Shown here: positions 1-64,000 of the stretch, one piece after another
Numbering within the stretch: the stretch's first letter is position 1
Layout of the letters: every line of letters starts with the position of its first letter
From: Tricharina praecox
Lineage: Eukaryota
Direction of reading: 5' to 3'
NCBI RefSeq assembly: GCF_024521635.1
Contig: NW_026250438.1
Coordinates: 1 to 64,000 of the forward strand
DNA: 64,000 nt
Made by a program: the position numbers and the translations under genes
The notes under the pieces: generated by a model
The model's input: the letters and a program-made list of their open reading frames with translations, nothing else
The model's database searches: none
Told to the model about the DNA's origin: nothing

Positions 1-127
1 CAAAAAGGTTGCGGATTCTCTCGCGCGCGACAGCTCCTTCCAGGATCACTGTCAGATCACGTACGCGCCCGATCCCTGCGCTGGGCCCTACGAGCTCCCT
101 CCGGTTTGCCCTGAAGAACCTCGCACA

Positions 128-595
128 ATGCACCAGGTAGCGAGCAACGTTCAAGTTGGTGACTCTTCAGGAAAGAAGGGTATTTCAAAGGGACGTGCCA
201 AGGCCAAGGGCGCAGCGGCACTGGAGGCCAAATCTTCTGCTACTTCCGGGGTTGGAGAGACTCCTTCGAAGAAGAAGAAACAGTCAAAGGGAAAGAAGCC
301 AGTTATCAATGCTGAAAATTTCCCTCCTCTTCCTGAGTCGGCGTCTCAGACCAAGAAGGCGGCGTCCGCGGTCGGAGAAAAGGAGCAGAATACGAACATT
401 TCTGCTACCTTCATCAAGAGTGCTTCAGCCATCACCACCACCACTGCCCTCCCGGTCACTCCAACCGAGTCAGTGAGCTTGGCTTCCGTGCCTGTCACTC
501 CGACCCGCATTCCCATCTTCGGAGACCTCGAACCCCTTGCTCAAAATGAGACTCCTCTCACGACTCACGTGGAGGCCGACCTCGCCGCCGAGTAG
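128..595 (+). CDS. Low-complexity K/S/T-rich ORF, possibly the 3' end of a gene or TE-associated ORF
   Basis: 155-aa ORF with basic (KKKKQSKGKK) and Thr/Pro-rich stretches; no recognisable domain; may start upstream of the window. Confidence 0.3.
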   Translation: MHQVASNVQVGDSSGKKGISKGRAKAKGAAALEAKSSATSGVGETPSKKKKQSKGKKPVINAENFPPLPESASQTKKAASAVGEKEQNTNISATFIKSASAITTTTALPVTPTESVSLASVPVTPTRIPIFGDLEPLAQNETPLTTHVEADLAAE

Positions 596-649
596 GGTCA
601 GACGAGAAAAGTACGAAATGGGGAATGTGGGGCCTAAAAGTTTGTGCGA

Positions 650-1215
650 TTTGGTAATATGGGGGGAAGGATCTCGGGGGTAATGGTTTGCTTTTCATGG
701 TAATGTGCAGGGAAGGATCTTGGGGATTTGCTTTCTGTTTTCGTTGCAAGTTGTGTTTCTTTCATCGTTTCTTTTCTGTTCGACAAGAGGGTCTTAGGGA
801 TTTACTCTTTCTCTGGTTCTCATACCTGTTTCTTTCCTAATTTGTTTCCCTTCTGTTACCGGGTGGATCTCGGGGCTTACTTTTTCTCTGGTTTTTTTGC
901 GTTGCTTTCGTGATTTGCTTCCTTCCATGATTTGCTTCCTTTCTGATGGGTGGATTCCGCCGCATGTTCTAGGGGCTTGGTGGGAATCCGGGTATGATTT
1001 TTCGCATTCCACTACGGTGTTGTTCTGGGGGGGATTGGGTCTACATGGGTGTTATGGTAATATGCGGGGAAGGATCTTGGGGATTTGCTTTTTGTCTGCT
1101 TTTCTTTCATGATTTGTTTGCTTTCTGATGGGTGGATTCCAGCGCATGTTCTGGGGGCTTGGTGGGGAGTCCGGGTGTGATATTCTTCTTTCTACTACTA
1201 CTACGGTGTTTGGGG
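650..1215. repeat. Local imperfect direct duplications
   Basis: GGTAAT...GGGAAGGATCT.GGGG recurs at ~652, ~699 and ~1056; segment ~925-1030 (TTTCTGATGGGTGGATTCC.GC.CATGTTCT...) recurs at ~1107-1215. Confidence 0.7.
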
Positions 1216-1830
1216 GGAGGGGGGCTTGTCAGGCAGAGGAAGTCGTCAGCACGAAGATACCAATGGGGCGTATCTCGGCGGGCTTTAGATACGTTGAAAG
1301 ACAATGGAACAACACGTTTCATGTTCACGAATCACGAGGGCTTTTACTTTGATCTCGATGTGGCATGATAATAGGAATGAGCACATTGAATTGTATGGAC
1401 TACTGGTATAGAAGTATTTATACCACGGACGGCGGCCATAAGCACTTCTCTTCATCCCGATTCCCGAGACATTACGTCAGCCTCCAGGGAGTTGGAGACA
1501 GTGAATCTAGGTCGCGGAGTAATATCTGAACTGAGGAAGCGAAGTTACCTATCGTAGATGATTCGTGACAACCGTACGCAGCGAGTGGCGTTTATACGAG
1601 TTCCTACCGTCGGTAAATAGCTCTCATCGATGATGCAGAATTATTGTAGGAAAGTCAGCAGTTTCCGGCAACAAAGCAGGTTGTCAGAATATCGGACGTC
1701 CGGATATGACGACTCGCTCTGTAGCGGGGCATCCGAGCGTGGATGACCTACTTTCCGAAGGTAACAATGCCAAGATACTGCCAAGTAGACGGACGCAATG
1801 AAGAAAATGAGAAAGATGTCGTATTAGCTA

Positions 1831-2960
1831 TTGTGGGACGCATCTCGAACCGACGTTATGTGGGCAGTTTTCGATCCTTGGCTGCGAACTCTGGACGGCC
1901 TTGTCGCCAAGACGATGGGGCTGGGTGTGGGCCCGGGTGCGATCTTGTTTAGGCTCGCATATTTTCATGTTCACTTATGCTTTGTTTTGATGGTTCTTGT
2001 CAGCTTGGGCGGTGTGGTGTCGGTCGATTGTTCTGTTCAGCCTTGCTGGCTTTGCCTGCACGCTATTGCTTTTGTTTTGATCGTTCCTGTTCGCTTGGGC
2101 GGTGTGGTGTCGGTTGATTGTGCTAGTGGGCAGGGTCGGCAATCTCTGGCTGCACCCGCCCTAGTGTGGGATGCAGCTGGAACTGACGTCTTGGCACCAT
2201 TTTTCGACTCTTGGCTGCGGAGCTTGGGTGGATTTGTTGCCAAGATGTTAAGACCGGCTGTCGTACCTGGGGCTGCCGGGGGGGACCTGTTTCTGTTTTG
2301 CTCGTCGATTCTGGTTTGTTTTGGTCGTTTGTGTTCTTCGTGACGGTTGTACGACGATGCGGTGGCGGCGAAAGTTCGCCGATCTGTCATATTTATACCG
2401 GCGGGTCTGTCTGTCTCTCTCTCATCCATCACGAGTGTCGTTCATCATCCATCATGACTATCCTTCAGGTGACAGGTCCGCCACTTGTTCATCTGCTCTT
2501 TCTGCTTGTTACTTTCTTGACACTAGTTCTCCTTTGATTTTTCTACGTGCGCTCCTTTTTAATACTGGGTCTCACGACTCGTTTCTTAATGTTTTAATTA
2601 ATCTCTTCTCGTGACCTACATATGGTTCGCCCCACCCACCCCTGAAGACAACCCGTCACTACCAAGTCGGCTGTGGGCCCCTCCGGTCCCGTTTAATATC
2701 TACTTGATTTGTGGTAGTTAGTAGTCTGGTGAATTTCATTTGTGTGATGTCTTGCTTGTATGTAATCTCTCCAGTGTGTCTGTTCGCTGTCCACCTGGAT
2801 TCTACAGGAGGTCTCTTTGGTGTGTCCCCATTTCTTCACCCCCTACCTCCTGAACTTCACAGGAGGTCTCTTTCCCGCCCGACCCGTTTCTTCTCCACTG
2901 ACTCTCTTGACTCACTTTTCCCTCTCTACGTCACCTAGGGCACCTCGGTCCTTAGTGCTT
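1831..2960. mobile_element. Degenerate dispersed repeat (probable retroelement remnant)
   Basis: 1831-2012 matches the reverse complement of ~24552-24735, next to the Gypsy RNase H fragment. 2365-2430, ~2605 and ~2935 match ~26225-26550 in direct orientation. Internal duplication: ~1832-1915 vs ~2164-2250. Confidence 0.6.
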
Positions 2961-3582
2961 TACCGTCCGGCTACGTTCGGTTGCTCCCGCAAGTCGAGTG
3001 ATCTGTGTTCCAACGGCGGGTGATGGGCGGTGCTATCAATGAACGAGCAACAGAGACCCCCAAACGAGAGCGAGTGACAGCCTATGCAATCGTACGAGTG
3101 ATAGCACATGCAGCCGTGTCGCACCCACCCGTCAGGATCAGGGTGACAGATACTCTCGTATATGAAGCTTGTATATGTAGAGAGAGAGCTGCTCGCCTTA
3201 TTCTTTCTGTGCCGAATTCATTATCAGTCTTCTACCTTCCACAGTATTCAACACAGGCGAGCTCGCGGGATGGTCAACAGGACACTGCGGTTTGCGGACT
3301 CACACGACGGCAGTCATCAACTCTTTTACGGTAATCTAGAGACTGGATGGCACACCTATCTGTTATGTCGAATGGAGTTCAAATCACGGGCAACCAGCTG
3401 ACAACCTCAGCGTATCTACAATATTGCCAATTCACAAGTCACTTTCAAAACCGGTCATCGCGCGTAACTCCAAATCAAATCTCCATTCAAATCTCCATCC
3501 CCTTTCCCGTTCCCTTTCCCGTTCCCATTCTCAACTGACAGAAGAACGATGCGCTGCGAGCTGAAGCAGAAGGACCGAGAGA

Positions 3583-5854
3583 TCAGAGAGCGGCGGCGCT
3601 CTGCTGCTCCTCGTCCGTCTGCTTCTGGATGAGGTCGGCGGCGTCCATGATCTCCATCACCATCTGCAGCTTCCAGGCGGTGTAATTGGCCACTTCGCTC
3701 GAGAGGAAGTGGTTTCCAAGAAGCTGGATGAGCTTCTCGGCGCCTTGGAGCCGCTCGATCAGCAGCCAATCCGGCTCGCAGAGGGTCTTGTGGGGGAGTC
3801 CGTCGACGACTCGTCCCCAACCGGCGATGATCTTGGCGGCCTGGCGGACCAGCAAGACGTTACGGTCGCTGAATGCACCGTGCTTGAGGAACGCCTCGCA
3901 GTTCTTCTGGAGGAGGCGGTGCTGCACGTCGAGCGGAAACATGAACCCGGAGGGTCGGTACCTCTTCTGCGAGGGGCCCTCGAACATGCTCCAGGAGCCG
4001 CCCTCCCACGCCCGAATCTCGCGGTTGAGATTCGCCTCGTCGAGGAGGTCCTCGTGCTGCAACAGGAAGTTCGAGATTGCGGTGGAGACCGTGAGCTCGA
4101 ACTTCGCGTAGAAGTGCGCCTGGCGAGCCGGAGAAAGTGAAACACGGTGTGATCGGACCATTGTGGCCGGGTTGGTTGGATCGGATGAGTGCTTCGGTTT
4201 GAGCTTGAGAATGTTGAGGACTTTGTCACCGATGCTGCGATGTTCCGGGTCGGCGGTGCTGTCGAGTGTGTTGTTGCGAGAACGATTGATGTGTTCAACA
4301 AGCTCAGCTACCGTGGGGGCATCTGTAGGTGTCTCGCCGCCACCGCTTCCCGAAGCTAGTCCGACGTGCTCCTGCTTGTCCAGATGAGACTTGGTCTGCT
4401 CGGCGACACGCCCTAGCAAGGTTTCCTTGAAGTTGGTGAAGTTTGCAGTAGGCTTGGACTTCGGCAGCCGAGCCTCGTCACCCATTGGTCGCCCTCCCGT
4501 CAACTGTAGGAGCGCCTCTGCGATGGTGTTAGCGATGAATCAGCACATGGCGGGGTGTGGTCACTTACCCGTGTGCCTCCCATCCCAGTAACCCTCACCA
4601 CCAGCAGATTCTAAGGAACGATTAGATTTTACTTCATCCATCGCCAACGAACCAACAAACGGAACAACTTACTATTGGCATCAAAATCCACATCAAGAGT
4701 GTGCTTCGACTCGGGCTGGGTCTGCGGTTTCGTAGGCTCGGACCACTTTCTCGGTGCGATCATCTTGTTCGACTCAGGAATCTGGCGGGGCTCCGATGCC
4801 ATCCTCGGCTCAGGCTTCTTCTGCGGCAACGAAACCTTCCTACCTGTCGACATCTTCCTTGGGGCAAACAGCAGAGACTCTTTGGGAGCTTCTGGATCAG
4901 CAGCAGTCGTGTATCCACTAGGTACGTTGTTTGGATTCATCGAACCCGGACCGTGCTTCTTGTAAGCCGTCGCCAAATCGTCCAAGACAAAGTGCTGAAC
5001 AGTTCCACCAGGCCGGTTCTGACCCAACACCGCTGGAGCGCCGCTAGATGGGGCAGGGTTCATCGGGGGGCTCTGCGCATACTGATAGCCTTGAGCGACA
5101 GGCATCGTTCCATGACTGAGTCCAGCGACAATGTGATGAGGTTGCTGCTGATGCGGCTGAGCGGACGGCATCATTCGATGATTGGGTCCGGCGACAACGT
5201 GAGGAGGTTGCTGCTGATGCGGCTGAGCGGAAGGCATCATTCGATGATTGGGTCCCGCAACAATTTGAGGCAGTTGCTGCTGATGCTGCTGAGCGAAAGG
5301 CATCATTCGAGGACCGGGTCCAGCGACGACTTGAGGAATTTGCTGCTGCTGCATCGCATGATACCCATAGCCCAATGTTTCTGGCTGCTTCGGCACCGAA
5401 TGATATCCATATCCCGACGATTGCGCTTGCGACGGCACGCTCGAGCTTATCTGCTGCTGTCCCATGCCTCTGTCAAAACCCATGGCCCGCTCTCGCGCCT
5501 CTCTCGGGTGCTGCTGGCGCTGCTCGGCGCTCGACATCATCACCGGCCGCGGAGCGACATACTGGCGGTGATTTTCAGCCAGCTCGTTGTCAGTATATGA
5601 AGCCATTACGTTTTCCGCTGCATCACACATAGCGTCAACACCGAACGACAGAGGCGATCGTCATGCGACAACTCCAATACAAACTCGGCGAAAGAAAACT
5701 TACATCCATCGTACCACGCACCAGCTGAGCCTCCACCAAAGCGGGTCGAGTCCGTGCCTCGGGAGTCTTCGGAGCCCTTGGAGTCCTTCGACGCGGTCGA
5801 ATCCTGACGCGCCAGGTTCTGGTCGGGAAATTGGTAGGGATTGTGGTTATACAT
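3583..5854 (-). CDS. Hypothetical protein, 4 exons, with Q/P-rich repeats and a helical C-terminal domain
   Basis: Model complement(join(3583..4517,4569..4610,4673..5617,5704..5854)). All three introns are GTAAGT...AG, phase 1, with branch-like motifs, and join ORFs 5606..5854, 4629..5630 and 3583..4503 in frame. Confidence 0.8.
5100..5355 (-). repeat. Coding tandem repeat, ~66-bp (22-aa) unit, about 4 copies
   Basis: QQQ.P..VAGP.HRMMP.AQ.H units; GCGGA.GGCATCATTCGATGATTGGGTCC at 5161 and 5227. Confidence 0.85.
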
Positions 5855-7613
5855 TTCGCGGATTAGTCGGGAATTTGAATGCGAATGACCGAGGTTATAA
5901 TTGGTTGAACTAAAACGAGTGGCGAGAGGGAATTTGTGGTTGTGCGAAGAAGTGGAGATGTGTGAATCAAGCGAAGAAGAGGTTGTTTGGGTAGGAAGGT
6001 GGGTGTGGGTAGGAAGGTGAAGGTGTTGTGGGTAGGAAGGTGAGTCTCAAACCGAAGCCCTACAGGATATCCGAAAGGCTGTGGAACTCACCGAACTCTA
6101 GGCTGATTACTGGAAGGGGATATCTCGCCAAGCGCGGCTGAAATACGTTCGAAGACATAGGGTTGTCGTGAGAATCGGTAGCGTGACTGATACTCCGCGG
6201 AGCGGGATGACAGCTACGCCGTGGATGGGCTGAGGAATACCCGGTGGGTGGGATGGGGAATACCTGGTGGTTGGGATGAGGGCTACAATGCGGAAGATGA
6301 TCGCGAGCGAAGAGCCGCTCCCGGAGCTATGGGAAAACTGGAGGATGTAGAAGCAGGTCTTCTACCAGAATTCACTGCAGAAGATCTATAACTCCACATT
6401 CATACCTAGAAGGTCATTCTGCGGATTTGTCACGGAGATGGCTGATCTATAGTGCAATTGGACGGCCAGAATATCCACTCCGAAATTCACCATCGCTAGT
6501 GTCTGAGGATTCGCAATTGCACTTCCGATCCGACGATACAGGACAATAACAAGCCGTGACCGGTGTGGTAATTTTAGGTCACGAATTATGACAATCAACC
6601 CGCATCACCTCACCATGGGGTCATTTGAATCTGGCTTTTGCGGTGGTATTTATGGTATCCGAGACTGAAAATAGCCGTGGGGTTACCGTAGGAGCATGTG
6701 AATGGGATGTGTTTCGTAGCGTATGGCTGATCTCGACGGTAGACGGCTACCTACTTATGGTCACTAGGAATCAAACGGCCAAACGAACAATTGTTACGTT
6801 GGGAGTAAAGCTCCTCTATTATTGAGTTCGTTTCACCTGGAAATATCGGCTTATGACATGCACCGAGTTCTTGATCAGACGCGAAGCAACCTCCAGCAGT
6901 CAGAGAATCGTAGGATCAGAAGGCTGCGTGGCAAACACTGAAGCGGCGGATGAACATATGGTCGAGTGATACGATACGCAGAGATTGATGTGATCATGAG
7001 AAGACAGTCTTTACTCGGATACATCTATGAGCCCAGTCGTTACTAGTGGTCATTTGCGCACGGAACTAATAAAGCCCACTGCATCGTCAAAGATATTGTA
7101 CAATGCAAGGTGTTCTCACAAATTCTCGAAGACTATCTGGAGCAGATAAGAATTATGCGGATAGGTGACGATTGGATGCCCGGGGCGGCGATGAGTAAAA
7201 CGGCCGATATTTTGGCTGCCCTAACTTCTACAAAGGTTGAATAGAACTTCTGGTTAGTACGACGAGGTTAAGGCTGGGTTACAGGTGCTTGGGAAGTTTT
7301 CGAATTCGGAGAACCAGCTGGTGCTACCGCGCGTCCGTGATAATAGGAGAGGTGTCTTGTCTTCAGTTAGGATCTTGGGGGTAGAAACACAATAAAAGCC
7401 GGATGGCTTGAATAAATCAGGAGGTAAATTTTCTCCGGTTTTTTTGCGGGGTGAAAACAGTCCGAGTGATACCATGTGTCACTGTGTTGCCTCGACCAAG
7501 TAACTCAACCCATCCGAGTTGAGCTTGCAGCACACACTTTGCCTGGCCTCACGCTTCTCCCAACAGCTCAGCATCCTTCTAGAGCCACGTATCAAACCAT
7601 CCTTTTACGCTTC

Positions 7614-8230
7614 ATGGCGAAAACCATTGCGAAAAAGAGTGGCCGCAAATCCTCGACAGCGATAAGAACAAGTATCTCCCCCCATCCCGATGGTCCGCAT
7701 TTACTGATACCGACAGGCTTATCCGGCAAAGTCGTCAAGCCTAAAAGCAACGTCCGCGGTGCGTTCCCTCCTCCGCTCCTCCCGCTCACCCACTGACTTT
7801 CCACAGTCGGCGACCCGCCTCCCTTGCCGCCCAAGCGCCGTGCGAAACCAGGCGTGAAAGCCCTTAGGGAGATCCAAAAGTTCCAGAAGACCACCGAGCT
7901 TCTGCTGCGAAAGCTGCCGTTCGCCAGGCTGGTCAAGGAGATCGCCAATGACTACACCAACGGCAAGCATCTGGGATACTCCACCGGCTTGGGGGAGCAG
8001 CTCAGGTTCCAGTCGCACGCTATTCTGGCGATGCAGGAGGCTGCGGAAGCGTTCCTGGTGCACTTATTCGAGGATACTAATCTGGTATGTCGTAGTGACC
8101 GAGGAAGGGTGCCATGAAGGGGGGCTGACGGTGAGAATAGTGCGCAATTCATGCGAAGAGGGTCACCATCATGGCGAAAGATATGCAGCTTGCGCGTCGG
8201 TTGAGGGGTGCTTGGGGTGGACTGGGATAA
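7614..8230 (+). CDS. CENH3: Centromeric histone H3 variant (CENP-A/Cse4/Cnp1 family), 155 aa
   Basis: join(7614..7671,7717..7758,7807..8084,8141..8230). Histone fold [34 protein letters not shown]...[27 protein letters not shown]. Non-H3 N-tail, Ala at the H3 Q68 position, extended loop 1, and C-terminal RGAWGGLG typical of filamentous-fungal CenH3. Confidence 0.92.
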
Positions 8231-9145
8231 ACCAGGCGAGATAGGAGATGGGTTTAGATCATTGATCTGCAAATTCGGTGTTTCTGACGGCTGCGACGTT
8301 CCGGCGAACTGGGTGATTGTGACCGAGCTTGCTCACCGGGTGTACTCTGAACTTTCTGCGATCCTTGAACCTGGAACCCTTCTCCATGACCTGCCGCTGT
8401 TCATTATCCTTCCTAAACTACTGGGACAAAGAATTGCACAGAGCCCATTTTTGACCAAAATGTCCACTTTCAACCACCGATAAAATAACCCAAACGAATC
8501 GAAAAAAAATGAGAAAATTGAGGGACCTCTATAACTTCGCCGCCAACGATATGGGAACTCCGTACGGAGTTATGAATTGTTGGCGTTGGGCAATACCATA
8601 CGGGGGAACAGTTAATGGTTGCCCAGTAGCTTTTTGTATGGGAGCCCCATACAAAATGTAATGTCACATTTCAACTCGTGCACAATACAACATCGTAGAA
8701 CCCCAATCCGTGATGAAAGTCGTCAAAGTTTTATTGATGAAGAACCTTGTGTTTCTAAACGCTTCTGTGAAAGAGGAGTTTTTTCGACCTGGTGGAGCGT
8801 AGGTTTATGTTGCTTGCAAATTGGCATAGCATTGGTGTAAAACGGGCCCTGTCGAATCCTTTTTGTCACTGTAGTTGATATCGACTCAAGATGGGGAATC
8901 TACCACCAGCCTCCTTGGCTTGTCGCATCGCAAGGACTACAATGTACCTGCCCTAGGCGAGACAGTATCCCCGGTAGGTATGATTTTGTTTTTCCGCGGC
9001 TGTCAAGAGTTCATGATTGCCACAAAGCTCAGGGCAGGATACGGCAACATTTTTTCTCCTTGATTCAGAATCCTCCGCGTGGGCCATTTTCACTTAATTG
9101 AAGGGCATTCATATCGACAGGGGAATGACGCGGTGACCTACCCAC

Positions 9146-9321
9146 TGTTAGAGCGAGATGTTGCCCTAGCACTGGTGACTGGTGGGGTTAGCCCTAGGGT
9201 AGGAGGTGTTCGTTGTTTGTCTCGGCACCTTGTACTATATATCTCTCCTTACTTTGTAGTTTAAACACATACACACAACTACCACTACCCACACCATCGA
9301 CGACCGATCCTTCGACTAACA
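9146..9321. mobile_element. Solo LTR (176 bp)
   Basis: Starts TGTTAG and ends CTAACA (6-bp inverted termini); flanked by CCAC (9142-9145 and 9322-9325); internal TATATA. Confidence 0.7.
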
Positions 9322-9540
9322 CCACCCTCCCATCGGTTATAAGACGTGATTCGAAATTCCCGCCGCGACAACGGTGGCGGAGTCCTACGTCTCGTCCTAC
9401 GTCTCTCGGTAGTTTGTTTTCTGTGGGTAACCCCCACTTAGCGATTTCGTTCTTTCCTGCCTCCAGCCCTTGCCCCTCCTCCTCGCCGCCTCGTCGCCTG
9501 ATGCCTCCTCTGCTGAGCCCTTGCGCTCGCCTCCCCAGGC

Positions 9541-9842
9541 TCTACAAGCTCTGGACAGCGTTAGCCCAGAGCCAGAGAAGGGTGACAAACGTGCTGGAGA
9601 GGATGATGCCGTTGGTACTCACGGACCAGTCCTCGGTGCAATCCGCACTCCTTTCCTTCCTCTGCCCACGCCCCCCGCCCCCCTTGCCGCCCCCGATGCT
9701 TGAATGGGGCACCTCCCCTGAGCCGTCGTGCTCACCTCTCCAGACTCTACCAGCTCTGGACAGCGTTAGCCCAGAGCCAGAGAAGGGTGACAAACGGGCT
9801 GGAGAAGATGATGCAGGCGGTACTCACGGAGCAGTCATCGGG
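9541..9842. repeat. ~95-bp imperfect direct repeat, offset 205 bp
   Basis: AGCTCTGGACAGCGTTAGCCCAGAGCCAGAGAAGGGTGACAAACG is identical in 9541-9636 and 9746-9842. Confidence 0.9.
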
Positions 9843-10696
9843 GGCTTCCCCTACCCCTTATCATGTCTTCATCCCAGCTGCAGAGTCCTTCCTGCTCTGG
9901 TAAAAAATTTTGCCCTGCCTTTGCCCCCTCCGTCTTCCCTGGCACACACCTAGTGCTAGGTGGACAAAGAACTTACCATTCTTTGCTCCCTGACCTTAGA
10001 CGGAGTTCAGAAATCGCTGACGAAGTTCAAATCATAGGTTCACTTGTGCTGGATGATTCTGAGGTTGTTTCTGGAAGGATACGGGGGCTGGTTGCAATTT
10101 GGTGTCTTCTTCTGTTGCAGATAGTAATGGAATATTTACCCAAGCTCTCTCCCGCCCTTACGCGCTCCACAGTGTCTCGGGGCCCGCGTGTATACTCTCA
10201 CGACTAGATTCCATGATCCATTCAAGAATCGTTCCCGATCTGCCACCGGCCTTTTCCCTCCCCTCCCACATCCGTTGCTGGTTTCCCACGAGTCCGTCCG
10301 CATGCTAGTCGTGGCGCCCCACATTTTACCTCCGGCTCCCGGCGTGGATCCAGGTGGGCGGATATTGCCGAGCTCGCTACTAAAACACCGGGCGAACTGA
10401 CGGGACCGTTGACACGGGTCAGATTTAGAGCTTACCCAAGGCTAGGGCACGCGTGGGCCGCCGCAGAGATTCGTATCATACATCGACAACGGAGTCTGCG
10501 CCCACCGCGCATTGCATACTCCGGCACCCAGCTGGGTGATGCAGTCGAACTCACGAGTACTCGGTAGTACAATCGCCGGTATGCCCTTCATCAGCGGAAG
10601 AGGCCCATTGCGGGAGTGATGTTGGACTGCTGGAACCCGGCATCGGCCGGCGAGTGGATATCATCTTCGTACATACTGCGAGGCAGCACCTGGGAG

Positions 10697-11072
10697 CAGT
10701 GTTCTACATAGTCCAGTCCGTCCGTCCTGGGCCTCGGACCGGACTAGACTGTATCTCGGCAGTCCGTCCGGAAGCGGTCTTCGGACGGACGAGTCCAAAA
10801 GATTTTGAGGTCAGGACGGACTGCAGTCCAATGCCAAGGGATGGAGAAAATTGTTTTCCTTCAGTAATCGCAAAATCACGCCAAACTAAGGCAAAATAGA
10901 AAAGTGATAGAAAATATCACGTAGTAGGAACATTCCGCATTAAAATGTCACGTCATAGGGAAGAGTTTTTTTCTGCCTTAGTTTGGCGTAATCCTGCGAT
11001 CACGAGAAGGAAAACATTTTCTTCATTTCTTGGCACTGGACTGCAGTCCCGACCGGACTATGTAGAACACTG
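10697..11072. mobile_element. hAT-type MITE (376 bp)
   Basis: Perfect 18-bp TIR CAGTGTTCTACATAGTCC / GGACTATGTAGAACACTG; perfect 8-bp TSD CCTGGGAG (10689-10696 and 11073-11080); internal ~80-bp imperfect inverted repeat 10818-10899 / ~10968-11049. Confidence 0.92.
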
Positions 11073-11881
11073 CCTGGGAGAATGTTTTTGGCTTAGTCTG
11101 TAGTTCCGTGCGGTGGAGCTCTCCACTGTAGAACGAGATTTTCTCTGGCGGATTGCACTGTAATGGTAGTGGTGAAGACAGCAGCGGCGAGGGGACATCG
11201 TGTCGGTATGAAAGTGGAGGCTGAGGTTGACACGGTTTTTGATCCCGCGGAGCCCGATACTTCATGTACATAGTGTCAAGCTTTAGTCGCCTGGAGATCT
11301 CGGCACGAATTAAGGTTTAGCGGTGGAGTCTCGACAGCCGCGACGGACCGTCGACGAGTATATGGTTACGCGGCGGCGAACTTTGATTTTGATGGGCGGC
11401 GAACTTTTATTGGCGGCGAACTTTGATGGGCAGCCCCTCAGTCTTAAATAGAGGTCTTTGCCGTAGACGCTAGGTGCTTCTTTTTTCTTCTGTATCGAAT
11501 ACAATATCTCATCCCATCTACTCGAATGTTCAATTCATTGTATTCTTGCCTATGCCCGGTGGAGGGACTGCAGCTTGAGAGGTGGGCTGGGTGCTTGAAA
11601 GGCGAGTTGCAGTAGTGGCACATGACGAATGGTATGTCCTAGTAGAGCGATGCGTGGGTCTTCATGACGGTGAAGCGGGTGTGACAGCCTTATTGTCGAT
11701 CGTGATCGTTCTTGCCTATCACAGGTATAGTAGAGGCCTGAATTATCATAGCTCCTAAGCATCCCGCAATTCCGTAGAATCGCCTTTCCAAACGCATCCC
11801 CTTCTCACGTCACATATCATTCGCTATGCCATGTCGCTACATCCCGATTCCCATCAGTAGCCATGTTCTCACAGTTTCACA

Positions 11882-12387
11882 TCAAATCGCCTCATCGTCT
11901 TTCGTCGTCTCCTTCCCTCCCCACCCCTGCCACATCACCCCCTTCTTCTGCACCTCGCCATAATACCCCACCTGCACGCCTTCGTCAAGTAGCAACTGCT
12001 TATGGCTGGTCTGTCTGATCCTGAGTTCATCCGGTCTCCTTCCTGCCTTCAAGATCCGGTGGAGCGGGTTCGTACTCGACAAGACTGCATTGTCTGTGAT
12101 AGGACGTCTTAGCGGATGGGAGGGGGGGAAGGCGAAGGATAGCGGAACGGGAGGGGGGAAGCGTTACTCACTCAGCGCCCGCTCGACTATGATCTCGGGC
12201 GTTGACATAAACCTTGCCAGGGAGGTTATGGAGGTGACGCTGCCGGGAGGGATTGTCGAGAGGTGTTTGAAGACGTTCTGTATGTGCGGCAATAGTTAGC
12301 AGTGACGACCCGTGACTGTACGAGGAGGAGGAGGAGAAGGGGACGTACGCGCTGGAATTCCACGAAGTAGGCGTTGCGGGGTGCCAT
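11882..12387 (-). CDS. Alkyltransferase-like protein (MGMT/ATL fold), PLHR variant, 118 aa
   Basis: complement(join(11882..12093,12172..12277,12349..12387)); introns GTACGT..GCTAAC..CAG and GTGAGT..CAG. Protein: MAPRNAYFVEFQRNVFKHLSTIPPGSVTSITSLARFMSTPEIIVERALNNAVLSSTNPLHRILKAG...HKQLLLDEGVQV. Follows the FQ.RV...IP.G.V.TY...PCHRV...LL.EG pattern of O6-alkylguanine alkyltransferases. Confidence 0.72.
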
Positions 12388-14597
12388 GGTGAGGGTATTA
12401 ATAAGAGATGCGGGCGTAAGATGTTGGCGAGAGGAGCTGGCAGTGCAGGTACAAACAGAAAGGTTGATAACCTAAACAGAGTCATCGTGCGTCGATCGGA
12501 ACTGCCAAGAAGTCGGGGTCGACTTAGACTGGTCTGGGTTAGTCCACTCCCATACATAACGTTTGCAGGACGGCATAGAATGATCCATCCAGGAGGAGAA
12601 AGTGGTGGAAGTGGCGACTGTTCCCCGAAGGCCCGAGAAACTGGCCACTGGATGACCAGGCGCGCGGCCCTATCGACGGAGAGGAGCTCGAACTAATATA
12701 GGCGCAGGATGACAGTAGAGGCTCTACGGTATCACTCACTAGAGAGCTCATCAACGATATTCTGTATTTCTGGAGGGAAGGTAAATCTCTGTTTCTTTCA
12801 GATATGGCTCATGCAAATGATGATAAAGAGCAGGTTACTCACTTACTTTGAATGTTGATGAAATCTGATGGTGTGGGGAGAGAGTTTGTGAGAGTTATCA
12901 CGCGATTAGTCACGCTCGTGATCACATTCTTCGTTGAGTTCGGTTCGTGCAATCAACTTCATCCAGTTCTTCACGAGCCAAATCTTCTCACCACGTGAAG
13001 CAATCGATTAGACCACATTATTGAAGAAAAATAATCCATTTCGATTCCCATCAATCAATATGCCACCCGCTCATCATCCACAAATCCACCGCATTAGTTG
13101 AAGAGACAACCCTTCACAAAAAATAAAATAGACCAGCTTTCCCAGCTGAGTCTGATCTCCTCTTATCTTATCCACTTCCAAACGCAGTTCTCAAGATGGC
13201 AGACAACAAATTACCAATTCCTCGTTTTCCGCCTGATCATCGGACATACACAAACATTTTCTGCAACACGTAACATGCATTCCTTCTTCCGCCCATTTCA
13301 ACTTCTCCTCTCCTCCTCTCCTCCTCTCCTCCTCTCCTCCTCTCCTCATTATGTCCAGGTCCCGCCAGCTCCTCGGATCGCCGCCTCTGATTTTCAATCT
13401 TCATATTGTGTGACTGGAATTCGCGAGCACGAATGTTTGAGAGAAGAGGGGCGCAGACCCCAGGACGGATGCTTTTAAGGCGAGGCTCTATACGAAGCTT
13501 GAAAATCAGAGGCGGCGGCGGTTTGAGAAGATGAACGATGCCCCACTTACTCCTTCCCCAGCCTCTTCTAGTCATTCTGTGCCAGCTCCCATGCCACCAG
13601 TTCTTCGCCGGGGTTATCCTGCCCCTCCCCCACCAGCAGCCTTTGTCGACATACTCAGTGCGGTGCCGTCTGATAGGCAGTCGACGCGGGAATCGTCTTA
13701 CCCGGGTTGCGAACGACTTCCGTGCTGTGGATGAAAGGCATCGGGTCGATACGGCACGTATCACGTCCGAGCGAGAACCATAGGATATCGACTCTGGAGG
13801 TGAAGGATCCCCGGTAGGTATGTCTGAGTTGTCTATGAAGCCGCGGAGCGGCGATCCACCGAGGCAAATTCTGGGAAAGGGGAGTGGACTTTGGACAGAC
13901 CTGGTGAGACCGGCTGTTTTGGAGATGATGCTCTTTGTCTTTTGTGAGAGGACCGATGCTGTGAGTCTAACGTTTTGTTTCTGTTTGCTGTGACTTGTTT
14001 AAGTAGTCCTTGCTCGGCTTGTTTTGTTATGTTTCCTTCGTGTCCATCTTATCTTATCAATTCATCAGATCTTATCTCTCCTCTTATCTTATCCATTCAT
14101 CGGATCTTATCTGGCCCTTCTCTTATCTGGAATCTGTATGACAGACAAACGTTCCGCAAAAACAGAAGAATTGCGGTGCATCCGGGAAAAAGGAAAACGA
14201 AAGGTAACGGAAGAACAGAAAAGAACCGCAAGCCATGTCACCCAAATTACCGTATCATGGCAACCAGGAACAAAGTTTTCCCGCCGGCCCGGAAGACTGT
14301 AGCCGTCTCGGGCAACCGCAAAGAAGGACTGGACGCCAGGCTATTCACGTGCAGCCTGACCCACACTAATACTGTCTTCTCTCTCTCTTTCTGTCTTGCT
14401 CGCGATGACTGCCAGATGGTTCCGATGTTGTAAAATTGAGTCCCGTATTTGTTGTTATTTAGGTAGCTGAAGATGTAGGTAGTAAACCGAAGGAGTGACG
14501 TCACATGATGTTCTGTGGCGCTTATATCAGGTATCTGATGATGTGTGGCTGCGGTGCGCTGGAATTATCGTTACCGGGAGCAGTGCTTGCGTGCTTA

Positions 14598-14761
14598 CTG
14601 TATAGTGAAGGGGAGGGTAAAAAATACGCTTTGTGACCGTACCGATACGGAAAAAAGCGTATCGATATGGTGAAAATACGTATTTTGACCGTATTTATAC
14701 GCTATTTGACCGTCCCGAGACGCCAAAAAGCGTATTTTTTACCCTCCCCTTCACTATACAG
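14598..14761. mobile_element. Tc1/mariner-type MITE (164 bp)
   Basis: Perfect 35-bp TIR CTGTATAGTGAAGGGGAGGGTAAAAAATACGCTTT and its reverse complement; TA on both sides (14596-14597, 14762-14763). Confidence 0.9.
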
Positions 14762-15004
14762 TAGGTAGCTACATAGCAATACATTCGCAACCACTAAATG
14801 CGCCACACAGCTAGACGCAAGCGAGATAACGTTCGTCTTCTTCGGCTCAACGCTCAATGAGAAAGAAGTGAATTAGTGATAAACTAACTCTATCTGTCAC
14901 GACCACTATGGCAGGAAGAAGAAGAAGAACGAGAGCGCAGTGGAATACAGGTTGGATCGATTCCGGGGAGAGACAATTTCCCCTTCCCTCTTCTCCTCCT
15001 TCCC

Positions 15005-15646
15005 CTAAACCACAACCTTCCACTTCCGCGCAGTCATCTTCGGCAGTGTATCCGCCGGACTATACTTTCCGGAGTCCCCGTATTCGTACTCCCCCGGTGA
15101 GCAGCTATCACCAGCAGCCCAGACATGCTCGACGACGCCCTTGTTAGTGCCCTTTGGGTAGATATCAAATTTGTTGCAGAAGTGGGAGCTTCTCTCCACG
15201 CTGCCGAAGCAATCGACTACGACGCCTTCGGCTTCGAGCGTGGATGTTTGGAGGTGAGAGATGGGTGTTTTCGGCAGCAGCAGCAGTCCCGCCGTACCGC
15301 CGTGATGGACGATGCGGTAGGTGGGGAACGCGGGGTCGTATTCGAGGATCCCTGGGGCCTGTCAGTAATGCTGGGGAGTGGTGACGAAGGGGGGGACGAA
15401 CCGAGAATCGCGCCGCTGACACACTCCGGCGAGGACGACAGCGCGTCCGAGATTGCATCCGCTGTCGTGACTCTCCCGTACGGGACCTAGCTAACGCATA
15501 GCTTCACTAGCTAGATCGGAATGTTAGCATACGGCCACTGATGAGCAGAAGGCCCCAACTTCCTGGTAAGCGGTTAAGAACTTCCGTGTTGGAGCCTGCT
15601 TGCGGCGGCTAGTAGCAGCGGCTCTCTGGCGAGGCATAGCTTTCAT
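15005..15646 (-). pseudogene. Second alkyltransferase-like gene, PTYR variant, with in-frame TAG (or an alternatively spliced intact gene)
   Basis: complement(join(15005..15351,15402..15510,15560..15646)) gives ...LTAYQELVKLCVS*VPYGRVTTADAISDALSSSPECVSGAILGILEYDPAFPTYRIVHHGG...QTSTLEAEGVVVD. Intron positions and phases match the 11882-12387 paralog. TAG is at 15487-15489. Confidence 0.65.
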
Positions 15647-16341
15647 CTTAGCCGCTGGCGGCATTGTGAGTCGGAAGGTAGAGTACTAGCGATGGAGATT
15701 GTTCTATCACGCGTGTTTCCTGGTATATATAATGAAATAGGAAGAGGTGGTCGAACCCGCGCGATGTCGTCGTACTTACCGCCGTTTGTCGATTGATACC
15801 AACACAGCTTCGACTGTAAAAACTCCCCACTGCCCTACCTAAACGAATGTCCCACACACTGTGAGTGAGGGCATGAATGGTTTCATCTTGTATTCTGCAA
15901 TGCTGTTAGCCCATATCTGTAGTGTTCCATTGGTTACCTGGATTGTTTCCTTGATATTGATCGCGGTTCCCCATTTGAACTGTTCAACTTTCCGACCATT
16001 CGTCTCCTCATATCGATCGCTCTTCATCTCCGTACGGGCACCGGCCTCCAGCAACTGCGCTTTCCCGTTAGTAGCAGTCTTCCTACCATCGGGGGCGTGT
16101 GGTGCACCTGCTATAGTAGACTTACTGAAGCGCATTGCTTCTCCAGATGCTGCTATACAACATTCCGGACCAAGATGATTGAAAGAAAAAAAACCGAGCT
16201 CGGAAGATTGGAGAAAAGGAAAAATAAAATGGTATAAAGAAAAAGAAAAATTAAACGGTGTAAAGAAAAAGAAAGAAAAGAAAAGAAGAAGAAAAAAAAA
16301 AAACAGGACCCCGTCCCCGAACTCAGACGACCACCAAAGAG

Positions 16342-17508
16342 TTAGTCGTCTCCGAAGATCAACTCCGAGGACTCCAAACCCTCTGGTGGCGCATCCTCGT
16401 CCCCGAACAGGCCGTCCCAATTGGTATGGGTATCGTCGAGGGGTGACTCGACGCTCTCAATCGTGGCCGGCGCATTGCCGGACCCTGATAGAAGTGCCAA
16501 TGCGGCATCTATCTCACCGGTCGGATCCCACGGATCGTCATCCTCGGCTGGGTCCCTGTGAGATCGTTAGTGATGTGTTTACCCACGACTTAATCAGAAA
16601 TCTAAACTTACATCTCTTCCAATGCGGCGTCCAGCTCACCGATGAGAGCGTCGAAGTCATCTTCCTCTTCGGATCTGCGAGATCGTTAGTGCTGTGTTTA
16701 GCACGACTTAATCAGAACTCAGAACTTACATCTCCGCCAAAGCGGCATCCAGCTCCGCGGCCAGGTCCACCTCCGCCAACTCCTCCTCTTTCTTCTCGAC
16801 CCTACGCCGCCTCCTGTCAGGCTTCGTAGCACCGACCGACTCTTGGTCCTCGTCCTCGTCCTCCTCCTCCTCTCTTGCGCGCTTCGTCCCCTTCTTCGCC
16901 GCCGCCTTCTCCGCGTCCGACACCCCCTCCGTGTGCATCTCGGAACACTCCAACCCCCCACTCTCCCTCCACAACCAAAACCACCACATCTTCTCCGTCT
17001 CCCAGCCCGTAGGCTTGAGACCCCCCCTCCTCTCACACTCCTCCCTCTTCTCGGCCACCTCCGCGACCAACGCCGCCCTGGCATCCTTCCTCCTACCCCT
17101 CACCGGGATACCAAGGGCGACCTCGGCCCGCTTCAGCACCTCGATCAGCACTGGGACTGTCACCCCCTTCCCAGTCCCAGTCCCGTCGAGGTTACCAACC
17201 GTCCAGATGTTCCATCTAGGATCGGTAGCAGGCGGGAGCGGCGCGTATGGCTGCGGTGCAGCGGGCTGTGGCGGCGGAGACGAACCGGCCACAGACGAAC
17301 CGGCCACGGACGAACCACCAGCAACGGACGGAACGGTGGCGGGGACCTCCCAGTACCGGAGCTTCAGGGTCGTCCGGATGTGCTCCTGCGTCTGCTTGAA
17401 GCGGTACAGCTCCGCATCGGTGGGGGGTTTCGGGCCAGCGGGCTGCGAAGGCGAGGGCGGGGGACTCGGACGACGGTCGCGGCCGCGCTTGTTGGTTCTT
17501 GATGGCAT
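16342..17508 (-). CDS. Hypothetical probably nuclear protein with a SAP-like motif and acidic repeat tail
   Basis: complement(join(16342..16555,16612..16674,16730..17508)); two GTAAGT..ACTAAC..CAG introns; basic clusters (KRGRDRR, RRRRR); motif VTVPVLIEVLKR...LGIPVRGRRKD..AALV. Confidence 0.7.
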
Positions 17509-17683
17509 GGTTGTTGTCATGCCGGTTGTTGGTGGTCCAAGAGAAAGTTGTCGATGGTGAAGAATCACAAGCTCGAAGTATGCTTAGAATTGTTTTTTCT
17601 TCTGGATGGAGGGAAGAAGGAGGGAAGTTGCCGGAGGAATTTATACTTAGATGTTGGCGAAGCAGCGTGAATCGCGAGAATAT

Positions 17684-18945
17684 GTGGCTAGTGAGTTGTG
17701 ATCAGTGTGAATAGTAACTGTGAGTGGGTTGTGAGGACTAACCAACGTTTACGGTAGCGCGCAAACATGTTCCCTAATTGGGTAATTTTTGAAAAACTAG
17801 CTTCTTCAAACCACTTCAAACCACTAGTTCTGGTTCTCCAACAGCAGCAAAAGCTGTGACAGCTCCGTAAACGGTCTTTTGAGCCCCCGCCACTCAGCGA
17901 ACCAAGGCAAAATCCACCCCGAAGATTTACAGCTTCACGAAGCTTGGGCGGTAGACACCTCTGCACGCTATGTCCCTCGCTTTCCACCGGGTCACGTCTG
18001 TTGCGATTCTCGACGGAACTCCATCGGTTTTCACTCTATATTGATAATACGTGCCGTGCGTCTTGGGAATCCTGTATGTTCTCATACTTGCTTCTTCTTC
18101 TTCTGCTTCTGTCTGGTATGTCTAGCTGGTCGTCCGCTGTGTTTTGCGAATAAGTCAAGCAATCGAGCACACTCATATTTTCTCAACAACGTCGTCCTTG
18201 CTCATTTGCGACCACTATCTTGCAGGTAGCTATATTTCCAGGGTGAGATTTCCTATGTTATTTGTTTAGCAGGCAGCAGGGCCACATCGTGTTGGCTGGT
18301 AACGGGGTCAAGAACCCCGGCCGACCAGAGCAGGCAGCAAAGGAGTGCGACGGTTGGCCATAGTCTAGACAGACTTCATGCGAAATCAACTGAATATATA
18401 TCTCTCTCTGACCATCATCTTGGTACTGTCGCTTTGGCGCTTGCAGAGCTCTCCTTTCGCACATATCAAGATTCCCGTCTTCTTTCGCTGTATCATTTTA
18501 TCACAATATAGAGGACACTACCCTCCATCGCTGTCTCTCGCTGCCATATATTTGACATGTTGGATGCATACATCATAACGTGATGAGGCCTAGTTAACGT
18601 GTACGGTAGCGCACAAACATGTTCCCTAATTGAGTTATTTTCGAAACGCTAGCACCTTCAGTGGCTAGTGAGTTGTGATCAGAGTGATTACCACCCTTGC
18701 GCGACTGGTGGGGCCTAGCTAACGTTTACGGTAGCACGCAAACATGTTCCCTAATTGGGTAATTTCAAACCACTAGTTCTAGTTTTCGAGCAGCATAAAA
18801 CCATGGCAGTTATGACAACCGTCTTTTGAGCTCTCCTCGCTGAGTGAATCAAAGTAAAATCGACCCCCAAGGCTTTACAGCTGCACGAAGCTGAGGCCGT
18901 CGACACATCTGCACCTGATGTCACTCATTTTCCTCAGGATGACGT
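17684..18945. repeat. Diverged ~300-bp direct repeat (17684-~18000 vs 18661-~18945) plus a partial third copy at ~18585-18660
   Basis: Shared GTGGCTAGTGAGTTGTGATCAG, AACGTTTACGGTAGC.CGCAAACATGTTCCCTAATTGGGTAATTT, CAAACCACTAGTTCT, GTCTTTTGAGC and TTTACAGCT.CACGAAGCT. Confidence 0.85.
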
Positions 18946-20657
18946 CGCTTTGTCTTTTCAGAATAGCTTAGCCCAGCAGGGTACTGCTTATGTATGTCGG
19001 GTTCTTCGCCGTATAATGAATCGTCAATCCCATCCCGGCTCTAACCTTGCCGCCCCCACAGGACCACAGGGCCACACCCGGAACAACGATCTTCCACCAC
19101 TTGCATTAGCGTGCGATTGGCATCACCCATCTCGGCCCGCAACACCCGAGGCTCCGCCCGCCGCTCGTTCAGGAAAGTGGGGCATCGCGGGGCGCGCGCG
19201 ACATCCCTGGTAGCGTCACCCCCGCAAACGCGATTTCGGGGGGTTACTGCACCGATACAGACAGTGATACACGGGCACGCTGTGCTTCGCGGATGGTTCT
19301 GGAAACGGATTTATGACTTTGTGGAGAAAATATTAGTATAGGCATTAAAGGAGTGACGAAGCTGTTAGACCTTTTCGATCGGAGATGGCGGACAACAGCG
19401 GTATTAATTCAACAGAGAAATGTGTTCAATGGTCATCTCCCTGTTCGCAATCTGTGCTTCCCGTCGAGAATGCCATCTGTTCGAGGCCGGGATTGGCTTT
19501 CATCATACGAGAATTGATTCAGTGCATGGACAGTATACACGAGTGACATGACATGATTGCCCGCGAGATACCTACCTGCTTTTTCTGGCGCAGATGAGTC
19601 GTGAGATTGAAAGTTAGCTATCTAGGCGCTTGCGCTCTATCATTGATCCATATATAAGAAACTGGGCAATGTCACGGTACGATAGTTGTTCGCCAGAGAC
19701 TGCGTATAAGCAACGACACCTAAGTTCTTGATGGTTGTTCATCTAGATTCTAAATTTAGGTGGACGCGGAAAAAGGTAATGGCGTGCTAATTGCGCTGAC
19801 GCCAAGAGTATTGAGATGAGGTAGATGTACCGAGTTGATTAACTCTTAACGATTCCCCGAACATGATATCATTGATACAAACAACCCGCGCGACTTCCCA
19901 GCGGAGGCAATCAAGGGCGTAGTACCCCCGACTCCCCCCCTCCTCGACCTCTGCAGTTTGCCATTAGCGTACTCTAGCCTGGTTCTACCGGATTGTTTGT
20001 GGGCGGTACCTTCCTGCCTTCGTGGCGATGCGCCCCTGTGTATGCATCATCGCATTCGGAGATTGGTTGAAACCTTCCTGCACTCCACAAGGGAGTGTGC
20101 AGTGCGAGAAGACGTCCTTGGACCGAACCGACTCGAAACTCGGCACTGGAGAACTCGGCACTGGAGAACTCGACCTCGAGAAGAAACCTATTTCCGTGAC
20201 GGCGGGAATCGAACTTGGCTATTTCTGGATCGACGCGAGCACATCCGTGTCGACCCTCGAGCTGGCTTCTAGCAACTTGAAGTGTGACTGGAGTATCACC
20301 GACTTCTAACCAAAAGACTCTTTTGGGTCTTCAAAGAAAAAGAAGAAACTTAAGGCTACATAAAGACAAAGTGACGATCGTGATGATCGTGATGATGCCC
20401 CTCCCCTGAGCTCTCGGTTGACATACCGCAGCCAAGGTGCCAAGGTATCGTATGTAAGCGCGCATGAAGCCGGCCACCAGCGCGGATTCTGCGGCGTTTC
20501 GCCGTTTCGGGGGAAAACTGCACCGATACACCGATTAATGTTCCGTGGGGTTTTCGGTTCTAATCCGTTGGAGGGGCTATAAGGGTGTGGGTTCGTCGCC
20601 CTCAGATGATCAGCAGAGAAGAGAAGGAATCAAAAGAACAACAAAGCACAGCACAAC

Positions 20658-21803
20658 ATGGCGACTTCAAATTTCACCCTCAACACCGGCGCTACGATTC
20701 CCGCCATTGGCCTCGGTATGTACATAGATGCAGCCCTGCGACTCATCCCTCGTCGCCCACCCAGCTAACGTCTGATTCCGTACAAAGGCACCTGGCAGTC
20801 CGCGGCCGGCGAAGTCGAAACGGCGGTGTACCACGCGATCACGGTGGCAGGTGTGCGACACATCGACTGCGCGTTTGCCTACGGCAACGAGGCGGAAGTA
20901 GGACGAGCATTCACGCGGGTGTTTTCGGAGGGCAAGGTGTCGCGCTCCGAGGTGTTCGTGACGACGAAGCTGTGGGGAACGTGGCACACGCGCACCACCG
21001 AGGCGCTCGAGGCGTCGCTCAAGAACCTCGGGCTCGACTATGTCGACCTCTACCTTATGCACTGGCCCATCCCGTTGAACCCGAGCGGGAACCATCCTTT
21101 CTTCCCCACGAAACCTGATGGGACTAGGGAGGTCCTCGAGGATTGGTCGTTCGTTGATACGTGGAAGGCGATGGAGAAGCTGGTCGATTCTGGGAAGACG
21201 AAGGTGTGCCCCGCTTAACCCCGCACCTGCCGCCGCCCCCACGAAACTGACATACCCCTGCACAGGCCATCGGTGTGTCCAACTGTTCGATCCCGTACCT
21301 CGAGCACCTCCTCAAGAGCGCGACGATCGTCCCGGCAGTGAACCAGGTGGAGCTGCACCCGCTGCTGCCGCAGGAGAAGCTCGTGGCGTACTGCAAAGAG
21401 AAGGGAATCCGGATGACGGCGTACTCACCACTCGGCTCCACGGGCGGCCCGCTGCTGAAGGACGAGACGGTCAAGAAGGTGGCCGAGAAGCACGGTATTT
21501 CCGTCGGCAATGTGCTGATCAACTGGCTCGGTAACTCCCCGCTCCTCCCCCACCACCCACGACGATCTCGCTAATCAGTGTACCTGCCTAGTCGCCCGCG
21601 GCATAGTCGCAATCCCGAAATCGGTTACTCCCTCGCGGATCGAGGAGAACGCGAAGATTGTCGCGCTCGACGAGGAGGATGTCGAGGCCATCTGGGGGAT
21701 CCACAACGCGCAGGGCGTCAAGAGGTTTGTGTCGCCGCCGTGGCCGGTCAGCCTCCTGTTCGATGACGCGCCGTGGGCGGAGAACTTCAAGACGCTTTTG
21801 TAG
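20658..21803 (+). CDS. NADPH-dependent aldo-keto reductase (GCY1/YPR1/galacturonate-reductase-like)
   Basis: join(20658..20715,20788..21203,21266..21530,21592..21803). Motifs: LNTGATIPAIGLGTW, RHIDCAFAYGNE, FVTTKLW, LDYVDLYLMHWP, IGVSN, NQVELHP, AYSPLG, IPKS. Confidence 0.95.
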
Positions 21804-22852
21804 ATGGCGATGGGGGAGGAGTGTAAAATACCTACATAGATCACTACTTGACCTTGAATGAATGTAAATGTGTGCTGCATCAAAGGAAGAATTCGGGGAA
21901 GGTTCGGGGCGAGGGGTGGAAGCCGGATCTTTAGATCCCGTGTAATGTATAAACTCAACACGCACCACAGCCACTCACCGAAACGCGCACCCGCTGTCAG
22001 CAGAGTTACCCATGCACCAGCCCTGCCTTTCCTTCAAGCGTTGCACCTACGTCCCGCCCGTTCTGCCGTGTACGAACGCGAGACCTGCCACACTCACTCT
22101 ACATACTATCCATCACACGAAACGAATCCGCGATTGCGTTTGTAGGTGGATGAGAAAGCCGCTGCAGTTATGCGGCGCCGGGGCGGGAGCCTTCTTCAAC
22201 GCTTTACACGTAGGAAAGATCGTCACACGCGGGAAGGAGCGGGAACGTGCACTCTCTCGGAGTCGAATCAGTCGAGATCTTCCAGTTCCCGAGCGACGGG
22301 GTCCGGTGAGAACTGACGGGCACTACACACCGCATTCTTCCCGTACCGTATGTAGCGATCCCGGCCGGTAATCTCACTTCCCGCTCCCGGCGATGCGGGT
22401 GCCAGCCTCCAGGTATCTAAGCTTAAGTACACATCAGTAACTACGGTATCATCCTCACGTCAACGTCTCACGAGATCCGAAGTATTGGTGCCTACTGTGA
22501 CTTTCTTTCGCAAGAAATGCATGATACCGTATACCGGTGCCTTGGATGAACTCGCACCTTCTCGACGAGCTCGAGTGTGACCGATTCCGCCCCCGGTGCC
22601 CACCGATTGCACTCCTCGTATGTAGCATTGTATGTAGCACAGCACAGCACAACACAAGCAGCTCAGCGTCAGTGTGACCTCGCGCAGCTGCACTCCGCAA
22701 ACAAACCGCACTTCATCCATCCAAGTGGTGCACCACGCGCCTCCTTTCACGGCCGACGACGACCACCGATAAAACCCCGCATCGAACACCCACCATACGG
22801 CTCCCACCAGACAGCACCCACTCACACACCACGCGCGACACGACACGACGCA

Positions 22853-23324
22853 ATGCACCTCCTACACGTCCTCCACCTCCTCCTCGCGCTCATCCTCTCC
22901 ACCCTCGCCATCACCGTCGCCGCCACGGCCCCGGAGCAGCAGCAACAACGCATCATCGGCCCGATCCACGTATGGGTCGAGCTCTTCGACAACGCGAACT
23001 TCCGCGGCGCCTCGTTCCAGGGGATGGTGGTGACCAAGCTGTGCCACGGGGTTGGACAGCGGCGTGGCCGTGTTTGCCTCCCCCTCCCCCCGTATACCAC
23101 TGATGAAGAGAGAGGGAGAGACGCTGATGCAGAGAGGGGAGGGGGGGTAGATCTCGAGCTACGCGGTCGCGAACGGGTGCTGCGATTTCTATGCGGGCGA
23201 CGGGTGCGATCCGGCACAGTACCTATTCTCGGCAAAGGATAGGCGTGATGGAAGGTTGCGGGAAAATGATGATCGCATTGGAAGCTTTTGGTGCGAGCAG
23301 GGGGCGTGTGCTGGGCCGCGGTAG
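22853..23324 (+). CDS. Small secreted Cys-rich beta/gamma-crystallin-like protein A (130 aa)
   Basis: join(22853..23071,23151..23324). Signal peptide, then VELFDNANFRG...LCHG...GR|ISSYAVANGCCDFYAGDGC...LFSA..RR...NDDRIGSFWC...C. Confidence 0.8.
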
Positions 23325-24149
23325 GACGTGGTGGTAGAACATCTACGGGATGGAATGGGACTGTGAATAATGTTGCTTTCGTACTCTCAGTGTTGGGGGC
23401 GATGGGAACTTTTGCGAATTGGCGATGCCCATATGTCCGCCCAGATGCCCAACGCTCATTGCACATCGCTTTGGTCAGGGGTGCAGATGATGGCCATCGT
23501 GACACAAGAACAGATCATAAGATATCACGCAAGCAATTTCATTTCATCTTCGGCACTCGCCGCTGCGTTATCTTCCCACCCAACCCGCAGTATTAGTTCT
23601 GAGAACATCATATTGTCCTCTGTACATAAAATCATTCAACACAAACAGTTTTGTTCCATGCAGGGATCATCTAGAGTGCCTTATAATTTCGGTTCTTCAG
23701 CTTTGCAGCGTTGAAGCTCTAACATTATTTGCTAGATGTCGCGGCATCTAGTTGCGGTCAGCCGCAATCGTAGACGTTGTCTCCCAACGAAAGAAAAACA
23801 ATTATCCCTCAGCTCCTCTGCTAGCGATCATTCACCTCAACCTTCATTCGCACCGCTATATCTTCCCTCTTCATCTCCTGGTGTGACCTTGCCGACTGCC
23901 TTGCCGGCCCGATCTACTCGGATCCGTCTTGGCAACCGTGACAGGTCCCCCCTCCGCCGAAAGCTCGGTTCCCGAGCTTAAACCGCTCACTCTTGCCATC
24001 AGGCACACCGCGCCATTATACATATATCTCATCATCATTCCTCTCTCTCCACACTCGCCATTTCTATCACCTTTGCTCCCTCCTCTCTTACTTCCCACGT
24101 CGTGATCCTTCCGCTCGCTCTCCCGTCGGATGAATCCGCATCCGTCCTC

Positions 24150-24540
24150 AGTGCGACGTTCCTCGACAGGCAGTCAACATGCGGGATGGACTTGCCCGGT
24201 TTATGGATGATGTCCATATTATCGATAAATGGCATCAAGGCCATCCTGAATTTGTCGAGTTTGAGGGAATACGACGTCGAGGCGGACGACCGGAGGATGC
24301 CTGGGATCGCGGAGTGGTCTGTGAATACACGGAATGGCGATCCGTCTAGATATTGTCGGAGACAACCTACGGCCCACGCTAGGCAAGCTATCCCCAGTTC
24401 TGAGGCCTCGTATTCAGCCTCATACGGTAATGTGGATCGTGATATGTATAGGATAGGTCTCTCCAAAATCTTCCCTGGCTTCGGCGGTGTCTCGATGGTG
24501 AATGTCTTCGCCATTGCCGCCAGATCTGCTTCGTAGTTCT
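24150..24540 (-). mobile_element. Ty3/Gypsy pol fragment (RNase HI domain)
   Basis: ERPILYISRS...EAEYEASELGIACLAWAV..LRQYLDGSPFRVFTDHSAI...IIHKPGK...VDCLSR matches the Gypsy RNase H signature; no RT or integrase nearby. Confidence 0.9.
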
Positions 24541-27011
24541 CGAAGAGATATCGCCCAAGCGAACAAGAACCATCAAAAGAAAACAGAAATGCACACGCAA
24601 AACAAGCGAGGCTAAACAAGATCGCACCTGGGTCCACACCCAGCCTCAACGTCTTGGCGACAAGTCCGTCCAAAGTCCGCAGCTAAGGATCGAAAAGTGC
24701 CTTCAAGACGTCAGTCCAGAATGTTTCCCACACTACCCGTCCGTAGTACCTATTAATCAATAGCTCGAGTAAGTTCAGTAAACGGCAACTGAGAGCTCTT
24801 GTATGTGACGCGTGGTGAGGAAGGTGTCTGTCTATTCGGCAGTACTCACTAGGTGGTTGCCAACACAGTTCCGCAACTCAAAAGCAACCCCGTAGCCACC
24901 CTGACTCTATCCTCCGACGCTGCGCCGTCTGGAGGGTAGGCGAGAAGTAGGTGGGCGAGGAATTTTCGCCGTCTGCAACAACTGCATCGTGTGGCTCCGG
25001 CAAAGCGAGGTCACTCTGGGCGGAGGCGATGTTAGCGACGCCGGTATGATATTAGCTGACACTTCCGTCTGTGGGGATCTCACCTGCTCAGTTCCGTCGT
25101 TCTTGTTCATCGACATTCTGTACCGCTTCACGGTTTTGGTTGTGGGGAATGTCGAGCTTCGAATGTGGTAGCGGGGAGGAGGGAGGTGTGAGCGAATCGA
25201 AAGAACGAGAACAAATAGAAGAAAGAGGAGAGATGTAGGGTGATGGTCGATTGGGTAGAGGATCATCGAGAAAGAATAGGATGAAGAGAAGGAGGATGTG
25301 GAGGTTGACCGTTGTGGTCTATTCGGTAGAGGATGATCGAGAAAGAAGAAGAATATGATGATGATGAGAAAATGAAGACGAAGACGAGGATGAAGTAGAA
25401 GAAGAGGACGACGACCCATCTTTAAATAAGAGTGGCCGGCGAAAACACAACGTTTGGCCGGCCGTGTCGGGCCAGCTTGACGTCGATGGCAACGGACAGA
25501 GACAACCACTTCAAAAGGCAACTGGTTGCTACAGGCTGGACACAGCCCGCAGCTGCACCCCGGGCGTGTCACGTCCCGCTCGACCGGTCATGTCCTGCTC
25601 GACCCTTCACGTCCTGCTCGACCGTTCAAGTCCTGCTCGACCGTTCAACTCCGTCGATGGATGTAGCAACAAGAGCCGCCGGCTCTCCCCCGCGACCCCT
25701 GAACAGTCCCCCGCGCAACCTATCTTCGCCTGCTTTGATTGTTCAGCTGTTCCGATCGTGGCATTGCCGTCACTCTCTTGTTCACCGCAGACAATCTTCA
25801 AGCATGTACATGCATACCATTACGCATCGGGACTCCCCGCATTGCAGCACTGTCGGAGGCGGTGTCACTGTGGCGACCGCAGTGAAGGTGGCTGGTCTAC
25901 AAGCCACAGACAGCATCAGAGCGTGAATCCTGATATGTGCTACAGTGTTGACTGCCGCCATGGGAGGAGGAGAGAGAGAGAGAGGATATGGTGGATTCGG
26001 TGGATCCGAGTGACATGTCAGCCGGACTGGCCGGATTGAGTGGCACCAACGTTGAAGGCAGCAGAGAGGAGCCATAAGATGGCTGTTCGTTCTTCATCAG
26101 CTTTCATTTTCGTCGTTCCCCTTCCAGGATTGCGTCATACAGCCGATCTACAGGCACAAGCAGTTCCACACATCTCGTCGTGTGGGGACACAGCAGAAAC
26201 GGCGGGCATGGCAGATGCACAAGCGGTGAAATTTCGCCGACCTGGCTAGACCAGATTCGGTGGGGTTAAACGTTCAGTGTGCTCTTGTTTACTTTGCCGG
26301 CGGGTCTGTCTGTCTGTCTCATCGTCCATCATCATTGTTTTCATCGTTCTTGCCACGGTCGTCTATTATCTGATTTACTGTACAGCCGTTGCTGCGATCG
26401 TTTTATTTAGTGTGCTCGTTCTTCTAGAACTTCCTGAATTCGACAGCAGGTTCTTTTCTAGTCTCGTCCTATTTCTCTCTCGTGACTTACACTTGTCCCT
26501 TTTCACCCTTTCCACTTCCAACTTCGACTAAGGGCCCCTCCGGCTCTTAGCTCTTCAATACCATGATATCCATTTCCACAACGTTAATTCCTCCAACAGT
26601 CTCGTTTCTCCAATCCAGAAACGTCACCCACAATCTGCGCACACCCGGCGGCGGCGGCGGCGGACGAGTGATCACCGTGAAGGGCGGGCTCGTCACTCGA
26701 CAGCGGACGCGGGCCGGCAATGATCCGAGTCGGCGATCACACCGTCACTCTGGATAAATGCGAGTGCTTCCCGCATGCACGAACGTTGCACGGACGTTCG
26801 GCCAGGGATAGATCCGCTGCTGAGAGCCTGAGATCAGGCTGAATATGTACTTATGTTGCAATTCTCCTTCAGCATGCAAGAAGCACATTCTATAATGCGC
26901 ATGTGCTCCAACACGGCCACTGATATTCCCCCTACCAGCCGCACAGCCCCGCAGCCTACCCCGCAGCCCACACCCCCACAGCCCACCCGTCCGCCGCCTC
27001 CATCCATCCAT

Positions 27012-27490
27012 CTAGATCGTACCGCAAGTCAGATTGCACTTGTAGCTGCTGATCTGATCACTATTCGTCGACCCGATATTCGAGTGTTCTCTGCGGTCCG
27101 CCTGGAAGAGCAGATCGTTGCCTAGCAGATGGCACTCGTTAGCCACCACCCCACCCCACCCCCTCTGTGAACGAGATAACTTACATCCCCCGTTCCGATA
27201 GAAATTACAGCAGCCGTACAGGACCTTGAAGCTGGTGATCTACGCCCCATCAGTCATCTCATTTTCCTTCTCGGTGGAAGCGCACATACCCGATCATTCA
27301 TCTTCGAGCCAACATCGTTACACGAGCTCCGCGCGGGCTCGACCTTGATACTGTCGCCCTTGTAGTTCGCGTCGGCGTACAGCTCGATCTTGACGTTGAT
27401 CGGGTTGATGATTATCTGCGGCCGTGGGGCGGCGGATACGAGTGTTGCCAGGCCGAGGACGAAGGCGGCGAGGAGGGGGGTGGGATGCAT
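27012..27490 (-). CDS. Small secreted Cys-rich beta/gamma-crystallin-like protein B (121 aa)
   Basis: complement(join(27012..27121,27185..27239,27290..27490)). Signal peptide, then IELYADANYKG...SCNDVGSKMNDR|ITSFKVLYGCCNFYRNGG|CNDLLFQADRR...NSDQISSYKCNLTC. Confidence 0.85.
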
Positions 27491-27565
27491 GTTGATGTTG
27501 ATTCTGCGCGGCGTCGAGGAAGTAGGACGAGGAGGATGAAGAGGAGGCGGCGGCGGTGGTGCTGA

Positions 27566-27623
27566 TGGTGGTGGTGGTGGTGGTGGTGGTGGTGGTGGTG
27601 GTGGTGGTGGTGGTGGTGGTGGT
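27566..27623. repeat. (GGT/ACC)n microsatellite just upstream of crystallin-like gene B
   Basis: About 19 uninterrupted TGG units. Confidence 0.95.
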
Positions 27624-30496
27624 GAGGGCGCGTTTATGTATGATACATGTCTGGTACATACCCGCGCCCTCGGGCTTCGGGCCGGCTTTCCCCTGGGCCC
27701 TGGGCCCTGGGTACTGGACAGCGCCCTGCAGCGCTTCGCTGGCATACATACATCCTACATACGGTATGCAAAGCATCCGACTGAGCCATGTATGTAGCAC
27801 ATGTACCACATGTATCAGGGTGCACTGTGCAGCGGTCAACCCCGCTCAGCTCAGCTCACCTCACGCACTGCACGCACGGCCGTTTCGGATCCACCGGTTA
27901 TATCGGATCCGATCGGCGTGGGGATTCCTGGGCTCTACATACATACAGGGAGAAATTCCGGGCTCTGCACGTGGCCCGCGCTGGAGTAGGTAGGTCGTTG
28001 GCGGTTGGCGGTTATGTAGGAAACGGAAGTGCCAGGGGGTTGCGTGGGGGCGAAGTCTATCGAGACGTCGGGGATACCTGGGAATCTGGGATACCTGGGA
28101 TGGATGGATGGACGAATGGATGGTGCCGAGGCTTGTTCCTTGTCAGTCACTCGGAAACCTGACGGGATGATGGATTAGCCTTCGGGTGCCGAGAAGAAAT
28201 TGGGCCGCCTGTGGCTAGAGTCTAGACGGCCTGCGGGCACTTTACGATGCGGCGATGCGGCGTAGGCAGAAATTGAGAGGATGCGCTGGCCGCATCTGCA
28301 GTGTGAAGTTCGAGTGGAAGTGGAGTTGTAAGTTTTCTTCCTTCCTAGACCGCACAGACTTGACTTGCTACGATGGGAAAGAGAATGAAAATACTAGATA
28401 TATCTATTTTTTTGGCGGCTGTAAGTACTCTACGTCGCGATTATCCCGCAAACATGAGCCTTTAATACTCGCGTTGCAGAATAAAGTAGAAAAAGATGGA
28501 CGTCTCACTTCATTGCATTGCGCCTTTACCGCCACGGAGCCTCGACTCCGCGGCTTTACCGCCAGGAAAAACCATCGTACATACGCACCAGCCCACAAGT
28601 TATAATCCAGCTACAACTTTGCGAGCTCGAATACGCATCCGCCTCTTCCGGTGTTCACCCATCTTCTTGGGCACATGTTAGCCACGTCCCGAAAAATTGA
28701 ACTTCTTGTACATACGAGTCCTCATGATGTGTGCCTATTGATGCCGCGGGGATGGAACTTCATAGACGTATGATATGGTCCACCACCTCGGCTCCATCAA
28801 TGCGGACTATGGCGGAGGTATATCCGAAACTGTTCGGTACCATAGTCGTGAACGTCGCTGTTTCGATAGGATCGTTGTCGTGCCGAGAAGTAGCGCTGGT
28901 ATATCATGCCGAGCGTGATTGAGCACGACACGACGAGGGGTATCCGATTGACTGTGCCCATGTACGATACGTTACGGTACAGCGATTTCACCGAGGGATG
29001 GTCCATGGAGGAGGCTGGGATTGCATGTTGTTGAGGATTCCACCTGGGTTGGCGAGGAAGCGTCGGATGATGTACCTAGAATAGGTCAACACTCATAGTT
29101 TCAGATGCGGTCAACCCAATGCCAGCAGGACCACGTCGCAGCAATATGTGAACGGAGAACATTTCCATGATCTAGATACCTAGCCTCTGGGTCGCATGCA
29201 ATCAATGCTTAACAAAACAAAATAGGTATATGGAAGGAGACGAATATACAGCCGTTCGACTAATACGTCAAACAAGTCTAGGCGAAACGGCGAAGTGTAG
29301 GACGATTGACGGGAGTGGGTGAGCGGGCCGCGGTTACTGCGGTTACTGCATCACGTGACCGTCACGGTTGAAGCGGCGGGCTCGCACATCAACGTCTACG
29401 TAGGTGGCCAAAGTCTACGAGCAGTAACGCCGTATGCGAAAGTGAATCAATGTTCTTTCTCTCTCTCTCTCCCAAGTTGACTTACGAGCTGGGAACTTTG
29501 GAGGCACGCATACCTATTCTCGGCATTGCCTAGAAACGATGCAGCGAGCAATGAAACAATAGACCCAAACAGCCAAACAACGAAACAGCCGAGCGACGCG
29601 CGCAAGGAAACACCGAAAGTCCATACTTCGTATGTAGGAGATGACCAATGCGAATCGACGCTACGCCTACGCCCTGGTTTGCAATAGGGATTGCAAGGTT
29701 GCGTCCTGGCCCCTGATCACCAACCCCCGCAATATCAATCCGACCTTGCCCATCCATGCCCATCCATGCCTGAAACGCGGATGCGTGATAATTATTCCGT
29801 CTCTCCCCGTCTGTTCCCGGCATTCACTCTCTACCATACATACGTTCCAGCATGTTTCTATACCTGGTAAACGTCGTGCCGACAAGATCGAGCCCACTTC
29901 TGGGCCTGGAACTTCCACTTGAGATGTCGGCTCCTTCTTCCTGGGGACTTCGTGTGGAACGGTTGTCAGGAGCCCTTGACGGACCGTTACTCGTATGTAG
30001 AGTACATATGTATCTACGAGAATAGTAACTACTTAGAGCTAACTGGGTGCGTGTATAGGTACCAGCGCAGGCCATGCACATTGCCCACATCCCGAATGCC
30101 GTGGCTGGACATAACCTTCGCTACCCACTCTGGCCGGCAGGGGACTCTTCACCTCGAACACTGCTCGACTCTATTTCGCTACTTGGAAAAGTAGGTACAT
30201 TGGTGTATGACTCTTGCACCGTTGCACGGCGAACACTCGATCCAGCTGTGAAACGCGAGTGGAAAATACCGGTGACTTATTTCTGTTACGGATATGAAGT
30301 ATACATTATACAGGCATGATCTATCGTCTATCAAGGTCGAATGCCATGATAAAAATCCCCAACAAGATAACCCGGATAGCACATTGCCACCCGCCACCCC
30401 CATCAACTGCTCCCGAATGCCGACGCACAATCGCATCTATTCCTTGAGTGACAGCCTCCCATCGCACGGCTTCAATCATCCCCGCACACACAGCCG

Positions 30497-33346
30497 TCAA
30501 GTAATACACCACCTCTGTTTCGGCGCCGTCATATTCCCGCGGAACACACGGTCCAGGGTGCGACGACTCCTACCCAGATGCGCGAAGCCCACAATCCTAC
30601 AGACGAATTCCGTTCCCTCATCCCCGCGGTCGGTGGTTCCCTCGACGGCAACCACCGCCGCATTCGGGGACTCGTCCATTCTGTGCCGGGGCTTACATAT
30701 CAACGCGAGATTCCTCTGCATCGGGATTGGCGGGGCGGATGGCGGGAACAGCTGCATCAGCAGCTGGGCGCCGGTCTGTTCCGAGAGGATGGTGGCGTTG
30801 GGCGGGAGGGTTTCGTCGTCGGCGGATGGCGGAGCTTCCTCCAGGGATTCGGGCTGCGAGAACACGAAGCCGCCCAGCTGCACGTGCAGCCCGTCCGCGT
30901 CGCACGTGCCAAAGTCCCAGCCCAGGTATGCGTTGGAGTCGCAGGATGTGATGGACGCGAGCGCCCAGCGGAACCCGGGGACGGAAAGCTTCTGCTCGTA
31001 CCGCCATAGCACGCCGTACGGGATCGAGCGCACGGTCTGGTAGAAGTGGGCCATTCGCTGCTCGCCGGTTGTGGCGGACAAGATTGCCGATAGGTCCAGC
31101 CCCATCAAAGAGGCGATGCACACGGGTACGTCTTCAATCTTGCTGGTGGATCGGTGCTCGATCGCAAAGTGGAAGGTGTAGAAGTGCGATATAACCTTCC
31201 CCTGAGAGTCTCGCATCGCGCGCACCGACGGGATGCGCTGTCCCAGTGATAACATCACCCCGGCGTCGCCGAGAAGATGCCGCTCTTCGGACGCAATATC
31301 GGGCGTCCCCTCGTCCTCGTGCGCCCCCACCATCAACTTCCGGTTCTTATCGTACTTTTGATACAAGAACGGGCCGTCAGCCATCTGGAAGTATATCCTC
31401 TCAGCAGTGTGGGCATCGCTCGCCAGCGAGGCCTCCTGCAGTGTCCACAGGCGCTTCATCCAGCCACTGCAGAGGATGCGCAATCCGACCTCGAGGAACG
31501 ACGCGGGGAACGACTCGACGATCTCCAGTTCGCGGTCCAGCACCAGCACTGCGTTCGCCTCGTGGAAGGTCTTGCCCAGCAGCTGGATGGCCGTGCGACG
31601 GTACTGTTTGGCGCTCGGCGCTACGGGAATGCACAACGTGTCTATCCACACTCCGACTGTCCGGCCGTCCGCTCGCCCGCTGGCATCGTAGATCTGGTAT
31701 AACTCGTCGACATATCCGCGCAGGCGCCGGAGCTGGCACTTGGGGAGCGCGTTGACGAAAGGGTTTCCGAGCCCATCGGCCCCTGTACCATGGGTCAGCG
31801 ACATGGTAAGACAGTGAGAGGGTGCGCCGGGGGGGGGGGGGGGGGGGGGGGGGGGCATACACACGTGGGAGAGCGCAATATAGGGATGATCGTCGCTCGC
31901 GATAACCTCGAGCTCCAGTTGATCCGTTATAAACACCTTGGGTACTCGTCCCGCGGCCAGGGCCTGCACCAGGAGCGTGGTGGGCACCTCAGTAACCTCG
32001 CAGCGGCAGTCATCATCCGTATGTCTCGTATGGTAAGTCGCCTCGTCGGTTTGGTACGCGGAGCAGACTATTTCGCCACAGCCGGAATGATCTCTGATCC
32101 TCGGCCGATCCAGTAGCGATGCGACCAGCACGTCCTCGGGTGTCATCGAGTCGAATTCACTCTCGCACCAGCCGGCCTCCCTCATCGCGTCCTCCGCGAG
32201 ATCCGAGAACTGGTCGAGCCCCTCGCTGTAGTCCATTGGCTGCAAGCACTTCCGGATCCGCTGTCTCCCCCAGCCCTCCTCCTCCATCGCCGTGAACCCA
32301 CGGATATTCACGTGCGACCGCAAGTGCAGTCCTACCAAGCGGACGACGATATCGAGTGACTGCAAGATCCGCCCTTCAGCAAACGTATACTCGAACCTCT
32401 TTGTCCGCTCCTCGTCAACGATCTCCTCCGTAAGCATCAGCCGCGCATGTCTCGCCACCTTCATGACGCTTTCCATCAGCGCCTTATCGCCGGCGCGACC
32501 CGTCCGTTTCGTCGCCTCAAACCAGCGGCTGGACAACCCGTTGAGCCCCGCCGTCGAAACCTCGTCGCCAGCCTCCGCCACGAACTCGGCGTCAACATCG
32601 ATCACAAGCCCACACAGCCTTGAAACCTCGTCCAGCACACCAAAGAACAACCACGCCTGCAGAAACGCGACCTTATCCTCCGCCCTGACGGGCTTGCCGT
32701 CGACACGCGAGAATATCGGCGGCTGCGGACTTCGTTCCTCCTCCCCCTCCTGCTCGGCCTGCTGCTGGCATCGCCGCCCAGGCGGACACAGAACGTGGCA
32801 TACCATGTCTGCCAGATGCACGTTCCAGCCGTGGCGGAGCGGGAACGTCCAGAAGTCGAGGTGGTCGTATGGCTGTGACGTGCAGAGGTAGGGCACTGTG
32901 AACGAGGCGAATTCGGGGCGTGGCGGGGTGTTCGGTGAACAGTGCGGCACGGTCAGGGGGGCGAATGAGGCATTGGGAAATGGCGGGCTGGCTGCCGAGG
33001 CGGTGGCCCCGGAGCTTTGCGGTGGGTTTCCCGGCGCAGGGGTGGTATCGGCTGGTACGGCGCCGGCGGTGGCCGGAGGCGAGTCCGTTACGGTACTCCA
33101 GCCGGACACGGACACGGCACTACCGATATCCTGCGCGGCTGGTTGCGGGTTCGACTGCTGCTCGACACTCGCCGAAGCCGGTGCCGCGACAGTCCCCAAA
33201 GCCCCATGATCGACGTCGCTCTGTTCCAGCGGCACATCCGGCAAATCCGGTTTCGCGGCCTGCGCTTCGGCATGACGGTCCTTGCGGAGCACTCGTCGCA
33301 GAAGCCGGTGGGTGTACCGGCACAGGGAGTCCCACCAGCGGGGCAT
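30497..33346 (-). CDS. HET (heterokaryon incompatibility) domain protein
   Basis: Removing intron 31783..31860 (GTATGC..GCTGAC..CAG) restores YIALSHVWADGLGN. Also WIDTLCIP, VLVLD, WMKRLWTLQE, RSTSK..D and N-terminal FLQAWLFFGVL. Start codon uncertain. Confidence 0.93.
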   Translation of the reverse strand: MPRWWDSLCRYTHRLLRRVLRKDRHAEAQAAKPDLPDVPLEQSDVDHGALGTVAAPASASVEQQSNPQPAAQDIGSAVSVSGWSTVTDSPPATAGAVPADTTPAPGNPPQSSGATASAASPPFPNASFAPLTVPHCSPNTPPRPEFASFTVPYLCTSQPYDHLDFWTFPLRHGWNVHLADMVCHVLCPPGRRCQQQAEQEGEEERSPQPPIFSRVDGKPVRAEDKVAFLQAWLFFGVLDEVSRLCGLVIDVDAEFVAEAGDEVSTAGLNGLSSRWFEATKRTGRAGDKALMESVMKVARHARLMLTEEIVDEERTKRFEYTFAEGRILQSLDIVVRLVGLHLRSHVNIRGFTAMEEEGWGRQRIRKCLQPMDYSEGLDQFSDLAEDAMREAGWCESEFDSMTPEDVLVASLLDRPRIRDHSGCGEIVCSAYQTDEATYHTRHTDDDCRCEVTEVPTTLLVQALAAGRVPKVFITDQLELEVIASDDHPYIALSHVCMPPPPPPPPPGAPSHCLTMSLTHGTGADGLGNPFVNALPKCQLRRLRGYVDELYQIYDASGRADGRTVGVWIDTLCIPVAPSAKQYRRTAIQLLGKTFHEANAVLVLDRELEIVESFPASFLEVGLRILCSGWMKRLWTLQEASLASDAHTAERIYFQMADGPFLYQKYDKNRKLMVGAHEDEGTPDIASEERHLLGDAGVMLSLGQRIPSVRAMRDSQGKVISHFYTFHFAIEHRSTSKIEDVPVCIASLMGLDLSAILSATTGEQRMAHFYQTVRSIPYGVLWRYEQKLSVPGFRWALASITSCDSNAYLGWDFGTCDADGLHVQLGGFVFSQPESLEEAPPSADDETLPPNATILSEQTGAQLLMQLFPPSAPPIPMQRNLALICKPRHRMDESPNAAVVAVEGTTDRGDEGTEFVCRIVGFAHLGRSRRTLDRVFRGNMTAPKQRWCIT

Positions 33347-35508
33347 CAGTATCTTTCCGCGGGGATAGATTCGAAACTGGAGACGCGTGGTATTATGGTT
33401 GATGGGTAGTTTGCGTGTTCGTGATGTGACGCGCTACATATGAAGAACCAGCTGGCATGCAGCCTCGGTGCCTGGATATATATCGGGCTGCATTAGCCTG
33501 TCGGAGGTCGCAGGTGCATACGCCAATGATATCGAGACTTGATGATGATAATGACTAACTACATCGGGCTTCACGGGATTGCACTCATAAACAACGTCGA
33601 AGTCAACAAAATTCTGCAGAATAAGTCCAATACCCATGAAGTCGGTCTCGTAGAGTACACTGGTACAGTTTGTGACCAGTATTCGAATTTACCTTCATAT
33701 TTGCGTGTCCAGAACCGCAAGATTGGTTGTGTTATCGTGGTGCTGCACGACTTGGTGTCCATCTCGAAATATCGAAGCGGTACCACATGACCTATCGAGA
33801 TGCCAGCGGTTTCTCCAGGACCATAGCCACTCGTTTAGTCTGCGCTTAGATCATGCGGTTTCTGTGCCGAAATCGGGTTGATTTCCGCGAGGTATCACTC
33901 GATCATTTCACTGTGGTGCTTGTCGTAATATCTGCTTAAGTCGTTTACGCGGTCATGGCGTCGGGAGCACTGGCCGCCTACCACCCGTCTTTTATGTATT
34001 CTCTCGAGGCTTCAGACTCTCACACCACAACAACAATACATTGCTTGTTCACACATTCCAACAGTGCTGCGCAAGGAAGGGTTGTGGCTCATCTATGTCT
34101 CAGCCACACCCGTCTTGCTCTATGTAGTAGCGTATCCAGCGACCATGACGCATGCGGGGCTCCCCGTGGCACGCGAATCTCCAACCACTTTTTAGACAGC
34201 ACGGCCAATCGGCCTTACATACATGATGGGAGATGTCTCGAACTGCAAATTCTGCGACCTCCCGAGTCCTACAGTATTGCCAACAACGGTAATTTGACGC
34301 GGGTTTGCTGCGAGATGGTGTACCTGCAGGCATCCGAAAACTATCACCGACGCTGGTGCTGTACGGCCGGCCGATAGCTACAGCTTCGGACGTGGTCCAT
34401 CCATGCATGCGTCCAGCTTCTCCTTCTCCTTCTCCTCTTCTCCTTCTCTACCTATTTCAAGAGAGAGACCGAGGGGGACCTGTCAGGGCGCTATGTGCTA
34501 TGGAGGGCAGACCCGATGCGTTCGTTGAAGGTTGAATTGTTTTCTATTGTTGCTTTTCTGTTCGGACTCGACGATCAACTCGACTCAGCAGGCACCACGG
34601 CGTCAGTCCTCTTCGACGCCTTGACCACAACTGGAGAACGACCAACAACAAATCCAAAACCACAGCCTTCCCCCGTGCTACACCATACCGATTGTCAACT
34701 ACGCTACTGCGCGCTCCGCCGTCACCCGCTCCCGCCGATGCCCCGTTTACGCTGGCTGCATCTGTAGCGATCACGGCTGGCACCGGACCGAGCAACCTGC
34801 TCTGCCTACATACGGCACCAGCAGCGCGAATCACGGAGTCCGGCACCGCCCACGCCGCGAAATGCCGTCGGAGAGTGTCACTCCGGGCCGGGTGTAGCGC
34901 GCCGCGTCGGTAGCCGGCCCCCAGTCCCCGGCGCTCGGGAAGACGGGAGCGGGGCGCGTCTGACGTTGCCTGCCGACTGCCTACACACCTGGAGTAAATG
35001 TGGAAGTTCGGAGGTGTGGTGTGGCCCGTTGTCGGTACGCGGGCGGAGACGAGGCGCTGGGACCACGAACAGCCTACAGGGATTTGGCTTCCGCCGCACC
35101 GGAGAAACCTGGGAAACGTCATATATGAGCCTTGATGACGAGTCCGGGATGCTTGATGCTTGATGCCAGTGGACACACGGTATGTGTACCATAGATCGAT
35201 AGAAGTGACAACTCTGCATCCCGTCGCACATCTCCCGCTGCAAAGGCCGGGTGTTTGGGATTACGATGACTGGGGACTCGGTTGACACGGTTTCGCGCTT
35301 TGCACACAGTCGAGATTGTGGTTTAAAGTTATGAAAGCATCGATTTGACGTTGCACGTGAATGTACCCTGATTCTGCTCATACATATAACCAAACAACCA
35401 GAACAGAAAGGAAAAACAAAAAACATCCCGCAGTCGCAGTGCTCAAATTCGCTCAATCCCAATCGTACAAGCGCCTATTCTCCGTCGTAACGTCGTGTGC
35501 GAGCTTAC

Positions 35509-36486
35509 TTAACGGGTACCAATCGGGGGAGTGGTCATTCCAGTCCTATGCGCGTCCCTCAGCATATCCGAGCTGCTGCTGGCCATGCGATGGTAACCGG
35601 GGCGCTTCCCTTCCTGGAGGTGAGCATTGGGGTAGGTCTGCTGCGCGCCACCATTTTCGCGGACCTGGGGCTCTCCCGCGAAGCTCTCGCATACTCCGCC
35701 GCGGCCCTCGAGCGTGCCGCCGGCCTTCAGGAACTCGTCCATCGTCATCTTGGGCTGCACCGTCGCAGGGTGGAACGTCGGCTCGTACTCGATCCGCTCA
35801 TGGATCGGAACCGTCGTGTGGACCACGGTCGGCTGGATCACCTCTCGCTCGATCACGGGCTGCACTTGCTCGTACACGTGGTGGTGGATGTGCTCGCCTT
35901 GCACGGTTCCCACTTGTACCTTCTCGTGCGTGGTGGGGAGGACCGTAGTTGTCGAGCGGAATTTCTGCGCCTGTAAGAGGCTGGTTAGTTTCATTCATGC
36001 ATCACGGTGGTGATTGAGCAGCCTGCCTCCTCCTCAAGCTTCCGCTTAATCTCGGCCTCCTTTCCGTGATGGGTCTCGCGGTGGACGACAGGCAAAACTT
36101 TCGCCTCGTGCTTCTCTGCGGCACGGACGTGGTCCTCAATGGGCTGAATGCGGATCTGGTGGTGGTCCTGGTGGATCTCGCGGTCGATGGCGACGGTCTC
36201 CTTGACGACTTCGACGGGCACGACGGTCTCCTTGGTCACGGCGGGCTTGAAGTCTTCGCACACCACGGTCTCGTGGTGGTGGTCGCGGTGGCTGGGAGAG
36301 TCAGCACCGGTGCCCCCGAAAGCAGGCGACTTGGGGGACTGCGGGGTCACGGGAAAGGTGGCGGGGACGGGGTTGGGGTCCATGATTTTAATTGTGATAG
36401 TGAGGATTGTGTGGCTTCAATGAAGGGAGGGAGAGCAGAAGATATACTCACAGAAAGTTGCGGGCGGCGTCCTTAGCGGCTTGCAT
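35509..36486 (-). CDS. Conserved fungal His-rich protein (often annotated 'allergen')
   Basis: complement(join(35509..35970,36027..36291,36452..36486)): MQAAKDAARNFL|HRDHHHETVV...PAVTKETV...DREIHQDHHQIRIQPIED...HIHHHVYEQVQPVIEREVIQPTVVHTTVPIHE. Confidence 0.85.
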
Positions 36487-38146
36487 GATGAATTGATGAC
36501 GATTTGCTTTTTAAGGCTTGTTGGGGCTTGGTGAGGCTTGTTCGGACTTTGTGGTGCTTGTGAAGGCTTGTGAAGGTCTGGTAGTGTGCGGTGTGGTATT
36601 GATGTGTAGATGTTCCGTTTATCGAAGCTGGTGCGGTATGCTGAGATGGTGTGATGAGATGGTGTGATGATTAGAAAGAAAGGCCAGGAGTGAGGGATTC
36701 ATCCCTTCAATAAATACTAAGTTCTCGAACCCAGAGGACCGTGTTTCGTCCTACTGCTCCACGCGAGTTGGAGGAGGACGGACGTCATGGCGGGCTCATC
36801 GGTGCTGCTTTACCTCCCACGACGTAGGTAGACAGGTGGGACAGGTAGGCCGGTCCGGATTGTTGGTCCAAGCACCACCACCTCCGCAGAGCAAGGACAA
36901 GCCCAATCAATGCTTGATTATTTTTTTGACGCGGGCCTTGGATCTTGCTTTGGGGGGCGGATGAGACAGCTGCGAAGACGGAATCTGGATCTAGGCTTCA
37001 CCTGTTTGGTGGGTTTGTTACGGCTACATACAAGCACTGAGACGTGGGCCTTGGTTTTAGAATTTCGCCTGTCCGCCGGCTATCATAGAGTAGGCACTCA
37101 CAGAGAGAGATACTTCTCCATGGCGGGAAGATCCGCTGGCGAATGATATCTCATGCCCGCCGCCACGCCTGCAACAATTCTCCGTATCTTGTGCGCCCCC
37201 ACCCCCCACCCACCCACCCCTTACCGCTAGAAAATCCAAGCAAAATCCAAGCAAAATCCAAGCAAAATCCTGCTTCCCGGTGCTTCCCAGGAATGTGGAA
37301 CACTCCAACTCCAACACTCCAAACACGCGCGCGGAGGAGCTCCGGAGCGGGCATAAGATTGCAGCTTTTGGACGACGTTAGACGACGATCTTTGCCCGAT
37401 ACTGCCAGTGGTGATGTTATCAATGTACGCCAAGCAAAAAACGCCATTGTCGTCACTCCGCGATCAGTACTGCGCTCTAACGTTAGTCTGGTTGACTAAG
37501 TTAGTGCTGAGGTGCTAGTGGTATAGTACTACATATACAAAGTGCTGCTGATCCGTGTTCCGGATCCACCGCTCGATCATCAACCCAGCCTGCCAGCCTG
37601 CCGTGAACAGATCGATATGTAGTCGAGATGCGAGAATGCGAGACACTTTTCCGGGTTGGGCTGGGTTGGGTGGTGGGTTACGGACGGACATCGAGGCAGG
37701 AAGAAAGGGAAGGGAAGGGTGACAGAGTCTGTGCGTCACCTCCACACTTCCACGCTTCCACTTCCACGCTTCCACAACGCCTCTAGCTATCTACTCCACC
37801 GACGCGTTCGCGCGGAGGAGACAAGATATGGAGGGCGGGCGGCGACAGCTTCCGCGGACTATGCGAACGAGCTCATAGGAACGTACTCTACTTCACTAGG
37901 AACATCACTAGTAGCCGGCCGCGGCTGTTAACGCAATCCGCCACTTTCGCGCATGGCCTTGATCAAAATCCCATCCGGTCCTTGCTGGTGGTATTGAGCA
38001 GACAATCGACGACGTCGACGGCAAAGGCAAAGACGGCAGAAGCATCGACACGTTTTGGGCTTCATAATCACCTACGTATTCACCGGACTACTACTCTACA
38101 CGCAGACGAAGAGACCGAGACCGAGAGAGAGCGATAGATACCGAAG

Positions 38147-39871
38147 ATGCCGTTCCGAAAGAATATACGAAAAATCCTCTCAAAGCTCGGCGGCGACAAA
38201 CGCGATCGCAGCGAGAAATCAGCCCCGTCGTCGACATTCCGGCCATTAACAGCCGATACCGTTCGGCCAGCTGGCTCGAATGTGTTCACCGCACCGACAG
38301 CGAGCGCGCCGCGGCCGGTGCCGCAGCACATCGCTGCGCCGGTTGCAGTGCCGCAGAACTACATTCCTACATCTATTGACAGCAGTTACCATCCCGGCGA
38401 TGCCGTCGGAGGCGGGCAGTCAAGCAGTCCCACTGTGCCGCCGCCGCCGACGCCGCTGCTCGATGGTTACGGCGAGGGACTTGAGCCGAGCCCGGGGCGT
38501 GGCCAGAGTTTTCCGTCCGGAGGACTACTGCGGCCCGGACAGCACGACGGCGAGAGGATCATAAGTCGTCGGTCGACGAGTGGGATCACTTCCACCACCG
38601 AGGCGAGCAGCGATTACGACCAGCACTGTATTCTATCACCCATCCCCCCCATCCCCTGATCCTCCTCCGCAATGATTGTGTTAATGATTATCTCGCAGCG
38701 ACTACACACTCCCTCTGCGCCTCTCCCGTCCCCACCTCGGCATGCGAGGTCATGTCCGATATCAACCGGGGTTCGGCCGCTGGCACGACTCCTCCCGCCC
38801 GTGCCGCCGCCGCCGCCGCCACCGCCTCCGCCGACGGCTCTCTCATCCTGCGTACGCCATCCCCTCCCTCCCTCTTTGCAACATATGCTCACACCCCTCC
38901 CCCCAGCGCCTCGACACACGCACAGCCCGGTAGTAACCGATTTCCAAGGCGTAACCAGCCAAGTAACCAGCACGCTCGCGCCCGGTGCGCCTACCTCCGG
39001 CTCCGCGGTCTCGCACGTGACGACTAACCCCTCCTTAGCGATAGTGCACACGACGGTGCACCCGGTGGTGACGGAGGAACAACTCCAGCGCGTAACCCGC
39101 GAACACCATCACCACCACATCCACCCCCTCATCCAGCCGCTGGTCTCACGGCACATCCTGCCAACAAAATACTACCTCCAGACCGACCCCGCGGACCCGA
39201 GCGTCCTCCGCGAGATCTCCGCCGCAGAGGCAAAGGCCTACGGCGAGCCGGTGTACACCGCCGAGCACGTCGTCGCGGGCGACCCAGTCGCCGAAGAGGT
39301 CTTTGGCTCGGTGCCGACGACGCATACCCGCATCGCCACGCCGCATATCCAATCGACTAGGACTCACGCCTCCGCCCTCGCCCCCGCCCGTGCGTTCCAG
39401 ACAGCGCAGGACTCGGAACAGGAAGTGAAGCGAGACGCGGAGCAGCGCGAGGTGCGCGCGCTTCAGAGGGAGGTAAGCGCCACTGGGGGCTCGGGCGTGC
39501 ATGCCAGCGGTGCCGGTGGTGGTGCAAGGGGGAGCGATTCGGATAGTTTTACGTCGTCGCTGTCGGATGAGCACAATCACAACTACAACCAGCAGCGTGA
39601 GAATGCCGACTATCTCGGGGATCTCGGGGATCTGAAGGATTCGCAGCGGTGGCTTACGGCGACGGGAACAGCGACGGGGCCAGGGACGGGAACGGGCACG
39701 CCGACGGGTAGGGAGGATGCGACGGTTGTTAGGACCGCGACTTTTGGGGGTGGTGGCGGTGGGGCTGGGAGGGCGCCGCCGCTGAGGCCTGCGGATAGAG
39801 CGGACAGAGCGGATGGTAGACCGGACTCGGTGGTTGTGGGGGGCACGGGGGTGTTGCCGGATTACCTCTGA
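38147..39871 (+). CDS. Low-complexity protein with a His-rich allergen-like motif
   Basis: join(38147..38627,38699..38851,38907..39871) with phase-1 introns; motif IVHTTVHPVVTEE..RVTREHHHHHIHPLIQPLV...ILPTK resembles the neighbouring gene. Confidence 0.7.
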
Positions 39872-40457
39872 TCTACTTGAAGTATGTATTGTACGTGGGG
39901 TTTCTTCTGTTCGACTGCTTCACTAGGTACTTACCTACTACCGTATACCGTACTTCGTTTAATTGCTGTACTATATTGCATTTGTATGCATCCGTGTATA
40001 ATCTGTATAATCGAAACACATACCTACACTTAAGCATTAATCACCAATCCTTCAAACAGGCAAGCCGTGAGGTTCAAGCTTCACAATTCTCTTGGCGATG
40101 TTCTCTCGGCGATGTCTGCGATCGCTTTACTTTAGCGGCTACTTTATTACTAACCGCGCATGGCCTAACCCTCTCGCCGGAACCGGGCTTCACACGATTG
40201 CGTCACGATCCACAGCGATCCCCGCGCCGATCGCGACGCTCCACCCCGTCCGTTCCCAAGGCCGTGCGGTGCGGACATCTCGCCCGAATCCATGCAAGTA
40301 TGATATGTACATAGAGTGTCATGGCGATAAGCGATAGCCAAGGGATATTTGTATATTGCAATTTGCTTGCACTCTACTCTCTACTCGTACACAGACGACG
40401 CAATCGAACTTGCTATCGTAACGAACGGGATAGGTAACTGATCTCCATGGATTCAGT

Positions 40458-41784
40458 TCAGTTAATCCGAACGGTTTCATACCCCAACGCCCACCTCCAG
40501 TCGACGACCGGCTGCATTCCCACCGCCACGAGGCCCTCGACAAAGAGCACGTTTGTGGTCGCGAACCACGCAAGCATCCATACACACCCTACCACTCTCC
40601 CCGCGCGCCCTTGCACACCGAGCACTCCTCCCAGCGGCCGCCCACAAAACTCCTCGAGCCCGATCCCCACCGCCTGCAAAAGGAAGTAAACCACCATCCC
40701 CCCGTCGGTGCGCGAGATCGTCCATGCCGGCAGCGCGTGCAGCACCGCGCTGAGCGTGAACCCCGTCAGCACCGTGAGGAGGTGCGACTGTCGCACACCT
40801 AGGAGGCGCGAGAAGTAGGTTGCGTGCTGCAGTGCGGGAAGCGTCAGGCTTTGGTGCCAGAAGCTATTCCGTCGCCGTTCCTGTTAGCTACGGACCCGGG
40901 ATATCGAGGGGGGGACGGAAGGGATGGGGAATGCGCACCCCCACGCTCGCCGGACACTCCAGCAGCTGGTGATGCTGCCGAAGAGGGGCGGCCACTCCTC
41001 GGGAGTGGAGAAGCCGAGAGAGACTGAGACAACGGAGTGCAAGATGTAGCTGCCGTTGACGATGCTGTAGATCCCGAAGACGCACAGGTTGCTGCGATAG
41101 CTGCGGACCCAAAAGGGCGCCGTGACGACTTCGGCCACTGTCGGGTACAGGATGTGGCTGGGGACTGTGAGCGCGAGGATTAATGCGAGCTTGCGGAGCT
41201 GCTCGCGGACGAAGGTCCTGGGTTCTGTCAGCGGGAGGAAACCGTGGGTACTGGAGCGTGACCTACCATCGCGGGAGGGCTGGCGTGGACGCGTAGCCCC
41301 GCGTACGTACTTCCCACGCCCACCCCACGCCGCGGGTGTTGTTATACATCGCCCACAGCGCCAGCAGCCGATCCTTCAGCCCCCACGTGCCGAAGTAGCC
41401 CTCCTTCCCCGGGCGCGCGAGCGCGACGTTCTTCTGCGGCGGCGGCGAGCAGACGAAGAAGCTGACGAAGCGCTGGTAGAAGCCGACGCAGATGATGGAG
41501 AGGACATAGTCCTCGGCCTGGCCTAGCCCGGTTGTCGACCGCACGATGGAGATGAGTAGCGCGGTGAGGAGTCCGAGGAAGAGATGACGGTTGAGCGGGA
41601 AGGGCGGGATGAGGAAGGGGATGACGAGGAACGCGTGGAAGGTCAGGAGCGCGGGGATCGAAAGCTGCGGACGCCCGAGGAGCGCGGCCTCCGGGTGTGG
41701 GGATAGTAACAGGACGTGCGGGAGTGATCGCTGCAATCCGAGGAATACCGCCCTGTCGGGACCGTTGATTTCGCCAAAGTTCAT
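40458..41784 (-). CDS. Membrane-bound O-acyltransferase (MBOAT_2 / wax-synthase-like)
   Basis: complement(join(40458..40863,40939..41217,41267..41784)). Multiple hydrophobic segments; NTRGVGWAWE, EEWPPLFGS...SVRRAWG|FWHQ, F.LSAVLH, FLLQAVGIGLE. Confidence 0.9.
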
Positions 41785-42070
41785 CGTGGGCGGTGGTGAT
41801 GCATCGGAGGGGGAGGACGTGGGTATGTGTACGATATCGGTACGTACACAAGGTCCCGACAAGGTCTCTCCTCTCAAACACAGAGTCTCAACACGGTCTC
41901 TCTCTTCTCCGATGCTCACTGCGGCCTCTGCTCTCCCTGAAACTACTCTAAGCCGTTTCTTGCTTCGACTAGTTAATAGATCGCAGGCTGACGTCGATTG
42001 GCACTCGCCTTCGATCAATCGCCGCCACTGTGATGGTCGTGGATAGAGCACGTACACTGAAATCGGCAGA

Positions 42071-42166
42071 TGTGGCGTGTGGCTACGGTGTGGCGTGTGG
42101 CTACGGTGTGGCGTGTGGCTACGGTGTGGCGTGTGGCTACGGTGTGGCGTGTGGCTACGGTGTGGC
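42071..42166. repeat. 18-bp minisatellite, 5.3 copies
   Basis: TGTGGCGTGTGGCTACGG x5 perfect, upstream of the MBOAT gene. Confidence 0.95.
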
Positions 42167-44185
42167 TAGAAGTGTCCATAGCCAGGGCCATCATCCGCGC
42201 TCTCATCTTTGCAGACAGAGCACACACCAAGAAACCCGCAGAGCTACGTCTTCTTTCGATTTCCCTCTCCCTCTCCCTTCCAAAGCGTCGACCAACATGC
42301 GTAACACCACTTACCTGGTCTCCGTTTGCCCCGTCGGCGCCCCCACCCTTCCCCGGATCCACGTCACCCGCCTATCCCCCTGGTGCTATATCCTTAGGCA
42401 TGTACAGTACATAGCCCTAGCACACACGCACTAGACTTTAGTTACCGTGCGATACCGGTTTTTGGGTTCAATCATCATTGCATTCGACCTCAGGCAGTTA
42501 CGTACCGGTTTCTTGCACCGGGGAGGGGAGCTCTCTCACTCCTCAATGGCGCCTACAGCCACCGCTCCGCCTGCGTATCCGCATCTTCCCTCGCCGCGGC
42601 TTAGTCCAGTCCTTGGATCGAGTGATAGGTATCGAGTATCGAGCATCGAGTGGTAGGTATCGAGTATCGAGCATCGAGTGGGTAGACCAACTCTGCAGCA
42701 TCGACACCCGTGTCCTACCGTGATCCCACCGACTCCCGCCCCTCTGGCCATGTACTATGCCTCATCGCCATTCAACACTGGTACAACAATGCCGTGTACC
42801 CAGGTAAGCAATACACTTTTTTTTTGTTTAATCATTGATTGCATGCGACCTATCTAGATCATGGCAATATCACCCCGTTCACCCCCCCCCCCCCCCGTTT
42901 CCACGCCACTGTCCAACCCGGCTTGCACCGAGCGGCCCGATGTGGCTTTCCCTGCCCCCGCCCCGGCCTGTCCCAAAAAAAGCAGATACACGGTAAAGAC
43001 TGAAATGGGCCTGCATGCCCGCCTCTTCCCCCCTCTCTTCTCTCCCCTACGGGCTGATTCGCCCGCTCTTCCCACCTGCATTCTGTCCCTTCTTTTGACG
43101 GTTTTCCAAATCCTTCAAATGGGGCTTGCGTGCCTTTTCCGGCCTGGCGTTCTTGCTCCCGCCGACGAAGACGGTCACATGTACGCCGCCCCTGCCGCGA
43201 GCAATATCAGCCCACGACGGGACGCTTCCCTCTCTTCCAAATATCATCCCTCTCTTCTCCGGTTGGTGCGGGGTGGGCGGCCCCGTCAATTTCCGTTTCG
43301 GCCGCGGAGGTGGTGTCGATGATGGGGGCGGCAGCGGCTGTGTACACAGCTTGCAGGTAAGCAATACACATACATCAATAATTTCTATCGTCCGCCCAAG
43401 CCGAGCGAGCGCCCGTGATCTTGGTTCTCGCCGCGTGCGACGCCGGCAGCGGCCACGCGCCACAGACAGCAGCAGGAGCAGTAGTAGCAGCAGCATGGGA
43501 CTCCGCACGTTGACGGTACTGTCACGGTACTGTTACCACAGCGGCTGTTATCGCTTTCAGACCCAACTCGGATGTGGATTGAATGTGGATTGGACGTGGA
43601 CCGAGTGAGATCTCCTGCCGCCGCGGACGTCATTCGGCAACTATGTAGTATTTTTAGCTCCGGCTGCGATGCTGTCGAGTCTGGACATGCGCCAGTCTTC
43701 TCACGATTACAAAGAAGCTTTGCAAAAAGGCGAAAGACGGGACGAAAGAGTACCAGTAGAGCGAGGACATATCCCTATGATTGATCATCAAATTTACCGA
43801 AAGTAATTCATATCCATATCCATATCCATATCCTAGACGTTCCCCGCATTCCACCATCTCGCCTCTCTATCATCGCCTCGTCCCCTTCCCACCTCGATCT
43901 CCCCCCCTCTCTGCCAAAATTATCGTGACGCCCAAGCCCAAGCCCAAGCCCACTCCCATGAGCCCATAAGAACTGAAAAAGGAAAGGAAAAAAAAAAAGA
44001 AATCCCAAAAATGAATGCCTAATACCCCGTAAATGCCCAAGAAAAAACCAATGAAAATGAAGAACCATGCTCGCCCCCCTCGCAAAAATGACAAAAACAA
44101 AAACACCTAGAATCTACCCGTACCAAGAAAAATCATACCAAGAAAATCATAAACCTCATCAGCTCATAGTTACTCCGTTCCTCCG

Positions 44186-46422
44186 TTACGCAGTCGCAGT
44201 AGCAGTCGAGTTCTTCTTCCCGCCAAAGAACCTCTCCGCATCTCTGCTGTCGACCATATCGCTATCCTTATACTCCATACCGCAGCGCTTCTTCTCGGTG
44301 ACCTCGTAGTACGTCTCGAACTCGGTCCACTCCGGCAGCTCCTTCTTGCCGCGGTATGTCACGACCGACGAGGAGACGCCGACTTTCAGTGAGGGGATCA
44401 GAGAGAGGTCGTAGTAGTTTTTCTTGCCCTGGTTTGTGTTAGTATTGTACTCAGTGGATGGGGGGCGGGGCAGGGGGGGGGGGGGGGAGTGTACCTTGCG
44501 CATAACCCAGTCGATGTTGCCGCGGAGGTACTTCACGACGGCGAGGGGGTCGTTGACATCGATACCCTCCTTCTCGAGGGCATCGGAGAGGGGGACCGCA
44601 GCGGTAACGCGCATCTTCTTGTCGTGCTCTGTGTATTTAACCTTTGCAAGCGCGGACCCGGCGCCGACAGCGTATCCTTCGCCCTCCGTATCGGTGCCGT
44701 TATTGAAGTAGATATCGAGCTGGGCGGTGCCGCCAACGTCCGCGGGCGAGAAGACGAAGTGGCAGATCCACTCTCTGCGGGTAGTGGTAGCGTCGCCATC
44801 GCGCTTCATCCGCTGGTTGACCGTGCGCGGCGCGTACAGCGCGTTGACACGGGCGACGACGAAGGCGCGCAGCTCGGCTGCGGGGCGGCCACGGTACGTG
44901 GTCGGCACCTCGGGGTACGCGTACCCAAAGTCCCAGATTGACGCGGCGGTCGTCACGTCCTGCGACGTGAAGTACCCGCCCGTGGCTTTGCGGAAGGGCC
45001 ACAGCGGCGTGTTGATATCGTCGACGTCGCCGTCCTGGACGCGGCGGCCGAAGACGCCGGTGGCGGGCTGCGGGGTGACGCCCGTGCCGGGCCGTGCGGC
45101 TTGGTACATGGCGGTCAGCCGGTCGACGTTGGCGTGGTGGAACCAGAAGATCGGGTCGAAGGAGGAGTAGTCGACGAAGGACATGTGGCCCGAGAGGGGG
45201 TCGTCGGAGCCGCCGATCGACGCGTGCACCTGGTTGTGGATCGACTCGATCGAGATCCACGAGTTCGGGTCGCCGCCGGAGACGTACGCGCTGCTCGAGA
45301 ACGCGCTGAAATTAGGGATGCTGAAGAGGTTGAAGGTGTTGGCGCGGCGTGCGGCGAAGTTTGCCCGCATCTGCTGGTCCGCCTCGTTGTTCTCGCTGGT
45401 GAGCGCGTCGACTGGCTGGCGGAGGGTGTATTGTGCTTCTGCTTGCAGGCCGCCAAAGTGTTGCGCCTTCAGCCGGGTGTTGGTGAACCGGTACTGGTAC
45501 AGCGGGTTGGGGATGGTGACTTGTTGCGGTTGTCCTCCGGCAGCGGCCGGTCGAGTTACGGTGACTGTCGGCCGCATGATGATGGCGGGAATCGCGGAGC
45601 CATCCTGAGCCCAGTCCCAGTATCTACCATGAGTGTTAGCCAGAGTGTCGCAGCGAAGAAGAAGAATACGTACGGGAGTCGGACTCGCGCCGCGGCAGCC
45701 TGCCATCTGCCCGCCTGTGCACCGCGGAATTTCCTCCCCTCGTTGACAGCGTGAGCCGAGATCCTCTGCTCGATCAAGGCGAGATAGGGCCTATGCCATG
45801 TTGCAAACAGCACGGACGCGTGGGTGCAGTATCCGTAGTCGGAGTCCTGGTTTGGGCTCGCCGGCTCTCCCCACGGGATATGCGGGATGCCGTGGATGCC
45901 GGCAATCTGGTAGTACGATAGCGGGTCGGTCTCGGAGACTTGTTGCATCATGTACTGAAGACACGTCAGTAACTCGCTTCACCGTCGATCGAGAGCGAGG
46001 AAGCAAAGCATACCAAAGCCCAGATAAACATGTTGAAGACGTCCGGCTCGGCGGTCTGCAGCAGGCCGATCGGCCTTCGCTGCACGATCCCGCCCGATCT
46101 GGCTCCCGTCACGGGCGTGAACCCGGCCTGCCGCCGGAAGAGCTCGTGGGCGTGGATGTCGTACTCTGCTGGTGATTTCTCGCCGTTCTTTACGCATTGC
46201 GAGTAATCTGCACGACACCGTTAGTACCCACCAACCAAAGGGCACAGTAGAGCGGAGATACGAACAGCTGTTGATACTGCTGCAGAAGTATTCTTCTGGG
46301 CAGACGGTGCCCTTGTATGAGTCGTCACCGCCGCATTGGCCCCAGGGAGCGGCAACAGTGGTTGCCGAAACCAACGATAATAATGTCGAAGCGGCGAGTG
46401 CCGCGAAAGTCCAGGACTTCAT
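44186..46422 (-). CDS. Secreted tyrosinase/polyphenol oxidase with N-terminal CBM1
   Basis: complement(join(44186..44428,44495..45623,45674..45954,46014..46207,46266..46422)). Signal peptide; CBM1 WGQCGG..YKG..C...YFC...NSYYSQC; CuA IAGIHG...YCTH...FATWHRPYL; LPYWDW; CuB ESIHNQVH...HM...FDPIFWFHHANVDR; C-terminal domain. Confidence 0.95.
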
Positions 46423-48329
46423 GGTGATGTGATGTGATGGGGGTATTAGGAATCAGGAATTAACAGTAGACGGTTCTGTTTATGTTTTCTATTCGGACGG
46501 ACTGATCTGCCAAAGTGAATTGGAGGACCGGCTGATGATGATGGTGATGATGGTGAGGTAGAGAGGTGGGGAATTACAGGCCCGTGGTTGAAGCGGTGTA
46601 CCGCGCTTCGACTTGTAGCCTATCAAGTGCCGGATGCAGTGTTCGATGCGGGATGCCCAACACGAAACTAGGACCGGAGGCCTTTATACTTGTACTCTCG
46701 ATTTTCCCGTCACCTGTGTCATGTATGTACTTGGATAGATGTCCGCACCGCCCCCGCCCGGCTCGGTGTCTGTTGTGTCTCTCCCAGGGAATGGGGATGT
46801 GCTGGGATGAGCCCCCGGTCGAGGCGGTATGTACCAACAGTCCGGGTAGTAGGATTGACTGAGCAGTACCAGATTTGTGGGTCAGTATAGCACCTACTCC
46901 CATAGTAGTTAGTAGGCCAGATACTGAAGGCTGACGGACCAGCATAAGCATAATAGCAGTTGGATGCAGTCATGTCCCTCGATAGCGGTGGCACAGCCTC
47001 TCAGCGATGACAGCCCGACACTAACTCTGTACGGCGCAGGAATAACTAGTACTCACGGGACCCATGGATTCTCAGGCCGGCCGCAGACCGTCAGCCCACA
47101 TGCACGTTGGGGCCCGGATCGTCAACGTTGTCTCTTCGGCAGTGGTGTGGTCTTTCGCATCACGCCGTGTGTATGGGAAAGGAATAACCGAGTAAGTAAG
47201 TCGACAGAGTAGATACTCAGACAACAGTCCGCGTGCTGCTGCTGCTGCTGCTGTCCGTCGAAATGCCGTAGATACAGTACTAGCAGATCTCGGCGCCCCA
47301 GGCACACTCGCCCGTCACGACTCACAGCAGTGCAACTCAATTCCCCCATTCGCCGGCCGATGTGATGATGGCTGCAGGAATCCCGCGCTCCGACAGATCC
47401 AATCCCCGGAACCGTCCCGCACTCGCGAGTCGCTCCTGTTCTACGCCCAATCCATGCCCGGCCGGTGGGGGCTGGCCTAAGAAGCCGGACACGCACCGCT
47501 TCCGGGACTGACTGACTGACTCGCGCAAGGCTGGAGTGCTATTCACCTCCCCCTCGCCTCTGCGACCACGGTTGAAATGCAAGGTGACCACGGCCCCGTT
47601 TCCTCAGCCTGCCGCCAAAAATGGAGACGAACGTCGAACGACTAGCTCAGTAACTCTCAGCCTCCCAGTGCCCACCCCGGATTATTTTCGGCATCGCATT
47701 GTTTTCTCTCGATGCGTTGGGGTTCACTTCCCTCGTGGCGTGGGGGATCACTTCTGGAGACGATGAGGCTGTACAGTGTGTACTCCGCTGCTGTGCATAT
47801 CGAGAAGGAAGGGTCGCAGGCGGCCTGAGAATCAAGAAGTCCCATATGTGGTTCGATGCTAGTTCTTACTCGAATCGGCAGGGGTCGCAGTCGGAGAGAC
47901 GCCCGGAATAGATTTTTTGATTGCTTTTTCTGCAGGCGAGAGGGGAGACTGCGAGTGGGGACTCGGGTGTCACACAAATGTTCACGGGAGGTGTCGACCG
48001 TCCATTCAGTCGACGATGATATGATCGAGCACGGTAGGGCTAGCCCTGCTCGGATAGCCGACGTGAGGCCCGGTGCGGGTATGCCGCAGCGGATTCCGCA
48101 ACGGTACGGTGCTCAATAGTACTCTACATACGTTCCTGAGGTGTCGACCGATGGAAAGTAGACGAGAGGGCACCGTACCGTACATAGATATTTGCTACGC
48201 CAGGTGATTACATAGCAGGTACTTGTCGAACGTAGACTCACGAGTAAGTAACCACCTACATGTGTACATACATGCGGTTACGCTGATGGTTGATAAGCAC
48301 ACATGTCACCTTGTGGTTGAGTATTATGC

Positions 48330-48750
48330 CATGTCGTCAAGTATTACCATGTCGTCGAGTACTCTAACATGTCGTTGAGTACCAACTATACTGTACCATG
48401 TCGCCTCCATGTCCTTACTCTACATATTTCCAGAAGCCCGTTGGCGGCGCTGTGGATATATTTCGAGTACTCAGCAGACCGTGTCGTCGAGTACTAGGTA
48501 TACTCTACCATGTCGCCTCCATGTCCCTACTCTACATACTTTCAGAAGTCCGTTGGCGGCGGGGTAGATGTATTTCGAGTACTCAGCATATACCATGTCG
48601 TCGAGCTTAATACCATGTCATCGAACAATTACTATGCCATGTCGTCGAGCACCAACTATATTATACTACGCCGCCTACGTTTCCTTACTCTACATAGAAT
48701 ACTTCCAGAAGCCCGTTGGCGGCACGGGAGAATGGATGTATTTCGAGCGT
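48330..48750. repeat. Complex imperfect tandem repeat (~112-bp unit plus CCATGTCGTCGAG subunits)
   Basis: TACCATGTCGCCTCCATGTCC.TACTCTACATA...CAGAAG.CCGTTGGCGGC at ~48394 and ~48506, partial third copy at ~48680. Confidence 0.85.
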
Positions 48751-48822
48751 GTGTAGGAGTAGGTAGGCTGCTATACATAGCTACTTCGATATAGTCATCG
48801 AAAATCGCACGGCCAGCATCAT

Positions 48823-48885
48823 GCCATCATCTGAGCCATCATCTGAGCCATCATCTGAGCCATCATCTGAGCCATCATCTGAGCC
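48823..48885. repeat. 12-bp minisatellite x5
   Basis: GCCATCATCTGA repeated five times. Confidence 0.95.
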
Positions 48886-51800
48886 TGAGACTGGGGAGTG
48901 GAGAGAAAGCCGACTCGAAACGTGTTGATGTGTATGTGTTTGCTGTGAGAATTTAGAAGGTCCCGGGTAAAGTTCATACAAGAGTTCCCGATCGGTACTC
49001 TATCCACCTACTACCTAGGTGTGATATCAGATAGAGTGCCCACTGGGCGGCCGGTACAGTGGCCGTACTATTCTGGGCGTTCGAATACATACTCTACCTA
49101 CGGTACTCGGATAGGTACAATTGAATCTGCCAGCCATGACGGAACAACACTGACCCCTCTCCCCCAAGTCAGAACCCATCCTTCTTCCCCTCCTCCTCTT
49201 TCTCGCCAACTCCCTCGCCGCCGCGCCAGACCCGCCATATGCATTCCTACACCCCCATATCCCGTCATCGCACTCACTAGGTCGCCGTACGACGTCCATG
49301 CCCTGCATAGGTTCAGCTCCTGCGCGGTACTCGCGACGTCCAAACAACTTTGCAGGTCCTGAACGGCGGTCACGTCGCCAGCACACCGAGTATAACTAGG
49401 CAGTAGCGATTACGCGGGCTCTACATACATTCCTTGGCTACATGAACTTTGAACAAGCTGGGCGGGGTATGTATGCCATTGTATGGTACTTCTGCGGCAT
49501 GACGTTATACATATCATACCGTTTGAGGTCTGGACTCTGGTGGAGGATGCATCTCGGATTCGTGCTGGTGCTGGAGGAATCGCATCCACATCCATATCCA
49601 TATCGAACGAGGCTGTTCCGGCGAACTATACATTCAGCCCAGGACTACCTATACATACCAACCCTCGCCCTTCCTGACTGGTTCGACGAGAGCGCGTACG
49701 TTTCAACTTTCAGCTCATACAGACGTTTACCATGGCCATATTTATTCGTTCGCTACCGGCGCGAGTCGCAGCTGCAGTGCAGGCTCGCATAGCATAAAAC
49801 GCTCTGGTTTTTTTTTCGCGTTTTTCCTCAGCTCTTCTACCTGGGGACAAGGGGACGAGGGGACGAGGGGACGAGGGATGGATGTATTCCTTGTGAACGG
49901 TGAAAATTACACCGAGACTGAAATCCTGAGGTGATGCTGCTGATGTTGATGATGATGTCGTACGAGGCTCCCCTGCCTGCGCAAGGCGTGGTGAGTTGTG
50001 AGCGTGACCGTGAACGAAGCGAAGAGCTGTAGTTAGTAGGTAGACTGTAATAGAGAATCTTATGTGATTCCCGACCATGTAGCCATATTATGTACAGTAC
50101 ATACTCCATACCTATCATACATGCGACATCCAGCCGCGGCCGTTTGCTCGCGTTCGCGGTTGGTTGGTTGGTTCCAGCAGCATACCCATAGATAACATCG
50201 AGAACTATTGAAATCAGCCCTGAGACTGAGCCTGAGCGAGAAAGAAAGAAGAAAAAACAACAGTTGCCGTCTTTTTAGACGGCACGGAAATCATTTTCTC
50301 GGACGTTCGCGTGGGCAGTGAGGACTGGGCGCAGCAAGAGTACTCCAATCCAGCAAATATCCAGCACCGGCGGCACCCTCTATGAAGCCGATAATCGTTG
50401 CCGTGCCTGCGATAACGATATCGATAACTATCCAGCCCCGCCATGCCGCTGCCCGTTGTGTGTACCGGTATGTACTCTATGTACGAGCCCGAGACATGTC
50501 GTGCGGCGTGCGGCGTGCGGCGTGACCTTGCGGTCACGAGCACACGGTGTTTCTTTACCGAGTTTCTTTACCGAGTATGATACGACATATGATATGTGCT
50601 CCGATTGCCGTCCAAGACATCGGCCCGCACGTGCTGCCACGATCCAAAGTTCTCCGTAGGTACTCTATGCAGAAGTTAGAACCCGGCCCACTGCTGACAC
50701 AAGTGACATGCCCGATTGCAAGTGCCGAGCAACATTCCGCAGTGTCAGAAGACCCGGGGGACAGATGACATGTGCGAGCTACCTATGTTTGTCCCGAGCG
50801 ATTTCCATCTTCGGCCCGAATTTCTTCCCGGCATATGCGGCTGCAACTGCGTCTGCCACTGTCGCTTGGACTTGCCCGTGAAGAGGTGACAGTGTATCGT
50901 ACCGTATATATCAGTATGATGCGACCGGGAAATGTCCCGGGATTCCAATGTCACTGGCAACTGCACTGTGCTTAGCTGAGGAAATTACCTACGTGGTGCA
51001 TCCACCATGTAAGTACTGGTATGTACATAATACATCAGCTGTCAGCCCGTAAGACTGTAGATAACTAATCCGCAGCGTGTCAACCGGCCCCCCTCAACAT
51101 AAGCATTCTTCCGGTACTCTATGGTAACCACTACTCGTCATTCCAAATCCGAGCTCTAACCTGCTACGCTGTAACTCAGCAAGAGAAAGAAACACCCATT
51201 CACTATTGCTGCTCTCTGTACATATTCGTTTTCTAGACGCCATAACTGCGTCAAACGCGGCAAGTTTGAAGCTCTATCCCCCGCTGCTGCCTGCGGCTGT
51301 TGCAGGGCTGCAGGGTAGAACTCTAGAATCTGGACTCTATGTAGAGTACTCTGAGCACGTACTTGCAGTCTTTCAGAGGTAGGTCATATGTGATTCCACA
51401 GCCGCAGTACATATCGCCATGGCGGTGCGGGGTATTTAATTGCCCAGCTTTCAAAAAGCAAGTACGTACTCTACATACACACCCACATGCTATGCAGTCC
51501 TCGAAACGAACCATGGGCCCCGCAGTCCACTCGAACCGCAGTGCGCAGGGTTTTCGTTCAAGCTCAGCCCTGCGGTTGCAGCTGCAGAGTCTAGCACACG
51601 GCGAGATGGATTTTCGATCGCTCGACGCCCGTTTGTGTGGTGGGGGCCCTGGGGGGGATCGACTATCGGTATGTCGGTCTATTTTTAAAGTCCCATTCTA
51701 AATTTCGCACCCCCAGGGCCGCTACTGACTCTAAGTATGAGCATTCGAGGGGACACGATCTTCTGATTCCCCTCGCCTTCCAAGTTCCAAGTTCCGGGCT

Positions 51801-53443
51801 GAAATCCGAAATCCGAAATACCGACACCACCTTCAAAGTTCAAAGTTCAGGCTTCACCAAAATCCCAATTACGGCAGCGTGCGGCTGAAGCGAGACGCAA
51901 AAGTGTGGTGTGGTGATGTCAGCGACTCAGCGTCTTGGTCAGACGTGTGCGCAACGGCACTTCGTGAGATGCGCAAGGAGCAGGAATACCCTCTCACAAC
52001 GGAGGAGGTGGGAAGACTGGAGAACTGGAGCTCGACACAAATGCGCGCACGCCCAGCACGCACGACAAGAGATGAAAAAAGGGAAGGAATACTAGAGCAC
52101 ACTACGGATGCGTATCGGCGGGACACGTTGGAAAGCCTGGAAACCTCACTGGACGTGGTTGTAACTTGTCGGTACTCGACTGCCTATCCACCTAACTCCT
52201 TGCTGATTGGCGAGCAAAGCGAGCCCTTCTCCCCCTCACCGGTGGTGGCGATCTGCGAACCCCACGCCCGCCCAACGCGGATAGGCGGGGCTGCGGCTAC
52301 AGGAACAGCCACCTCAGTGGTGGATACACTGGATGGGCGGAAACCGATAATTGAAATGTCCATGGCTATTTATCGATATTATCGATTTTCTGTGATCCCC
52401 AGAAAGCCATTCGAGTGAGGGGGTGGGGGTTGAGTTCAACATTTTTCTGTCAAACCAGCTCTACTCTTCCGGTACAGTAGTAGTATGATTTAGATATCGG
52501 TACGTTACCCAACGCCGCCGAGAACTCTCCACGTCGAGCCTCGGTGCCTACCCGACCGGAACGGGAACCGTCTACAGGTCCCAGGAGCTTGGCCCTACGC
52601 GGGTTACGGGTTTATCCAATCACCGTCGAGAACGTATCACCGCTGCACACTGGTACTCCATCTACCTATGCGTGTACCTACTCTACTTTGCGCCGCCTAC
52701 CTACATACATGTTGTCATACAACCACGTCTGGGCCCATCGACTCTTCGAGCGGCCAACAGAGTGAATCGTGTGTATCGGCCTGCGCACCGGATGCGACAG
52801 GTCTCCGGTTGGTCTCCGACATCTATATCATGCGAGCGTCTTTTCTCGGCGCGGAGGTTGGGCGGCGGCGGGAGGTGAGACATGTGAGAGTCGAGACATG
52901 TCTGAGCCTGAGCCTGATGTGGCATTGGGTGAACGGTCATGCGATGTCACTCACTCGAGGCGTGGATGGCTGCTGGTTGTAGCTATGATTAGATGGGAGG
53001 GGGGTGCGAGATAGGGTAGGTAGGTAGGTGGCTATCGGACGAGTGCTGGATGGGGTGTACTTAAGGCTGTGAACCCTTGGTGCTTTGCTTTTAGAGAGGA
53101 TTTTGGACGGGACTAGGGAGGGGGTGCGGCATCGTGGATCACTCGCTTCGATATTTCAACATCGCGATATGGTCCGAAACGGACGACAGAAGACGAGAGG
53201 GAGACGGGACCGATATGGATAGCTTCGGTATATCGCCATATACTAAAAGAACGTACTCGTCAGACCACGGGGCGCCGCCCGTTTCGATCCGGCGGTCACA
53301 CAACTCGGAACCCCCTTTCCCACCGACATATTTCCACCCTTTGATCACTTCATTCCCGGCTGCACGACCGCGAGAAGCATGTGCGATGTCTATTCCCCCC
53401 TCCCCCCTCCCCCCCTTTCGCTTGACGTAATCCCCATGCAAGC

Positions 53444-54359
53444 TTACAGAACCAACCCGACCACAGCAGCCACAGCCACAGCAACCACACTCCCCACGCG
53501 CACTTCCCGCCGGCCAGCCCCACCAGTAACCGCACTGGCCGTCGCACTCGGTGCAGATCCCGTCTCGCTGTCCCCACCGGTCGGCGTCGGAAACGGCAGA
53601 GGCGAGGTAAGTGTGGTCCCCCCCGTCGGCGCGGGCGCCCTCGTCGAGCTGGTGCCGGAACCGCTCGGGCTAGCCGCCGTCGAGCTCGCGCTCGGCGTAC
53701 TCGTCGCCGTCCCGCCCCCGCTCGCCGTCGTCGAGCTCGACACTACGCCACCATCTACCCCCGTCATCGTCAGCATGTATCCCGCATATCCCGCACGCAC
53801 CTTGGCATTACGCACCTCCAAACTCCGCGACAAAGAAAGTCCCCGCTACCGCCTCTGCAAGACTATTCTTCCCTCTCCACGCCTGCACATCGAACCCGGT
53901 CCTATTCTCCGGCACATCGCTGATGACAAACCCCCTCGGCTGCCTGTACAGCAACCAGACATACCTATGGCGTCCCGTCCCCTGCGGCGGGGCAGGGGGC
54001 GCATACTCTAGCGCTGCGTCAACGTCGCTACTCAAGTTCGTGCCGATCCCTGGGGCGGGCGAGAAGTCTGTGCCGAGGAAGTGCAGCACCTGCGAGGCGG
54101 GCGCGGGCGCGTCCGGGTCGATGCACAGGATGATGTAGTTCGCGTTAGTGTTGATTCCGTCCGAGTCGCCGAGGGCAAAGGTGGGTGCGGACTGGGTTAG
54201 GGAGAGGGCGACGGTCTCGCCTGAGGTGAGCTCGTTGGCGCCGTAGGTTACTATCAGGTTGGTGGAGGTGGTGAAGCCGGTGGTTAGTTCGGTGGGGATC
54301 GAGAGGGACTGGCTGGAGCTGAGGATGAAGAGGAAGGGGAGGAGGATCAGGGAGAACAT
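53444..54359 (-). CDS. Secreted PEBP-family protein with Ser/Thr stalk and probable GPI signal
   Basis: complement(join(53444..53754,53816..54359)). Signal peptide; DPDAP, LHF, YAPPAPP.GTGRHRYVWLLYRQP; S/T-rich linker; hydrophobic C-terminus VVAVAVAAVVGLVL. Confidence 0.9.
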
Positions 54360-56280
54360 CGTAGTGATTATGCTTTATGTATAGGTATAGGTAGGCGCGC
54401 GCGGGGGGGGGGGGGGGGGGGGGAGATGAGAACCAGCTCAGAAGAACGTAAAGAAGACAGAAAAGAAAGAAAAACCCGCGGGACCGGAAATTGACAATGG
54501 GGGAGAACAAGCTAGAAAATTACTAGAACAGCGGCGCGTCGCGGAGATATATAGAGTAGTACCTAGCAGCATGTACCGTAGATCTTGCTGCCTGACGAGC
54601 CCTGACGAACCAGCGAGGCGTCCGTTCTGCGGCGGCTTGTGTTCCATGTCGTTTCCGAGACGTTTAACCGCCCGCGCTTGAAACACCCCCGTCGTCGCAG
54701 TGCAGTGCAGTGCAGTGGATGTACGAGTCAGTTATGGCGGAGCCAACGGAGAGAGAGTAGGTAAGGCACCGTGGGTATCTACGAGCCTCCCGTCTCGGCT
54801 GTGTTTGCGAGTGCACGCAACTTGGTCGGCCGAGACGGCGTCGCCGTGGATGAGTCAAAATTCAACGAGTGACTATTTATATTCCGCTGTGCTAGGGCAG
54901 TGGGCACCGGGGCGCCAGCAATACACTGGGTCCGCGACCGTGAACATTGGCGTGGACCGCATGCAAAGGGAAAGGGAGGCGCCACACCATGCCACAGGAG
55001 AGCACCCTGCAGTCCCGAGTCCCGAATCCCGAATCGCGACTTCGGTGCTTCGTCAGCGGTCCATGCCAGCAGAGCCGAAGCCCGATCGGCACAACCGCCC
55101 CGGAAGCGCAAACCCATCATCGCTTACCGCTCAACCGCACAGTCGGGTGAAAAACGATATGTAATCTGCCATGATCTACACGATCTACTAAGGTCTAATG
55201 CGATGGTGATTAGACAAAAACAGACAAAAAACCGGCCGAGACGGCGAGTGAGCACTGAGCACGCAAGGAACGCTCAGCGGGAAGCTTGCCGCCGCCGCCT
55301 GGTAGCCCATATCCGATTGCTCCAATGCGTTGCGCACCGTTTATGCGCCGCCCGCATAGCCACTCTCGACGGGTGTTGCTGCGCCTCCCTCCCGTTGTGT
55401 TTTCCAACGCCGATGCGCAGCTGGACCGCCGGCCGAACCGCCGCGCCACACTCCCTGATCAGTGATGTCCGAAGGCCGAATGATCGACGGGGTGATGACC
55501 GTACGCGCCCCGGCGCTCTGCGGCTCTCGCGCTCTCGCGGAATTGCTTCATGCGATCTTTGAAATAGAGTACGGTGTATAGAGTCGATGTCACTACCACT
55601 TGTCAACACATGACAGCACCACTGCCATAACTCTTACCCCCTTGCTAGTTACATTTGTACGAGAGGATACCCGCGGTGATACATTGATCTTCACCAACTG
55701 AGGGCGCCCTGCGATGTGTCCGGCACTCGAATGCCGAGCCGAGCCGCTGGACATGCTCTCCAAGTACCGTACTCTAGTGTCATCCGGCGCCCAAGAAGAA
55801 GAAGAAGAAAAGAAGAAAACATCCCGAAAAACAAAGCACAACGCTCCCCCCAGAACCTGTCTAGCGGGAACCTCGTTGACGTTCGATTGCCGACGCCGTT
55901 CCCACTCGAGCAAGTCTGGGCTGGAACTGTGCTGGGATGGCGGTGACAGTGACAGTGCCCACATGCCTCCGCTGCGGAATGCGCACTTGCTAACCACCGA
56001 TGATGACTAGCTGAGAGGGTCAGAGAAGTTGCATGCGGCCGTCAACTTTAGAGTAGGCTGACCATCAGCCGCTGTTAATTATTCAACCAACCGGATGTTC
56101 TGTTCTGTAACTCTGCTCGATCGTTGATTGCACGACAGCCCTGAGACCGCTACTCCCCATATCCCAGCCCGCTAGCCGTAAGCAGAAACCCCTCGACCGG
56201 AGACAGACCAATACGAGTGAGCAACAATGACAACGTGGAAAGCCCACCGGAGGGAAGTAAAACCTCCCAACCTCCTCTCC

Positions 56281-56330
<50 letters not shown>
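56281..56330. repeat. (AAC)n microsatellite
   Basis: About 16 AAC units. Confidence 0.95.
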
Positions 56331-56331
<1 letters not shown>

Positions 56332-57601
56332 AACCACTACAACTACAAAAAATACAACAAAAAACACCATCGATCGTCGTCGCCCCCACAACGCCTGCCT
56401 GACTGCCTGCCTGACTGCTTGACTTCCTGACTGCTTGACTTCCTGACCGCTTGACTGCCTGGCTTGCTAACAAGATTTCCCAGCCCACCGGCAAGCTGGC
56501 TCGCGGGGGACAGACTCGTGCGGAGTATTGGAAACGCAACGCCTACTCTGCGTGCGTGTGTGGAGAGGGCGACGCTGACATGCTGTACTCCAACATGCTG
56601 TAACATGCTGAGGAGTTTGGGTGGTGGGTGGTGGGTGGTACTACATAACCTGAACGCTGGACGCTGCTGCACCCCTGTCCTGCCACCGACTCACCGGGTG
56701 TGCGTTCTTACTCCAGCTCTCTACAGGACGGGGGGAGGCATAGCAGAGTAACGTGCCGTGCAACCCGCGTGTTGGTTTCTGGCTGAGGAGTTTTTATCTC
56801 GCAGAGCTACACGTGTTGAGCATCCTGTACCAGCAACTGCGGCCGTACTTGCGATCGCGAATTTTGCCTTTCGCACGGGTAGCACGGGTACAAGCGAAGT
56901 GTTGAGCCGGGCTGGGGCAGCGGGTGCTTGTCAAGTGAACTTTTTATCCCCGCGTTTTGCGGAGCAGTAGATCTGTACAAAGTACTTCTTAGATATCCAA
57001 CATATGGATGTGATTTTTAGGTATCGTGTGTCGTGTCCCGTTTCCGTTGATCTTCCCAATCCCCTCCCCCCTAGCTCCCACCTAACTCCCTACTGTACAT
57101 ATGGAAAACCCTCAAGTCACGAGGACCAGCCCAGCCCTTCCCAGAGAAAAACAAATGAAACAACAAAAACAAAAACAAAAAACGCCCAACTTCCCACTCA
57201 CTCACAGAGATCAAGACAAAAGAGAAAGACAAACGAGAATACAGCTTACAGGAAAAAATCTCAGCCCCAGCCTACAACCAGCAGCCTCAGCAGGTGCTCC
57301 AGACAGAGACAAGAGGAAAGAAATAGAGAGAAACAAAGGGAAATAGAAGAGAAATAATAAAACAACATAGATGTACAGAGGAAATAATACAAAGGAAAAA
57401 TTACAAAGGAGACTGGGACTCGGACTCGGGAAGTAAAAATGTTGCAGAGAACTCGAGGTTCAGTGCAGCCGAACCGACTCGGGTGTCCTGGGTAAATTGG
57501 TTGCCGTGAGAGTCGGGAGTCCCCAACTCCGCCCGGATTCCGTGTATTCGAGAGGTCGACAAGAGAATACCGTGCCGCTCGGTATCCCACCCCCCAAACG
57601 C

Positions 57602-58309
57602 CTACGCTCTCGACGTCCCTGGCACCACCGAGATCGTCCTCCCCTGCCCCGCCATGACCGCCTTCGCCGGCGGCAGCGGCATCCTCAGCGGCGGGACCTC
57701 TCGCACCTCCATAGACTGCACACTGATCCTCAACCCCTCCGGCCTCTTCCCCTGTGCGTCTCCATCCACATCCTCTCTCGTATCCTTCCGCACCTCGTCT
57801 TTCTCCTCCAACCCAACCATCTCCCGCATCATCCTCCTCCATCCAATCCTATTCTCGCTTTCCCCCTCTCCCCCCTTCCCATCCTCCCCCTTCCCTCGCG
57901 CGGAGTCCGGCGACTGCGGATCCTCGCCCTCTTCCCCCATCTCCGCGCGCAGCGCCCTTAGCGCAGCATCCTCCTTTTCGTTCTCGCGACGCAGCCGCCG
58001 CCACAGGTAGAAGAACACGCCGACGCCGACGAGGCCGAGGAAGCCGAAGACCCCTGCGGTGATTAGTGACGCCCGCGCATCCGGTGGCTTGTAGCCGCCC
58101 TCCGAGTACGGGCCCGCTGCGCCGTTGGGCAGGTCGACGTCGTCGTAGTCGCGGGTGTGGAGGGTGCTGCGCAGGTTAGTAGGGGAGAGAGGGGTGGAAG
58201 GGGGAGGGGAGGGGGGACGGGGGAAGTACAGTGGTAAGGCGGTGGATATGGCGAAGAGCACTGCTAGGACCGCGAGACGGGTGAGTGTTATTGGCGTCGT
58301 CATAGTCAT
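57602..58309 (-). CDS. Hypothetical type I single-pass membrane protein
   Basis: 235-aa ORF: N-terminal hydrophobic signal, TM segment LITAGVFGFLGLVGVGVFFYLW followed by RRLRR, charged cytosolic tail. Confidence 0.7.
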   Translation of the reverse strand: MTMTTPITLTRLAVLAVLFAISTALPLYFPRPPSPPPSTPLSPTNLRSTLHTRDYDDVDLPNGAAGPYSEGGYKPPDARASLITAGVFGFLGLVGVGVFFYLWRRLRRENEKEDAALRALRAEMGEEGEDPQSPDSARGKGEDGKGGEGESENRIGWRRMMREMVGLEEKDEVRKDTREDVDGDAQGKRPEGLRISVQSMEVREVPPLRMPLPPAKAVMAGQGRTISVVPGTSRA

Positions 58310-59307
58310 TGTCGCGGTACGTTGGCACTCCGGTTAAGTTGCAGTTGCAGGCTGATCAACAGCAGACGTGCCGTCTTCCTGTCGGGATTCGTTTCGAACG
58401 ATGTTGGGCACGCGGCGGAGGAGCGGGTGTTTTTTTGCGCGTCCGGGAAGCAAGGAGGTCATATCATATATGTCGGTGGGAAGGCGGGGCTGGGCGGCGG
58501 GGAGCGGGCGTCTCCAATCACATATATATCTCCCCTTCAAGAGCAGAGCGTGCAGAAGATAACAATTACCTAGATGGGCTCCGCTGGACTCCCCGGAGTC
58601 CCTTTGTGGTACACTACAATCACTGCGCAACGTAAGTATGCATCCCCTCAGTGAGGGCCGAAGTCAGACAGTCAGTCAGTCCTCACAATTTTTTTCCTTT
58701 CTTTTTCTTCTTCTTTCTGCGAACTGCATTCGATTTGCTTGGGAAGGGAAGCACAACCCCAACCCCGGGCGCGAAGAAAACACAAAGCCGCGACAGTGTC
58801 AAAAAGAAAGAAGGAAAGAAAGAAAGCCAGACAAGAAGAAGAAGAAGAAAAAAAAGCAGCTGCTGCTGTGTGCCCCGAGAAGCTCAGCTGCGCTCCGCCA
58901 ATACAGTATCTACCTAGCCTAGCCTAGCACGCTGCCAGGTAAGCATGTTAACCAGACGTCAACCTCCCTCGGCGCTTATGCCACAGTCCACTTAGCTGCC
59001 TGAAGATCACCACCCCCGTGTTGCCCGGCCCCCCCACTGCGCAATGCCCATTGCCTAACTAGGCCTGCGCAGTGCGCTGCAGGCTGGCACCTGGGCGCTA
59101 AGTAGAGACATCGCTGGGCAAATCAAGGAAGCCGAAAGCAATACCAACACGAGGTATGAAGATGTTGTAGTATGTAGTAACGGTGTTGTCAGTTATCAAA
59201 TTCTTCATAAGAGAGCGAGGGAGTTACGGTACGGTAGTTATCGTGACCCATGCCGCGAAAGCGTGGGATAGGCTGCGGAAAGGAGCGGGGCGTGCAGAAG
59301 CTACGTT

Positions 59308-59339
<32 letters not shown>

Positions 59340-62300
59340 GGAGACAGAAGATCAACGTGCAGAAATCCCCAGTATGTACGATTTCTGCACAATAATCATT
59401 GACTGCATGAGTGCATGCGTGCTTGCAGAAGAAGGTACGTGCGTATATAGGCGATCGTAGTCACGAGATCTTTGAGCAACGAGTGACGGGGAGTGCGGCT
59501 GGGAATGAGACCTGTCGATTACCTATGCTTGAGGAATTTGCTTTGGCTGCTGGAGATCTCGATTCTCGACATGCTTCCTGCCTGCCTAGGCGGTAAGTCA
59601 GGTGTTGGTGACGATAGTCGGGGATGCGAGGTTCGACTCTGCCCTCTTCGATGCACCATCACGAGAGTAGAAAACATACCGTCGTTGGCGAGACGATCTG
59701 CAGGAGGAAAGGACGGCACGGGCGTTCTCCCAAGTTCCAACCCAACATTCGCCGCTGCCTTCTATGTAGCGGAGACAAGACAACTCAGCACGATGGTAGG
59801 CCCGACCACGCCTCCAATGTACCAGTACGGATGGGAACGCCAGGACGGGGAGGAACCGAATCGGACAATTGCAGGCTGCGTGACGTCCCGGTTTCCAGGT
59901 TGACCACATAACTGATATCCCGGGTTGTGGGAGTTTCCAGGATGTCCCTCTCGTGCGGGTGGTGCAAGGATGCAACGTTGCGCCGTGCGACGTCCGGTTG
60001 CTGGGAGTCTTGGAGTCCGGGCGTCTTGAAGTCTGGGAGTCTGGGATATCCGGATGGAGAGCAGGCAAGTCACAAGGCATCACTCTGCTGCTCCACGGAC
60101 TCCGATCTTCGTACGGTGTAAGCTGTGCCACGAACCACGATTCACAGCGAGTGAATACATCGACGATCGCGCGAGAATACCGTGTAGAGTAGTGCCCACT
60201 CATGGTACTCGAAGGACGCAATGATCAAGCGATACGTAACCACGATCCCCGCTTTTTTTGTCCAGAGTTCTTGATCAGTGAGCCGCTTCCCATCTCAATT
60301 CTCGATTCTCGCCTCTTGGCATCGATCGCCTGGCCTCCTGCGCCGACAGAACAGGCGGCAAAAATCTGTAGAGTATTTAGCTGCGCCTCACAGCTTCCCG
60401 AAATCCTGACGGGGGCCGAAGACCAAAACCAATCCCGGGAGAGCACCCCGAGTCCCGCAGCCGCCGGGAGAAGAAAAAGAAGAAGAAGGGAAGAAAAAGA
60501 AACGAAAGAAAAGGAAACTCAATACAACTCAACCTAGCCTGAAAAACAAACGAAAAACCACAGACCACGAACTAGACTAGAACCAGGTATGAACAAGAAA
60601 GTACTAGGAATCTTCCTAGGTACTCAAATAACATGTATCCGTCACCGATAAACATCCCTTATCATCGCAGCCCTAGGACTATGATACCGGCTCGTCAATT
60701 TCGCGAGAAATCCCCGCCATGACCCTAGCCTCAGATCGTGAAGCTGACTGTGCATATCCACAGCACCAGCAATCGCAAGCGAGCGAACCCGTGCACGCCG
60801 CACGGTCGGTGGTTGGCCTGAAATGCCCAGAGATTAACTAACCGATACCGTAGTAGCCTTCTCAGCGGTGGTGGGGGCTTCGAGTCTTCGACCAACACGA
60901 TGCGGAGGGGGGGAGGGGGATGTTGTCAGGATCGTCCAGCGCTGGATATTGGACATGTCTTAACTCTTGACTCTTGACTCTTGATTCTAGAGTGAGCCGG
61001 ATGGTGGGCTTGCCGTGTTGCCGTGTTGCCGCGGAAATGTATTGGTAATATGCATTGGTATGCATAAATGACATGAGTACACATCGGTTATTGCACCCCC
61101 AAGTGCATAACTATGTGGTCCGCATAACGACACACCGGTTATTGCACCGGACCTGCGATCATCCAGTGATCGCCATGATCCGGCCTCATCGCCCCCTACC
61201 CCCGCCCCTGAGTCTCCGTCGTCACTGTTGGCGTCCTGGACAGGTCTGAGGTGGACAGGTTCCGGAATGCTCCAGCCGAATCTTGTTGGATGGATGGAGT
61301 GAACAAGCGAACCGAGAAGAGCGGGAGCGGGAGGAGATCGAACAAGTGGCTGTCGAGCTGTCTGTTGGGTATGTATTGTACGTCTGCTAAGAGAAACCAC
61401 AGGAGAAAGACTCCAACACCACGCTGAACGATACATGCTTCATAACCACCAACGGCTAGTAGACCTCAACCATTTACGGTGTGCTGTGAGTACAATCTTG
61501 CACAAATCCGCCTGGTCTGCCCCTCCTCGTCATCGTCCGGTGGGCAGATCGCTCTAGCTCTGGGCAATAGTTACGGTATGTCAGCGCCCAGGCTAGCAGT
61601 ACACTACCTGCCTACTCATCTACCGGTATCAGTCCAACGCTTTATCATAACATAGCTCTAGCTGCTCCACCAATGATCCTCTGAAGATCTCTCGCGAATC
61701 GGATGTCGGACGAACCCTTGGGATATGAAGCGGGGGAGGCCGACGGCCCCCGCCTGAAAGTTGTCACATCGATTGTGCCGGCGGCTACGACTCTACGAGG
61801 CATTGCGGTTGTGAGATATCGTCACCGACTCAGATTCCGCAGGAAGTCGTAGCTGCCCCAACATTGTGCGATATCATCATGCCTACCTATCCACCCGATA
61901 GCATACCTGGATAGGTACTTACGTACCACTCTCCAGGTTGTTTATACAACAGTACTCGTTACGGAACCAACAAATCTAGTAAAGCAGTGTGCATCTTGAC
62001 GGATATCTATCATCCAGCAAATACTTCAGCCTGCCACCTAGACCGTGGACGGGAATTTTAAATGGAGAAAGCAGCGAATAGGTCAGCCGCACCAACTGAT
62101 AACTCAGACCCAGCCGTTACTGTATAGCCGGGCCAAAAACCGGCACCGGATTATGCCTTTCGATCACTTCTATTGGTACAGAGTTAAGGACTTACCTACC
62201 GTAGGTACTGCCGTACTAGCAGAGTAGAGCACAATACATATTCACGAGCTGAAGGAAGACTCATATCTGCTTGTGTAGCCCACAAACTTGCAGAGTGTGG

Positions 62301-63051
62301 GGTTCAACGACCCACGAGCCTGGTTGGTCGGAAATTGGCTGGGACTCGAATTTCTCCTCAGACTGTTTTGATTGGTGATGAACGACGTAGCGGTAGACGT
62401 CGATTGGATGTATCCAAGACCTACCTACTAGTATTGCTACATACTTCTTCCCTAGGTGTCGTCTGCTACCTACCACCATGAGAGGAGCACATGAAGAATA
62501 TATGAAGGATCAGATAAGATTTGAGGAGGCTAGCCGGATCGATTGACACCGAACGTTGTGCAATACATCGGCAGCAGAGGAGAGCCATATTAGATGGCTC
62601 TTCGAAGCTGAATACAACCTCAACGTCTCCATAGTCTTTCATTTTCGCCGTCTTCTCCAGGATTATGTCACTGGGGCCTTGGGCACTCGAACACCTCAAG
62701 GGTGTGCTACATACCGTATCCTGGCGACCGTCACACACATGTATATACATAGACCCCGCAGGTGGCAGAAAGCAGATGACCCCACGCAGATGAAGAGCCG
62801 CAGATGGTACGGTATCAAAGCCTCGCCCCACGCGAGTCAGCGACTATCAGACTCGGTGAACAACCTACGGTAGCGGGAATGCCCGAGCATATGTACACAT
62901 CCAGCACGTTGACTCGAGTATAACCCGAATCTTCACACAGTTGCCTAGAACACACCGAAGCCGGTCTCAAAGTCCGGAGGCTTGTCTACCTCCTATCATC
63001 ATGACGCCTTACTGGGCTAACACCAATAGCCAGTGTACGTAGCAGCCGACA

Positions 63052-64000
63052 ATGTCCAACGACGCCCTCTTTGCCGGCTACGCTGACCAGTTTGCCGACA
63101 TCGAAGCCAGGCGCGGCATCCAAGCCGTTCACCAGGAGATGGACGATATCGCTTCGATCGAAGCACAATTCGGTGACATTGGGAAGGGAAGACGGCCTTC
63201 ACCGCCACGGCCCATCACGCTCGATATCGACGACGCACTGCTGCAACCGGCCACCCACGGAGGCTGCTCTAACAGCCCACTCAGCGGTGGGAGCTGGGCG
63301 CGCCACGATCCAATGGCGCTCAACGAGCGTGTCAATAAGCACACTACGTTCCTGAACCAGCTCGGGCAGCTGTGCGTCGAGTCGAAAGTGCGATACTGCG
63401 AGAACGAGACGTGTATGCGGAACAGGACGGAGATGGACAGCGTCGCCCCGCTGTGCGAGTGGAAGGCGTTTCGCGAATGGGCACTTACCACTACGTCCTG
63501 CCAGGCGTCGTACAGCGAGCATGACAAGAGGGCCAGGACGTACACTCACTTGCGCACCGCATGCTGTATGACCCACTGGGTTCTGTTGGGTCGCAAGCAC
63601 GATGGCCGCCCGGTCAGCCCGCAGCTCAGGGGCCGCAATGGTCGGCTGCACAAGGTGGATCTTATGGGCGTTTGCGAGGTCATCTACTGGACCTTGACGA
63701 TCCAGTCGTTCCTCGGAATGGGCGCCGTCTTCGAAGGCCGGTGGGAGCCGAACCTTTTACCGCAGCATATATTTTTCCCTGCGGTAGTCAAGGCAGCCGA
63801 GACGGCATCCGAGCAAGGGCTGTGCCCGAACCGAGTGTGGAGCCTGGCCATGGCGAGCGAGCGCCAACAACTCGATCTGCACCCGCTCATGGAAGCCATC
63901 AGGAAGCACGGATCGTTCCGCCACGCCGGACACGAGCACTGCACGGCGGGATTCTGCCATTTCACCACCATCGACAGTACCCGAATGCAGCAGCTACATA
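63052..64000 (+). CDS. N-terminal part of a probable HET-domain-family protein (runs off the window)
   Basis: Open frame from ATG 63052 (MSNDALFAGY...) to the window end, ending GLCPNRVW...RHAGHEHCTAGFCHFTTIDSTRMQQLH. This resembles the Cys/His segment preceding the HET domain in the 30.5-33.3 kb gene (GWC...DHSGCGEIVC...YHTRH). The HET core itself is not visible. Confidence 0.65.
   Translation, partial: MSNDALFAGYADQFADIEARRGIQAVHQEMDDIASIEAQFGDIGKGRRPSPPRPITLDIDDALLQPATHGGCSNSPLSGGSWARHDPMALNERVNKHTTFLNQLGQLCVESKVRYCENETCMRNRTEMDSVAPLCEWKAFREWALTTTSCQASYSEHDKRARTYTHLRTACCMTHWVLLGRKHDGRPVSPQLRGRNGRLHKVDLMGVCEVIYWTLTIQSFLGMGAVFEGRWEPNLLPQHIFFPAVVKAAETASEQGLCPNRVWSLAMASERQQLDLHPLMEAIRKHGSFRHAGHEHCTAGFCHFTTIDSTRMQQLH

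Follow-up and report, generated by a model that had tools for sequence, protein, structure and literature searches.

The alkyltransferase (AGT) family is described as two classes, the repairing AGTs and the alkyltransferase-like proteins (ATLs), which flip bases and do not repair (PMC10779285). In an active AGT the Cys of the PCHR motif is activated through His and Glu, and the same source gives the roles of the residues that are treated below as lost (PMC10779285). Both classes retain the base-flipping Tyr and the Arg finger, whereas the Cys site is usually Trp in ATLs (PMC10779285).

Here, we describe two three-exon genes, A and B, that lie in tandem on the minus strand of the window (the whole stretch of DNA analysed, 64,000 nucleotides) and whose products are predicted to have the AGT/ATL fold (PF01035). 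They are assigned by named records to Tricharina praecox, a fire-loving cup fungus. On balance, and with moderate confidence, we read them as constrained AGT duplicates that would no longer repair and would serve as lesion-independent binding modules. What appears new at the sequence level is an AGT scaffold retained after loss of the Tyr and the Arg finger, and arising from AGT separately from the ATLs; a search of the open-access literature turned up no description of these genes or of a class of this kind.

An earlier, sequence-only reading had recognized two same-strand, three-exon genes with PLHR and PTYR motifs, and this was borne out. Its description of them as hidden holds only in part, as NCBI carries both as hypothetical proteins (XP_051335277.1 and XP_051335278.1, consecutive accessions) but its model of B departs from the homology splice. 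To call the pair an undescribed system overreaches the evidence.

Two genes with the AGT scaffold and without its key residues

The features of the locus are as follows.

11882..12093, minus strand: gene A exon 3 to the TGA, with PLHR at 12067-12056
12094..12171, minus strand: gene A intron 2, 78 nt, phase 1, branch site GCTAAG (non-canonical)
12172..12277, minus strand: gene A exon 2, 106 nt, helix-turn-helix; PF01035 E 0.0078
12278..12348, minus strand: gene A intron 1, 71 nt, phase 0, GT..AG, branch site GCTAAC
12349..12387, minus strand: gene A exon 1, 13 codons, ATG at 12387 in CACCATGG context
14596..14763, no strand assigned: MITE-like element between A and B, 40-nt terminal inverted repeats, many copies in the genome
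15005..15351, minus strand: gene B exon 3 to the TAG, with PTYR at 15325-15314 and the EGV motif
15352..15401, minus strand: gene B intron 2, 50 nt, phase 1
15402..15510, minus strand: gene B exon 2, 109 nt, helix-turn-helix
15487..15489, minus strand: in-frame TAG, codon 43 of gene B
15511..15559, minus strand: gene B intron 1, 49 nt, phase 0, GTTGGG donor, GCTAAC branch site
15560..15664, minus strand: gene B exon 1 (homology model), ATG at 15664, alternatives at 15646 and 15637

Gene A has a good start context and encodes an intact product of 118 aa; its three-exon splice equals the NCBI protein letter for letter. With a pI of 9.6 the protein is basic. Its GGF loop has given way to an Arg-rich one, and it has a bulky, acidic recognition helix (E41 I42 I43 V44 E45, against P R A I G in AGT). 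It has Ile30 at the flipping Tyr, Ile42 at the Arg finger, and Leu59 at the Cys, and retains His60 and Glu86.

The start codon of gene B is probably the ATG at 15664 and not that at 15646, judging from the CACAATG context and a TATA-like box ∼60 nt upstream. In the NCBI model the 5′ end differs and an intron runs to the in-frame TAG. By homology the N-terminus is basic and closes with a YQE motif that has its homologue in AGT exon 1, the first AG of intron 1 falls 13 nt past the branch A, the core is acidic (K+R 4, D+E 8), and a C-terminal tail with a GC3 of 0.67 extends 51 residues past the AGT end. Ala52 stands at the Tyr, Glu64 at the Arg finger, Thr82 at the Cys, and Tyr83 at the His.

The PF01035 profile supports the proposed family membership for A (33.9 bits against a cut-off of 27, profile positions 1-81 of 81) but not for the annotated B model, which lacks helix 1 and remains under the cut-off (18.8 bits, E 0.0015). 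With NCBIfam, A has a sub-threshold ogt match and B none. A model of A based on a multiple alignment, and so biased towards the AGT fold, has a pLDDT of 78.5 and finds Atl1 (3gva) as its best Foldseek match (E 3.9e-5); a single-sequence model is poor (pLDDT 54.6), its best Foldseek row again being 3gva (E 0.17). Atlas models compared with PF01035 clusters give a TM of 0.72 by query for A, and of 0.76 by target for B over 85 residues (within 45-132). The predicted models of both proteins thus show the fold of the AGT C-terminal domain, as had been proposed.

Conservation reaches at least 90% in 27 columns across 35 AGTs; of these columns A retains 13 and B 14, with 11 retained by both. Gone from both are the Tyr, the Arg finger, the Asn hinge, the Cys, the GGF loop, and the conserved Lys; at the Arg finger, flipping Tyr, and Asn hinge the residues are Ile, Ile, and Ala in A, and Glu, Ala, and Leu in B. 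The alignment therefore confirms the loss of the Cys/Trp, Tyr, and Arg finger that had been seen by eye, and the view of both products as AGT-fold pseudo-enzymes without catalytic or base-flipping residues stands.

Origin, relatives, and constraint

An intact PCHR AGT (XP_051337056.1), of the canonical kind that the sequence-only reading had proposed to look for, and an intact ATL are present elsewhere in the T. praecox genome. As that reading had stated, A and B have both intron positions and phases in common (phases 0 and 1, at homologous sites). Because both introns are also those of the AGT gene (2/2), and none matches those of the ATL (0/5), gene structure places A and B as derivatives of an AGT gene and not of the ATL lineage. 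Exon 2 measures 106 nt in A, 109 nt in B, and 106 nt in the AGT. Ten-sequence profiles of fungal AGTs and ATLs also separate them, at 34.5 versus 22.5 bits for A and 35.6 versus 22.0 bits for B. These scores are inflated for one AGT set, into which proteins originally recovered with an A+B profile had been admitted. Introns and profiles both speak against the original label of alkyltransferase-like genes.

Protein similarity is less clear-cut. A shows 27% identity with the ATL and 19% with the AGT, its best sequence matches are ATL-type, and BLASTP of A against the AGT of its own genome returned no alignment. B is 27% identical to the AGT, rising to 45% between the C-terminal 31 codons of its exon 2 and AGT exon 2. 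In protein phylogenies (FastTree, with an AU test on nine trees) A and B sit on long branches (2.8 and 2.5) and not together; the best tree places A+B beside the ATL, and no placement was rejected (0/9). The proposed family of paralogues consists of two genes from one genome, which are only 23% identical and whose sisterhood the tree does not settle. Repeat-induced point mutation (RIP) was rejected as the cause of divergence, there being no signature (TpA/ApT 0.53 in A and 1.09 in B; (CpA+TpG)/(ApC+GpT) 0.94 in B), and so was segmental duplication with AGT or ATL flanks, where nothing but one 86-nt match at 25.2 kb was found.

No orthologue of A or B was found among 1.84 billion protein representatives. 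The 20 proteins returned were the two queries, 15 canonical PCHR AGTs, one match to an upstream ORF (the ORF used by the NCBI model), and two long proteins, one of them aligned, that lack PF01035 and were set aside as chance matches. Named-record protein searches recovered only the own records of A and B (1/1 and 1/8 candidates); among the named rows of coverage, Sphaerosporella was the only other member of the Pezizomycetes. One metagenome scan gave 0/152 stretches, and a second gave 6/577, all belonging to one unrelated protein family with a short word in common. Protein and DNA searches of the T. praecox genome revealed no further paralogues, one candidate locus being a chance match; a PF01035 search of the genome gave four matches on two contigs and misses A and B themselves, so more diverged copies may exist. 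The proposal of a lineage-specific pseudo-enzyme family gains from the lack of orthologues in the 1.84 billion representatives but concerns one genome and two genes; we call A and B apparently lineage-restricted. Three soil metatranscriptome runs gave no cover on A or B, which is evidence neither way. In one soil metatranscriptome run, 2/30 bins had cover, on a histone-like contig.

Are these genes simply decaying? GC3 is 0.75 in A, 0.73 in the B core, and 0.78 in the AGT, compared with 0.45-0.51 in the flanks. Identity to AGT clusters at invariant columns in both A (13/26 vs 6/75, p 1.4e-5) and B (13/26 vs 16/83, p 0.004). A family HMM gave A 49.0 and B 47.6 bits, scores inflated by its having taken in proteins first found with an A+B profile, and reached at most 29.0 in 500 stop-free neutral simulations (30% identity). 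The probability of no stop in a neutral decay simulation was 0.017. The synonymous-codon score of B is 0.188 in exon 2 and 0.188 in the exon 3 core (99th percentile of the null, 0.07-0.12); exon 1 is within the non-coding background. Third positions are near saturation (identity 0.28-0.34). Coding-type GC3, together with fold-profile scores above all neutral-decay simulations, argues against simple decay, and fold-level constraint on A and B, beyond plain decay, is supported by these sequence statistics.

A past constraint could still leave two relics, long maintained and now dispensable, B having taken its first nonsense mutation and A none yet. The surroundings suit such an account, as the genes lie 12-16 kb from the contig end amid the MITE, local repeats, and a retroelement RNase H fragment, and so do the stop in B, the missing orthologues, the non-canonical branch site in intron 2 of A, and the lack of codon bias in exon 1 of B. 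Yet A is intact, with a good start and AGT-like GC3, the single lesion in B has codon bias on both sides, so that any loss of function would be very recent, and a neighbouring gene of centromeric-H3 type is conserved, which argues that the region is not all junk. We consider the relic account rather unlikely.

The stop in gene B

The sequence-only reading overlooked the in-frame TAG. When the acceptor is chosen so that the intron position is shared, exon 2 starts at 15510, the TAG falls at 15489-15487, and gene B is not the intact ORF it was taken for. In 37 other aligned proteins this column is Gln in 19 and Trp in none. TAG makes up 49% of the single-step nonsense changes open to B.

The stop could be spliced out, as among the seven AGs examined as acceptors of intron 1 the sole stop-free, in-frame one is the TAG itself. 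It lies 37 nt from the branch point, beyond four nearer AGs, and its use would remove eight residues of helix 1. This we regard as improbable, and a strain variant or assembly error as more so. B may well be a recent pseudogene, a view we hold tentatively; a possible, if doubtful, alternative is A-to-I correction in the sexual stage, by which UAG would become UGG (Trp) and a 186-aa protein would be made in fruiting bodies only.

Tricharina praecox and Pyronema belong to one family, the Pyronemataceae. In Pyronema confluens 2772 A-to-I sites are specific to the sexual stage, including 149 stop-loss sites, and the signature described for puk1-like edited genes is an annotated intron that conceals the TAG (PMC5381528). 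The TAGs of edited genes frequently derive from non-Trp codons, and the editing system of the Pezizomycetes is reported to have an independent origin (PMC10776026). Editing favours U at −1, a purine at +1 and +3, and a hairpin loop (PMC11156358). In B the candidate position is the A at 15488, with U at −1, G at +1, and U at +3. It is in a hairpin loop in 0/7 local window sizes, and its unpaired probability is 0.91-0.94 in the two shortest and 0.02-0.53 in the others. The Fusarium supplement and the searched part of the P. confluens editing table list no sexual-stage site in an AGT-like gene. The lack of internal stops in RID-type methyltransferase genes (0/4 matches) is uninformative about editing.

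One could go further and propose a sexual-stage module in which editing would confine the B protein to apothecia and A, alone or together with B, would target meiotic DNA or chromatin; the two might form a toxin-antidote or drive-like pair. The sole lesion is a UAG whose U at −1 and G at +1 are favoured (PMC11156358), hidden in an annotated intron as in puk1-like genes (PMC5381528), and edited TAGs commonly come from non-Trp codons (PMC10776026); but any nonsense mutation yields the same annotation pattern, the structural context is equivocal, and editing in Tricharina was not found in the literature examined. Meiotic roles are reported for C. elegans AGT-2 (PMC10779285), and a Neurospora spore killer is reported to be under editing control, but nothing links A to sex, and the searched part of the P. 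confluens table and the Fusarium supplement hold no AGT-like edited gene. We think such a module distinctly unlikely. Only a little less unlikely is the broader idea of an independent third route out of the alkyltransferase family, on which AGT duplicates would have abandoned alkyl transfer as well as base flipping to become tandem sexual-stage DNA or chromatin binders, with B switched on by A-to-I editing in fruiting bodies only; if true, B would be a premature-stop-correction gene in a Pezizomycete. The A at 15488 offers a precise and cheap site at which to test restorative RNA editing in a Pezizomycete.

Proposed function and comparison with known systems

Returning to our preferred reading of constrained, non-repairing duplicates, an AGT gene duplicate would have moved to this locus and given a tandem pair. 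Since an intact AGT and an ATL were still present, both copies would have lost repair: they have neither the Cys that takes up the alkyl group nor the Tyr and Arg finger that flip the base. The statistics suggest that the scaffold was retained by selection, so A and B would most likely be non-catalytic, lesion-independent binding modules. Given the bulky, acidic recognition helix of A, an AGT-like entry into the minor groove is not expected of this protein, whose basic loop would more probably hold the DNA backbone or a partner protein. Gene B would have been constrained until recently, or may be still, with an mRNA that stops at codon 43. The best reading of the sequences is that A is possibly DNA-binding and B silenced or edit-gated.

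ATL-like recognition of alkylated bases by a rearranged mechanism (e.g., Arg46 or the loop arginines of A in place of the finger), with hand-over to nucleotide excision repair, is most improbable: A does retain Pro-x-His-Arg and Glu86 in an ATL-like C-terminal half, and ATLs are the best Foldseek matches, but A and B are without the Tyr and Arg finger that ATLs retain (PMC10779285), a canonical AGT and a canonical ATL are already encoded in this genome, and B has no His and an acidic core.

In the preferred reading, A and B indicate that the AGT scaffold can persist even after loss of the Tyr and Arg finger. Should the two genes be functional, they would show of what the AGT fold is capable when it no longer flips bases; if relics, they are no more than a neat case of duplicated genes decaying in a single fungus.

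B resembles the premature-stop-correction (PSC) pseudogenes of Fusarium graminearum and the stop-loss-edited genes of P. confluens in having one in-frame UAG in coding-like sequence, likewise inside an annotated intron and with U at −1; it differs in lacking the hairpin-loop context, and its editing is a candidate only. C. elegans AGT-2 is likewise a divergent additional paralogue of AGT whose role lies beyond routine repair (PMC10779285), and its relation to A and B is at the family level only. The fungal AGT (XP_051337056.1) is like A and B in fold, intron positions and phases, a short helix-turn-helix turn, and the EGV motif. By comparison, A and B lack its Cys, Tyr, Arg finger, Asn hinge, GGF loop, and conserved Lys, and B adds N- and C-terminal extensions and the premature TAG. 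The ATLs (S. pombe Atl1, 3gva; V. parahaemolyticus ATL, 2kif) are the best structural match; like A and B they are single-domain proteins without an active-site Cys, and their short loop and C-terminus are similar in A. Unlike the ATLs, A and B have Leu and Thr, respectively, and not Trp, at the Cys site and lack the flipping residues, and the gene structure of A and B points to an origin from AGT separate from that of the ATLs.

Gene models and fold of the pair

The window is the opening 64 kb of contig C35 in a 38.4 Mb eukaryotic assembly, and a taxonomy look-up places Tricharina praecox in the order Pezizales, family Pyronemataceae. With the last exons of A and B as queries, NCBI proteins named Tricharina praecox were returned; the accessions of the two records are consecutive.

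Exons of the pair
12387-12349, 12277-12172 and 12093-11882, minus strand: gene A (PLHR), its splice identical letter for letter to the 118-aa NCBI record P0001
15664-15560, 15510-15402 and 15351-15005, minus strand: gene B (PTYR), homology model

The ORF at 15839-16135 (minus strand), upstream of B, was borrowed by the NCBI model as the 5' end of B. It had no match in a Pfam search, and it is matched, with a single visible residue difference, by Logan protein P0055 (98 aa), which suggests that a second allele is present in public data. The terminal stop of B (15005-15007, minus strand) is a TAG too, with 32 open codons beyond; a stop-loss edit there is conceivable.

Against PF01035, gene A scores 33.9 bits across the whole profile (cut-off 27) and the annotated B model 18.8 bits, so that the membership claimed for both by the sequence-only reading passes this cut-off for A. 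An AlphaFold2 model of A reached a pLDDT of 78.5, which depends on its 58-row alignment, and its Foldseek matches were headed by Atl1 and AGT structures, in line with that reading; a single-sequence model was poor (pLDDT 54.6), with Atl1 still the top row (E 0.17). Atlas models of both genes align to PF01035 clusters. We regard A and B as probable members of the AGT/ATL fold family which, by their defining residues, appear to be neither active AGTs nor ATLs.

Lost residues, constraint and origin

The conserved machinery, as described in the part of PMC10779285 available, comprises the Cys, a His-Glu pair, Arg128, Tyr114 and an Asn hinge, of which ATLs retain the Arg and Tyr. Across 35 AGTs, 27 columns are conserved at 90% or more; of these, 11 are kept in both genes and 11 lost in both (Fisher p 0.0018). 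Those kept are structural (Val, Pro-x-Gly, Leu, Pro, Arg, Leu-x-x-Glu-Gly-Val, Gly); those lost are the Tyr, Arg finger, hinge Asn, Cys, GGF loop and Lys, which bears out the loss of Cys/Trp, Tyr and Arg finger first noticed by eye. His and Glu are retained in A, and His is lost in B. Given the established mechanism, neither protein can accept an alkyl group, and it is unlikely that either flips bases by the known route; this much of the pseudo-enzyme proposal stands, whereas its binding role we only infer.

Simple decay had been the alternative. When the AGT coding sequence is simulated to decay neutrally to 25-30% identity, it gathers about four stops, stays free of them with a probability of 0.017 (2000 runs) and ends with a GC3 close to 0.60; at an assumed 0.02-0.1 indels per substitution, 3-21 frameshifts are predicted. 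Stop-free simulations, 500 per setting, reach at most 29.0 bits with the family HMM, against 49.0 for A and 47.6 for B, scores biased toward the pair because the HMM was built in part from proteins that an A+B profile had first retrieved. An unbiased fungal profile still gives both about 35 bits, the simulations having been scored with the family HMM only. GC3 is 0.75 in A, 0.73 in the B core and 0.78 in AGT (flanks 0.45-0.51). These scores, stops, expected frameshifts and GC3 indicate that selection acted on A and B through most of their divergence, which concerns past, not present, function.

The canonical gene sought in this genome was found: an intact 114-aa PCHR AGT (C20:153.0-153.5 kb). 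Compared with other fungal AGTs it lacks one residue at each of two places; the deletion before PCHR is absent from A and B. An intact 138-aa PWQR ATL (C16:253.3-254.0 kb) has five introns, all placed elsewhere. The intron positions and phases shared by A and B, as originally noted, are also those of AGT: phase 0 past the F/YQx motif and phase 1 at the recognition-helix end, with exon 2 of 106 (A), 109 (B) and 106 nt (AGT). B exon 2 matches a sole paralogue, AGT exon 2 (45% over 31 residues, E 0.3). On ten-sequence fungal AGT profiles A scores 34.5 and B 35.6 bits, on ATL profiles each about 22; the gap lies in exons 1-2, and exon 3 has no clear preference (AGT vs ATL: A 7.8 vs 10.5, B 2.0 vs 6.6). 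Gene A is more identical to ATL (27%) than to AGT (19%), a likeness that probably reflects convergent loss of catalytic features. In a protein tree (38 rows, 110 columns) A and B fall separately on very long branches, and none of nine placements was rejected, the best setting A+B next to ATL. Protein trees leave the origin undecided; we give the intron evidence more weight.

What is established for the pair is an AGT scaffold, lost chemistry, constraint, an intact A and an interrupted B. Protein A (pI 9.6; core K+R 11, D+E 6) would bind DNA or a partner, with no lesion specificity, through its Arg-rich loop, proposed as the contact because the recognition helix bears bulky, acidic side chains. 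In gene B an acidic core is flanked by a basic N-terminal tail and a C-terminal tail of 51 residues.

The TAG of gene B

Read from the first AG past the branch point, B exon 2 keeps the AGT register but meets a TAG at codon 43 (15489-15487). Seven AGs beyond the branch were examined as acceptors, and just one, that of the TAG itself, yields a full-length product in frame. Shared introns and an intact B are therefore incompatible without read-through: the introns are common, and the TAG had been overlooked.

A recent pseudogene is the foremost explanation, if short of probable. TAG is the commonest accidental stop open to B (35/71 weighted changes), so this site alone moves the odds of editing only modestly. 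Correction by A-to-I editing is a serious though tentative possibility, and its sexual-stage form is a live option. The aligned column holds Gln in 19/37 other proteins and Trp in none, and non-Trp codons are a frequent source of corrected TAGs in the portion of PMC10776026 available. Edited sites are reported to favour a U at -1, a purine at both +1 and +3, and a position in a hairpin loop (PMC11156358, in part); this TAG conforms at -1 and +1 and not at +3 or in the loop. Such editing may be merely harm-permitting (PMC13431901, in part). The fuller reading, a sexual-stage pair with B gated by editing, is rather improbable.

Use of the TAG acceptor is unlikely: the NCBI model does employ it, joined to other upstream exons, and it lies 37 nt from the branch-point A (10-18 nt in the three other introns) and would cost 8 residues of helix 1. 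A variant or error is the least credible account of the stop.

Surroundings, distribution and known systems

Features around the pair
7616-8240, plus strand: intron-containing H3-family gene with a long loop 1, which we take to be of centromeric-H3 type; the genome's three other H3-family matches show 57-67% identity
9507-9841, 10696-11073, 16497-16759 and 17684-18946, both sides of the pair: local direct repeats (spacing units 130, about 120 and about 950 nt) and nested inverted repeats
13237-13998, between A and B: 253-codon minus-strand open frame (no match in a Pfam search) and 97-codon plus-strand proline-rich frame
13379-13517, between A and B: 28-nt inverted repeat
14596-14763, between A and B: multicopy MITE-like element of 168 nt, bounded by 40-nt terminal inverted repeats; C1, C2, C8, C21 and C22 carry the best copies (94-96% identical)
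24035-24682, minus strand: retroelement RNase H fragment
30497-33433, minus strand: 978-codon frame, weak HET-domain match
44186-45790, minus strand: tyrosinase gene

The H3-family gene, 3.6 kb from A, is a useful synteny anchor.

No orthologues of A or B were found by word search, by screening 1.84 billion representatives with an A+B profile, or in the metagenome contigs scanned. Small intron-rich genes are frequently unannotated and few Pezizomycete AGTs were recovered, so this absence is weak evidence for a narrow range. The pair is known from one genome, with one of its two genes interrupted; the original observation is partly confirmed and its interpretation partly supported. The open-access literature searched held no description of A/B or of a flipping-deficient class, and the available part of PMC3439912 mentions one AGT gene in A. 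fumigatus, without A/B-type copies.

Among known systems, P. confluens, a name that NCBI lists under Pyronema omphalodes, shares its family with T. praecox. It has 2772 sexual-specific editing sites, 149 of which abolish a stop, and some stops subject to editing are reported there within sequence misannotated as intron (PMC5381528, in part). The only match listed from the accessible part of its editing table was the ordinary Atl1-like gene; the part of a Fusarium editing supplement searched gave no match. The likeness of ATLs to A and B is limited to their non-catalytic state.
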